In this document: piece by piece, positions 1 through 64,000 of the stretch | Layout: every line of letters starts with the position of its first letter | Position numbering within the stretch: the first letter of the stretch is position 1 | NCBI GenBank assembly: GCA_051313645.2 | Contig: JBNRSN020000028.1 | Location: forward strand, 14,694,001-14,758,000 | Direction of reading: 5' to 3' | Length of the DNA: 64,000 bases | From: Centroscyllium fabricii | Taxonomy: Eukaryota | Program-made: the position numbers and the translations under genes | The notes under the pieces: model-generated | Told to the model about the DNA's origin: nothing | Seen by the model: only the letters and a program-made list of their open reading frames with translations | Database searches by the model: none

Positions 1-388
1 AGGTGGAAGAGGTCGCGGGTTTGGGAGGTGCTGCCGAAGAAGCCTTGGCGAGTTGCTGCAGTGCATCATATAGATGGTATTCACTGTAGCCACGGTATGC
101 CGGTGGTGGAGGGAGTGAATATTTAAGGCGGTGGATGGAGTGCCAAACAAGCGGGCTGCAGATTGTCCTCGATGCTGTCGAGCTCCTTGAGTGTTGTTGG
201 AGCTGCACTCATCCAGGAAACTGGAGAGTGTTCCATCACACTCCTTACGTGTGCCTTGTGGCTTTGGGAAGTCAGGGGTGAGACACTCGCCGCAGAACAC
301 CCAGCCGCTGACAAGCTCTTGTTGGCACAGTTTTCATGTCGTTGGTCCAGTGAAGTTTCTAGTTAATGGTGACCCCTGGATGTTGATG
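1..388 (-). mobile_element. Decayed CR1/L2-group LINE ORF2 fragment (post-RT region), left part of the element interrupted by the Gypsy insertion
   Basis: Minus-strand translation gives KAHVRSVMEHSPVSWMSAAPTTLKELDSIEDN, a LINE ORF2 C-terminal region I recall from shark genomes; frameshifted. Reads through the GTGGG TSD into 5420-5540 (IAEYPT|INIQG). Confidence 0.8.
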
Positions 389-393
389 GTGGG

Positions 394-654
394 TGTGGTA
401 ACCCATATTTGGGTATCCCTTATATGGGATACCATTGTTGTATACCTGTGTGCTGATATGTTGCTGGAGCCAGGTCAGCCACACCTCTGACTCCTCCCTC
501 CAGGTGGAGCACCATAAAGGTATGAGCTGATCCTCCATTCATTCTTTTCCTGTATGAATCTACCGAGGAGACACCTCTATTCTTTATTAATTAAAAGCCT
601 AGTATTAACGGTAACTACGAGTCGTCTTTTAATTAAGTCTTCGACCTCGCTACA
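394..654 (+). repeat. 5' LTR (261 bp)
   Basis: TGTGGTAACC...CTCGCTACA; no mismatch to 5154-5414 found on base-by-base reading. Confidence 0.98.
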
Positions 655-655
655 A

Positions 656-669
656 TTTTAATTAATAAA
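656..669 (+). promoter_or_regulatory. Non-tRNA primer-binding site, complementary to LTR 583-596 (putative self-priming PBS)
   Basis: TTTTAATTAATAAA (656-669) is the exact reverse complement of TTTATTAATTAAAA (583-596); no TGG tRNA-type PBS between the LTR and the gag ATG at 677. Confidence 0.72.
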
Positions 670-676
670 TTTTACA

Positions 677-1657
677 ATGGAGACCAAAGCAGTAAACCCT
701 CGGATACTGGACATCAGCCCCCACGATGCTGCAGCACAGGTCAACTTCAGGCTCTGGCTCAAAGTTCTGGAGAACTACATGGAAGAAGCCAGGGCTGAAA
801 CAAGTGCGCAAAAACTTAAAGTACTGCTGGCACACATCTCCGGCAGGGTTTTCTCCCTCATCGAAGAACACACATCGTACGAAGAATCGGTGGAGACCCT
901 CAAGGAGCACTATGTGCGCCCTACTCACAAAGTCCACGGCCGCCACCTACTAGCGACCCGACCTCAACAAACCGGTGAGTCAGACCACGAATTTGCGCAA
1001 GCACTCCGGAGCATGATAAAAGCCTGTGGCTGTACGGGCGGACTGAACCTGAGACAGGAGGAAAACCTCCTCCTCCGGGACGCGTTCGTTACAGGACTAA
1101 AAAACCCAGTAGCCCGTCAGAAACTACTGGAACAGGACAGCCTGACCTTTGAACAGGCAGTCAATCTAGCACAAATGGTGGACGGGGCCCACGCCAAAAA
1201 CCAGACGTACGGCGGGGCCGGCTATCACGCTCCAAGCATTTGGGCTGCGACCCAGCAAGAGCCACGGATTGAGAGCCCCACCATGGCTGCGTCGGCCACC
1301 ACGGACTCTAAGTATAAACACTGCTATTTTTGCGGAAAAGGCTTGCACCCCAGGGCAAAGTGCCCAGCCAAGACAGAGATCTGCGCCAAATGTTCTAAGA
1401 AGGGACACTTCGCCAAGGTCTGCAAAGCAACTCAAGCGGCTACAACACCACCGAGACGATACAACAGTGCCTGTGAGACTTCCCAGGACAAACAGGTAGG
1501 CTGCAATAGCAGTTTTTTATTACTCCGCCAATCGCCCCCCCCCCCATGCAGCGGAGCCCACCCAAACGCGACCCTCTTACGTGGCCGGCTGCGCCCGAAT
1601 TGCGGGCACCACGCTTCAACAGCGGGAGCTACGGGCCCTGCCAGCAACGCTCCCTAA
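677..1657 (+). CDS. gag: Gag nucleocapsid polyprotein (326 aa as assembled)
   Basis: ATG 22 nt after the LTR; LLRDAFVTGL capsid-type motif; two CX2CX4HX4C knuckles (CYFCGKGLHPRAKC, CAKCSKKGHFAKVC). Confidence 0.93.
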   Translation: METKAVNPRILDISPHDAAAQVNFRLWLKVLENYMEEARAETSAQKLKVLLAHISGRVFSLIEEHTSYEESVETLKEHYVRPTHKVHGRHLLATRPQQTGESDHEFAQALRSMIKACGCTGGLNLRQEENLLLRDAFVTGLKNPVARQKLLEQDSLTFEQAVNLAQMVDGAHAKNQTYGGAGYHAPSIWAATQQEPRIESPTMAASATTDSKYKHCYFCGKGLHPRAKCPAKTEICAKCSKKGHFAKVCKATQAATTPPRRYNSACETSQDKQVGCNSSFLLLRQSPPPPCSGAHPNATLLRGRLRPNCGHHASTAGATGPASNAP

Positions 1658-4600
1658 AGCAGTGCCTCCAGAGCCTCCACAACGGGTCACTGAACGGGCA
1701 CCACAATGGGAATCGCGGGTTGAAACGGACTTTCGAGCGGCGGCTGTTGAAACTGACTTTCGAGCTGGGGCTGCTGAAACTGACTATAAATCGCCAGCTG
1801 CTGCACTCACAGACCCAGCACAGCGGGTTGCCCTGCGTGAATCGCGGGCTGAAACTGACTATAGAGCTCTTGCTGAAACTGACCAGCACAGATCGCGTGC
1901 TGAACTCTCTGACTATAAACCGCGAGTTGAAACTGACTATAGAGCTGTTGCTGAAACTGACTATAGAGCTGCTGATAAAACTAAATTGTATGAATCCCAA
2001 CTAACCTCATTCTCTCTTCCAGGTCCTCGGATGTGCCAGCAAGCCAGTACTGTAATAAATTGTCTTCCCCCAGGTCCCGCATGGTGCAAGCCAGGGGGGC
2101 CATCTTGTCCTCCCCCAGGCCCCCCCTCGTGGGGGCGGCCATTTTGTCAGGTCCACTCCATGTGCTTTCCAGGGGGGTGGCCATTTTGTGAGGGGCAGCC
2201 ATTTTGTGAAGGGCGGCCATTTTGTGCGGCGACCGGCCCTACAGTTAGCCAGGACAAGCCCCACACCCTATCCCACTCCATGAGGCCAATCAAGATCAAC
2301 GACCACATGGTCAACTGCCTTTTTGACACGGGCAGCACTGAGAGTTTTATCCACCCTAATACAGTGCGGCGCTTCGGACTGCAGGTCCTACCCACTAACT
2401 ACCAAGTTTCATTAGCTTCACAGTCCCACACCGAGGACATCACCGGCTACTGCTCCGTCACGCTCACCGTCCAGGGACGCGTGTACCGTAATTTTAAATT
2501 GTATACCTTCCAACAGTTGTGTGCCCCAGCCTTACTAGGCCTGGACTTCCAGTGCCACTTCAGGAGTGGGACAATGGAGTTCGGCTGTACTTTACCCCCC
2601 CTCACCCTCAGTAGCCGGGACAATCTCCTCCCAAAGCGGACCCCAGCCTGCGGCCTCTCCACCCTGAGAATCGATCCCCCCTCGCTGTTCGCCAACCTCG
2701 ATCCGAAGTGCAAACCTATCGCCACTAAGAGTCGGCGGTATAGCGAGGGGGACCGCACGTTTATCAGGTCGGAGGTCGGGCGGCTGCTAAAGGAGGGGAT
2801 TATTGAGGCCAGCACCAGCCCCTGGCGGGCCCAAGTTGTAGTCGTTAAGACTGGTGAGAAACACCGGATGGTTATCGATTACAGCCAGACCATTAACCGC
2901 TACACCGGGCTCGACGCCTACCCCCTTCCCCGCATCTCAGAAATGGTCAATCAGATCGCCCAGTACAAGGTGTTCTCCACGATCGACCTTAAATCGGCGT
3001 ATCACCAGCTCCCGATTCGGAAAGCCGACCGCCCCTACACCGCCTTCGAGGCGAACGGCCGGCTCTACCACTTCCTCCGGGTCCCCTTTGGCGTCACCAA
3101 CGGAGTGTCAGTGTTCCAGCGGGAGATGGACCGTATGGTTGATCACAATGACTTGCAGGCCACCTTCCCTTACCTGGACAATGTGACCATCTGCGGCCAC
3201 GGCCAGCAGGACCACGATGCCAACCTGGCCAAATTTCTTGACACGGCGGCTAAGCTGGACCTTACGTATAACAAAGACAAATGTGTCTTTAATACAACCC
3301 GGCTCGCCATCCTCGGATACGTGGTGGAGAATGGGGTCCTCGGCCCCGACCCACAGCGTATACGACCCCTTCAGGAACTGCCCCTACCTCACAACCCCAA
3401 AGCCTTGAGGAGATCTCTAGGATTGTTCTCCTACTATGCACAATGGGTCCCGCAGTTCGCAGACAAGGCTAGACCACTCCTCAAGGCTGCCGTCTTCCCT
3501 CTTTCTATAGAAGCTCAAACGGCATTCGAAAAGATAAAAGGAGATATCATCAAGGCGACCATGCACGCTGTTGATGAATCCATCCCTTTCCAGGTGGAGA
3601 GTGACGCTTCGGACTTTGCCCTTGCTGCCACCCTGAATCAGGCAGGCAGGCCCGTAGCGTTTTTCTCCCGCACCTTACAGGGACCCGAAACTCGCCACTC
3701 AGCAGTGGAAAAGGAGGCCCAGGCCATTGTGGAGGCCGTGCGCTACTGGCGTCATTACCTGGCCGGTAAGCGTTTTACCCTGCTCACCGGCCAACGGTCG
3801 GTGGCGTTTATGTTTAACAATAAACTACGGGGTAAAATCAAGAATGACAAGATCATGCGGTGGCGGATCGAACTCTCGACTTACGAGTATGACATTCTTT
3901 ACCGACCAGGTAAACTCAATGAACCACCGGACGCACTGTCCAGGGGAACGTGCGCCAGTGCCCAGCTAGACCGGCTGAAGGACCTCCACGACCGCCTCTG
4001 CCACCCGGGTGTCACCAGACTCGCCCATTTTGTCAAAGCTAATAATCTCCCCTACTCCATCACGGAGATCAAGGCTATGACCCGAGATTGCCCTGTCTGC
4101 GCTGAGTGCAAACCCCACTTTTTCCGGTCAGACATGGCGCACCTCATTAAGGCCACTCGCCCCTTTGAACGCCTCAGCGTAGACTTCAAAGGCCCCCTTC
4201 CCTCCACCGACCGCAACTCATACTTCCTCACGGTAGTGGACGAGTTCTCCCGTTTCCCCTTCGCCTTCCCCTGCCCAGACATGACGAGCGCAACGGTGAT
4301 CAAACACTTCACCACGCTGTTCGCCATCTTTGGTTTCCCCAGCTACATCCATAGCGACCGGGGGTCATCGTTCATGAGCGATGAACTGCGTCAGTTCCTG
4401 CTCCAGAAAGGGGTTGCCACGAGCAGAACGACCAGTTACAACCCCCGGGGGAACGGCCAGGTAGAAAGGGAGAATGGGATTATCTGGAAGGCGGTCACCC
4501 TGGCCCTCAAGTCCAGAGGCCTTCCAGTGTCCCACTGGCAGGCAGTCCTCCCAGGCGCGCTGCACTCTATTAGGTCGCTATTATGTACAGTTACTAATGC

Positions 4601-5216
4601 CACCCCGCACGACCTTGTCTTCTCTTTCAGCAGGAGATCATCTTCGGGGACGGCGCTCCCACCATGGCTGACGACCCCTGGCCCGGTGTTTCTTAGAAGG
4701 CACGTTCGGGGCCACAAGACGGACCCTCTGGTGGACAGGGTACAGCTCCTACACGCCAACCCACAATATGCTTTTGTGCAGTTCCCAGACGGGCGTGAGG
4801 ACACCGTGTCCATCAGGGACCTGGCCCCGGCCGGCAACACCGCCACAGCTCCTCCTGCTGGCCAGCAGGTCGACCTACCATCAACCACAAGACGGTCCCC
4901 GAGTTCCCCCGCAGATGCACAAGACGAGGTTCAGCAGAGTCACGAAACTACAGCACCGACGGAGACAGACTATTCGGCCATGGGGCAATCACCACCAACA
5001 TCGGAACCCCGGCGGTCGGCAAGACAAACGCGGCCGCCGGAGAGACTCATTATGAACTGTTCAATTTATCCACCCCCCCCCCCCCCTGGACTCAAAGTTT
5101 TCAACAAGGCATTCACCCCGACCCCGGACTCAAAGTTTTTAACAAGGGGTGAATGTGGTAACCCATATTTGGGTATCCCTTATATGGGATACCATTGTTG
5201 TATACCTGTGTGCTGA
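1581..5216 (+). CDS. pol: Pol polyprotein: aspartic protease, reverse transcriptase, RNase H, integrase (frame open from 1500, probably reached by recoding rather than from the GTG at 1581)
   Basis: PR LFDTGS; RT IDLKSAYHQ, VPFGVTNG, YLDN; RH ESDASDFALAA, EKEAQAIV; IN H-H-C-C (LHDRLCH...CPVC) and D,D,E (VDFKGP, SDRG, VERENG). No internal stop; runs into the 3' LTR. Confidence 0.95.
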   Translation: MAGCARIAGTTLQQRELRALPATLPKAVPPEPPQRVTERAPQWESRVETDFRAAAVETDFRAGAAETDYKSPAAALTDPAQRVALRESRAETDYRALAETDQHRSRAELSDYKPRVETDYRAVAETDYRAADKTKLYESQLTSFSLPGPRMCQQASTVINCLPPGPAWCKPGGPSCPPPGPPSWGRPFCQVHSMCFPGGWPFCEGQPFCEGRPFCAATGPTVSQDKPHTLSHSMRPIKINDHMVNCLFDTGSTESFIHPNTVRRFGLQVLPTNYQVSLASQSHTEDITGYCSVTLTVQGRVYRNFKLYTFQQLCAPALLGLDFQCHFRSGTMEFGCTLPPLTLSSRDNLLPKRTPACGLSTLRIDPPSLFANLDPKCKPIATKSRRYSEGDRTFIRSEVGRLLKEGIIEASTSPWRAQVVVVKTGEKHRMVIDYSQTINRYTGLDAYPLPRISEMVNQIAQYKVFSTIDLKSAYHQLPIRKADRPYTAFEANGRLYHFLRVPFGVTNGVSVFQREMDRMVDHNDLQATFPYLDNVTICGHGQQDHDANLAKFLDTAAKLDLTYNKDKCVFNTTRLAILGYVVENGVLGPDPQRIRPLQELPLPHNPKALRRSLGLFSYYAQWVPQFADKARPLLKAAVFPLSIEAQTAFEKIKGDIIKATMHAVDESIPFQVESDASDFALAATLNQAGRPVAFFSRTLQGPETRHSAVEKEAQAIVEAVRYWRHYLAGKRFTLLTGQRSVAFMFNNKLRGKIKNDKIMRWRIELSTYEYDILYRPGKLNEPPDALSRGTCASAQLDRLKDLHDRLCHPGVTRLAHFVKANNLPYSITEIKAMTRDCPVCAECKPHFFRSDMAHLIKATRPFERLSVDFKGPLPSTDRNSYFLTVVDEFSRFPFAFPCPDMTSATVIKHFTTLFAIFGFPSYIHSDRGSSFMSDELRQFLLQKGVATSRTTSYNPRGNGQVERENGIIWKAVTLALKSRGLPVSHWQAVLPGALHSIRSLLCTVTNATPHDLVFSFSRRSSSGTALPPWLTTPGPVFLRRHVRGHKTDPLVDRVQLLHANPQYAFVQFPDGREDTVSIRDLAPAGNTATAPPAGQQVDLPSTTRRSPSSPADAQDEVQQSHETTAPTETDYSAMGQSPPTSEPRRSARQTRPPERLIMNCSIYPPPPPPGLKVFNKAFTPTPDSKFLTRGECGNPYLGIPYMGYHCCIPVC
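5141..5153 (+). promoter_or_regulatory. Polypurine tract (plus-strand primer)
   Basis: AACAAGGGGTGAA immediately 5' of the 3' LTR, preceded by a T-run. Confidence 0.8.
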
Positions 5217-5414
5217 TATGTTGCTGGAGCCAGGTCAGCCACACCTCTGACTCCTCCCTCCAGGTGGAGCACCATAAAGGTATGAGCTGATCCTCCATTC
5301 ATTCTTTTCCTGTATGAATCTACCGAGGAGACACCTCTATTCTTTATTAATTAAAAGCCTAGTATTAACGGTAACTACGAGTCGTCTTTTAATTAAGTCT
5401 TCGACCTCGCTACA
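5154..5414 (+). repeat. 3' LTR (261 bp)
   Basis: Identical to 394-654; followed by TSD GTGGG. Confidence 0.98.
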
Positions 5415-5419
5415 GTGGG

Positions 5420-5540
5420 GTATTCGGCGATGGAAATGACATTGAATGTCAAGGGGAGGTGGTTAGACTCTCGCTTGTTGGAGATAGTCATTGCCTGGCA
5501 CTTCTGTCGCGCGAATGTTACCTGCCACTCAGCAGTCCAA
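5420..5540 (-). mobile_element. Decayed CR1/L2-group LINE ORF2 fragment, right part of the interrupted element
   Basis: Minus-strand WQVTFARQKCQAMTISNKRESNHLPLTFN, the W..W...F...KC motif that follows LINE RT domains; contiguous with 1-388 once the Gypsy is removed. Confidence 0.8.
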
Positions 5541-5693
5541 TCGTCTGCATTTTCTCTCTGGGTGGGTGAGTCCATTCAACGGGATCCCTAATGTTCAATT
5601 CTCCCTAGTGCTCGGTAGCCCCGGTACCTTATCAATTAATCTGTCTGACAAACTGCGCACCCCAGTCACTCCACCAGAAAAGGAGGGTTCCAT

Positions 5694-5777
5694 CATAGAA
5701 ACATAGAAGATAGGAGCAGGAGTCGGCCATTCGGCCACTCGATCCTGCACCGCCATTCAATAAGATCATGGGTGATC
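5694..5777 (-). mobile_element. Short CR1 LINE 3' tail fragment
   Basis: Minus strand ...GGCCGAATGGCCGACTCCTGCTCCTATCTTCTATGTTTCTATG: hairpin plus 8-nt (TTCTATGT) terminal repeats typical of vertebrate CR1 3' ends; recognised from memory. Confidence 0.7.
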
Positions 5778-6190
5778 ATCCCCATTGTCTTGGCTACATT
5801 TCAACACAGAGGCCCAGAGGGTGAAAGGTTGTCTTCGGAGTCATCGCAATACCTGATTTCACCCACCAGAGTGAACAGACACCAAACGCTTTTGACGTTT
5901 ACAAATTCCAACCAGCCCGAATATCGGCTGTGATGAGAAACACATCAGCCGTCTGATAATTGGATGCTGAGTAACAAAGATATAAGAGGCGGCTGCCTTT
6001 GCCAGTCGCTGACAAATTTAAAAATCGGTTATCGAATTGATTAGTGATACAGACGGTTTTTCAGACAATCGATATCGCGGTAATTTCAGAACCAATATCC
6101 TGAAATACGATGCACCAAATTTGGAAACGGCCCCTTTTTATTTTCATGTGACATTTCTGAATGAAGGAGATGGGATTGTAAAAGAAACAT

Positions 6191-9100
6191 ATTGAGAGTG
6201 TTGTCAGTGTGTCTTGTATTAGCTGGGGTCCGTGTTGAGGAGGGGATTGAGTGTGTTGTCAGTGTGTCTTGTATTAGCAGGAGGCCGTGGTGAGGAGGGG
6301 ATTGAGTGTGTTGTCAGTGTGTCTTGTATTAGCAGGAGTCCGTGTTGAGGAGGGGATTGAGTGTCTTGTCAGTGTGTCTTGTATTAGCAGGAGTCCGTGG
6401 TGAGGAGGGGATTGAGTGTGTTGTCAGTGTGTCTTCCATTAGCAGGAGTCCGTGTTGAGGAGGGGATTGGGTGTGTTGTCAGTGTGTCTTGTATTAGCAG
6501 GGGTCCGTGTTGAGGAGGGGATTGAGTGTGTTGTCAGTGTGTCTTGTATTAGCAGGGGTCCGTGTTGAGGAGACGATTGAGTGTGTTGTCAGTGTGTCTT
6601 GTATTAGCAGGCTCCGTGGTGAGGAGGGGATTGAGTGTGTTGTCAGTGTGTCTTGTATCAGCAGGTGTCCGTGGTGAGGAAGGGATTGAGTGTGTTGTCA
6701 GTGTGTCTTGTAGTAGCAGGAGTCCGTGGTGAGGAGGGGATTGAGCGTGTTGTCAGTGTGTCTTGCATTAGAAGGAGTCCGTGTTGAGGAGGGGATTGAG
6801 TTTGTTGCCAGTGTGTCTTGTATCAGCAGGAGTCCGTGGTGAGGAGGGGATTGACTGTGTTGTCAGTGTGTCTTGTATTAGCAGGAGTCCGTGGTGAGAT
6901 GAGGATTGCGTGTGTTGCCAGTGGGTCTTGTATTAGCAGGAGTCCGTGGTGAGATGGCGATTGAGTGTGTTGTCAGTGTGTCTTGTATTAGCATGGTCCG
7001 TGGTGAGGAGGGGATTGAGCGTGTTGTCAGTGTGTCTTGTATTAGCAGGAGTCCGTGGTGAGGAGGGGATTGAGCGTGTTGGTCAGTGTGTCTTGTATTA
7101 GCAGGAGTCCGTGGTAAGCAGGGGATTGAGTGTGCTGTCAGTGTGTTTTGTATTAGCAGGGGTCCGTGGTGAGGATGGGATTGAGGGTGTTGTCAGTGTG
7201 CCTTGTATTAGCAGGAGTCCGTGGTGAGGAGGGGATTGAGTGTGTTGTCAGTGTGTCTTGTATTAGCAGGAGTCCGTGGTGGGGAGGGGATTGAGTGTGT
7301 TGTCAGTGTGTCTTGTATCAGCAGGAGTCCGTGGTGAGGAGGGGATTGAGTGTGTTGTCAGTGTGTCTTGTATTAGCAGGAGTCCGTGGTGAGATGAGGA
7401 TTGAGTGTGTTGCCAGTGGGTCTTGTATTAGCAGGGTACGTGGTGAGGAGGGGATTGAGTGTGTTGTCAGTGTGTCTTGTATCAGCAGGAGTCCGTGGTG
7501 AGGAGGGGATTGAGCGTGTTGTCAGTTTGTCTTGTATTAGCAGGAGTCCGTGGTGATAAGGCGATTGAGCGTGTTGTCAGTGTGCTTGTATTAGCAGGAG
7601 TCCGTGGTTAGGAGGGGATTGAGTGTGTTGTCAGTGTGTCTTGTATTAGCAGGGGTCCGTGGTGAGGAGGGGATTGAGTGTGTTGTCAGTGTGTCTTGTA
7701 TCAGCAGGGTCCGTGGTGAGGAGGGGATTGACTGTGTTGTCAGTGTGTCTTGTATTAGCAGGAGTCCGTGGTGGGGAGGGGATTGAGTGTGTTGTCAGTG
7801 TGTCTTGTATCAGCAGGAGTCCGTGGTGAGGAGGGGATTGAGTGTGTTGTCAGTGTGTCTTGTATTAGCAGGAGTCCGTGGTGAGGAGGGGATTGAGCGT
7901 GTTGTCAGTGTGTCTTGTATTAGCAGGAGTCCGTGGTGAGGAGGCGATTGAGCGTGTTGTCAGTGTGTCTTGTATTAGCAGGAGTCCGTGGTGAGGAGGG
8001 GATTGAGTGTGTTGTCAGTGTGTCTTGTATCAGCAGGAGTCCGTGGTGAGGAGGGGATTGAGTGTGTTGTCAGTGTGTCTTGTATCAGCAGGAGTCCGTG
8101 GTGAGGAGGGGATTGAGTGTGTTGTCAGTGTGTCTTGTATTAGCAGGAGTCCGTGGTGAGATGAGGATTGAGTGTGTTGCCAGTGGGTCTTGTATTAGCA
8201 GGGTACGTGGTGAGGAGGGGATTGAGTGTGTTGTCAGTGTGTCTTGTATCAGCAGAAGTCCGTGGTGAGGAGGGGATTGAGCGTGTTGTCAGTGTGTCTT
8301 GTATTAGCAGGAGTCCGTGGTGAGGAGGCGATTGAGCGTGTTGTCAGTGTGTCTTGTATTAGCAGGAGTCCGTGGCGAGGAGGGGATAAAGTGTGTTGTC
8401 AGTGTGTCTTGTATTAGCAGGAGTCCGTGGTTAGGAGGGGATTGAGTGTGTTGTCAGTGTGTCTTGTATTAGCAGGGGTCCGTGGTGAGGAGGGGATTGA
8501 GTGTGTTGCCAGTGGGTCTTGTATTAGCAGGGGTCCGTGGTGAGGAGGGGATTGAGCGTGTTGTCAGTGTGTTTTGTATTAGCAGGAGTCCGTGGTGAGG
8601 AGGGGATTGAGTGTGTTGTCAGTGTGTTTTGTATTAGCAGGGGTCCGTGGTGAGGAGAGGATTGAGTGTGTTGTCAGAGTGTCTTGTATTAGCAGGAGTC
8701 CGTGGTGAGCAGGGGATTGAGTGTGTTGTCAGTGTGTCTTGTATCAGCAGGGTCCGTGGTGAGGAGGGGATTGAGTGTGTTGTCAGTGTGTCTTATATTA
8801 GCAGGGTCCGTGGTGAGGAGACGATTGAGTGTGTTGTCAGTGTGTCTTGTATTAGTAGGGGTCCGTGGTGAGATGAGGATTGAGTGTGTTGCCAGTGGGT
8901 CTTGTATTAGCAGGGTACGTGGTGAGGAGGGGATTGAGTGTGTTGTCAGTGTGTCTTGTATTAGCAGGAGTCCGTGGTGAGGAGGCGATTGAGCGTGTTG
9001 TCAGTGTGTCTTGTATTAGCAGGAGTCCGGGGTTAGGAGGGGATTGAGTGTGTTGTCAGTGTGTCTTGTATTAGCAGGGGTCCGTGGTGAGGAGGGGATT

Positions 9101-12100
9101 GAGTGTGTTGTCAGTGTGTCTTGTATCAGCAGGGTCCGTGGTGAGGAGGGGATTGAATGTGTTGTCAGTGTGTCTTGTATTAGCAGGAGTCCGTGGTGAG
9201 GAGGAGATTGAGTGTGTTGTCAGTGTGTCTTGTATTAGAGGAGTCCGTGGTGAGATGGGGATTGAGTGTGTTGTCACTGTGTCTTGTATTAGCAGGAGTC
9301 CGTGTTAAGGAGGGGATTGAGTGTGTTGCCAGTGGGTCTTGTATTAGCAGGCTCCGTGGTGAGGAGGGGATTGAGTGTGTTGTCAGTGTGTCTTGTATCA
9401 GCAGGTGTCCGTGGTGAGGAAGGGATTGAGTGTGTTGTCAGTGTGTCTTGTAGTAGCAGGAGTCCGTGGTGAGGAGGGGATTGAGCGTGTTGTCAGTGTG
9501 TCTTGTATTAGAAGGAGTCCGTGTTGAGGAGGGGATTGAGTTTGTTGCCAGTGTGTCTTGTATCAGCAGGAGTCCGTGGTGAGGAGGGGATTGACTGTGT
9601 TGTCAGTGTGTCTTGTATTAGCAGGAGTCCGTGGTGAGATGAGGATTGAGTGTGTTGCCAGTGGGTCTTGTATTAGCAGGGTACGTGGTGAGGAGGGGAT
9701 TGAGTGTGTTGTCAGTGTGTCTTGTATCAGCAGGAGTCCGTGGTGAGGAGGGGATTGAGCGTTTTGTCACTGTGTCTTGTATTAGCAGGAGTCCGTGGTG
9801 ATAAGGCGATTGAGCGTGTTGTCAGTGTGTCTTGTATTAGCAGGAGTCCGTGGTTAGGAGCGGATTGAGTGTGTTGTCAGTGTGTCTTTTATTAGCAGGG
9901 GTCCGTGGTGAGGAGGGGATTGAGTGTGTTGTCAGTGTGTCTTGTATCAGCAGGGTCCGTGGTGAGGAGGGGATTGACTGTGTTGTCAGTGTGTCTTGTA
10001 TTAGCAGGAGTCCGTGGTGAGGAGGAGATTGAGTGTGTTGTCAGAGTGTCTTGTATTAGAGGAGTCCGTGGTGAGATGGGGATTGAGTGTGTTGTCAGTG
10101 TGTCTTGTATTAGCAGGAGTCCGTGTTAAGGAGGGGATTGAGTGTGTTGCCAGTGGGTCTTGTATTAGCAGGCTCCGTGGTGAGGAGGGGATTGAGTGTG
10201 TTGTCAGTGTGTCTTGTATCAGCAGGTGTCCGTGGTGAGGAAGGGATTGAGTGTGTTGTCAGTGTGTCTTGTAGTAGCAGGAGTCCGTGGTGAGGAGGGG
10301 ATTGAGCGTGTTGTCAGTGTGTCTTGTATTAGAAGGAGTCCGTGTTGAGGAGGGGATTGAGTTTGTTGCCAGTGTGCCTTGTATCAGCAGGAGTCCGTGG
10401 TGAGGAGGGGATTGACTGTGTTGTCAGTGTGTCTTGTATCAGCAGGAGTCCGTGGTGAGGAGGGGATTGAGCGTGTTGTCAGTGTGTCTTGTATTAGCAG
10501 GAGTCCGTGGTGAGGAGGGGATTGAGCGTGTTGTCAGTGTGTCTTGTATTAGCAGGAGTCCGTGGTGAGTTGAGGATTGAGTGTGTTGCCAGTGGGTCTT
10601 GTATTAGCAGGGTACGTGGTGAGGAGGGGATTGAGTGTGTTGTCAGTGTGTCTTGTATCAGCAGGAGTCCGTGGTGAGGAGGAGATTGAGCGTGTTGTCA
10701 GTGTGTCTTGTATTAGCAGGAGTCCGTGGTGAGGAGGGGATTGAGCGTGTTGTCAGTGTGTCTTGTATTAGCAGGAGTCCGTGCTAAGGAGGGGATTGAG
10801 TGTGCTGTCAGTGTGTCTTGTATTAGCAGGAGTCCGTGGTGAGGATGGGATTGAGGGTGTTGTCAGTGTGTCTTGTATTAGCAGGAGTCCGTGGTGAGAT
10901 GAGGATTGAGTGTGTTGCCAGTGGGTCTTGTATTAGCAGGGTACGTGGTGAGGAGGGGATTGAGTGTGTTGTCAGTGTGTCTTGTATCAGCAGGAGTCCG
11001 TGGTGAGGAGGGGATTGAGCGTGTTGTCAGTTTGTCTTGTATTAGCAGGAGTCCGTGGTGATAAGGCGATTAAGCGTGTTGTCAGTGTGTCTTGTATTAG
11101 CAGGAGTCCGTGGTTAGGAGGGGATTGAGTGTGTTGTCAGTGTGTCTTGTATTAGCAGGGGTCCGTGGTGAGGAGGGGATTGAGTGTGTTGTCAGTGTGT
11201 CTTGTATCAGCAGGGTCCGTGGTGAGGAGGGGATTGACTGTGTTGTCAGTGTGTCTTGTATTAGCAGGAGTCCGTGGTGAGGAGGAGATTGAGTGTGTTG
11301 TCAGTGTGTCTTGTATTAGAGGAGTCCGTGGTGAGATGGGGATTGAGTGTGTTGTCACTCTGTCTTTTATTAGCAGGAGTCCGTGTTAAGGAGGGGATTG
11401 AGTGTGTTGTCAGTGTGTCTTGTATCAGCAGGTGTCCGTGGTGAGGAAGGGATTGAGTGTGTTGTCAGTGTGTCTTGTATTAGAAGGAGTCCGTGTTGAG
11501 GAGGGGATTGAGTTTGTTGCCAGTGTGTCTTGTATCAGCAGGAGTCCGTGGTGAGGAGGGGATTGACTGTGTTGTCAGTGTGTCTTGTATTAGCAGGAGT
11601 CCGTGGTGAGATGAGGATTGAGTGTGTTGCCAGTGGGTCTTGTATTAGCAGGGTACGTGGTGAGGAGGGGATTGAGTGTGTTGTCAGTGTGTCTTGTATC
11701 AGCAGGAGTCCGTGGTGAGGAGGGGATTGAGCGTGTTGTCAGTGTGTCTTGTATTAGCAGGAGTCCGTGGTAAGGAGGGGATTGAGTGTGCTGTCAGTGT
11801 GTCTTGTATTAGCAGGGGTCCGTGGTGAGGATGGGATTGAGGGTGTTGTCAGTGTGTCTTGTATTAGCAGGAGTCCGTGGTGGGGAGGGGATTGAGTGTG
11901 TTGTCAGTGTGTCTTTTATCAGCAGGAGTCCGTGGTGAGGAGGGGATTGAGTGTGTTGTCAGTGTGTCTTGTATTAGCAGGAGTCCGTGGTGAGGAGGGG
12001 ATTGAGCGTGTTGTCAGTGTGTCTTGTATCAGCAGGAGTCCGTGGTGAGGAGGGGATTGAGTGTGTTGTCAGTGTGTCTTGTATTAGCAGGAGTCCGTGG

Positions 12101-15100
12101 TGAGGAGGGGATTGAGCGTGTTGTCAGTGTGTCTTGTATTAGCAGGAGTCCGTGGTGAGGAGGCGATTGAGCGTGTTGTCAGTGTGTTTTGTATTAGCAG
12201 GAGTCCGTGGTGAGGAGGGGATTGAATGTGTTGTCAGTGTGTCTTGTATCAGCAGGAGTCCGTGGTGAGGAGGGGATTGAGTGTGTTGTCAGTGTGTCTT
12301 GTATTAGCAGGAGTCCGTGGTGAGATGAGGATTGAGTGTGTTGCCAGTGGGTCTTGTATTAGCAGGGTACGTGGTGAGGAGGGGATTGAGTGTGTTGTCA
12401 GTGTGTCTTGTATCAGCAGGAGTCCGTGGTGAGGAGGGGATTGAGCGTGTTGTCATTGTGTCTTGTATTAGCAGGAGTCCGTGGTGAGGAGGCGATTGAG
12501 CGTGTTGTCAGTGTGTCTTGTATTAGCAGGAGTCCGTGGCGAGGAGGGGATAAAGTGTGTTGTCAGTGTGTCTTGTATTAGCAGGAGTCCGTGGTTAGGA
12601 GGGGATTGAGTGTGTTGTCAGTGTGTCTTGTATTAGCAGGGGTCCGTGGTGAGGAGGGGATTGAGTGTGTTGCCAGTGGGTCTTGTATTAGCAGGGGTCC
12701 GTGGTGAGGAGGGGATTGAGCGTGTTGTCAGTGTGTTTTGTATTAGCAGGAGTCCGTGGTGAGGAGGGGATTGAGTGTGTTGTCAGTGTGTCTTGTATTA
12801 GCAGGGGTCCGTGGTGAGGAGAGGATTGAGTGTGTTGTCAGAGTGTCTTGTATTAGCAGGAGTCCGTGGTGAGCAGGGGATTGAGTGTGTTGTCAGTGTG
12901 TCTTGTATCAGCAGGGTCCGTGGTGAGGAGGGGATTGAGTGTGTTGTCAGTGTGTCTTGTATTAGCAGGGTACGTGGTGAGGAGGCGATTGAGTGTGTTG
13001 TCAGTGTGTCTTGTATTAGTAGGGGTCCGTGGTGAGATGAGGATTGAGTGTGTTGCCAGTGGGTCTTGTATTAGCAGGGTACGTGGTGAGGAGGGGATTG
13101 AGTGTGTTGTCAGTGTGTCTTGTATTAGCAGGAGTCCGTGGTTAGGAGGGGATTGAGTGTGTTGTCAGTGTGTCTTGTATTAGCAGGGGTCCGTGGTGAG
13201 GAGGGGATTGAGTGTGTTGTCAGTGTGTCTTGTATCAGCAGGGTCCGTGGTGAGGAGGGGATTGACTGTGTTGTCAGTGTGTCTTGTATTAGCAGGAGTC
13301 CGTGGTGAGGAGGAGATTGAGTGCGTTGTCAGTGTGTCTTGTATTAGAGGAGTCCGTGGTGAGATGGGGATTGAGTGTGTTGTCACTGTGTCTTGTATTA
13401 GCAGGAGTCCGTGTTAAGGAGGGGATTGAGTGTGTTGCCAGTGGGTCTTGTATTAGCAGGCTCCGTGGTGAGGAGGGGATTGAGTGTGTTGTCAGTGTGT
13501 CTTGTATCAGCAGGTGTCCGTGGTGAGGAAGGGATTGAGTGTGTTGTCAGTGTGTCTTGTAGTAGCAGGAGTCCGTGGTGAGGAGGGGATTGAGCGTGTT
13601 GTCAGTGTGTCTTGTATTAGAAGGAGTCCGTGTTGAGGAGGGGATTGAGTTTGTTGCCAGTGTGTCTTGTATCAGCAGGAGTCCGTGGTGAGGAGGGGAT
13701 TGACTGTGTTGTCAGTGTGTCTTGTATTAGCAGGAGTCCGTGGTGAGATGAGGATTGAGTGTGTTGCCAGTGGGTCTTGTATTAGCAGGGTACGTGGTGA
13801 GGAGGGGATTGAGTGTGTTGTCAGTGTGTCTTGTATCAGCAGGAGTCCGTGGTGAGGAGGGGATTGAGCGTGTTGTCAGTGTGTCTTGTATTAGCAGGAG
13901 TCCGTGGTGATAAGGCGATTGAGCGTGTTGTCAGTGTGTCTTGTATTAGCAGGAGTCCGTGGTTAGGAGGGCATAGAGTCTGTTGTCAGTGTGTCTTGTA
14001 TTAGCAGGGGTCCGTGGTGAGGAGGGGATTGAGTGTGTTGTCAGTGTGTCTTGTATCAGCAGGGTCCGTGGTGAGGAGGGGATTGACTGTGTTGTCAGTG
14101 TGTCTTGTATTAGCAGGAGTCCGTGGTGAGGAGGAGATTGAGTGTGTTGTCAGTGTGTCTTGTATTAGAGGAGTCCGTGGTGAGATGGGGATTGAGTGTG
14201 TTGTCACTGTGTCTTGTATTAGCAGGAGTCCGTGTTAAGGAGGGGATTGAGTGTGTTGCCAGTGGGTCTTGTATTAGCAGGCTCCGTGGTGAGGAGGGGA
14301 TTGAGTGTGTTGTCAGTGTGTCTTGTATCAGCAGGTGTCCGTGGTGAGGAAGGGATTGAGTGTGTTGTCAGTGTGTCTTGTAGTAGCAGGAGTCCGTGGT
14401 GAGGAGGGGATTGAGCGTGTTGTCAGTGTGTCTTGTATTAGAAGGAGTCCGTGTTGAGGAGGGGATTGAGTTTGTTGCCAGTGTGCCTTGTATCAGCAGG
14501 AGTCCGTGGTGAGGAGGGGATTGACTGTGTTGTCAGTGTGTCTTGTATTAGCAGGAGTCCGTGGTGAGATGAGGATTGAGTGTGTTGCCAGTGTGTCTTG
14601 TATCAGCAGGAGTCCGTGGTGAGGAGGGGATTGAGCGTGTTGTCAGTGTGTCTTGTATTAGCAGGAGTCCGTGGTGAGGAGGGGATTGAGCGTGTTGTCA
14701 GTGTGTCTTGTATTAGCAGGAGTCCGTGGTAAGGAGGGGATTGAGTGTGCTGTCAGTGTGTCTTGTATTAGCAGGAGTCCGTGGTGAGGATGGGATTGAG
14801 GGTGTTGTCAGTGTGTCTTGTATTAGCAGGAGTCCGTGGTGAGGAGGGGATTGAGTGTGTTGTCAGTGTGTTTTGTATTAGCAGGAGTCCGTGGTGGGGA
14901 GGGGATTGAGTGTGTTGTCAGTGTGTCTTGTATCAGCAGGAGTCCGTGGTGAGGAGGGGATTGAGTGTGTTGTCAGTGTGTCTTGTATTAGCAGGAGTCC
15001 GTGGTGAGGAGGGGATTGAGTGTGTTGTCAGTGTGTCTTGTATCAGCAGGAGTCCGTGGTGAGGAGGGGATTGAGTGTGTTGTCAGTGTGTCTTGTATCA

Positions 15101-18100
15101 GCAGGAGTCCGTGGTGAGGAGGGGATTGAGTGTGTTGTCAGTGTGTCTTGTATTAGCAGGAGTCCGTGGTGAGATGAGGATTGAGTGTGTTGCCAGTGGG
15201 TCTTGTATTAGCAGGGTACGTGGTGAGGAGGGGATTGAGTGTGTTGTCAGTGTGTCTTGTATCAGCAGGAGTCCGTGGTTAGGAGGGGATTGAGTGTGTT
15301 GTCAGTGTGTCTTGTATTAGCAGGGGTCCGTGGTGAGGAGGGGATTGAGTGTGTTGCCAGTGGGTCTTGTATTAGCAGGGGTCCGTGGTGAGGAGGGGAT
15401 TGAGCGTGTTGTCAGTGTGTCTTGTATTAGCAGGAGTCCGTGGTGAGGAGGGGATTGAGTGTGTTGTCAGTGTGTCTTGTATTAGCAGGGGTCCGTGGTG
15501 AGGAGAGGATTGAGTGTGTTGTCAGAGTGTCTTGTATTAGCAGGAGTCCGTGGTGAGCAGGGGATTGAGTGTCTTGTCAGTGTGTCTTGTATTAGCAGGA
15601 GTCCGTGGTGAGCAGGGGATTGAGTGTGTTGTCAGTGTGTCTTGTATCAGCAGGGTCCGTGGTGAGGAGGGGATTGAGTGTGTTGTCAGTGTGTCTTGTA
15701 TTAGCAGGGTCCGTGGTGAGGAGGCGATTGAGTGTGTTGTCAATGTGTCTTGTATTAGTAGGGGTCCGTGGCGAGATGAGGATTGAGTGTGTTGCCAGTG
15801 GGTCTTGTATTAGCAGGGTACGTGGTGAGGAGGGGATTGAGTGTGTTGTCAGTGTGTCTTGTATTAGCAGGAGTCCGTGGTGAGGAGGCGATTCAGCGTG
15901 TTGTCAGTGTGTCTTATATTAGCAGGAGTCCGTGGTTAGGAGGGGATTGAGTGTGTCGTCAGTGTGTCTTCTATTAGCAGGGGTCCGTGGTGAGGAGGGG
16001 ATTGAGTGTGCTGTCAGTGTGTCTTGTATCAGCAGGGTCCGTGGTGAGGAGGGGATTGACAGTGTTGTCAGTGTGTCTTGTATTAGCAGGAGTCCGTGGT
16101 GAGGAGGAGATTGAGTGTGTTGTCAGTGTGTCTTGTATTAGAGGAGTCCGGGGTGAGATGGGGATTGAGTGTGTTGTCACTGTGTCTTGTATTAGCAGGA
16201 GTCCGTGTTAAGGAGGTGATTGAGTGTGTTGCCAGTGGGTCTTGTATTAGCAGGCTCCGTGGTGAGGAGGGGATTGAGTGTGTTGTCAGTGTGTCTTGTA
16301 TCAGCAGGTGTCCGTGGTGAGGAAGGGATTGAGTGTGTTGTCAGTGTGTCTTGTAGTAGCAGGAGTCCGTGGTGAGGAGGGGATTGAGCGTGTTGTCAGT
16401 GTGTCTTGTATTAGAAGGAGTCCGTGTTGAGGAGGGGATTGAGTTTGTTGCCAGTGTGTCTTGTATCAGCAGGAGTCCGTGGTGAGGAGGGGATTGACTG
16501 TGTTGTCAGTGTGTCTTGTATTAGCAGGAGTCCGTGGTGAGATGAGGATTGAGTGTGTTGCCAGTGGGTCTTGTATTAGCAGGGTACGTGGTGAGGAGAG
16601 GATTGAGTGTGTTGTCAGTGTGTCTTGTATCAGCAGGAGTCCGTGGTGAGGAGGGGATTGAGCGTGTTGTCAGTGTGTCTTGTATTAGCAGGAGTCCGTG
16701 GTGATAAGGCGATTGAGCGTGTTGTCAGTGTGTCTTGTATTAGCAGGAGTCCGTGGTTAGGAGGGGATTGAGTGTGTTGTCAGTGTGTCTTGTATTAGCA
16801 GGGGTCCGTGGTGAGGACGGGATTGAGTGTGTTGTCAGTGTGTCTTGTATCAGCAGGGTCCGTGGTGAGGAGGGGATTGACTGTGTTGTCAGTGTGTCTT
16901 GTATTAGCAGGAGTCCGTGGTGAGGAGGAGATTGAGTGTGTTGTCAGGGTGTCTTGTATTAGAGGAGTCCGTGGTGAGATGGGGATTGAGTGTGTTGTCA
17001 CTGTGTCTTGTATTAGCAGGAGTCCGTGTTAAGGAGGGGATTGAGTGTGTTGCCAGTGGGTCTTGTATTAGCAGGCTCCGTGGTGAGGAGGGGATTGAGT
17101 GTGTTCTCAGTGTGTCTTGTATCAGCAGGTGTCCGTGGTGAGGAAGGGATTGAGTGTGTTGTCAGTGTGTCTTGTAGTAGCAGGAGTCCGTGGTGAGGAG
17201 GGGATTGAGCGTGTTGTCAGTGTGTCTTGTATTAGAAGGAGTCCGTGTTGAGGAGGGGATTGAGTTTGTTGCCAGTGTGCCTTGTATCAGCAGGAGTCCG
17301 TGGTGAGGAGGGGATTGACTGTGTTGTCAGTGTGTCTTGTATTAGCAGGAGTCCGTGGTGAGATGAGGATTGAGTGTGTTGCCAGTGGGTCTTGTATCAG
17401 CAGGGTACGTGGTGAGGAGGGGATTGAGCGTGTTGTCTGTGTGTCTTGTATTAGCAGGAGTCCGTGGTGAGGAGGGGATTGAGCGTGTTGTCAGTGTGTC
17501 TTGTATTAGCAGGAGTCCGTGGTAAGGAGGGGATTGAGCGTGTTGTCAGTGTGTCTTGTATTAGCAGGAGTCCGTGGTAAGGAGGGGATTGAGTGTGCTG
17601 TCAGTGTGTCTTGTATTAGCAGGGGTCCGTGGTGAGGATGGGATTGAGGGTGTTGTCAGTGTGTCTTGTATTAGCAGGAGTCCGTGGTGAGGAGGGGATT
17701 GAGTGTGTTGTCAGTGTGTCTTGTATTAGCAGGAGTCCGTGGTGAGGAGGGGATTGAGCGTGTTGTCAGTGTGTCTTGTATTAGCAGGAGTCCGTGGTAA
17801 GGAGGGGATTGAGTGTGCTGTCAGTGTGTCTTGTATTAGCAGGGGTCCGTGGTGAGGATGGGATTGAGGGTGTTGTCAGTGTGTCTTGTATTAACAGGAG
17901 TCCGTGGTGAGGAGGGGATTGAGTGTGTTGTCAGTGTGTCTTGTATTAGCAGGAGTCCGTGGTGGGGAGGGGATTGAGTGTGTTGTCAGTGTGTCTTGTA
18001 TCAGCAGGAGTCCGTGGTGAGGAGGGGATTGAGTGTGTTGTCAGTGTGTCTTGTATTAGCAGGAGTCCGTGGTGAGATGAGGATTGAGTGTGTTGCCAGT

Positions 18101-21100
18101 GGGTCTTGTATTAGCAGGGTACGTGGTGAGGAGGGGATTGAGTGTGTTGTCAGTGTGTCTTGTATCAGCAGGAGTCCGTGGTGAGGAGGGGATTGAGCGT
18201 GTTGTCAGTGTGTCTTGTATTAGCAGGAGTCCGTGGTGAGGAGGCGATTGAGCGTGATGTCAGTGTGCCTTGTATTAGCAGGAGTCCGTGGTGAGGAGGG
18301 GATTGAGTGTGTTGTCAGTGTGTCTTGTATCAGCAGGAGTCCGTGGTGAGGAGGGGATTGAGTGTGTTGTCAGTGTGTCTTGTATCAGCAGGAGTCCGTG
18401 GTGAGGAGGGGATTGAGTGTGTTGTCAGTGTGTCTTGTATTAGCAGGAGTCCGTGGTGAGATGAGGATTGAGTGTGTTGCCAGTGGGTCTTGTATTAGCA
18501 GGGTACGTGGTGAGGAGGGGATTGAGTGTGTTGTCAGTGTGTCTTGTATCAGCAGGAGTCCGTGGTGAGGAGGGGATTGAGCGTGTTGTCAGTGTGTCTT
18601 GTATTAGCAGGAGTCCGTGGTGAGGAGGCGATTGAGCGTGTTGTCAGTGTGTCTTGTATTAGCAGGAGTCCGTGGCGAGGAGGGGATAAAGTGTGTTGTC
18701 AGTGTGTCTTGTATTAGCAGGAGTCCGTGGTTAGGAGGGGATTGAGTGTGTTGTCAGTGTGTCTTGTATTAGCAGGGGTCCGTGGTGAGGAGGGGATTGA
18801 GTGTGTTGCCAGTGGGTCTTGTATTAGCAGGGGTCCGTGGTGAGGAGGGGATTGAGCGTGTTGTCAGTGTGTCTTGTATTAGCAGGAGTCCGTGGTGAGC
18901 AGGGGATTGAGTGTGTTGTCAGTGTGTCTTGTATCAGCAGGGTCCGTGGTGAGGAGGGGATTGAGTGTGTTGTCAGTGTGTCTTGTATTAGCAGGGTCCG
19001 TGGTGAGGAGGCGATTGAGTGTGTTGTCAGTGTGTCTTGTATTAGTAGGGGTCCGTGGTGAGGAGGTGATTGAGTGTGTTGTCAGTGTGTCTTGTATTAG
19101 CAGGGTCCGTGGTGAGATGGGGATTGAGTGTGTTGTCAGTGTGTCTTCTATTAGCAGGAGTCCATGGTGAGGAGGGGATTGAGTGTGTTGCCAGTGGGTC
19201 TTGTATTAGCAGGGTCCGTGGTGAGGAGGTGATTGAGTGTGTTGCCAGTGGGTCTTGTATCAGCAGGGGTCCGTGGTGAGGAGCGGATTGAGTGTGTTGT
19301 AAGTGTGTCTTGTATTAGCAGGAGTCCGTGGTGAGGAGGGGATTGAGTGTGTTGTCAGTGTGTCTTGTATTAGCAGGGGTCCGTGGTGAGGAGGGAATTG
19401 AGGGTGTTGTCAGTGTGTCTTGTATTAGCAGGAGTCCGTGGCGAGGAGGGGATTAAGTGTGTTGTCAGTGTGTCTTGTATTAGCAGGAGTCCGTGGTTAG
19501 GAGGGGATTGAGTGTGTTGTCAGTGTGTCTTGTATTAGCAGGGGTCCGTGGTGAGGAGGGGATTGAGTGGGTTGTCAGTGTGTCTTGTATCAGCAGGGTC
19601 CGTGGTGAGGAGGGGATTGAGTGTGTTGTCAGTGTGTCTTCTATTAGCAGGAGTCCGTGGTGAGGAGGAGATTGAGTGTGTTGTCAGTGTGTCTTGTATT
19701 AGCAGGGGTCCGGGTTGAGGCGGGGATTGAGTTTGTTGTCAGTGTGTCTTGTATTAGCAGGAGTCCGTTTTGAGGAGGGGATTGAGTGTGTTGTCAGTGT
19801 GTCTTGTATTAGAGGAGTCCGTGGTGAGATGGGGATTGAGTGTGTTGTCACTGTGTCTTGTATTAGCAGGAGTCCGTGTTAAGGAGGGGATTGAGTGTGT
19901 TGCCAGTGGGTCTTGTATTAGCAGGGTCCGTGGTGAGGAGGCGATTGAGTGTGTTGTCAGTGTGTCTTGTATCAGCAGGTGTCCGTGGTGAGGAAGGGAT
20001 TGAGTTTGTTGCCAGTGTGCCTTGTATCAGCAGGAGTCCGTGGTGAGGAGGGGATTGAGTGTGTTGTCAGTGTGTCTTGTATTAGCAGGAGTCCGTGGTG
20101 AGATGAGGATTGAGTGTGTTGCCAGTGTGTCTTGTATTAGCAGGGTACGTGGTGAGGAGGGGATTGAGTGTGTTGTCAGTGTGCCTTGTATCAGCAGGAG
20201 TCCGTGGTGAGGAGGGGATTGAGCGTGTTGTCAGTGTGTCTTGTATTAGCAGGAGTCCGTGTTGAGGAGGGGATTGAGTTTGTTGCCAGTGTGTCTTGTA
20301 TCAGCAGGAGTCCGTGGTGAGGTGGGGATTGAGTGTGTTGTCAGTGTGTCTTGTATTAGCAGGAGTCCGTGGTGAGATGAGGATTGAGTGTGTTGCCAGT
20401 GGGTCTTGTATTAGCAGGGTACGTGGTGAGGAGGGGATTGAGTGTGTTGGCAGTGTGCCTTGTATCAGCAGGAGTCCGTGGTGAGGAGGGGATTGAGCGT
20501 GTTGTCAGTGTGTCTTGTATTAGCAGGAGTCCGTGGTGAGGAGGGGATTGAGCGTGTTGTCAGTGTGTCTTGTATTAGCAGGAGTCCGTGGTAAGGAGGG
20601 GATTGAGTGTGCTGTCAGTGTGTCTTGTATTAGCAGGGGTCCGTGGTGAGGAGGGGATTGAGGGTGTTGTCAGTGTGTCTTGTATTAGCAGGAGTCCGTG
20701 GTGAGGAGGGGATTGAGTGTGTTGTCAGTGTGTCTTGTATTAGCAGGAGTCCGTGGTGAGGAGGAGATTGAGTGTGTTGTCAGTGTGTCTTGTATTAGCA
20801 GGGGTCCGTGTTGAGGAGGGGATTGAGTTTGTTGTCAGTGTGTCCTGTATTAGCAGGAGTCCGTGTTGAGGAGGGGATTGAGTGTGTTGTCAGTGTGTCT
20901 TGTATTAGAGGAGTCCGTGGTGAGATGGGGATTGAGTGTGTTGTCACTGTGACTTGTATTAGCAGGAGTCCGTGTTAAGGAGGGGATTGAGTGTGTTGCC
21001 AGTGGGTCTTGTATTAGCAGGATCCGTGGTGAGGAGGGGATTGAGTGTGTGGTCAGTGTGTCTTGTATCAACAGGTGTCCGTGGTGAGGAAGGGATTGAG

Positions 21101-24100
21101 TGTGTTGTCAGTGTGTCTTGTATCAGCAGGAGTCCGTGGTGAGGAGGGGATTGAGTGTGTTGTCAGTGTGTCTTGTATTAGCAGGAGTCCGTGGTGAGAT
21201 GAGGATTGAGTGTGTTGCCAGTGGGTCTTGTATTAGCAGGGTACGTGGTGAGGAGGGGATTGAGTGTGTTGTCAGTGTGTCTTGTATTAGCAGGAGTCCG
21301 TGGTTAGGAGGGGATTGAGTGTGTTGTCAGTGTGTCTTTTATTAGCAGGGGTCCGTGGTGAGGAGGGGATTGAGTGTGTTGTCAGTGTGTCTTGTATCAG
21401 CAGGGTCCGTGGTGAGGAGGGGATTGACTGTGTTGTCAGTGTGTCTTGTATTAGCAGAAGTCCGTGGTGAGGAGGAGATTGAGTGTGTTGTCAGTGTGTC
21501 TTGTATTAGCAGGGGTCCGTGTTGAGGAGGCGATTGAGTTTGTTGTCAGCGTGTCTTGTATTAGCCGGAGTCCGTGTTGAGGAGAGGATTGAGTGTGTTG
21601 TCAGTGTGTCTTGTATTAGAGGAGTCCGTGGTGAGATGGGGATTGAGTGTGTTGTCACTGTGTCTTGTATTAGCAGGAGTCCGTGTTAAGGAGGAAATTG
21701 AGTGTGTTGCCAGTGGATCTTGTATTAGCAGGCTCCGTGGTGGGGAGGGGATTGAGTGTGTTGTCAGTGTGTCTTGTATCAGCGGGTGTCCGTGGTGAGG
21801 AAGGGATTGAGTGTGTTGTCAGTGTGGCTTGTAGTAGCAGGAGTCCGTGGTGAGGAGGGGATTGAGCGTGTTGTCAGTGTGTCTTGTATTAGCAGGAGTC
21901 CGTGTTGAGGAGGGGATTGAGTTTGTTGCCAGTGTGTCTTGTATCAGCAGGAGTCCGTGGTGAGGAGGGGATTGACTGTGTTGTCAGTGTGTCTTGTATT
22001 AGCAGGAGTCCGTGGTGAGATGAGGATTGAATGTGTTTCCAGTGGGTCTTGTATTAGCAGGGTACGTGGTGAGGAGGGGACTGAGTGTGTTGTCAGTGTG
22101 TCTTGTATCAGCAGGAGTCCGTGGTGAGGAGGGGATTGAGCGTGTTGTCAGTGTGTCTTGTATTAGCAGGAGTCCGTGGTGAGGAGGGGATTGAGCGTGT
22201 TGTCAGTGTGTCTTGTATTAGCAGGAGTCCGTGGTAAGGAGGGGATTGAGTGTGCTGTCAGTGTGTCTTGTATTAGCAGGGGTCCGTGGTGATGATGGGA
22301 TTGAGGGTGTTGTCAGTGTGTCTTGTAGTAGCAGGAGTCCGTGGTGAGGAGGGGATTGAGTGTGTTGTCAGTGTGTCTTGTATTAGCAGGAGTCCGTGGT
22401 GAGGAGGAGATTCAGTGTGTTGTCAGTGTGTCTTGTATTAGCAGGGGTCCGTGTTGAGGAGGGGATTGAGTTTGTTGTCAGTGTGTCTTGTATTAGCAGG
22501 AGTCCGTGTTGAGGAGGGGATTGAGTGTGTTGTCAGTGTGTCTTGTATTAGAGGAGTCCATGGTGAGATGGGGATTGAGTGTGTTGTCACTGTGTCTTGT
22601 ATTAGCAGGAGTCCGTGTTAAGGAGGGGATTGAGTGTGTTGCCAGTGGGTCTTGTATTAGCAGGGTCCGTGGTGGGGAGGGGATTGAGTGTGTTGTCAGT
22701 GTGTCTTGTATCAGCAGGTGTCCGTGGTGAGGAAGGGATTGAGTGTGTTGTCAGTGTGTCTTGTAGTAGCAGGAGTCCGTGGTGAGGAGGGGATTGAGCG
22801 TGTTGTCAGTGTGTCTTGTATTAGCAGGAGTCCGTGTTGAGGAGGGGATTGAGTTTGTTGCCAATGTGTCTTGTTTCAGCAGGAGTCCGTGGTGAGGAGG
22901 GGATTGAGTGTGTTGTCAGTGTGTCTTGTATCAGCTGGAGTCCGTGGTGAGGAGGGGATTGAGCGTGTTGTCAGTGTGTCTTGTATTAGCAGGAGTCCGT
23001 GGTGAGGAGGGGATTGAGCGTGTTGTCAGTGTGTCTTGTATTAGCAGGAGTCCGTGGTAAGGAGGGGATTGAGTGTGCTGTCAGTGTGTCTTGTATTAGC
23101 AGGGGTCCGTGGTGAGGAGGGGATTGAGGGTGTTGTCGATGTGTCTTGTATTAGCAGGAGTCCGTGGTGAGGAGGGGATTGAGTGTGTTGTCAGTGTGTC
23201 TTGTATTAGCAGGAGTCCGTGGTGAGGAGGAGATTGAGTGTGTTGTCAGTGTGTCTTGTATTAGCAGGGGTCCGTGTTGAGGAGGGGATTGAGTTTGTTG
23301 TCAGTGTGTCTTGTATTAGCAGGAGTCCGTGTTGAGGAGGGGATTGAGTGTGTTGTCAGTGTGTCTTGTATTAGAGGAGTCCGTGGTGAGATGGGGATTG
23401 AGTGTGTTGTCACTGTGTCTTGTATTAGCAGGAGTCCGTGTTAAGGAGGGGATTGAGTGTGTTGCCAGTGAGTCTTGTATTAGCAGGATCCGTGGTGAGC
23501 AGGGCATTGAGTGTGTTGTCAGTGTGTCTTTTATCAACAGGTGTCCGTGGTGAGGAAGGGATTGAGTGTGTTGTCAGTGTGTCTTGTATCAGCAGGAGTC
23601 CGTGGTGAGGAGGGGATTGAGTGTGTTGTCAGTGTGTCTTGTATTAGCAGGAGTCCGTGGTGAGATGAGGATTGAGTGTGTTGCCAGTGGGTCTTGTATT
23701 AGCAGGGTACGTGGTGAGGAGGGGATTGAGTGTGTTGTCAGTGTGTCTTGTATTAGCAGGGGTCCGGGTTGAGGAGGGGATTGAGCGTGTTGTCAGTATG
23801 TCTTGTATTAGAAGGAGTCCGTGTTGAGGAGGGGATTGAGTTTGTTGCCAGTGTGTCTTGTATCAGCAGGAGTCCGTGGTGAGGAGGGGATTGACTGTGT
23901 TGTCAGTGTGTCTTTTATTAGCAGGAGTCCGTGGTGAGATGAGGATTGAGTGTGTTGCCAGTGGGTCTTGTATTAGCAGGGTACGTGGTGAGGAGGGGAT
24001 TGAGTGTGTTGTCAGTGTGTCTTGTATCAGCAGGAGTCCGTGGTGAGGAGGGGATTGAGCGTGTTGTCAGTGTGTCTTGTATTAGCAGGAGTCCGTGGTA

Positions 24101-27100
24101 AGGAGGGGATTGAGTGTGCTGTCAGTGTGTCTTGTATTAGCAGGGGTCCGTGGTGAGGATGGGATTGAGGGTGTTGTCAGTGTGTATTTTATTAGCAGGA
24201 GTCCGTGGTGAGGAGGGGATTGAGTGTGTTGTCAGTGTGTCTTGTATTAGCAGGAGTCCGTGGTGGGGAGGGGATTGAGTGTGTTGTCAGTGTGTCTTCT
24301 ATCAGCAGGAGTCCGTGGTGAGGAGGGGATTGAGTGTGTTGTCAGTGTGTCTTGTATTAGCAGGAGTCCGTGGTGAGATGAGGATTGAGTGTGTTGCCAG
24401 TGTGTCTTGTATCAGCAGGAGTCCGTGGTGAGGAGGGGATGGAGCGTGTTGTCAGTGTGTCTTGTATTAGCAGGAGTCCGTGGTGATAAGGCGATTGAGC
24501 GTGTTGTCAGTGTGTCTTGTATTAGCAGGAGTCCGTGGTTAGGAGGGGATTGAGTGTGTTGTCAGTGTGTCTTGTATTAGCAGGGGTCCGTGGTGAGGAG
24601 GGGATTGAGTGTGTTGTCAGTGTGTCTTGTATCAGCAGGGTCCGTGGTGAGGAGGGGATTGACTGTGTTGTCAGTGTGTCTTGTATTAGCAGTAGTCCGT
24701 GGTGAGGAGGAGATTGAGCGTGTTGTCAGTGTGTCTTGTATTAGAGGAGTCCGTGGTGAGATGGGGATTGAGTGTGTTGTCACTGTGTCTTGTATTAGCA
24801 GGAGTCCGTGTTAAGGAGGGGATTGAGTGTGTTGCCAGTGGGTCTTGTATTAGCAGGCTCCGTGGTGAGGAGGGGATTGAGTGTGTTGTCAGTGTGTCTT
24901 GTAGTAGCAGGAGTCCGTGGTGAGGAGGGGATTAAGCGTGTTGTCAGTGTGTCTTGTATTAGAAGGAGTCCGTGTTGAGGAGGGGATTGAGTTTGTTGCC
25001 AGTGTGTCTTGTATCAGCAGGAGTCCGTGGTGAGGAGGGGATTGACTGTGTTGTCAGTGTGTCTTGTATTAGCAGGAGTCCGTGGTGAGATGAGGATTGA
25101 GTGTGTTGCCAGTGGGTCTTGTATTAGCAGGGTACGTGGTGAGGAGGGGATTGAGTGTGTTGTCAGTGTGTCTTCTATCAGCAGGTGTCCGTGGTGAGGA
25201 GGGGATTGAGCGTGTTGTCAGTGTGTCTTGTATTAGCAGGAGTCCGTGGTGAGGAGGGGATTGAGTGTGTTGTCAGTGTGTCTTGTATTAGCAGGAGTCC
25301 GTGGTGGGGAGGAGATTGAGTGTGTTGTCAGTGTGTCTTGTATCAGCAGGAGTCCGTGGTGAGGAGGGGACTGAGTGTGTTGTCAGTGTGTCTTGTATTA
25401 GCAGGAGTCCGTGGTGAGATGAGGATTGAGTGTGTTGCCAGTGGGTCTTGTATTAGCAGGGTACGTGGTGAGGAGGGGATTGAGTGTGTTGTCAGTGTGT
25501 CTTGTATCAGCAGGAGTCCGTGGTGAGGAGGGGATTGAGCGTGTTGTCAGTGTGTCTTGTATTAGCAGGAGTCCGTGGTGAGGAGGCGATTGAGCGTGTT
25601 GTCAGTGTGTCTTGTATTAGCAGGAGTCCGTGGTGAGGAGGGGATTGAGTGTGTTGTCAGTGTGTCTTGTATCAGCAGGAGTCCGTGGTGAGGAGGGGAT
25701 TGAGTGTGTTGTCAGTGTGTCTTGTATCAGCAGGAGTCCGTGGTGAGGAGGGGATTGGGTGTGTTGTCAGTGTGTCTTGTATTAGCAGGAGTCCGTGGTG
25801 AGATGAGGATTGAGTGTGTTGCCAGTGGGTCTTGTATTAGCAGGGTACGTGGTGAGGAGGGGATTGAGTGTGTTGTCAGTGTGTCTTGTATCAGCAGGAG
25901 TCCGTGGTGAGGAGGGGATTGAGCGTGTTGTCAGTGTGTCTTGTATTAGCAGGATTCCGTGGTGAGGAGGCGATTGAGCGTGTTGTCAGTGTGTCTTGTA
26001 TTAGCAGGAGTCCGTGGCGAGGAGGGGATAAAGTGTGTTGTCAGTGTGTCTTGTATTAGCAGGAGTCCGTGGTTAGGAGGGGATTGAGTGTGTTGTCAGT
26101 GTGTCTTGTATTAGCAGGGGTCCGTGGTGAGGAGGGGATTGAGTGTGTTGCCAGTGGGTCTTGTATTAGCAGGGGTCCGTGGTGAGGAGGGGATTGAGCG
26201 TGTTGTCAGTGTGTCTTGTATTAGCAGGAGTCCGTGGTGAGGAGGGGATTGAGTGTGTTGTCAGTGTGTCTTGTATTAGCAGGGGTCCGTGGTGAGGAGA
26301 GGATTGAGTGTGTTGTCAGAGTGTCTTGTATTAGCAGGAGTCCGTGGTGAGCAGGGGATTGAGTGTGTTGTCAGTGTGTCTTGTATCAGCAGGGTCCGTG
26401 GTGAGGAGGGGATTGAGTGTGTTGTCAGTGTGTCTTGTATTAGTAGGGGTCCGTGGTGAGGAGGTGATTGAGTGTGTTGTCAGTGTGCCTTGTATTAGCA
26501 GGGTCCGTGGTGAGATGGGGATTGAGTGTGTTGTCAGTGTGTCTTGTATTAGCAGGAGTCCGTGGTGAGCAGGGGATTGAGTGTGTTGTCAGTGTGTCTT
26601 GTATCAGCAGGGTCCGTGGTGAGGAGGCGATTGAGTGTGTTGTCAGTGTGTCTTGTATTAGTAGGGGTCCGTGGTGAGGAGGTGATTGAGTGTGTTGTCA
26701 GTGTGCCTTGTATTAGCAGGGTCCGTGGTGAGATGGGGATTGAGTGTGTTGTCAGTGTGTCTTCTATTAGCAGGAGTCCATGGTGAGGAGGGGATTGAGT
26801 GTGTTGCCAGTGGGTCTTGTATTAGCAGGGTCCGTGGTGAGGAGGTGATTGAGTGTGTTGCCAGTGGGTCTTGTATCAGCAGGGGTCCGTGGTGAGGAGC
26901 GGATTGAGTGTGTTGTAAGTGTGTCTTGCATTAGCAGGAGTCCGTGGTGAGGAGGGGATTGAGTGTGTTGTCAGTGTGTCTTGTATTATCAGGGGTCCGT
27001 GGTGAGGAGGGGATTGAGGGTGTTGTCAGTGTGTCTTGTATTAGCAGGAGTCCGTGGCGAGGAGGGGATTAAGTGTGTTGTCAGTGTGTCTTGTATTAGC

Positions 27101-30100
27101 AGGAGTCCGTGGTTAGGAGGGGATTGAGTGTGTTGTCAGTGTGTCTTGTATTAGCAGTGGTCCGTGGTGAGGAGGGGATTGAGTGTGTTGTCAGTGTGTC
27201 TTGTATCAGCAGGGTCCGTGGTGAGGAGGGGATTGAGTGTGTTGTCAGTGTGTCTTCTATTAGCAGGAGTCCGTGGTGAGGAGGAGATTGAGTGTGTTGT
27301 CAGTGTGTCTTGTATTAGCAGGAGTCCGTGGTGAGGAGGGGATTGAGTGTGTTGTCAGTGTGTCTTGTATTAGCAGGAGTCCGTGGTGGGGAGGGGATTG
27401 AGTGTGTTGTCAGTGTGTCTTGTATCAGCAGGAGTCCGTGGTGAGGAGGGGATTGAGTGTGTTGTCAGTGTGTCTTGTATTAGCAGGAGTCCGTGGTGAG
27501 ATGAGGATTGAGTGTGTTGCCAGTGGGTCTTGTATTAGCAGGGTACGTGGTGATGAGGGGATTGAGTGTGTTGTCAGTGTGTCTTGTATCAGCAGGAGTC
27601 CGTGGTGAGGAGGGGATTGAGCGTGTTGTCAGTGTGTCTTGTATTAGCAGGAGTCCGTGGTGAGGAGGCGATTGAGCGTGTTGTCAGTGTGTCTTGTATT
27701 AGCAGGAGTCCGTGGTGAGGAGGGGATTGAGTGTGTTGTCAGTGTGTCTTGTATCAGCAGGAGTCCGTGGTGAGGAGGAGATTGAGTGTGTTGTCAGTGT
27801 GTCTTGTATTAGCAGGAGTCCGTGGTGAGATGAGGATTGAGTGTGTTGCCAGTGGGTCTTGTATTAGCAGGGTATGTGGTGAGGAGGGGATTGAGTGTGT
27901 TGTCAGTGTGTCTTGTGTCAGCAGGAGTCCGTGGTGAGGAGGGGATTGAGCGTGTTGTCAGTGTGTCTTGTATTAGCAGGAGTCCGTGGTGAGGAGGCGA
28001 TTGAGCGTGTTGTCAGTGTGTCTTGTATTAGCAGGAGTCCGTGGCGAGGAGGGGATAAAGTGTGTTGTCAGTGTGTCTTGTATTAGCAGGAGTCCGTGGT
28101 TAGGAGGGGATTGAGTGTGTTGTCAGTGTGTCTTGTATTAGCAGGGGTCCGTGGTGAGGAGGGGATTGAGTGTGTTGCCAGTGGGTCTTGTATTAGCAGG
28201 GGTCCGTGGTGAGGAGGGGATTGAGCGTGTTGTCAGTGCGTCTTGTATTAGCAGGAGTCCGTGGTGAGGAGGGGATTGAGTGTGTTGTCAGTGTGTCTTG
28301 TATTAGCAGGGGTCCGTGGTGAGGAGAGGGTTGAGTGTGTTGTCAGAGTGTCTTGTATTAGCAGGAGTCCGTGGTGAGCAGGGGATTGAGTGTGTTGTCA
28401 GTGTGTCTTGTATCAGCAGGGTCCGTAGTGAGGAGAGGATTGAGTGTGTTGTCAGTGTGTCTTGTATTAGCAGGGTCCGTGGTGAGGCGGCGATTGAGTG
28501 TGTTGTCAGTGTGTCTTGTATTAGTAGGAGTCCGTGGTGAGGAGGTGATTGAGTGTGTTGTCAGTGTGTCTTGTATTAGCAGGGTCCGTGGTGAGATGGG
28601 GATTGAGTGTGTTGTCAGTGTGTCTTCTATTAGCAGGAGTCCATGGTGAGGAGGGGATTGAGTGTGTTGCCAGTGGGTCTTGTATTAGCAGGGTCCGTGG
28701 TGAGGAGGTGATTGAGTGTGTTGCCAGTGGGTCTTGTATCAGCAGGGGTCCGTTGTGAGGAGCGGATTGAGTGTGTTGTAAGTGTGTCTTGTATTAGCAG
28801 GAGTCCGTGGTGAGGAGGGGATTGAGTGTGTTGTCAGTGTGTCTTGTATTAGCAGGGGTCCGTGGTGAGGAGGGGATTGAGGGTGTTGTCAGTGTGTCTT
28901 GTATTAGCAGGAGTCCGTGGCGAGGAGGGGATTAAGTGTGTTGTCAGTGTGTCTTGTATTAGCAGGAGTCCGTGGTTAGGAGGGGATTGAGAGTGTTGTC
29001 AGTGTGTCTTGTATTAGCAGTGGTCCGTGGTGAGGAGGGGATTGAGTGTGTTGTCAGTGTGTCTTGTATCAGCAGGGTCCGTGGTGAGGAGGGGATTGAG
29101 TGTGTTGTCAGTGTGTCTTCTATTAGCAGGAGTCCGTGGTGAGGAGGAGATTGAGTGTGTTGTCAGTGTGTCTTGTATTAGCAGGTGTCCGGGTTGAGGA
29201 GGGGACTGAGTTTGTTGTCAGTGTGTCTTGTATTAGCAGGAGTCCGTGTTGAGGAGGGGATTGAGTGTGTTGTCAGTGTGTCTTGTATTAGAGGAGTCCG
29301 TGGTGAGATGGGGATTGAGTGTGTTGTCACTGTGTCTTGTATTAGCAGGAGTCCGTGTTAAGGAGGGGATTGAGTGTGTTGCCAGTGGGTCTTGTATTAG
29401 CAGGGTCCGTGGTGAGGAGGCGATTGAGTGTGTTGGCAGTGTGTCTTGTATCAGCAGGTGTCCGTGGTGAGGAAGGGATTGAGTTTGTTGCCAGTGTGTC
29501 TTGTATCAGCAGGAGTCCGTGGTGAGGAGGGGATTGAGTGTGTTGTCAGTGTGTCTTGTATTAGCAGGAGTCCGTGGTGAGATGAGGATTGAGTGTGTTG
29601 CCAGTGGGTCTTGTATTAGCAGGGTACGTGGTGAGGAGGGTATTGAGTGTGTTGTCAGTGTGCCTTGTATCAGCAGGAGTCCGTGGTGAGGAGGGGATTG
29701 AGCGTGTTGTCAGTGTGTCTTGTATTAGCAGGAGTCCGTGTTGAGGAGGGGATTGAGTTTGTTGCCAGTGTGTCTTGTATCAGCAGGAGTCCGTGGTGAG
29801 GAGGGGATTGAGTGCGTTGTCAGTGTGTTTTGTATTAGCAGGAGTCCGTGGTGAGATGTGGATTGAGTGTGTTGCCAGTGGGTCTTGTATTAGCAGGGTA
29901 CGTGGTGAGGAGGGGATTGAGTGTGTTGGCAATGTGCCTTGTATCAGCAGGAGTCCGTGGTGAGGAGGGGATTGAGCGTGTTGTCAGTGTGTCTTGTATT
30001 AGCAGGAGTCCGTGGTGAGGAGGGGATTGAGCGTGTTGTCAGTGTGTCTTGTATTAGCAGGAGTCCGTGGTAAGGAGGGGATTGAGTGTGCTGTCAGTGT

Positions 30101-30868
30101 GTCTTGTATTAGCAGGGGTCCGTGGTGAGGAGGGGATTGAGGGTGTTGTCAGTGTGTCTTGTATTAGCAGGAGTCCGTGGTGAGGAGGGGATTGAGTGTG
30201 TTGTCAGTGTATCTTGTATTAGCAGGAGTCCGTGGTGAGGAGGAGATTGAGTGTGTTGTCAGTGTGTCTTTTATTAGCAGGGGTCCGTGTTGAGGAGGGG
30301 ATTGAGTTTGTTGTCAGTGTGTCTTGTATTAGCAGGAGTCCGTGTTGAGGAGGGGATTGAGTGTGTTGTCAGTGTGTCTTGTATTAGAGGAGTCCGTGGT
30401 GAGATGGGGATTGAGTGTGTTGTCACTGTGACTTGTATTAGCAGGAGTCCGTGTTAAGGAGGGGATTGAGTGTGTTGCCAGTGGGTCTTGTATTAGCAGG
30501 ATCCGTGGTGAGGAGGGGATTGAGTGTGTTGTCAGTGTGTCTTGTATCAACAGGTGTCCGTGGTGAGGAAGGGATTGAGTGTGTTGTCAGTGTGTCTTGT
30601 ATCAGCAGGAGTCCGTGCTGAGGAGGGGATTGAGTGTGTTGTCAGTGTGTCTTGTATTAGCAGGAGTCCGTGGTGAGATGAGGATTGAGTGTGTTGCCAG
30701 TGGGTCTTGTATTAGCAGGGTACGTGGTGAGGAGGGGATTGAGTGTGTTGTCAGTGTGTCTTGTATTAGCAGAAGTCCGTGGTTAGGAGGGGATTGAGTG
30801 TGTTGTCAGTGTGTCTTGTATTAGCAGGGGTCCGTGGTGAGGAGGGGATTGTGTGTGTTGCCAGTGTG
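6191..30868 (+). repeat. 55-bp satellite array, segment 1 (consensus ATTGAGTGTGTTGTCAGTGTGTCTTGTATTAGCAGGAGTCCGTGGTGAGGAGGGG)
   Basis: Continuous head-to-tail 55-bp monomers with recurrent 54-bp variants; about 450 monomers by length. Confidence 0.99.
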
Positions 30869-31883
30869 GGCAGAGTTAGGCCAATATCCACTACTATTTA
30901 AAATCCAAAAAAGAGCAATCAAATTCTGGAAACACCTAAAACTGAGCAACCCTCACAGTTATCACTACAAAGCCCTGAAATGCCAAGAAGCGAACATAAA
31001 AAGAAGTCCCATCAACCAACTAGTCCTAGGACTTAGCGAAGTAACTAACAACACTACAGTTAACAACCAACTTAGCGGAAAAACCACTAACACTACTGGT
31101 AACAACCAGCCCCTGGACAGTGACGCCCTAGCACTCAGAATCCGACCCAACACAATTATTACTCAACAAAAAGAAAAATACCTGAACTACTGGACAGAAA
31201 CGACAAAAACCCAAAACAAACTAGATTGCTACTTGGCCCTAAACAGACAGTACACCATGGCGGACTACCTGTCCATGGTGAAAGACAGCAAACTGAGAAA
31301 AACTCTGACAATGTACAGACTTTGCGAGCGCAGCCTAGCCATCGAAAAAGGCAGACACAGAAAGACTTGGCTGCCCAGAGAGGAAAGGCTGTGCTCCCAC
31401 TGCAGTCAGGGAGTGGTGGAGACAGAGCTGCACTTCCTCACAACTTGCGAAAATTATCAGGGAATAAGGGGAAATTTCTTCCCAAAATTTGCAACAGCAT
31501 GCCCTGAATTCAAAAATTTGACCGACCACCAGAAACTCCCATACCTACTAGGGGAACAGAGGGAATGTATAAAACTTGCGGCAAACTACGTCACAGCTTG
31601 CCATAAGCAGAGGGACAACCAGTGACCATTGACATTGAAGCTAGGATGAGCATACAAGCTCTATATGCGGGTATAAATGTACATGTGTGCGTAACTAATG
31701 TACGGTTGTCAATAAGTCTACTAATGTATTATTCTATGTAGTACGTCTACTAATGTATTATTCTTATGTATGTTAAAATGTTTTACTAATGTAATATTCT
31801 TATGTATGTTGCACTGCTTTGGCAACAACGGTTGATGCCATTCATGACAATAAAGCCTTTTGAATAGTGAATAGTGAATAGTG
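30869..31883 (+). mobile_element. 5'-truncated non-LTR retrotransposon, RTE-X-like (copy 1): ORF2 C-terminus to stop at 31625, 3' UTR, (TGAATAG)3 tail
   Basis: AELGQYPL, YRL...LAIEKGR and CSHC-x8-HF-x3-C zinc knuckle; AATAAA followed by a tandem-repeat tail. The first ~12 codons of ORF 30834..31625 are satellite-derived. Clade assignment is from recall. Confidence 0.85.
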
Positions 31884-34800
31884 TCTTGTATCAGCAGGGT
31901 CCGTGGTGAGGAGGGGATTGACTGTGTTGTCAGTGTGTCTTGTATTAGCAGGAGTCCGTGGTGAGGAGGAGATTGAGTGTGTTGTCAGTGTGTCTTGTAT
32001 TAGCAGGGGTCCGTGTTGAGGAGGCGATTGAGTTTGTTGTCAGCGTGTCTTGTATTAGCCGGAGTCCGTGTTGAGGAGGGGATTGAGTGTGTTGTCAGTG
32101 TGTCTTGTATTAGAGGAGTCCGTGGTGAGATGGGGATTGAGTGTGTTGTCACTGTGTCTTGTATTAGCAGGAGTCCGTGTTAAGGAGGAAATTGAGTGTG
32201 TTGCCAGTGGATCTTGTATTAGCAGGCTCCGTGGTGAGGAGGGGATTGAGTGTGTTGTCAGTGTGTCTTGTATCAGCAGGTGTCCGTGGTGAGGAAGGGA
32301 TTGAGTGTGTTGTCATTGTGGCTTGTAGTAGCAGGAGTCCGTGGTGAGGAGGGGATTGAGCGTGTTGTCAGTGTGTCTTGTATTAGCAGGAGTCCGTGTT
32401 GAGGAGGGGATTGAGTTTATTGCCAGTGTGTCTTGTATCAGCAGGAGTCCGTGGTGAGGAGGGGATTGACTGTGTTGTCAGTGTGTCTTGTATTAGCAGG
32501 AGTCCGTGGTGAGATGAGGATTGAGTGTGTTGCCAGTGGGTCTTGTATTAGCAGGGTACGTGGTGAGGAGGGGATTGAGTGTGTTGTCAGTGTGTCTTGT
32601 ATCAGCAGGAGTCCGTGGTGAGGAGGGGATTGAGCGTGTTGTCAGTGTGTCTTGTATTAGCAGGAGTCCGTGGTGAGGAGGGGATTGAGCGTGTTGTCAG
32701 TGTGTCTTGTATTAGCAGGAGTCCGTGGTAAGGAGGGGATTGAGTGTGCTGTCAGTGTGTCTTGTATTAGCAGGGGTCCGTGGTGATGATGGGATTGAGG
32801 GTGTTGTCAGTGTGTCTTGTATTAGCAGGAGTCCGTGGTGAGGAGGAGATTGAGTGTGTTGTCAGTGTGTCTTGTATTAGCAGGGGTCCGTGTTGAGGAG
32901 GGGATTGAGTTTGTTGTCAGTGTGTCTTGTATTAGCAGGAGTCCGTGTTGAGGAGGGGATTGAGTGTGTTGTCAGTGTGTCTTGTATTAGAGGAGTCCGT
33001 GGTGAGATGGGGATTGAGTGTGTTGTCACTGTGTCTTGTATTAGCAGGAGTCCGTGTTAAGGAGGGGATTGAGTGTGTTGCCAGTGGGTCTTGTATTAGC
33101 AGGGTCCGTGGTGGGGAGGGGATTGAGTGTGTTGTCAGTGTGTCTTGTGTCAGCAGGTGTCCGTGGTGAGGAAGGGATTGAGTGTGTTGTCAGTGTGTCT
33201 TGTAGTAGCAGGAGTCCGTGGTGAGGAGGGGATTGAGCGTGTTGTCAGTGTGTCTTGTATTAGCAGGAGTCCGTGTTGAGGAGGGGATTGAGTTTGTTGC
33301 CAGTGTGTCCTGTATCAGCAGGAGTCCGTGGTGAGGAGGGGATTGAGTGTGTTGTCAGTGTGTCTTGTATTAGCAGGAGTCCGTGGTGAGATGAGGATTG
33401 AGTGTGTTGCCAGTGGGTCTTGTATTAGCAGGGTACGTGGTGAGGAGGGGATTGAGTGTGTTGTCAGTGTGTCTTGTATCAGCAGGAGTCCGTGGTGAGG
33501 AGGGGATTGAGCGTGTTGTCACTGTGTCTTGTATTAGCAGGAGTCCGTGGTGAGGAGGGGATTGAGCGTGTTGTCAGTGTGTCTTGTACTAGCAGGAGTC
33601 CGTGGTAAGGAGCGGATTGAGTGTGCTGTCAGTGTGTCTTGTATTAGCAGGGGTCCGTGGTGAGGAGGGGATTGAGGGTGTTGTCAGTGTGTCTTGTATT
33701 AGCAGGAGTCCGTGGTGAGGAGGGGATTGAGTGTGTTGTCAGTGTGTCTTGTATTAGCAGGAGTCCGTGGTGAGTAGGAGATTGAGTGTGCTGTCAGTGT
33801 GTCTTGTATTAGCAGGGGTCCGTGTTGAGGAGGGGATTGAGTTTGTTGTCAGTGTGTCTTGTATTAGCAGGAGTCCGTGTTGAGGAGTGGATTGAGTATG
33901 TTGTCAGTGTGTCTTGTATTAGAGGAGTCCGTGGTGAGATGGGGTTTGAGTGTGTTGTCACTGTGTCTTGTATTAGCAGGAGTCCGTGTTAAGGAGGGGA
34001 TTGAGTGTGTTGCCAGTGGGTCTTGTATTAGCAGGATCCGTGGTGAGGAGGGCATTGAGTGTGTTGTCAGTGTGTCTTGTATCAACAGGTGTCCGTGGTG
34101 AGGAAGGGATTGAGTGTGTTGTCAGTGTGTCTTGTATCAGCAGGAGTCCGTGGTGAGGAGGGGATTGAGTGTGTTGTCAGTGTGTCTTGTATTAGCAGGA
34201 GTCCGTGGTGAGATGAGGATTGAGTGTGTTGCCAGTGGGTCTTGTATTAGCAGGGTACGTGGTGAGGAGGGGATTGAGTGTGTTGTCAGTGTGTCTTGTA
34301 TTAGCAGGAGTCCGTGGTGAGGAGGCGATTGAGCGTGTTGTCAGTGTGTCTTGTATTAGCAGGAGTCCGTGGTTAGGAGGGGATTGAGTGTGTTGTCAGT
34401 GTGTCTTGTATTAGCAGGTGTCCGTGGTGAGGAGGGGATTGAGTGTGTTGTCAGTGTGTCTTCTATCAGAAGGGTCCGTGGTGAGGAGGGGATTGACTGT
34501 GTTGTCAGTGTGTCTTGTATTAGCAGGAGTCCGTGGTGAGGAGGAGATTGAGTGTGTTGTCAGTGTGTCTTGTATTAGCAGGGGTCCGTGTTGAGGAGGG
34601 GATTGAGTTTGTTGCCAGCGTGCCTTGTATTAGCAGGAGTCCGTGTTGAGGAGGGGATTGAGTGTGTTGTCAGTGTGTCTTGTATTAGAGGAGTCCGTGG
34701 TGAGATGGGGATTGAGTGTGTTGTCACTGTGTCTTGTATTAGCAGGAGTCCGTGGTGAGGAGGCGATTGAGCGTGTTGTCAGTGTGTCTTGTATTAGCAG

Positions 34801-37800
34801 GAGTCCGTGGTTAGGAGGGGATTGAGTGTGTTGTCAGTGTGTCTTGTATTAGCAGGTGTCCGTGGTGAGGAGGGGATTGAGTGTGTTGTCAGTGTGTCTT
34901 GTATCAGAAGGGTCCGTGGTGAGGAGGGGATTGACTGTGTTGTCAGTGTGTCTTGTATTAGCAGGAGTCCGTGTTAAGGAGGGGATTGAGTGTGTTGCCA
35001 GTGGGTCTTGTATTAGCAGGCTCCGTGGTGAGGAGGGGATTGAGTGTGTTGTCAGTGTGTCTTGTATCAGCAGGTGTCCGTGGTGAGGAAGGGATTGAGT
35101 GTGTTGTCAGTGTGTCTTGTAGTAGCAGGAGTCCGTGGTGAGGAGGGGATTGAGCGTGTTGTCAGTGTGTCTTGTATTAGCAGGAGTCCGTGTTGAGGAG
35201 TAGATTGAGTTTGTTGCCAGTGTGTCTTGTATCAGCAGGAGTCCGTGGTGAGGAGGGGATTGACTGTGTTGTCAGTGTGTCTTGTATTAGCAGGAGTCCG
35301 TGGTGAGATGAGGATTGAGTGTGTTGTCAGTGTGTCTTGTATTAGCAGGGTACGTGGTGAGGAGGGGATTGAGTGTGTTGTCAGTGTGTCTTGTATCAGC
35401 AGGAGTCCTTGTTGAAGAGGGGATTGAGTGTGTTGTCAGTGTGTCTTGTATTAGAGGAGTCCGTGGTGAGATGGGGATTGAGTGTGTTGTCACTGTGTCT
35501 TGTATTAGCAGGAGTCCGTGTTAAGGAGGGTATTGAGTGTGTTGCCAGTGGGTCTTGTATTAGCAGGGTCCGTGGTGGGGAGGGGATTGAGTGTGTTGTC
35601 AGTGTGTCTTGTATCAGCAGGTGTCCGTGGTGAGGAAGGGATTGAGTGTGTTGTCAGTGTGTCTTGTATCAGCAGGAGTCCGTGGTGAGGAGGGGATTGA
35701 GTGTGTTGTCAGTGTGTCTTGTATTAGCAGGTGTCCGTGGTGAGATGAGGATTGAGTGTGTTGCCAGTAGGTCTTGTATTAGCAGGGCACGTGGTGAGGA
35801 GGGGATTGAGTGTGTTGTCAGTGTGTCTTGTATCAGCAGGAGTCCGTGGTGAGGAGGGGATTGAGCGTGTTGTCAGTGTGTCTTGTATTAGCAGGAGTCC
35901 GTGTTGAGGAGGCGATTGAGCGTGTTGTCAGTGTGTCTTGTATTAGCAGGAGTCCGTGGCGAGGAGGGGATTAAGTGTGTTGTGAGTGTGTCTTGTATTA
36001 GCAGGAGTCCGTGGTTAGGAGGGGATTGAGTGTGTTGTCAGTGTGTCTTGTATTAGCAGGGGTCCGTGGTGAGGAGGGGATTGAGTGTGTTGTCAGTGTG
36101 TCTTGTATCAGCAGGGTCCGTGGTGAGGAGGGGATTGAGTGTGTTGTCAGTGTGTCTTGTATTAGCAGGAGTCCGTGGTGAGGAGGCGATTGAGCGTGTT
36201 GTCAGTGTGTCTTGTATCAGGAGGAGTCCGTGGTGAGGAGGGGATTGAGCGTGTTGTCAGTGTGTCTTGTATTAGCAGGAGTCCGTGGTGAGATGAGGAT
36301 TGAGTGTGTTGCCAGTGGGTCTTGTATTAGCAGGGTACGTGGTGAGGAGGGGATTGAGTGTGTTGTCAGTGTGTCTTGTATCAGCAGGAGTCCGTGGTGA
36401 GGAGGGGATTGAGCGTGTTGTCAGTGTGTCTTGTATTAGCAGGAGTCCGTGGTGAGGAGGCGATTGAGCGTGTTGTCAGTGTGTCTTGTATTAGCAGGAG
36501 TCCGTGGCGAGGAGGGGATTAAGTGTGTTGTCAGTGTGTCTTGTATTAGCAGGAGTCCGTGGTTAGGAGGGGATTGAGTGTGTTGTCAGTTTGTCTTGTA
36601 TTAGCAGGGGTCCGTGGTGAGGAGGGGATTGAGTGTGTTGTCAGTGTGTCTTGTATCAGCAGTGTCCGTGGTGAGGAGGGGATTGAGTGTGTTGTCAGTG
36701 TGTCTTGTATTAGTAGGAGTCCGTGGTGAGGAGGAGATTGAGTGTGTTGTCAGTGTGTCTTGTATTAGCAGGGGTCCGTGTTGAGGAGGGGATTGAGTTT
36801 GTTGTCAGTGTGTCTTGTATTAGCAGGAGTCCGTGGTGAGGAGGGGATTGAGCGTGTTGTCAGTGTGTCTTGTATTAGCAGGAGTCCGTGGTGAGGAGGA
36901 GATTGAGCGTGTTGTCAGTGTGTCTTGTATTAGCAGGAGTCCGTGGTAAGGAGGGGATTGAGTGTGCTGTCAGTGTGTCTTGTATTAGAAGGGGTCCGTG
37001 GTGAGGAGGGGATTGAGGGTGTTGTCAGTGTGTCTTGTATTAGCAGGAGTCCGTGGTGAGGAGGAGATTGAGTGTGTTGTCAGTGTGTCTTGTATTAGCA
37101 GGTGTCCGTGGTGAGGAGGAGATTGAGTGTGTTGTCAGTTTGTCTTGTATTAGCAGGGGTCCGTGTTGAGAAGGGGATTGAGTTTGTTGTCAGTGTGTCT
37201 TGTATTAGCAGGAGTCCGTGTTGAGGAGGGGATTGAGTGTGTTGTCAGTGTGTCTTGTATTAGAGGAGTCCGTGGTGAGATGGCGATTGAGTGTGTTGTC
37301 ACTGTGTCTTGTATTAGCAGGAGTCCGTGTTAAGGAGGGGATTGAGTGTTTTGCCAGTGGGTCTTGTATTAGCAGGGTCCGTGGTGAGGAGTGGATTGAG
37401 TGTGTTGTCAGTGTGTCTTGTATCAGCAGGTGTCCGTGGTGAGGAAGGGATTGAGTGTGTTGTCAGTGTGTCTTGTATCAGCAGGAGTCCGTGGTGAGGA
37501 GGGGATTGAGTGTGTTGTCAGTGTGTCTTGTATTAGCAGGAGTCCGTTGTGAGGAGGGGATTGAGTGTGTTGTCAGTGTGTCTTGTATTAGCAGGAGTCC
37601 GTGGCGAGGAGGGGATTAAGTGTGTTGTCAGTTTGTCTTGTATTCGCAGGAGTCCGTGGTTAGGAGTGGATTGAGTTTGTTGTCAGTGTGTCTTGTATTA
37701 GCAGGAGTCCGTGGTGAGGAGGGGATTGAGTGTGTTGTCAGTGTGGCTTGTATCAGCAGGGTCCGTGGTGAGGAGGGGATTGAGTGTGTTGTCAGTGTGT

Positions 37801-37982
37801 CTTGTATTAGCAGCAGTCCGTGGTGAGGAGGGGATTGAGTGTGTTGTCAGTGTGTCTTGTATTAGCAGGGGTCCGTGTTGAGGAGGGGATTGAGTGTGTT
37901 GTCAGTGTGTCTTGTATTAGCAGGAGTCCGTGTTGAGGAGGGGATTGAGTGTGTTGTCAGTGTGTCTTGTATTAGCAGGAGT
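31884..37982 (+). repeat. 55-bp satellite array, segment 2
   Basis: Same monomer and orientation, resuming in register after the LINE tail. Confidence 0.99.
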
Positions 37983-38962
37983 TGTAACGTTGGGGTGTGG
38001 GGCCCAAATGCAAGACACTGATAAAACTGTCTAGGTCCTTAAATTCCTTTATATACAAAACTGTAATAAAAGACATACATACATACATTCAAAAAGTTAC
38101 AATACATAATTAAATGGCATACAAATAGTTAGAAACAGAAAACAGGTTCCTTTCCGAACTGGTACAAGACTTTCCTTTGTGCGTGGAATGATACTCAGTC
38201 AAGAGCATCATAGTGTTGTGAATTACATGTCCAACCCTGAGTACAGGTGGTAGAGAGAAAAGTCCAGGCTTTGAATTAGGAATACTCCCGAGTCCGCCCT
38301 ACAGCAGGGACGCACTCCAACGGAGTCTTCAGAGGAAGAATCCATCTTCACAAACAAGGAAACTCCCAACATACACTACTGAAATGACCAAACCTCAGTT
38401 CGGGTGATAACGACCAATGTCCAGGAAGTAGAACCAGGATTTCTTCAAAGTCCGCTCCACCGCGGGGACTCAACCCAACGGAGTTCACAGAACGAGAATA
38501 CGTGATCTACTTAGCAGGGAAACGCCCTTACTAAACTAATGGAATGTCCAAACCTGAGTTCAGGTGGTAGAGTGCAATGTCCAGAATGTAGACAACCGTA
38601 GTTCTCCGAAGTCCGCTCCACAGCTAAGACTCACTCTACCCGAGTTTCCAGAAGAGAATACATCATCTACAAGGCAGGGGAACGCCCAAACCCATTGCCT
38701 CTCCAGGAGCTCAGACAGCAACCACTCCTTCCAGTAGTTCGTAGTAATGAGTAGTAAGTAGAATGATCCGGCCACTGCCTGGTCTCAGCACCCAGCTTAT
38801 AAGCCGACTAGATAGATTAGTGCTAACCAATAAGAATGCAGGTATAGAGAACGAGGAACTCACAGGTATGTGCACAGGTAATTGAGGTATAATGAACCAA
38901 AACAGAGAACAAAACATAGAATTCCAAAATGGATTCCGTAAAGGGGAATGCCATCTGTGACA
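37983..38962 (-). repeat. 3' LTR (980 bp) of the non-autonomous element
   Basis: TG...CA termini with short imperfect inverted repeat; TATAAG near 38796-38803 on the minus strand; about 98% identical to 39129-40025 by eye. Confidence 0.88.
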
Positions 38963-39114
38963 GAACCCCCCCTCAAAGGACGACTGCTGACGTCCCAAGT
39001 ACCCAAATACCGAATAGGGTGGGTGGAGGGGTGCGGAGGAGGGACCAACCGTCCTACAGGAATAAAGTAATCCGAGGTGATCTAGACGCTTCAGTGTCTG
39101 CTGGGCCCCTATTC

Positions 39115-39128
39115 TGGCCGGATCATTC
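39115..39128 (-). promoter_or_regulatory. Self-priming PBS of the non-autonomous element
   Basis: Minus-strand (A)GAATGATCCGGCCA is the exact complement of minus-strand TGGCCGGATCATTCT at 39907-39921, which begins about 25 nt downstream of the TATA box at 39943-39950. Confidence 0.85.
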
Positions 39129-40025
39129 TGTAACGTTGGGGTGTGGGGCCCAAATGCAAGACACTGATAAAACTGTCTAGGTCCTTAATTTCCTTTATAT
39201 ACAAAACTGTAATAAAAGACATACATGCATACATTCAAAAAGTTACAATACATAATTAAATGGCATACAAATAGTTAGAAACAGAAAACAAGTTCCTTTC
39301 CGAACTGGTACAAGACTTTCCTTTGTGCGTGGAACCATACTCAGTCAAGAGCATCATAGTGTTGTGAATTACATGTCCAACCCTGAGTACAGGTGGTAGA
39401 GAGAAAAGTCCAGGCTGTTGAATTAGGAATACTCCCGAGTCCGCCCTACAGCAGGGACTCACTCCAACGGAGTCTTCAGAGGAAGAATCCATCTTCACAA
39501 ACAAGGAAACTCACCACATACACTACTGAAATGACCAAACCTCAGTTCGGGTGATAACGACCAATGTCCAGGAAGTAGAACCAGGATTTCTTCAAAGTCC
39601 GCTCCACCGCGGGGACTCAACCCAACGGAGTTCACAGAACGAGTATACATGATCTACTTAGCAGGGGAACGCCCTTACTAAACTAATGGAATGTCCAAAC
39701 CTGAGTTCAGGTGGTAGAGTGCAATGTCCAGAATGTAGACAACCGTAGTTCTCCGAAGTCCGCTCCACAGCTAAGACTCACTCTACCCGAGTTTCCAGAA
39801 GAGAATACATCATCTACAAGGCAGGGGAACGCCCAAACCCATTGCCTCTCCAGGAGCTCAGACAGCAACCACTCCTCCCAGTAGTTCGTAGTAATGAGTA
39901 GTAAGTAGAATGATCCGGCCACTGCCTGGTTTCAGCACACAGCTTATAAGCCGACTAGATAGACAATAAGAATGCAGGTATAGAGAACGAGGAACACACA
40001 GATATGTGCACAGGTAATTGAGGTA
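39129..40025 (-). repeat. 5' LTR, lacking its outer ~70 bp, abutting the Tx1 3' end
   Basis: Matches the other LTR up to ...GTAATTGAGGTA; carries an 11-bp deletion (TTAGTGCTAAC) relative to it. Confidence 0.88.
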
Positions 40026-43000
40026 CTTCTTTTGGTGAAAACGTTTGTACGGTTTATCTGTAAAGCAAAACTTTAGCTAATCCTAACAAATTAAATTAAA
40101 ATTTGGTTGACCGGGGTGACGATGCACTCCAATCCCCCCGGCGCCCATCGGTCGCGAAAAGCCTCAAGCGTACCGTCGGAAACCGCGTGCTCCATCTCCA
40201 GGGCCACCCGGGCGCGAACCTGGCCGCGAAAGAGAGGCAGGCAATCTGGCTGGACGACCCCCTCGACGGCCCACTGCCTGGACGAATAAATGGACCTTTT
40301 GGCAAGTCCCAGGAGCAGACCGACGAGGAGATCCTCCAACCTGCCCGCTCCCCTCCGCACCGGATGGCCGTAGATCAGGAGCGTGGGACTGAAGTGCAAC
40401 CAAAACTTGAGGAGCAGCCCCTTCAAATAATGATAGAAGGGCTGCAACCTCCCACATTCAACATAGACATGGAACACGGACTCTTCCAGCCCGCAGAAGT
40501 GACAGGTGGCCTGGGAGTCCGTGAACCGACTTAAAACCTTGTTGCACGGGGCTACTCCGTGCAACACTCTCCAGGCCAAGTCCCCAATATAACAGGGGAA
40601 GACTCCCGCGTAGAGAGCCCCCCATTGGGGACCTCTGCCTCCGCCGGATGGCAAAATGGCACGCCAAGGCGTGTCCGGACGGCAGGCGAAGATGGCAAAG
40701 TGGAAAGTGTGCAGGAGCAGCCCGTACAGAAAACGCCTCCGTGCGGTGTCAAAAGGCACGAAGGGCATCTCACCGAGACGGCTCAAGATGTGAGGCGCCG
40801 GTTCCCGAGAGGGGTTTCGGGTCGGGCGCCGATGAGGAATTCCGTCCGAACGGGGTTCAGCTCGGACGGGAGTACCCCACTTCTTTGAGCCGCCTCAATT
40901 CTCGTAGTGTAGTCAAGGCCCAACGCCACTTTCAGCGACTTGATGGCTTTGGTCGCGGGCCGGACGTTATCATGTCCCAGGCACTGCACCAGTTCCACAG
41001 GCGCCATCCAGCCCGCTCCTCCGCCATCAAGCAGGTCCCTGACTATAGTCACCCTGCCAGGCACAGCTCTATTCTCCGCCAGCCACCCGAACCCTCGGTC
41101 TTGGAGGTGCGTATTCCTGAGCAGCGGCTCTCAAAGGAGAGCCGACACTCCTGACGGGAGAGAGGTGCGCCTGGAGGCGACGCTGTTCCAAACACAAAGC
41201 AGTTCCTGGTAAAAGACAGGCAGCTCCCGCAGGCTTGCACGTGTACCGCTTATTTTCACAAACAGGAGCTGCGTGTCATAGTTGAGGCCGTGCAGCTGGC
41301 GGAAGAAATACGTCGCCAGCGCACACCATCTAGGAGGATCCTCGATGTACAGGTATCTCTGCAGCGTCTGAAGACGGAAAGTCGCCGCCTGGGTGCAGAG
41401 GCACACCAGCGCCTGACCGCCCTCCCTAAGCGGGAGATACAGAACCGCGGCGGAGACCCAGTGCTTCCTTTTGTCCCAGAAGAAGTCGATGAGCTTCTTC
41501 TGTAACCTGGCGACAAAATCAGGGGGAGGGATCAAAGTGACCAACCGGTACCACAACATGGCGGCCACCAGTTGGTTTGTGACTAGCGCTCGACCCCTGT
41601 AGGACAACACTCGGAGCAGTCCTGTCCAGCGCCCTAGCCGAGTGGTGACTTTGTCTTCCAACTCTTGCCAGTTCACCGGCCAGGCTTCCTCGGCTGGGCT
41701 GAGGTGGACTCCCAAGTAGAGGAGGTGCGTGGTGCTCCAGGCGAAACGCCTGAACTCCTCCGGCAGGGAGTCCACCCGCCACTGACCCACCAGGAGTCCG
41801 GAACATTTCTCCCAGTTGATCCTGGCGGAGGATGCGTCCGAGTAAATCTGCTGGCATTCTCGCATCCTCCGCAGGTCAGCGGGATCCGTGACCATGAGGA
41901 GCACGTCATCGGCGTAAGCCGAAAGGACGACCTCCACGCCCGGCCCTTGCAGAGCCAGTCCCGTCAACCTCTTCCGCAAGAGGCGCAGGAAAGGCTCCAC
42001 GCAAACGGCATATAACTGACCGGACATGGGGCATCCCTGACGTACCCCCCTCCCAAAGCGAAGGGGCGCCGTCAAAGACCCGTTAACTTTGATCAGACAC
42101 TCCACGGCAGCATACAAAAGTCAGATCCGGGCGACGAAATGCGTCCCGAACCCGAATGCGCGCAGAGTCCCAAAAAGGAACTCGTGATCCACCCTGTCAA
42201 ACGCCTTCTCCTGATCCAGGGAAAGGAAGGCGACCGACATACCAGCCCTCTGGGAATGTGGAGCAGGTCCCGGACCAGATGGATGTTGTCGTGGATTGAC
42301 CGGCCCAGGACCGTGTAGGACTGGTCAGAATGGATCATGTGGGCCAGCACGGTGCCAAGGCGGGCAGACATGGCCCTGGCAAAAATTTTGTAATCCGTGC
42401 TGAGGAGGGAGACCGGGCGCCAGTTTTTAAGTAGGCGGAGATCGCCCTTCTTTGGCAGCAGGACAATGACGGCCCTGCGCCACGAGAGGGGCATCTCCCC
42501 GGTCGCTAGACTTTCCCCCAGGACCCGCTGGTAATCACCCCCCAGGACGTCCCAGAACGCCCTGTGGAACTCCACGGTCAGCCCGTCCAGCCCCGGGGAC
42601 TTTCCCCTCGAGAGCTTGCCGAGGGCGCCGGTCAGCTCCGCCAGACTTAGCGGAGCGTCCAATTGTTCGGCGCCCTCCGGACTGACCTTCGGCAGGTCCT
42701 CCCACAAAACTCTACGCGCATCCTCGCTGGACGGATCCGGAGAGAACAGAGCCCCGTAAAAAGACCGGGTCTCCGCACTGATCCCCTCCGGATCCGAGAC
42801 CAGAGATCCGTCGTCGGCCAGCAGCATCAAAATCTGCTTATGGACCCCTCGCCTTTTTTCCAGCGAGTAGAAGAAGGGGGAGCCGCGGTCCAGATCCCGC
42901 AGGAACTGGATACGTGACCTCACGAACGCACCTCGGGACCCGACGAGCTGCAGGTCCTTCAGCGCGGCCTTCTTTTCTTCATACACCGTCCGCAGGGCCG

Positions 43001-43484
43001 GGTCCCCGACGACCTGACCGGGGCGGGACTCTAGGTCGAGCACTTCCTTCTCTAATCGCCCGACCTGAGCCTTGCACCCCTTGGTCGACCCCCTCGCGTA
43101 CTCCTGACAGAAGAGATGGACGTGAGCCTTGCCCACGTACCAGCATAGCCTCAAGGAGGGGAAGCCCCCCTGCTTCCTTCTCCAGTCGGCCCAGAACCGA
43201 CGGAACGAACCACGGAATCGCGCGTCCTCCAGCAGCAGGGAGCTCTGTCCACACCAGGTGGTGGTCCATGCACGGCACCGGCCACATGGAAGCCGCCCGA
43301 ACGCAGGAGACGTACGCCCGAGAAATGTAGAGGCGGTCGATTCGGGAGCCTCCTCCTCCAGGCCTCACGTGAGTGAAGGCGCTCGAGTCGGGATGGAGAT
43401 TCTGCCAGACGTCCACCAATTCGAAGGACCCGACCAGGTCCCTCAACTTCTCTGTCGCCGCCGGGCTGCGCAGGCGACCTGAAT
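40026..43484 (-). mobile_element. Tx1/L1-clade LINE, 5'-truncated within the endonuclease domain
   Basis: APE endonuclease motifs (LVDVW, SRIDRLY, DHHLV), RT motifs (KSPGLDGL, NWRPVSLL, GVRQGCPMS, YADD), C-terminal CHFC...H...C knuckle, ~65-nt 3' UTR. Confidence 0.93.
40091..43484 (-). pseudogene. Disrupted ORF2 (endonuclease/reverse transcriptase) of the Tx1-like LINE
   Basis: Split over ORFs 42979..43590, 42093..43154, 41131..42117, 40783..41064 and 40091..40786 by several frameshifts and a stop at 41131. Confidence 0.9.
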
Positions 43485-44526
43485 GGTCTTGTATTAGCAG
43501 GGTACGTGGTGAGATGTGGATTGAGTGTGTTGCCAGTGGGTCTTGTATTAGCAGGGTACGTGGTGAGGAGGGGATTGAGTGTGTTGGCAATGTGCCTTGT
43601 ATCAGCAGGAGTCCGTGGTGAGGAGGGGATTGAGCGTGTTGTCAGTGTGTCTTGTATTAGCAGGAGTCCGTGGTGAGGAGGGGATTGAGCGTGTTGTCAG
43701 TGTGTCTTGTATTAGCAGGAGTCCGTGGTAAGGAGGGGATTGAGTGTGCTGTCAGTGTGTCTTGTATTAGCAGGGGTCCGTGGTGAGGAGGGGATTGAGG
43801 GTGTTGTCAGTGTGTCTTGTATTAGCAGGAGTCCGTGGTGAGGAGGGGATTGAGTGTGTTGTCAGTGTGTCTTGTATTAGCAGGAGTCCGTGGTGAGGAG
43901 GAGATTGAGTGTGTTGTCAGTGTGTCTTTTATTAGCAGGGGTCCGTGTTGAGGAGGGGATTGAGTTTGTTGTCAGTGTGTCTTGTATTAGCAGGAGTCCG
44001 TGTTGAGGAGGGGATTGAGTGTGTTGTCAGTGTGTCTTGTATTAGAGGAGTCCGTGGTGAGATGGGGATTGAGTGTGTTGTCACTGTGACTTGTATTAGC
44101 AGGAGTCCGTGTTAAGGAGGGGATTGAGTGTGTTGCCAGTGGGTCTTGTATTAGCAGGATCCGTGGTGAGGAGGGGATTGAGTGTGTTGTCAGTGTGTCT
44201 TGTATCAACAGGTGTCCGTGGTGAGGAAGGGATTGAGTGTGTTGTCAGTGTGTCTTGTATCAGCAGGAGTCCGTGCTGAGGAGGGGATTGAGTGTGTTGT
44301 CAGTGTGTCTTGTATTAGCAGGAGTCCGTGGTGAGATGAGGATTGAGTGTGTTGCCAGTGGGTCTTGTATTAGCAGGGTACGTGGTGAGGAGGGGATTGA
44401 GTGTGTTGTCAGTGTGTCTTGTATTAGCAGAAGTCCGTGGTTAGGAGGGGATTGAGTGTGTTGTCAGTGTGTCTTGTATTAGCAGGGGTCCGTGGTGAGG
44501 AGGGGATTGTGTGTGTTGCCAGTGTG
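43485..44526 (+). repeat. 55-bp satellite array, segment 3
   Basis: Same monomer; copy of about 29847-30868 (offset 13658). Confidence 0.99.
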
Positions 44527-45541
44527 GGCAGAGTTAGGCCAATATCCACTACTATTTAAAATCCAAAAAAGAGCAATCAAATTCTGGAAACACCTAAAAC
44601 TGAGCAACCCTCACAGTTATCACTACAAAGCCCTGAAATGCCAAGAAGCGAACATAAAAAGAAGTCCCATCAACCAACTAGTCCTAGGACTTAGCGAAGT
44701 AACTAACAACACTACTGTTAACAACCAACTTAGCGGAAAAAACACTAACACTACTGGTAAAAACCAGCCCCTGGACAGTGACGCCCTAGCACTCAGAATC
44801 CGACCCAACACAATTATTACTCAACAAAAAGAAAAATACCTGAACTACTGGACAGAAACGACAAAAACCCAAAACAAACTAGATTGCTACTTGGCCCTAA
44901 ACAGACAGTACACCATGGCGGACTACCTGTCCATGGTGAAAGACAGCAAACTGAGAAAAACTCTGACAATGTACAGACTTTGCGAGCGCAGCCTAGCCAT
45001 CGAAAAAGGCAGACACAGAAAGACTTGGCTGCCCAGAGAGGAAAGGCTGTGCTCCCACTGCAGTCAGGGAGTGGTGGAGACAGAGCTGCACTTCCTCACA
45101 ACTTGCGAAAATTATCAGGGAATAAGGGGAAATTTCTTCCCAAAATTTGCAACAGCATGCCCTGAATTCAAAAATTTGACCGACCACCAGAAACTCCCAT
45201 ACCTACTAGGGGAACAGAGGGAATGTATAAAACTTGCGGCAAACTACGTCACAGCTTGCCATAAGCAGAGGGACAACCAGTGACCATTGACATTGAAGCT
45301 AGGATGAGCATACAAGCTCTATATGCGGGTATAAATGTACATGTGTGCGTAACTAATGTACGGTTGTCAATAAGTCTACTAATGTATTATTCTATGTAGT
45401 ACGTATACAAATGTATTATTCTTATGTATGTTAAAATGTTTTACTAATGTAATATTCTTATGTATGTTGCACTGCTTTGGCAACAACGGTTGATGCCATT
45501 CATGACAATAAAGCCTTTTGAATAGTGAATAGTGAATAGTG
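44527..45541 (+). mobile_element. RTE-X-like LINE fragment, copy 2 (duplicate of 30869-31883)
   Basis: Identical 5' and 3' junctions and flanking monomer variants; about 5 substitutions relative to copy 1. Confidence 0.88.
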
Positions 45542-48500
45542 TCTTGTATCAGCAGGGTCCGTGGTGAGGAGGGGATTGACTGTGTTGTCAGTGTGTCTTG
45601 TATTAGCAGGAGTCCGTGGTGAGGAGGAGATTGAGTGTGTTGTCAGTGTGTCTTGTATTAGCAGGGGTCCGTGTTGAGGAGGCGATTGAGTTTGTTGTCA
45701 GCGTGTCTTGTATTAGCCGGAGTCCGTGTTGAGGAGGGGATTGAGTGTGTTGTCAGTGTGTCTTGTATTAGAGGAGTCCGTGGTGAGATGGGGATTGAGT
45801 GTGTTGTCACTGTGTCTTGTATTAGCAGGAGTCCGTGTTAAGGAGGAAATTGAGTGTGTTGCCAGTGGATCTTGTATTAGCAGGCTCCGTGGTGAGGAGG
45901 GGATTGAGTGTGTTGTCAGTGTGTCTTGTATCAGCAGGTGTCCGTGGTGAGGAAGGGATTGAGTGTGTTGTCATTGTGGCTTGTAGTAGCAGGAGTCCGT
46001 GGTGAGGAGGGGATTGAGCGTGTTGTCAGTGTGTCTTGTATTAGCAGGAGTCCGTGTTGAGGAGGGGATTGAGTTTGTTGCCAGTGTGTCTTGTATCAGC
46101 AGGAGTCCGTGGTGAGGAGGGGATTGACTGTGTTGTCAGTGTGTCTTGTATTAGCAGGAGTCCGTGGTGAGATGAGGATTGAGTGTGTTGCCAGTGGGTC
46201 TTGTATTAGCAGGGTACGTGGTGAGGAGGGGATTGAGTGTGTTGTCAGTGTGTCTTGTATCAGCAGGAGTCCGTGGTGAGGAGGGGATTGAGCGTGTTGT
46301 CAGTGTGTCTTGTATTAGCAGGAGTCCGTGGTGAGGAGGGGATTGAGCGTGTTGTCAGTGTGTCTTGTATTAGCAGGAGTCCGTGGTAAGGAGGGGATTG
46401 AGTGTGCTGTCAGTGTGTCTTGTATTAGCAGGGGTCCGTGGTGATGATGGGATTGAGGGTGTTGTCAGTGTGTCTTGTATTAGCAGGAGTCCGTGGTGAG
46501 GAGGAGATTGAGTGTGTTGTCAGTGTGTCTTGTATTAGCAGGGGTCCGTGTTGAGGAGGGGATTGAGTTTGTTGTCAGTGTGTCTTGTATTAGCAGGAGT
46601 CCGTGTTGAGGAGGGGATTGAGTGTGTTGTCAGTGTGTCTTGTATTAGAGGAGTCCGTGGTGAGATGGGGATTGAGTGTGTTGTCACTGTGTCTTGTATT
46701 AGCAGGAGTCCGTGTTAAGGAGGGGATTGAGTGTGTTGCCAGTGGGTCTTGTATTAGCAGGGTCCGTGGTGGGGAGGGGATTGAGTGTGTTGTCAGTGTG
46801 TCTTGTGTGAGCAGGTGTCCGTGGTGAGGAAGGGATTGAGTGTGTTGTCAGTGTGTCTTGTAGTAGCAGGAGTCCGTGGTGAGGAGGGGATTGAGCGTGT
46901 TGTCAGTGTGTCTTGTATTAGCAGGAGTCCGTGTTGAGGAGGGGATTGAGTTTGTTGCCAGTGTGTCTTGTATCAGCAGGAGTCCGTGGTGAGGAGGGGA
47001 TTGAGTGTGTTGTCAGTGTGTCTTGTATTAGCAGGAGTCCGTGGTGAGATGAGGATTGAGTGTGTTGCCAGTGGGTCTTGTATTAGCAGGGTACGTGGTG
47101 AGGAGGGGATTGAGCGTGTTGTCAGTGTGTCTTGTATCAGCAGGAGTCCGTGGTGAGGAGGGGATTGAGCGTGTTGTCACTGTGTCTTGTATTAGCAGGA
47201 GTCCGTGGTGAGGAGGTGATTGAGCGTGTTGTCAGTGTGTCTTGTATTAGCAGGAGTCCGTGGTAAGGAGGGGATTGAGTGTGCTGTCAGTGTGTCTTGT
47301 ATTAGCAGGGGTCCGTGGTGAGGAGGGGATTGAGGGTGTTGTCAGTGTGTCTTGTATTAGCAGGAGTCCGTGGTGAGGAGGGGATTGAGTGTGTTGTCAG
47401 TGTGTCTTGTAATAGCAGGAGTCCGTGGTGAGTAGGAGATTGAGTGTGTTGTCAGTGTGTCTTGTATTAGCAGGGGTCCGTGTTGAGGAGCGGATTGAGT
47501 TTGTTGTCAGTGTGTCTTGTATTAGCAGGAGTCCGTGTTGAGGAGTGGATTGAGTATGTTGTCAGTGTGTCTTGTATTAGAGGAGTCCGTGGTGAGATGG
47601 GGATTGAGTGTGTTGTCACTGTGTCTTGTATTAGCAGGAGTCCGTGTTAAGGAGGGGATTGAGTGTGTTGCCAGTGGGTCTTGTATTAGCAGGATCCGTG
47701 GTGAGGAGGGCATTGAGTGTGTTGTCAGTGTGTCTTGTATCAACAGGTGTCCGTGGTGAGGAAGGGATTGAGTGTATTGTCAGTGTGTCTTGTATCAGCA
47801 GGAGTCCGTGATGAGGAGGGGATTGAGTGTGTTGTCAGTGTGTCTTGTATTAGCAGGAGTCCGTGGTGAGATGAGGATTGAGTGTGTTGCCAGTGGGTCT
47901 TGTATTAGCAGGGTACGTGGTGAGGAGGGGATTGAGTGTGTTGTCAGTGTGTCTTGTATTAGCAGGAGTCCGTGGTGAGGAGGCGATTGAGCGTGTTGTC
48001 AGTGTGTCTTGTATTAGCAGGAGTCCGTGGTTAGGAGGGGATTGAGTGTGTTGTCAGTGTGTCTTGTATTAGCAGGTGTCCGTGGTGAGGAGGGGATTGA
48101 GTGTGTTGTCAGTGTGTCTTCTATCAGCAGGAGTCCGTGGTGAGGAGGGGATTGAGTGTGTTGTCAGTGTGTCTTGTATTAGCAGGAGTCCGTGGTGAGA
48201 TGAGGATTGAGTGTGTTGCCAGTGGGTCTTGTATTAGCAGGGTACGTGGTGAGGAGGGGATTGAGTGTGTTGTCAGTGTGTCTTGTATCAGCAGGAGTCC
48301 GTGGTGAGGAGGGGATTGAGCGTGTTGTCAGTGTGTCTTGTATTAGCAGGAGTCCGTGGTGATAAGGCGATTGAGCGTGTTGTCAGTGTGTCTTGTATTA
48401 GCAGGAGTCCGTGGTTAGGAGGGGATTGAGTGTGTTGTCAGTGTGTCTTGTATTAGCAGGGGTCCGTGGTGAGGAGGGGATTGAGTGTGTTGTCAGTGTG

Positions 48501-51500
48501 TCTTGTATCAGCAGGGTCCGTGGTGAGGAGGGGATTGACTGTGTTGTCAGTGTGTCTTGTATTAGCAGTAGTCCGTGGTGAGGAGGAGATTGAGCGTGTT
48601 GTCAGTGTGTCTTGTATTAGAGGAGTCCGTGGTGAGATGGGGATTGAGTGTGTTGTCACTGTGTCTTGTATTAGCAGGAGTCCGTGTTAAGGAGGGGATT
48701 GAGTGTGTTGCCAGTGGGTCTTGTATTAGCAGGCTCCGTGGTGAGGAGGGGATTGAGTGTGTTGTCAGTGTGTCTTGTAGTAGCAGGAGTCCGTGGTGAG
48801 GAGGGGATTAAGCGTGTTGTCAGTGTGTCTTGTATTAGAAGGAGTCCGTGTTGAGGAGGGGATTGAGTTTGTTGCCAGTCTGTCTTGTATCAGCAGGAGT
48901 CCGTGGTGAGGAGGGGATTGACTGTGTTGTCAGTGTGTCTTGTATTAGCAGGAGTCCGTGGTGAGATGAGGATTGAGTGTGTTGCCAGTGGGTCTTGTAT
49001 TAGCAGGGTACGTGGTGAGGAGGGGATTGAGTGTGTTGTCAGTGTGTCTTCTATCAGCAGGTGTCCGTGGTGAGGAGGGTATTGAGCGTGTTGTCAGTGT
49101 GTCTTGTATTAGCAGGAGTCCGTGGTGAGGAGGGGATTGAGTGTGTTGTCAGTGTGTCTTGTATTAGCAGGAGTCCGTGGTGGGGAGGAGATTGAGTGTG
49201 TTGTCAGTGTGTCTTGTATCAGCAGGAGTCCGTGGTGAGGAGGGGACTGAGTGTGTTGTCAGTGTGTCTTGTATTAGCAGGAGTCCGTGGTGAGATGAGG
49301 ATTGAGTGTGTTGCCAGTGGGTCTTGTATTAGCAGGGTACGTGGTGAGGAGGGGATTGAGTGTGTTGTCAGTGTGTCTTGTATCAGCAGGAGTCCGTGGT
49401 GAGGAGGGGATTGAGCGTGTGGTCAGTGTGTCTTGTATTAGCAGGAGTCCGTGGTGAGGAGGCGATTGAGCGTGTTGTCAGTGTGTCTTGTATTAGCAGG
49501 AGTCCGTGGTGAGGAGGGGATTGAGTGTGTTGTCAGTGTGTCTTGTATCAGCAGGAGTCCGTGGTGAGGAGGGGATTGAGTGTGTTGTCAGTGTGTCTTG
49601 TATCAGCAGGAGTCCGTGGTGAGGAGGGGATTGAGTGTGTTGTCAGTGTGTCTTGTATTAGCAGGAGTCCGTGGTGAGATGAGGATTGAGTGTGTTGCCA
49701 GTGGGTCTTGTATTAGCAGGGTACGTGGTGAGGAGGGGATTGAGTGTGTTGTCAGTGTGTCTTGTATCAGCAGGAGTCCGTGGTGAGGAGGGGATTGAGC
49801 GTGTTGTCAGTGTGTCTTGTATTAGCAGGATTCCGTGGTGAGGAGGCGATTGAGCGTGTTGTCAGTGTGTCTTGTATTAGCAGGAGTCCGTGGCGAGGAG
49901 GGGATAAAGTGTGTTGTCAGTGTGTCTTGTATTAGCAGGAGTCCGTGGTTAGGAGGGGATTGAGTGTGTTGTCAGTGTGTCTTGTATTAGCAGGGGTCCG
50001 TGGTGAGGAGGGGATTGAGTGTGTTGCCAGTGGGTCTTGTATTAGCAGGGGTCCGTGGTGAGGAGGGGATTGAGCGTGTTGTCAGTGTGTCTTGTATTAG
50101 CAGGAGTCCGTGGTGAGGAGGGGATTGAGTGTGTTGTCAGTGTGTCTTGTATTAGCAGGGGTCCGTGGTGAGGAGAGGATTGAGTGTGTTGTCAGAGTGT
50201 CTTGTATTAGCAGGAGTCCGTGGTGAGCAGGGGATTGAGTGTGTTGTCAGTGTGTCTTGTATCAGCAGGGTCCGTGGTGAGGAGGGGATTGAGTGTGTTG
50301 TCAGTGTGTCTTGTATTAGTAGGGGTCCGTGGTGAGGAGGTGATTGAGTGTGTTGTCAGTGTGCCTTGTATTAGCAGGGTCCGTGGTGAGATGGGGATTG
50401 AGTGTGTTGTCAGTGTGTCTTGTATTAGCAGGAGTCCGTGGTGAGCAGGGGATTGAGTGTGTTGTCAGTGTGTCTTGTATCAGCAGGGTCCGTGGTGAGG
50501 AGGCGATTGAGTGTGTTGTCAGTGTGTCTTGTATTAGTAGGGGTCCGTGGTGAGGAGGTGATTGAGTGTGTTGTCAGTGTGCCTTGTATTAGCAGGGTCC
50601 GTGGTGAGATGGGGATTGAGTGTGTTGTCAGTGTGTCTTCTATTAGCAGGAGTCCATGGTGAGGAGGGGATTGAGTGTGTTGCCAGTGGGTCTTGTATTA
50701 GCAGGGTCCGTGGTGAGGAAGTGATTGAGTGTGTTGCCAGTGGGTCTTGTATCAGCAGGGGTCCGTGGTGAGGGGCGGATTGAGTGTGTTGTAAGTGTGT
50801 CTTGCATTAGCAGGAGTCCGTGGTGAGGAGGGGATTGAGTGTGTTGTCAGTGTGTCTTGTATTATCAGGGGTCCGTGGTGAGGAGGGGATTGAGGGTGTT
50901 GTCAGTGTGTCTTGTATTAGCAGGAGTCCGTGGCGAGGAGGGGATTAAGTGTGTTGTCAGTGTGTCTTGTATTAGCAGGAGTCCGTGGTTAGGAGGGGAT
51001 TGAGTGTGTTGTCAGTGTGTCTTGTATTAGCAGTGGTCCGTGGTGAGGAGGGGATTGAGTGTGTTGTCAGTGTGTCTTGTATCAGCAGGGTCCGTGGTGA
51101 GGAGGGGATTGAGTGTGTTGTCAGTGTGTCTTCTATTAGCAGGAGTCCGTGGTGAGGAGGAGATTGAGTGTGTTGTCAGTGTGTCTTGTATTAGCAGGAG
51201 TCCGTGGTGAGGAGGGGATTGAGTGTGTTGTCAGTGTGTCTTGTATTAGCAGGAGTCCGTGGTGGGGAGGGGATTGAGTGTGTTGTCAGTGTGTCTTGTA
51301 TCAGCAGGAGTCCGTGGTGAGGAGGGGATTGAGTGTGTTGTCAGTGTGTCTTGTATTAGCAGGAGTCCGTGGTGAGATGAGGATTGAGTGTGTTGCCAGT
51401 GGGTCTTGTATTAGCAGGGTACGTGGTGATGAGGGGATTGAGTGTGTTGTCAGTGTGTCTTGTATCAGCAGGAGTCCGTGGTGAGGAGGGGATTGAGCGT

Positions 51501-54500
51501 GTTGTCAGTGTGTCTTGTATTAGCAGGAGTCCGTGGTGAGGAGGCGATTGAGCGTGTTGTCAGTGTGTCTTGTATTAGCAGGAGTCCGTGGTGAGGAGGG
51601 GATTGAGTGTGTTGTCAGTGTGTCTTGTATCAGCAGGAGTCCGTGGTGAGGAGGGGATTGAGTGTGTTGTCAGTGTGTCTTGTATCAGCAGGAGTCCGTG
51701 GTGAGGAGGGGATTGAGTGTGTTGTCAGTGTGTCTTGTATTAGCAGGAGTCCGTGGTGAGATGAGGATTGAGTGTGTTGCCAGTGGGTCTTGTATTAGCA
51801 GGGTACGTGGTGAGGAGGGGATTGAGTGTGTTGTCAGTGTGTCTTGTGTCAGCAGGAGTCCGTGGTGAGGAGGGGATTGAGCGTGTTGTCAGTGTGTCTT
51901 GTATTAGCAGGAGTCCGTGGTGAGGAGGCGATTGAGCGTGTTGTCAGTGTGTCTTGTATTAGCAGGAGTCCGTGGCGAGGAGGGGATAAAGTGTGTTGTC
52001 AGTGTGTCTTGTATTAGCAGGAGTCCGTGGTTAGGAGGGGATTGTGTGTGTTGTCAGTGTGTCTTGTATTAGCAGGGGTCCGTGGTGAGGAATGGATTGA
52101 GTGTGTTGCCAGTGGGTCTTGTATTAGCAGGGGTCCGTGGTGAGGAGGGGATTGAGCGTGTTGTCCGTGTGTCTTGTATTAGCAGGTGTCCGTGGTGAGG
52201 AGGGGATTGAGTGTGTTGTCAGTGTGTCTTGTATTAGCAGGGGTCCGTGGTGAGGAGAGGGTTGAGTGTGTTGTCAGAGTGTCTTGTATTAGCAGGAGTC
52301 CGTGGTGAGCAGGGGATTGAGTGTGTTGTCAGTGTGTCTTGTATCAGCAGGATCCGTGGTGAGGAGGGGATTGAGTGTGTTGTCAGTGTGTCTTGTATTA
52401 GCAGGGTCCGTGGTGAGGAGGCGATTGAGTGTGTTGTCAGTGTGTCTTGTATTAGTAGGAGTCCGTGGTGAGGAGGTGATTGAGTGTGTTGTCAGTGTGT
52501 CTTGTATTAGCAGGGTCCGTGGTGAGATGGGGATTGAGTGTGTTGTCAGTGTGTCTTCTATTAGCAGGAGTCCATGGTGAGGAGGGGATTGAGTGTGTTG
52601 TCAGTGTGTCTTGTATTAGCAGGAGTCCGTGGTGAGATGAGGATTGAGTGTGTTGCCAGTGGGTCTTGTATTAGCAGGGTAGGTGGTGAGGAGGGGATTG
52701 AGTGTGTTGTCAGTGTGTCTTGTATTAGCAGGAGTCCGTGGTGAGGAGGCGATTGAGCGTGTTGTCAGTGTGTCTTGTATTAGCAGGAGTCCGTGGTTAG
52801 GAGGGGATTGAGTGTGTTGTCAGTGTGTCTTGTATTAGCAGGTGTCCGTGGTGAGGAGGGGATTGAGTGTGTTGTCAGTGTGTCTTCTATCAGCAGGAGT
52901 CCGTGGTGAGGAGGGGATTGAGTGTGTTGTCAGTGTGTCTTGTATTAGCAGGAGTCCGTGGTGAGATGAGGATTGAGTGTGTTGCCAGCGGGTCTTGTAT
53001 TAGCAGGGTACGTGGTGAGGAGGGGATTGAGTGTGTTGTCAGTGTGTCTTGTATCAGCAGGAGTCCGTGGTGAGGAGGGGATTGAGCGTGTTGTCAGTGT
53101 GCCTTGTATTAGCAGGAGTCCGTGGTGATAAGGCGATTGAGCGTGTTGTCAGTGTGTCTTGTATTAGCAGGAGTCCGTGGTTAGGAGGGGATTGAGTGTG
53201 TTGTCAGTGTGTCTTGTATTAGCAGGGGTCCGTGGTGAGGAGGGGATTGAGTGTGTTGTCAGTGTGTCTTGTATCAGCAGGGTCCGTGGTGAGGAGGGGA
53301 TTGACTGTGTTGTCAGTGTGTCTTGTATTAGCAGTAGTCCGTGGTGAGGAGGAGATTGAGCGTGTTGTCAGTGTGTCTTGTATTAGAGGAGTCCGTGGTG
53401 AGATGGGGATTGAGTGTGTTGTCACTGTGTCTTGTATTAGCAGGAGTCCGTGTTAAGGAGGGGATTGAGTGTGTTGCCAGTGGGTCTTGTATTAGCAGGC
53501 TCCGTGGTGAGGAGGGGATTGAGTGTGTTGTCAGTGTGTCTTGTAGTAGCAGGAGTCCGTGGTGAGGAGGGGATTAAGCGTGTTGTCAGTGTGTCTTGTA
53601 TTAGAAGGAGTCCGTGTTGAGGAGGGGATTGAGTTTGTTGCCAGTGTGTCTTGTATCAGCAGGAGTCCGTGGTGAGGAGGGGATTGACTGTGTTGTCAGT
53701 GTGTCTTGTATTAGCAGGAGTCCGTGGTGAGATGAGGATTGAGTGTGTTGCCAGTGGGTCTTGTATTAGCAGGGTACGTGGTGAGGAGGGGATTGAGTGT
53801 GTTGTCAGTGTGTCTTCTATCAGCAGGTGTCCGTGGTGAGGAGGGGATTGAGCGTGTTGTCAGTGTGTCTTGTATTAGCAGGAGTCCGTGGTGAGGAGGG
53901 GATTGAGTGTGTTGTCAGTGTGTCTTGTATTAGCAGGAGTCCGTGGTGGGGAGGAGATTGAGTGTGTTGTCAGTGTGTCTTGTATCAGCAGGAGTCCGTG
54001 GTGAGGAGGGGACTGAGTGTGTTGTCAGTGTGTCTTGTATTAGCAGGAGTCCGTGGTGAGATGAGGATTGAGTGTGTTGCCAGTGGGTCTTGTATTAGCA
54101 GGGTACGTGGTGAGGAGGGGATTGAGTGTGTTGTCAGTGTGTCTTGTATCAGCAGGAGTCCGTGGTGAGGAGGGGATTGAGCGTGTTGTCAGTGTGTCTT
54201 GTATTAGCAGGAGTCCGTGGTGAGGAGGCGATTGAGCGTGTTGTCAGTGTGTCTTGTATTAGCAGGAGTCCGTGGTGAGGAGGGGATTGAGTGTGTTGTC
54301 AGTGTGTCTTGTATCAGCAGGAGTCCGTGGTGAGGAGGGGATTGAGTGTGTTGTCAGTGTGTCTTGTATCAGCAGGAGTCCGTGGTGAGGAGGGGATTGA
54401 GTGTGTTGTCAGTGTGTCTTGTATTAGCAGGAGTCCGTGGTGAGATGAGGATTGAGCGTGTTGTCAGTGTGTCTTGTATTAGCAGGAGTCCGTGGTTAGG

Positions 54501-57500
54501 AGGGGATTGAGTGTGTTGTCAGTGTGTCTTGTATTAGCAGGGGTCCGTGGTGAGGAGGGGATTGAGTGTGTTGTCAGTGTGTCTTGTATCAGCAGGGTCC
54601 GTGGTGAGGAGGGGATTGACTGTGTTGTCAGTGTGTCTTGTATTAGCAGTAGTCCGTGGTGAGGAGGAGATTGAGCGTGTTGTCAGTGTGTCTTGTATTA
54701 GAGGAGTCCGTGGTGAGATGGGGATTGAGTGTGTTGTCACTGTGTCTTGTATTAGCAGGAGTCCGTGTTAAGGAGGGGATTGAGTGTGTTGCCAGTGGGT
54801 CTTGTATTAGCAGGCTCCGTGGTGAGGAGGGGATTGAGTGTGTTGTCAGTGTGTCTTGTAGTAGCAGGAGTCCGTGGTGAGGAGGGGATTAAGCGTGTTG
54901 TCAGTGTGTCTTGTATTAGAAGGAGTCCGTGTTGAGGAGGGGATTGAGTTTGTTGCCAGTCTGTCTTGTATCAGCAGGAGTCCGTGGTGAGGAGGGGATT
55001 GACTGTGTTGTCAGTGTGTCTTGTATTAGCAGGAGTCCGTGGTGAGATGAGGATTGAGTGTGTTGCCAGTGGGTCTTGTATTAGCAGGGTACGTGGTGAG
55101 GAGGGGATTGAGTGTGTTGTCAGTGTGTCTTCTATCAGCAGGTGTCCGTGGTGAGGAGGGTATTGAGCGTGTTGTCAGTGTGTCTTGTATTAGCAGGAGT
55201 CCGTGGTGAGGAGGGGATTGAGTGTGTTGTCAGTGTGTCTTGTATTAGCAGGAGTCCGTGGTGGGGAGGAGATTGAGTGTGTTGTCAGTGTGTCTTGTAT
55301 CAGCAGGAGTCCGTGGTGAGGAGGGGACTGAGTGTGTTGTCAGTGTGTCTTGTATTAGCAGGAGTCCGTGGTGAGATGAGGATTGAGTGTGTTGCCAGTG
55401 GGTCTTGTATTAGCAGGGTACGTGGTGAGGAGGGGATTGAGTGTGTTGTCAGTGTGTCTTGTATCAGCAGGAGTCCGTGGTGAGGAGGGGATTGAGCGTG
55501 TGGTCAGTGTGTCTTGTATTAGCAGGAGTCCGTGGTGAGGAGGCGATTGAGCGTGTTGTCAGTGTGTCTTGTATTAGCAGGAGTCCGTGGTGAGGAGGGG
55601 ATTGAGTGTGTTGTCAGTGTGTCTTGTATCAGCAGGAGTCCGTGGTGAGGAGGGGATTGAGTGTGTTGTCAGTGTGTCTTGTATCAGCAGGAGTCCGTGG
55701 TGAGGAGGGGATTGAGTGTGTTGTCAGTGTGTCTTGTATTAGCAGGAGTCCGTGGTGAGATGAGGATTGAGTGTGTTGCCAGTGGGTCTTGTATTAGCAG
55801 GGTACGTGGTGAGGAGGGGATTGAGTGTGTTGTCAGTGTGTCTTGTATCAGCAGGAGTCCGTGGTGAGGAGGGGATTGAGCGTGTTGTCAGTGTGTCTTG
55901 TATTAGCAGGATTCCGTGGTGAGGAGGCGATTGAGCGTGTTGTCAGTGTGTCTTGTATTAGCAGGAGTCCGTGGCGAGGAGGGGATAAAGTGTGTTGTCA
56001 GTGTGTCTTGTATTAGCAGGAGTCCGTGGTTAGGAGGGGATTGAGTGTGTTGTCAGTGTGTCTTGTATTAGCAGGGGTCCGTGGTGAGGAGGGGATTGAG
56101 TGTGTTGCCAGTGGGTCTTGTATTAGCAGGGGTCCGTGGTGAGGAGGGGATTGAGCGTGTTGTCAGTGTGTCTTGTATTAGCAGGAGTCCGTGGTGAGGA
56201 GGGGATTGAGTGTGTTGTCAGTGTGTCTTGTATTAGCAGGGGTCCGTGGTGAGGAGAGGATTGAGTGTGTTGTCAGAGTGTCTTGTATTAGCAGGAGTCC
56301 GTGGTGAGCAGGGGATTGAGTGTGTTGTCAGTGTGTCTTGTATCAGCAGGGTCCGTGGTGAGGAGGGGATTGAGTGTGTTGTCAGTGTGTCTTGTATTAG
56401 TAGGGGTCCGTGGTGAGGAGGTGATTGAGTGTGTTGTCAGTGTGCCTTGTATTAGCAGGGTCCGTGGTGAGATGGGGATTGAGTGTGTTGTCAGTGTGTC
56501 TTGTATTAGCAGGAGTCCGTGGTGAGCAGGGGATTGAGTGTGTTGTCAGTGTGTCTTGTATCAGCAGGGTCCGTGGTGAGGAGGCGATTGAGTGTGTTGT
56601 CAGTGTGTCTTGTATTAGTAGGGGTCCGTGGTGAGGAGGTGATTGAGTGTGTTGTCAGTGTGCCTTGTATTAGCAGGGTCCGTGGTGAGATGGGGATTGA
56701 GTGTGTTGTCAGTGTGTCTTCTATTAGCAGGAGTCCATGGTGAGGAGGGGATTGAGTGTGTTGCCAGTGGGTCTTGTATTAGCAGGGTCCGTGGTGAGGA
56801 AGTGATTGAGTGTGTTGCCAGTGGGTCTTGTATCAGCAGGGGTCCGTGGTGAGGGGCGGATTGAGTGTGTTGTAAGTGTGTCTTGCATTAGCAGGAGTCC
56901 GTGGTGAGGAGGGGATTGAGTGTGTTGTCAGTGTGTCTTGTATTATCAGGGGTCCGTGGTGAGGAGGGGATTGAGGGTGTTGTCAGTGTGTCTTGTATTA
57001 GCAGGAGTCCGTGGCGAGGAGGGGATTAAGTGTGTTGTCAGTGTGTCTTGTATTAGCAGGAGTCCGTGGTTAGGAGGGGATTGAGTGTGTTGTCAGTGTG
57101 TCTTGTATTAGCAGTGGTCCGTGGTGAGGAGGGGATTGAGTGTGTTGTCAGTGTGTCTTGTATCAGCAGGGTCCGTGGTGAGGAGGGGATTGAGTGTGTT
57201 GTCAGTGTGTCTTCTATTAGCAGGAGTCCGTGGTGAGGAGGAGATTGAGTGTGTTGTCAGTGTGTCTTGTATTAGCAGGAGTCCGTGGTGAGGAGGGGAT
57301 TGAGTGTGTTGTCAGTGTGTCTTGTATTAGCAGGAGTCCGTGGTGGGGAGGGGATTGAGTGTGTTGTCAGTGTGTCTTGTATCAGCAGGAGTCCGTGGTG
57401 AGGAGGGGATTGAGTGTGTTGTCAGTGTGTCTTGTATTAGCAGGAGTCCGTGGTGAGATGAGGATTGAGTGTGTTGCCAGTGGGTCTTGTATTAGCAGGG

Positions 57501-60500
57501 TACGTGGTGATGAGGGGATTGAGTGTGTTGTCAGTGTGTCTTGTATCAGCAGGAGTCCGTGGTGAGGAGGGGATTGAGCGTGTTGTCAGTGTGTCTTGTA
57601 TTAGCAGGAGTCCGTGGTGAGGAGGCGATTGAGCGTGTTGTCAGTGTGTCTTGTATTAGCAGGAGTCCGTGGTGAGGAGGGGATTGAGTGTGTTGTCAGT
57701 GTGTCTTGTATCAGCAGGAGTCCGTGGTGAGGAGGGGATTGAGTGTGTTGTCAGTGTGTCTTGTATCAGCAGGAGTCCGTGGTGAGGAGGGGATTGAGTG
57801 TGTTGTCAGTGTGTCTTGTATTAGCAGGAGTCCGTGGTGAGATGAGGATTGAGTGTGTTGCCAGTGGGTCTTGTATTAGCAGGGTACGTGGTGAGGAGGG
57901 GATTGAGTGTGTTGTCAGTGTGTCTTGTGTCAGCAGGAGTCCGTGGTGAGGAGGGGATTGAGCGTGTTGTCAGTGTGTCTTGTATTAGCAGGAGTCCGTG
58001 GTGAGGAGGCGATTGAGCGTGTTGTCAGTGTGTCTTGTATTAGCAGGAGTCCGTGGCGAGGAGGGGATAAAGTGTGTTGTCAGTGTGTCTTGTATTAGCA
58101 GGAGTCCGTGGTTAGGAGGGGATTGTGTGTGTTGTCAGTGTGTCTTGTATTAGCAGGGGTCCGTGGTGAGGAATGGATTGAGTGTGTTGCCAGTGGGTCT
58201 TGTATTAGCAGGGGTCCGTGGTGAGGAGGGGATTGAGCGTGTTGTCCGTGTGTCTTGTATTAGCAGGTGTCCGTGGTGAGGAGGGGATTGAGTGTGTTGT
58301 CAGTGTGTCTTGTATTAGCAGGGGTCCGTGGTGAGGAGAGGGTTGAGTGTGTTGTCAGAGTATCTTGTATTAGCAGGAGTCCGTGGTGAGCAGGGGATTG
58401 AGTGTGTTGTCAGTGTGTCTTGTATCAGCAGGATCCGTGGTGAGGAGGGGATTGAGTGTGTTGTCAGTGTGTCTTGTATTAGCAGGGTCCGTGGTGAGGA
58501 GGCGATTGAGTGTGTTGTCAGTGTGTCTTGTATTAGTAGGAGTCCGTGGTGAGGAGGTGATTGAGTGTGTTGTCAGTGTGTCTTGTATTAGCAGGGTCCG
58601 TGGTGAGATGGGGATTGAGTGTGTTGTCAGTGTGTCTTCTATTAGCAGGAGTCCATGGTGAGGAGGGGATTGAGTGTGTTGTCAGTGTGTCTTGTATTAG
58701 CAGGAGTCCGTGGTGAGATGAGGATTGAGTGTGTTGCCAGTGGGTCTTGTATTAGCAGGGTAGGTGGTGAGGAGGGGATTGAGTGTGTTGTCAGTGTGTC
58801 TTGTATTAGCAGGAGTCCGTGGTGAGGAGGCGATTGAGCGTGTTGTCAGTGTGTCTTGTATTAGCAGGAGTCCGTGGTTAGGAGGGGATTGAGTGTGTTG
58901 TCAGTGTGTCTTGTATTAGCAGGTGTCCGTGGTGAGGAGGGGATTGAGTGTGTTGTCAGTGTGTCTTCTATCAGCAGGAGTCCGTGGTGAGGAGGGGATT
59001 GAGTGTGTTGTCAGTGTGTCTTGTATTAGCAGGAGTCCGTGGTGAGATGAGGATTGAGTGTGTTGCCAGCGGGTCTTGTATTAGCAGGGTACGTGGTGAG
59101 GAGGGGATTGAGTGTGTTGTCAGTGTGTCTTGTATCAGCAGGAGTCCGTGGTGAGGAGGGGATTGAGCGTGTTGTCAGTGTGCCTTGTATTAGCAGGAGT
59201 CCGTGGTGATAAGGCGATTGAGCGTGTTGTCAGTGTGTCTTGTATTAGCAGGAGTCCGTGGTTAGGAGGGGATTGAGTGTGTTGTCAGTGTGTCTTGTAT
59301 TAGCAGGGGTCCGTGGTGAGGAGGGGATTGAGTGTGTTGTCAGTGTGTCTTGTATCAGCAGGGTCCGTGGTGAGGAGGGGATTGACTGTGTTGTCAGTGT
59401 GTCTTGTATTAGCAGTAGTCCGTGGTGAGGAGGAGATTGAGCGTGTTGTCAGTGTGTCTTGTATTAGAGGAGTCCGTGGTGAGATGGGGATTGAGTGTGT
59501 TGTCACTGTGTCTTGTATTAGCAGGAGTCCGTGTTAAGGAGGGGATTGAGTGTGTTGCCAGTGGGTCTTGTATTAGCAGGCTCCGTGGTGAGGAGGGGAT
59601 TGAGTGTGTTGTCAGTGTGTCTTGTAGTAGCAGGAGTCCGTGGTGAGGAGGGGATTAAGCGTGTTGTCAGTGTGTCTTGTATTAGAAGGAGTCCGTGTTG
59701 AGGAGGGGATTGAGTTTGTTGCCAGTGTGTCTTGTATCAGCAGGAGTCCGTGGTGAGGAGGGGATTGACTGTGTTGTCAGTGTGTCTTGTATTAGCAGGA
59801 GTCCGTGGTGAGATGAGGATTGAGTGTGTTGCCAGTGGGTCTTGTATTAGCAGGGTACGTGGTGAGGAGGGGATTGAGTGTGTTGTCAGTGTGTCTTCTA
59901 TCAGCAGGTGTCCGTGGTGAGGAGGGGATTGAGCGTGTTGTCAGTGTGTCTTGTATTAGCAGGAGTCCGTGGTGAGGAGGGGATTGAGTGTGTTGTCAGT
60001 GTGTCTTGTATTAGCAGGAGTCCGTGGTGGGGAGGAGATTGAGTGTGTTGTCAGTGTGTCTTGTATCAGCAGGAGTCCGTGGTGAGGAGGGGACTGAGTG
60101 TGTTGTCAGTGTGTCTTGTATTAGCAGGAGTCCGTGGTGAGATGAGGATTGAGTGTGTTGCCAGTGGGTCTTGTATTAGCAGGGTACGTGGTGAGGAGGG
60201 GATTGAGTGTGTTGTCAGTGTGTCTTGTATCAGCAGGAGTCCGTGGTGAGGAGGGGATTGAGCGTGTTGTCAGTGTGTCTTGTATTAGCAGGAGTCCGTG
60301 GTGAGGAGGCGATTGAGCGTGTTGTCAGTGTGTCTTGTATTAGCAGGAGTCCGTGGTGAGGAGGGGATTGAGTGTGTTGTCAGTGTGTCTTGTATCAGCA
60401 GGAGTCCGTGGTGAGGAGGGGATTGAGTGTGTTGTCAGTGTGTCTTGTATCAGCAGGAGTCCGTGGTGAGGAGGGGATTGAGTGTGTTGTCAGTGTGTCT

Positions 60501-63500
60501 TGTATTAGCAGGAGTCCGTGGTGAGATGAGGATTGAGTGTGTTGGCAGTGGGTCTTGTATTAGCAGGGTACGTGGTGAGGAGGGGATTGAGTGTGTTGTC
60601 AGTGTGTCTTGTATCAGCAGGAGTCCGTGGTGAGGAGGGGATTGAGCGTGTTGTCAGTGTGTCTTGTATTAGCAGGATTCCGTGGTGAGGAGGCGATTGA
60701 GCGTGTTGTCAGTGTGTCTTGTATTAGCAGGAGTCCGTGGCGAGGAGGGGATAAAGTGTGTTGTCAGTGTGTCTTGTATTAGCAGGAGTCCGTGGTTAGG
60801 AGGGGATTGAGTGTGTTGTCAGTGTGTCTTGTATTAGCAGGGGTCCGTGGTGAGGAGGGGATTGAGTGTGTTGCCAGTGGGTCTTGTATTAGCAGGGGTC
60901 CGTGGTGAGGAGGGGATTGAGCGTGTTGTCAGTGTGTCTTGTATTAGCAGGAGTCCGTGGTGAGGAGGGGATTGAGTGTGTTGTCAGTGTGTCTTGTATT
61001 AGCAGGGGTCCGTGGTGAGGAGAGGATTGAGTGTGTTGTCAGAGTGTCTTGTGTTAGCAGGAGTCCGTGGTGAGCAGGGGATTGAGTGTGTTGTCAGTGT
61101 GTCTTGTATCAGCAGGGTCCGTGGTGAGGAGGGGATTGAGTGTGTTGTCAGTGTGTCTTGTATTAGTAGGGGTCCGTGGTGAGGAGGTGATTGAGTGTGT
61201 TGTCAGTGTGCCTTGTATTAGCAGGGTCCGTGGTGAGATGGGGATTGAGTGGGTTGTCAGTGTGTCTTGTATTAGCAGGAGTCCGTGGTGAGCAGGGGAT
61301 TGAGTGTGTTGTCAGTGTGTCTTGTATCAGCAGGGTCCGTGGTGAGGAGGCGATTGAGTGTGTTGTCAGTGTGTCTTGTATTAGTAGGGGTCCGTGGTGA
61401 GGAGGTGATTGAGTGTGTTGTCAGTGTGCCTTGTATTAGCAGGGTCCGTGGTGAGATGGGGATTGAGTGTGTTGTCAGTGTGTCTTCTATTAGCAGGAGT
61501 CCATGGTGAGGAGGGGATTGAGTGTGTTGCCAGTGGGTCTTGTATTAGCAGGGTCCGTGGTGAGGAGGTGATTGAGTGTGTTGCCAGTGGGTCTTGTATC
61601 AGCAGGGGTTCGTGGTGAGGAGCGGATTGAGTGTGTTGTAAGTGTGTCTTGCATTAGCAGGAGTCCGTGGTGAGGAGGGGATTGAGTGTGTTGTCAGTGT
61701 GTCTTGTATTATCAGGGGTCCGTGGTGAGGAGGGGATTGAGGGTGTTGTCAGTGTGTCTTGTATTAGCAGGAGTCCGTGGCGAGGAGGGGATTAAGTGTG
61801 TTGTCAGTGTGTCTTGTATTAGCAGGAGTCGTGGTTAGGAGGGGATTGAGTGTGTTGTCAGTGTGTCTTGTATTAGCAGTGGTCCGTGGTGAGGAGGGGA
61901 TTGAGTGTGTTGTCAGTGTGTCTTGTATCAGCAGGGTCCGTGGTGAGGAGGGGATTGAGTGTGTTGTCAGTGTGTCTTCTATTAGCAGGAGTCCGTGGTG
62001 AGGAGGAGATTGAGTGTGTTGTCAGTGTGTCTTGTATTAGCAGGAGTCCGTGGTGAGGAGGGGATTGAGTGTGTTGTCAGTGTGTCTTGTATTAGCAGGA
62101 GTCCGTGGTGGGGAGGGGATTGAGTGTGTTGTCAGTGTGTCTTGTATCAGCAGGAGTCCGTGGTGAGGAGGGGATTGAGTGTGTTGTCAGTGTGTCTTGT
62201 ATTAGCAGGAGTCCGTGGTGAGATGAGGATTGAGTGTGTTGCCAGTGGGTCTTGTATTAGCAGGGTACGTGGTGATGAGGGGATTGAGTGTGTTGTCAGT
62301 GTGTCTTGCATCAGCAGGAGTCCGTGGTGAGGAGGGGATTGAGCGTGTTGTCAGTGTGTCTTGTATTAGCAGGAGTCCGTGGTGAGGAGGCGATTGAGCG
62401 TGTTGTCAGTGTGTCTTGTATTAGCAGGAGTCCGTGGTGAGGAGGGGATTGAGTGTGTTGTCAGTGTGTCTTGTATCAGCAGGAGTCCGTGGTGAGGAGG
62501 GGATTGAGTGTGTTGTCAGTGTGTCTTGTATCAGCAGGAGTCCGTGGTGAGGAGGGGATTGAGTGTGTTGTCAGTGTGTCTTGTATTAGCAGGAGTCCGT
62601 GGTGAGATGAGGATTGAGTGTGTTGCCAGTGGGTCTTGTATTAGCAGGGTACGTGGTGAGGAGGGGATTGAGTGTGTTGTCAGTGTGTCTTGTGTCAGCA
62701 GGAGTCCGTGGTGAGGAGGGGATTGAGCGTGTTGTCAGTGTGTCTTGTATTAGCAGGAGTCCGTGGTGAGGAGGCGATTGAGCGTGTTGTCAGTGTGTCT
62801 TGTATTAGCAGGAGTCCGTGGCGAGGAGGGGATAAAGTGTGTTGTCAGTGTGTCTTGTATTAGCAGGAGTCCGTGGTTATGAGGGGATTGAGTGTGTTGT
62901 CAGTGTGTCTTGTATTAGCAGGGGTCCGTGGTGAGGAGGGGATTGAGTGTGTTGCCAGTGGGTCTTGTATTAGCAGGGGTCCGTGGTGAGGAGGGGATTG
63001 AGCGTGTTGTCAGTGTGTCTTGTATTAGCAGGAGTCCGTGGTGAGGAGGGGATTGAGTGTGTTGTCAGTGTGTCTTGTATTAGCAGGGGTCCGTGGTGAG
63101 GAGAGGGTTGAGTGTGTTGTCAGAGTGTCTTGTATTAGCAGGAGTCCGTGGTGAGCAGGGGATTGAGTGTGTTGTCAGTGTGTCTTGTATCAGCAGGGTC
63201 CGTGGTGAGGAGGGGATTGAGTGTGTTGTCAGTGTGTCTTGTATTAGCAGGGTCCGTGGTGAGGAGGCGATTGAGTGTGTTGTCAGTGTGTCTTGTATTA
63301 GTAGGAGTCCGTGGTGAGGAGGTGATTGAGTGTGTTGTCAGTGTGTCTTGTATTAGCAGGGTCCGTGGTGAGATGGGGATTGAGTGTGTTGTCAGTGTGT
63401 CTTCTATTAGCAGGAGTCCATGGTGAGGAGGGGATTGAGTGTGTTGCCAGTGGGTCTTGTATTAGCAGGGTCCGTGGTGAGGAGGTGATTGAGTGTGTTG

Positions 63501-64000
63501 CCAGTGGGTCTTGTATCAGCAGGGGTCCGTTGTGAGGAGCGGATTGAGTGTGTTGTAAGTGTGTCTTGTATTAGCAGGAGTCCGTGGTGAGGAGGGGATT
63601 GAGTGTGTTGTCAGTGTGTCTTGTATTAGCAGGGGTCCGTGGTGAGGAGGGGATTGAGGGTGTTGTCAGTGTGTCTTGTATTAGCAGGAGTCCGTGGCGA
63701 GGAGGGGATTAAGTGTGTTGTCAGTGTGTCTTGTATTAGCAGGAGTCCGTGGTTAGGAGGGGATTGAGTGTGTTGTCAGTGTGTCTTGTATTAGCAGTGG
63801 TCCGTGGTGAGGAGGGGATTGAGTGTGTTGTCAGTGTGTCTTGTATCAGCAGGGTCCGTGGTGAGGAGGGGATTGAGTGTGTTGTCAGTGTGTCTTCTAT
63901 TAGCAGGAGTCCGTGGTGAGGAGGAGATTGAGTGTGTTGTCAGTGTGTCTTGTATTAGCAGGGGTCCGGGTTGAGGAGGGGACTGAGTTTGTTGTCAGTG
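45542..64000 (+). repeat. 55-bp satellite array, segment 4 (runs off the window)
   Basis: Same monomer and orientation; includes a near-perfect 6081-bp tandem duplication. Confidence 0.99.

Follow-up and report, generated by a model that had tools for sequence, protein, structure and literature searches.

A gene-less LTR family with a predicted self-primer, and a site-specific Tx1-type LINE that splits its 5' LTR, in Centroscyllium fabricii

A 64,000-nt stretch of Centroscyllium fabricii DNA, referred to here as the window, carries a miniature LTR element (the 'mini' element) on its minus strand. Very probably, this element belongs to a gene-less LTR family that uses the enzymes of a sushi-type chromovirus and primes itself with 11 bases, and its 5' LTR has been split by a site-specific Tx1-type LINE that duplicates the predicted promoter. 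The LINE that targets the mini element is the more surprising part of this arrangement.

About 50 kb of the window consists of a 55-bp satellite with four non-satellite stretches between; the features of the split element are collected in Table 1. A search of the window for tRNA genes found none, and comparison of the mini element with Rfam gave no match. The window also contains, at 394-5414, a full-length Gypsy-type element with 261-bp LTRs, a GTGGG duplication and the RT motif YLDN, but without a chromodomain. The initial annotation took this for another tRNA-independent element. A 14-nt PBS complement does exist (583-596); however, it is AT-rich, overlaps ATTAAA and lies ~70 nt below the nearest TATA-like word, which is not the geometry of Tf1 and leaves the proposal doubtful.

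Table 1. Features of the split mini element and its surroundings, by position in the window
Feature	Position	Strand	Remark
Right-hand 5-bp target duplication ACTCC, in 55-bp satellite	37978..37982	-	ACTCC also stands ahead of the LTR start, outside the window (L279:4576-4572)
3' LTR, 980 bp, TGTCACA...CGTTACA	37983..38962	-	TATA at LTR nt 162; poly(A)-like TATAAA at nt 910
Non-coding interior, 166 bp	38963..39128	-	Three pieces of a Gag-PR-chromodomain relative
Polypurine tract (PPT) GAGGGGGGG	38966..38974	-	Same position in relatives
Predicted U5-leader RNA stem around the PBS	39079..39183	-	Predicted 3' arm is the 'decayed gag start'
11-nt primer-binding site (PBS) AATGATCCGGC	39117..39127	-	One base after the LTR end
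Downstream part of 5' LTR (LTR nt 74-980)	39129..40025	-	16 substitutions and 2 indels relative to 3' LTR
~160-bp unit, 2.9 copies, inside R	39373..39834	-	Single copy in helper LTR
Predicted 11-nt self-primer GCCGGATCATT	39909..39919	-	Predicted transcription start 39919
TATA box (TATAAG)	39943..39948	-	29 nt above the primer
3' half of Tx1-type LINE	40026..43485	-	Joined to LTR nt 74 at its 3' end; this copy has a broken ORF2
55-bp satellite block, 21.1 kb, inside Tx1	43486..64000	.	Runs 600 bp past the window end; Tx1 5' half and LTR nt 1 to ~410 lie beyond

The mini family, its parent and its helper

The mini element was originally described as a 980-bp LTR and a truncated partner flanking 166 bp, with more than 90% of its length in LTR. 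The 980-bp 3' LTR, the 166-bp interior and the high LTR content (92% by length) are all borne out. The partner, however, is not truncated but split by Tx1, and the rest of it lies just beyond the window. Most of the large size of the LTR is due to tripling of the ~160-bp unit in R. The interior is assembled from nt 1-56 (PBS and gag start), nt 46-72 (protease region) and nt 74-163 (3' UTR and PPT), and its first joint falls in an 11-nt near-identical overlap. A PPT had been expected in the interior and is present, but the sequence that accompanies it, which had been read as a pol terminus, is the 3' UTR that follows the parent's stop codon and not pol coding sequence. The gag-like start had been read as MDPADTEA. 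The parent frame instead reads MDPA(D/E)TLKRLEHL, and sister subfamilies keep its ATG where this copy has ATA.

Copies of the element are numerous in the 7.2 Gb of genome searched. An interior of 163-166 nt at 96-100% identity is found in 40 of 40 scored loci (2186 candidates). The exact 29-nt LTR/interior junction has 139 genome matches and the exact promoter motif has 5143; copies and LTRs, respectively, are at least this numerous, and the latter number includes the duplicates made by Tx1. Among 45 loci that were inspected for target duplications, both ends are in view for 24, and 22 of these carry 5-bp duplications of 21 different sequences. One of the other two has a 6-bp duplication, and the last was mis-scored by the script, though it has 5 bp in a separate comparison. 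These copies, with their common interior and distinct duplications, make it virtually inconceivable that the interior arose as a one-off deletion after insertion. In all measured pairs but one, the two LTRs are 2-17 substitutions apart. Total lengths are 1.8-2.5 kb. Among subfamilies, the LTR measures 970-1155 bp and the interior 166-171 bp, and both tandem arrays and interior-less LTRs occur. The evidence supports the kind of parasite first proposed: an LTR family, mobile but non-autonomous, that derives from a sushi-type chromovirus and has a self-priming geometry like that of Tf1.

A search with a PBS plus ATG pattern recovers 13 loci of an intermediate family, ten of which were examined. 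These elements are 2.9-3.1 kb long, with LTRs of 464-579 bp and an interior of mostly 1973 bp. They carry one 623-aa ORF, open in four of the ten, that encodes only Gag, protease and a chromodomain. RT, RNase H, the integrase core and the zinc knuckle are missing, and the integrase chromodomain is fused in frame. The deletion joint has 268 genome matches. The mini interior corresponds to three pieces of this intermediate element at 88-90% identity; it is less close to the autonomous copy that was tested, in which the middle piece has no match. The dN/dS of the intermediate frame against an autonomous copy is 0.19-0.32, and among 16 open intermediate frames it is 0.41 for shared variants and 0.99 for singletons. 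The low values indicate that the frame was under purifying selection.

Among 103 homologues is one unnamed protein that has the same domains but different joints. The nearest named Gag-PR homologues are fish proteins labelled PEG10/RTL1-like. The protease region at L045:2181-2600 is up to 76% identical to bony-fish proteins, which is high for the likely host distance. Intermediate copies (for example, in the flanks of L041, L044 and L053) frequently lie within other Gypsy and CR1-like elements or are broken up by them. Within the 3' LTR of another intermediate element there is an LTR that is 72-81% like that of the mini element (L051:3480-4505).

Two candidates for the autonomous helper were rejected. 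The 13 PBS plus ATG loci lack RT, RNase H and the integrase core, and hits to Pfam SH3_Tf2-1 lead to distant, decayed elements with 57-73% amino acid identity over the chromodomain. The likely helper is a 5.6-kb autonomous chromovirus with gag and a PR-RT-RH-IN-SH3-chromodomain frame. Its Pol matches the Pfam domains RVT_1, RT_RNaseH, rve, SH3_Tf2-1 and Chromo, and its best solved relative is Ty3. All 150 scored matches to its RT are at least 98% alike, and both frames are open in 9 of 15 copies examined. This element is favored as helper because it shares termini and PPT with the mini element and has a near-identical PBS. The expectation that the helper would share the mini LTR does not hold, since the helper LTR is related but different (~540 bp, and 70-78% alike only in patches). 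This divergence, together with differences at 2 of 11 primer bases, means that a closer helper than the sampled one may exist. The family as sampled has three tiers: the autonomous element of 5.6 kb, the RT-less Gag-PR-chromodomain element of 2.9-3.1 kb and the mini element of ~2.1 kb.

The predicted self-primer and the structure around the PBS

The initial annotation proposed a 15-nt PBS that pairs with both LTRs ~25 nt below the TATA box, and placed the RNA start at 39921-39924. A perfect 15-nt complement is present in this copy (39115-39129 with 39907-39921 and 38760-38774). However, the length of the match is copy-specific, with 15 nt at 4 of 30 loci and 13 nt at 15 of 30. Bases on both sides vary and only the 11 nt of GCCGGATCATT / AATGATCCGGC are conserved, which moves the predicted start to 39919. 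The 11-nt core begins 29 nt, not ~25 nt, below TATAAG, and does so in all three related families. Such a core is not a chance match, turning up in 2 of 20,000 LTR shuffles. From these comparisons we infer that the RNA starts at 39919 and that its first 11 bases serve as its own primer.

The three families carry related primer/PBS pairs. The mini pair (GCCGGATCATT/AATGATCCGGC) is perfect in 36 of 46 cases, and the autonomous pair (GCCAGATCGTT/AACGATCTGGC) in 14 of 16. In the intermediate family, where the pair is GCCGGATCGTT/AACGATCCGGC or GCCAGATCGTT/AACGATCTGGC, the match is perfect in 16 of 38, a share that is lowered by ten loci pre-selected with a CpG-decayed PBS. Across the three families, primer position 4 is G-C in 72, A-T in 22 and other in 6 of 100 cases, so that 94 are Watson-Crick. 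Position 9 is A-T in 45, G-C in 40, G-T in 12 and other in 3, or 85 of 100 Watson-Crick. Covariation at position 4 is also found inside the intermediate family (p 5e-4). Since the loci are related to one another, overlap in a few cases and include ten that were pre-selected, and since both covarying sites are CpG, the covariation counts as support for the pairing and not as a test of independent events. An apparent G-U wobble at position 9 was discarded because the search pattern had selected copies with a CpG-decayed PBS; unselected copies have G-C.

Pairing of primer and PBS is predicted with low probability in seven of eight whole-leader folds (mean p 0.00-0.22 in five mini folds, 0.01 in one intermediate fold, and 0.98 and 0.05 in two autonomous folds). 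Insertion of the primer into the loop of the stem described below would form a pseudoknot, which is beyond the folding program. These values thus neither support nor exclude self-priming.

The low predicted pairing, like the 13- and 15-nt matches, would also fit priming by a host RNA or by a longer primer of 13-15 nt, with the complement surviving as a relic from the parent. We give this alternative only a slim chance. The 11 bases are fixed across subfamilies, in contrast to bases 12-13 and -1/-2, which change freely, and Tf1 is described as using an 11-base primer that RNase H cuts from the start of its RNA (PMC7175516, in the part consulted). The PBS lacks the TGG with which tRNA sites start, and primer and PBS show two-sided changes across families.

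The PBS is framed by a predicted stem in which U5 pairs with interior nt 20-50 (-42.3 kcal/mol, z -4.44, equalled in 0 of 200 shuffles). With the PBS held open, the mean energy of this stem is -41 for 44 mini sequences, compared with -25 and -26 for 28 and 15 relatives. The two mini arms reach -44 with each other and -28 to -35 with parental arms. When the pairing is imposed on 35 of the 87 sequences, 87% of cells pair, versus 27-41% in slid controls. Changes on both sides occur in 3 of 30 stem pairs, which is no more than in shuffles (438/500), while paired cells and score lie above all shuffles. Covariation in the stem is accordingly modest. The former gag start appears, in these models, to be one arm of the stem. 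In another mini copy, an inverted interior sequence in U5 (L003:1411-1484) extends the predicted stem to -63.6 kcal/mol; it looks like the product of template-switch copying between the arms.

A replication scheme can be outlined for the preferred reading, in which the mini RNA primes itself. Transcription would begin at 39919, and the U5-leader stem would hold the PBS open. The helper's RNase H would cut after base 11, by analogy with Tf1, and the helper's integrase would make the 5-bp duplication.

A Tx1-type LINE at a single site of the LTR

The LINE that splits the 5' LTR is, judging from the look of its ORF2 and 3' end, probably of the Tx1 type. It has an ORF1 with a zinc knuckle and an ORF2 with APE endonuclease and RT. 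The window copy might be taken for a 5'-truncated insertion or a local deletion, but its 5' half is located beyond the satellite. LTR nt 1 to ~410 and the Tx1 5' half lie 0.6-4.6 kb past the window end (L279:601-4571), and ACTCC flanks the whole split element at both ends. The 21.1-kb satellite block entered Tx1 after the Tx1 insertion, with the loss of 2-3 bases. Two LINE 3' fragments of 1012 bp each, at 30869-31880 and 44527-45538, are 99.5% identical. Satellite around the second of them (43505-48008) matches the outer array at an offset of 13,658, so that part of the block was likely copied from the neighboring array.

A sister duplicate of this insertion is found in a separate satellite patch 146 kb away, at ~14.88 Mb (L243). 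Here an intact Tx1 lies within a single LTR, ACTCC stands at either end and the interior has been lost. Its status was settled by the left flank (10 mismatches in 927 nt), with which the same ACTCC and the same 9-nt deletion agree; Tx1 identity and the right flank are uninformative.

The Tx1/LTR joint at 40026/40025 is common to 40 of 40 scored loci. A pattern built from the Tx1 tail only has 107 matches. Among the 30 of these loci listed, the mini LTR follows the Tx1 3' end every time, from nt 74 in 29 and from nt 77 in one. LINEs are classed as target-specific when the same target occupies more than 20% of flanks (PMC4494074, in the part consulted), and here it occupies 30 of 30. Tracing 20 loci 10 kb upstream reveals LTR nt 1 to ~410-430 followed by a 7.0-kb Tx1 in 16, while the remaining four are interrupted and have their 5' ends out of view.

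When loci are instead picked by ORF2 similarity, the 30 obtained comprise 3 at mini nt 74, 3 at nt 74 or ~84 of related LTRs, and 24, often in tandem, whose tails and targets are different. Because these relatives at other targets have ORF2 ends that are 98% identical, site specificity holds for the tail-defined subfamily only. Between target groups, the endonuclease differs at 3-22 of 240 residues. This finding gives no support to RNA-guided target choice by identical endonucleases, which had been considered, and is in line with the role of the endonuclease in setting LINE targets (PMC1950540, in the part consulted). Young sister subfamilies with different tails and targets (L323-L341, and tandem runs on C613, C224 and C446) are often arranged head-to-tail with a spacing of ~7.4 kb. 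In another Tx1 subfamily (8 copies), which has a TATA 42-47 nt below the junction, no duplicate was found within the examined stretch.

Insertion of Tx1 duplicates LTR nt 74 to ~410, or ~340 bp that include the TATA box and the predicted start site. The origin of the two copies was examined at 29 full-length loci, after four tandem or rearranged loci were dropped and one could not be parsed. Rare target alleles recur in the upstream copy of the same locus in 233 of 240 cases over nt 74-190 (shuffled mean 61, maximum 129), 99 of 149 over nt 191-260 (shuffled mean 36), 27 of 39 over nt 261-330 (shuffled mean 13) and 47 of 86 in distal R, nt 331-405 (shuffled mean 34, maximum 48). Mismatch between the duplicates is 0.72% before nt 190 and 1.6% after it, a step (p 8e-4) that coincides with the predicted start site. 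High recurrence in U3 that falls in distal R, combined with this step, indicates that U3 with its TATA box is copied from the target. Distal R of the upstream copy likely derives from Tx1 RNA. Upstream copies have distal alleles in common (nt 390, 391, 395 and 405) that their respective targets do not carry, and in 25 of 29 the LTR sequence ends at one shared joint, beyond which comes a piece of R from the parental LTR. Over its next 52 nt, the Tx1 leader is 85% like R of the helper LTR, which is likely a trace of an earlier host LTR.

A simpler explanation would be a very long staggered cut of ~340 bp with no RNA homology, in which case Tx1 would have an internal promoter. The good agreement of the duplicates well into R at many loci (nt 191-330) fits such a cut, and the rotifer element R9 reportedly makes a 126-bp target duplication. 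Even so, we regard a plain cut as improbable. Against it stand the shared alleles missing from their own targets, the common joint into parental R, the mismatch step at the predicted start site and the full length of 16 of 20 Tx1 copies.

The composites might also have spread as DNA, by segmental duplication or recombination from one or few old insertions. Although this copy and L243 are duplicates of that kind, the idea is largely refuted as a general account, and we hold it to be very unlikely. The host LTRs come from several subfamilies, differ in their flanks, carry duplications of their own and are variously 5', inner or interior-less. Tx1 tail variants combine with different LTR variants, and tandem Tx1 elements occur at a regenerated site (L241, L246).

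The duplication could arise as follows if, as we prefer, an RNA leader is involved. The Tx1 endonuclease would nick the LTR at nt 73/74. Tx1 RNA, having started at the LTR start site, would carry R sequence, and the end of its cDNA could then anneal to the matching stretch of R that lies downstream of the nick. Repair would duplicate U3 with the TATA box, so that every full-length Tx1 insertion would acquire a new promoter without depriving the host LTR of its own.

Relation to known elements and meaning

The mini element resembles members of the Tf1/sushi group (Tf1, Tf2, Tj1 and vertebrate sushi elements), for which self-priming is reported also in vertebrates, in having an 11-nt PBS complementary to the predicted RNA start (PMC7175516, PMC6317226, PMC4600332, each in the part consulted). 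Its LTR ends fit the Sushi motifs TGTYANR / CNTNACA (PMC3601003, Table 3), and its helper has a Ty3/Gypsy pol with a chromodomain integrase. It differs in having no coding capacity and in the ~780 nt that separate primer and PBS, compared with ~375 nt in the helper.

The mini element and TRIMs have several features in common: two LTRs, an interior that is short and non-coding and bears a PBS and a PPT, duplications of 5 bp, tandem arrays and interior-less LTRs (PMC10886601, PMC6934838, both in the parts consulted). TRIMs are, however, described as shorter than 1000 bp (PMC10886601). The initial label of a TRIM-like element with unusually large LTRs therefore fits how the element works, but its size keeps it from being filed as a TRIM. 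For the vertebrate TRIM Helenus, tRNA primers have been reported, in contrast to the predicted self-primer here. Plant TR-GAG and other semi-autonomous LTR families keep Gag and protease and lack RT, RNase H and the integrase core. The intermediate family shares this content but differs from TR-GAG in its 623-aa frame, lost zinc knuckle, fused chromodomain and animal host.

Known target-specific Tx1 LINEs, such as Tx1L of Xenopus (in Tx1D), crocodilian Tx1-8_Crp and Tx1-4_AMi (in LTR retrotransposons) and Keno, likewise combine APE endonuclease and RT in ORF2 and insert into other transposons; a single-base U3 target with a ~340-bp duplication over TATA and predicted start, as found here, is not given for any of them in the consulted part of PMC4494074. 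At the 5' joint, the proposed model shares with R1/R2 a target-derived RNA leader, a cDNA that anneals and primes the second strand, and reliance on transcription of the target (PMC2718515, in the part consulted). In R1/R2, the homology lies upstream of the nick and yields a precise join or a small deletion (PMC2718515), whereas in the Tx1 model it would lie downstream and the promoter would be duplicated. A search of mainly open-access literature found no report of a self-priming non-autonomous vertebrate family or of a Tx1 that duplicates an LTR promoter.

The mini family is an expected extension, in that it brings Tf1-type priming geometry to a vertebrate non-autonomous element. The covariation adds comparative support for an 11-nt primer, and the family illustrates how a gag start that no longer codes can be retained, and reinforced, as predicted RNA structure. 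Of greater consequence is the Tx1 part. The joining of LINE 5' ends and the source of transcription of promoter-poor LINEs are open questions, and dozens of natural Tx1 insertions indicate which part of the duplication came from the target and which from RNA. Related endonucleases with different single-site targets provide a ready series for the study of LINE target choice.

On balance, we lean toward a four-level stack. An autonomous chromovirus would support both a selected Gag-protease-chromodomain family and the gene-less mini family, and a promoter-less Tx1 would prey on the mini LTR, regenerating its promoter at every full-length insertion through an LTR-derived RNA leader that anneals downstream of the nick. 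Sister Tx1 subfamilies, with a few endonuclease changes, would behave likewise at other LTR families, and an earlier host LTR would be recorded in the leader. If this is true, these elements form a natural series in which to follow target switching by site-specific LINEs.
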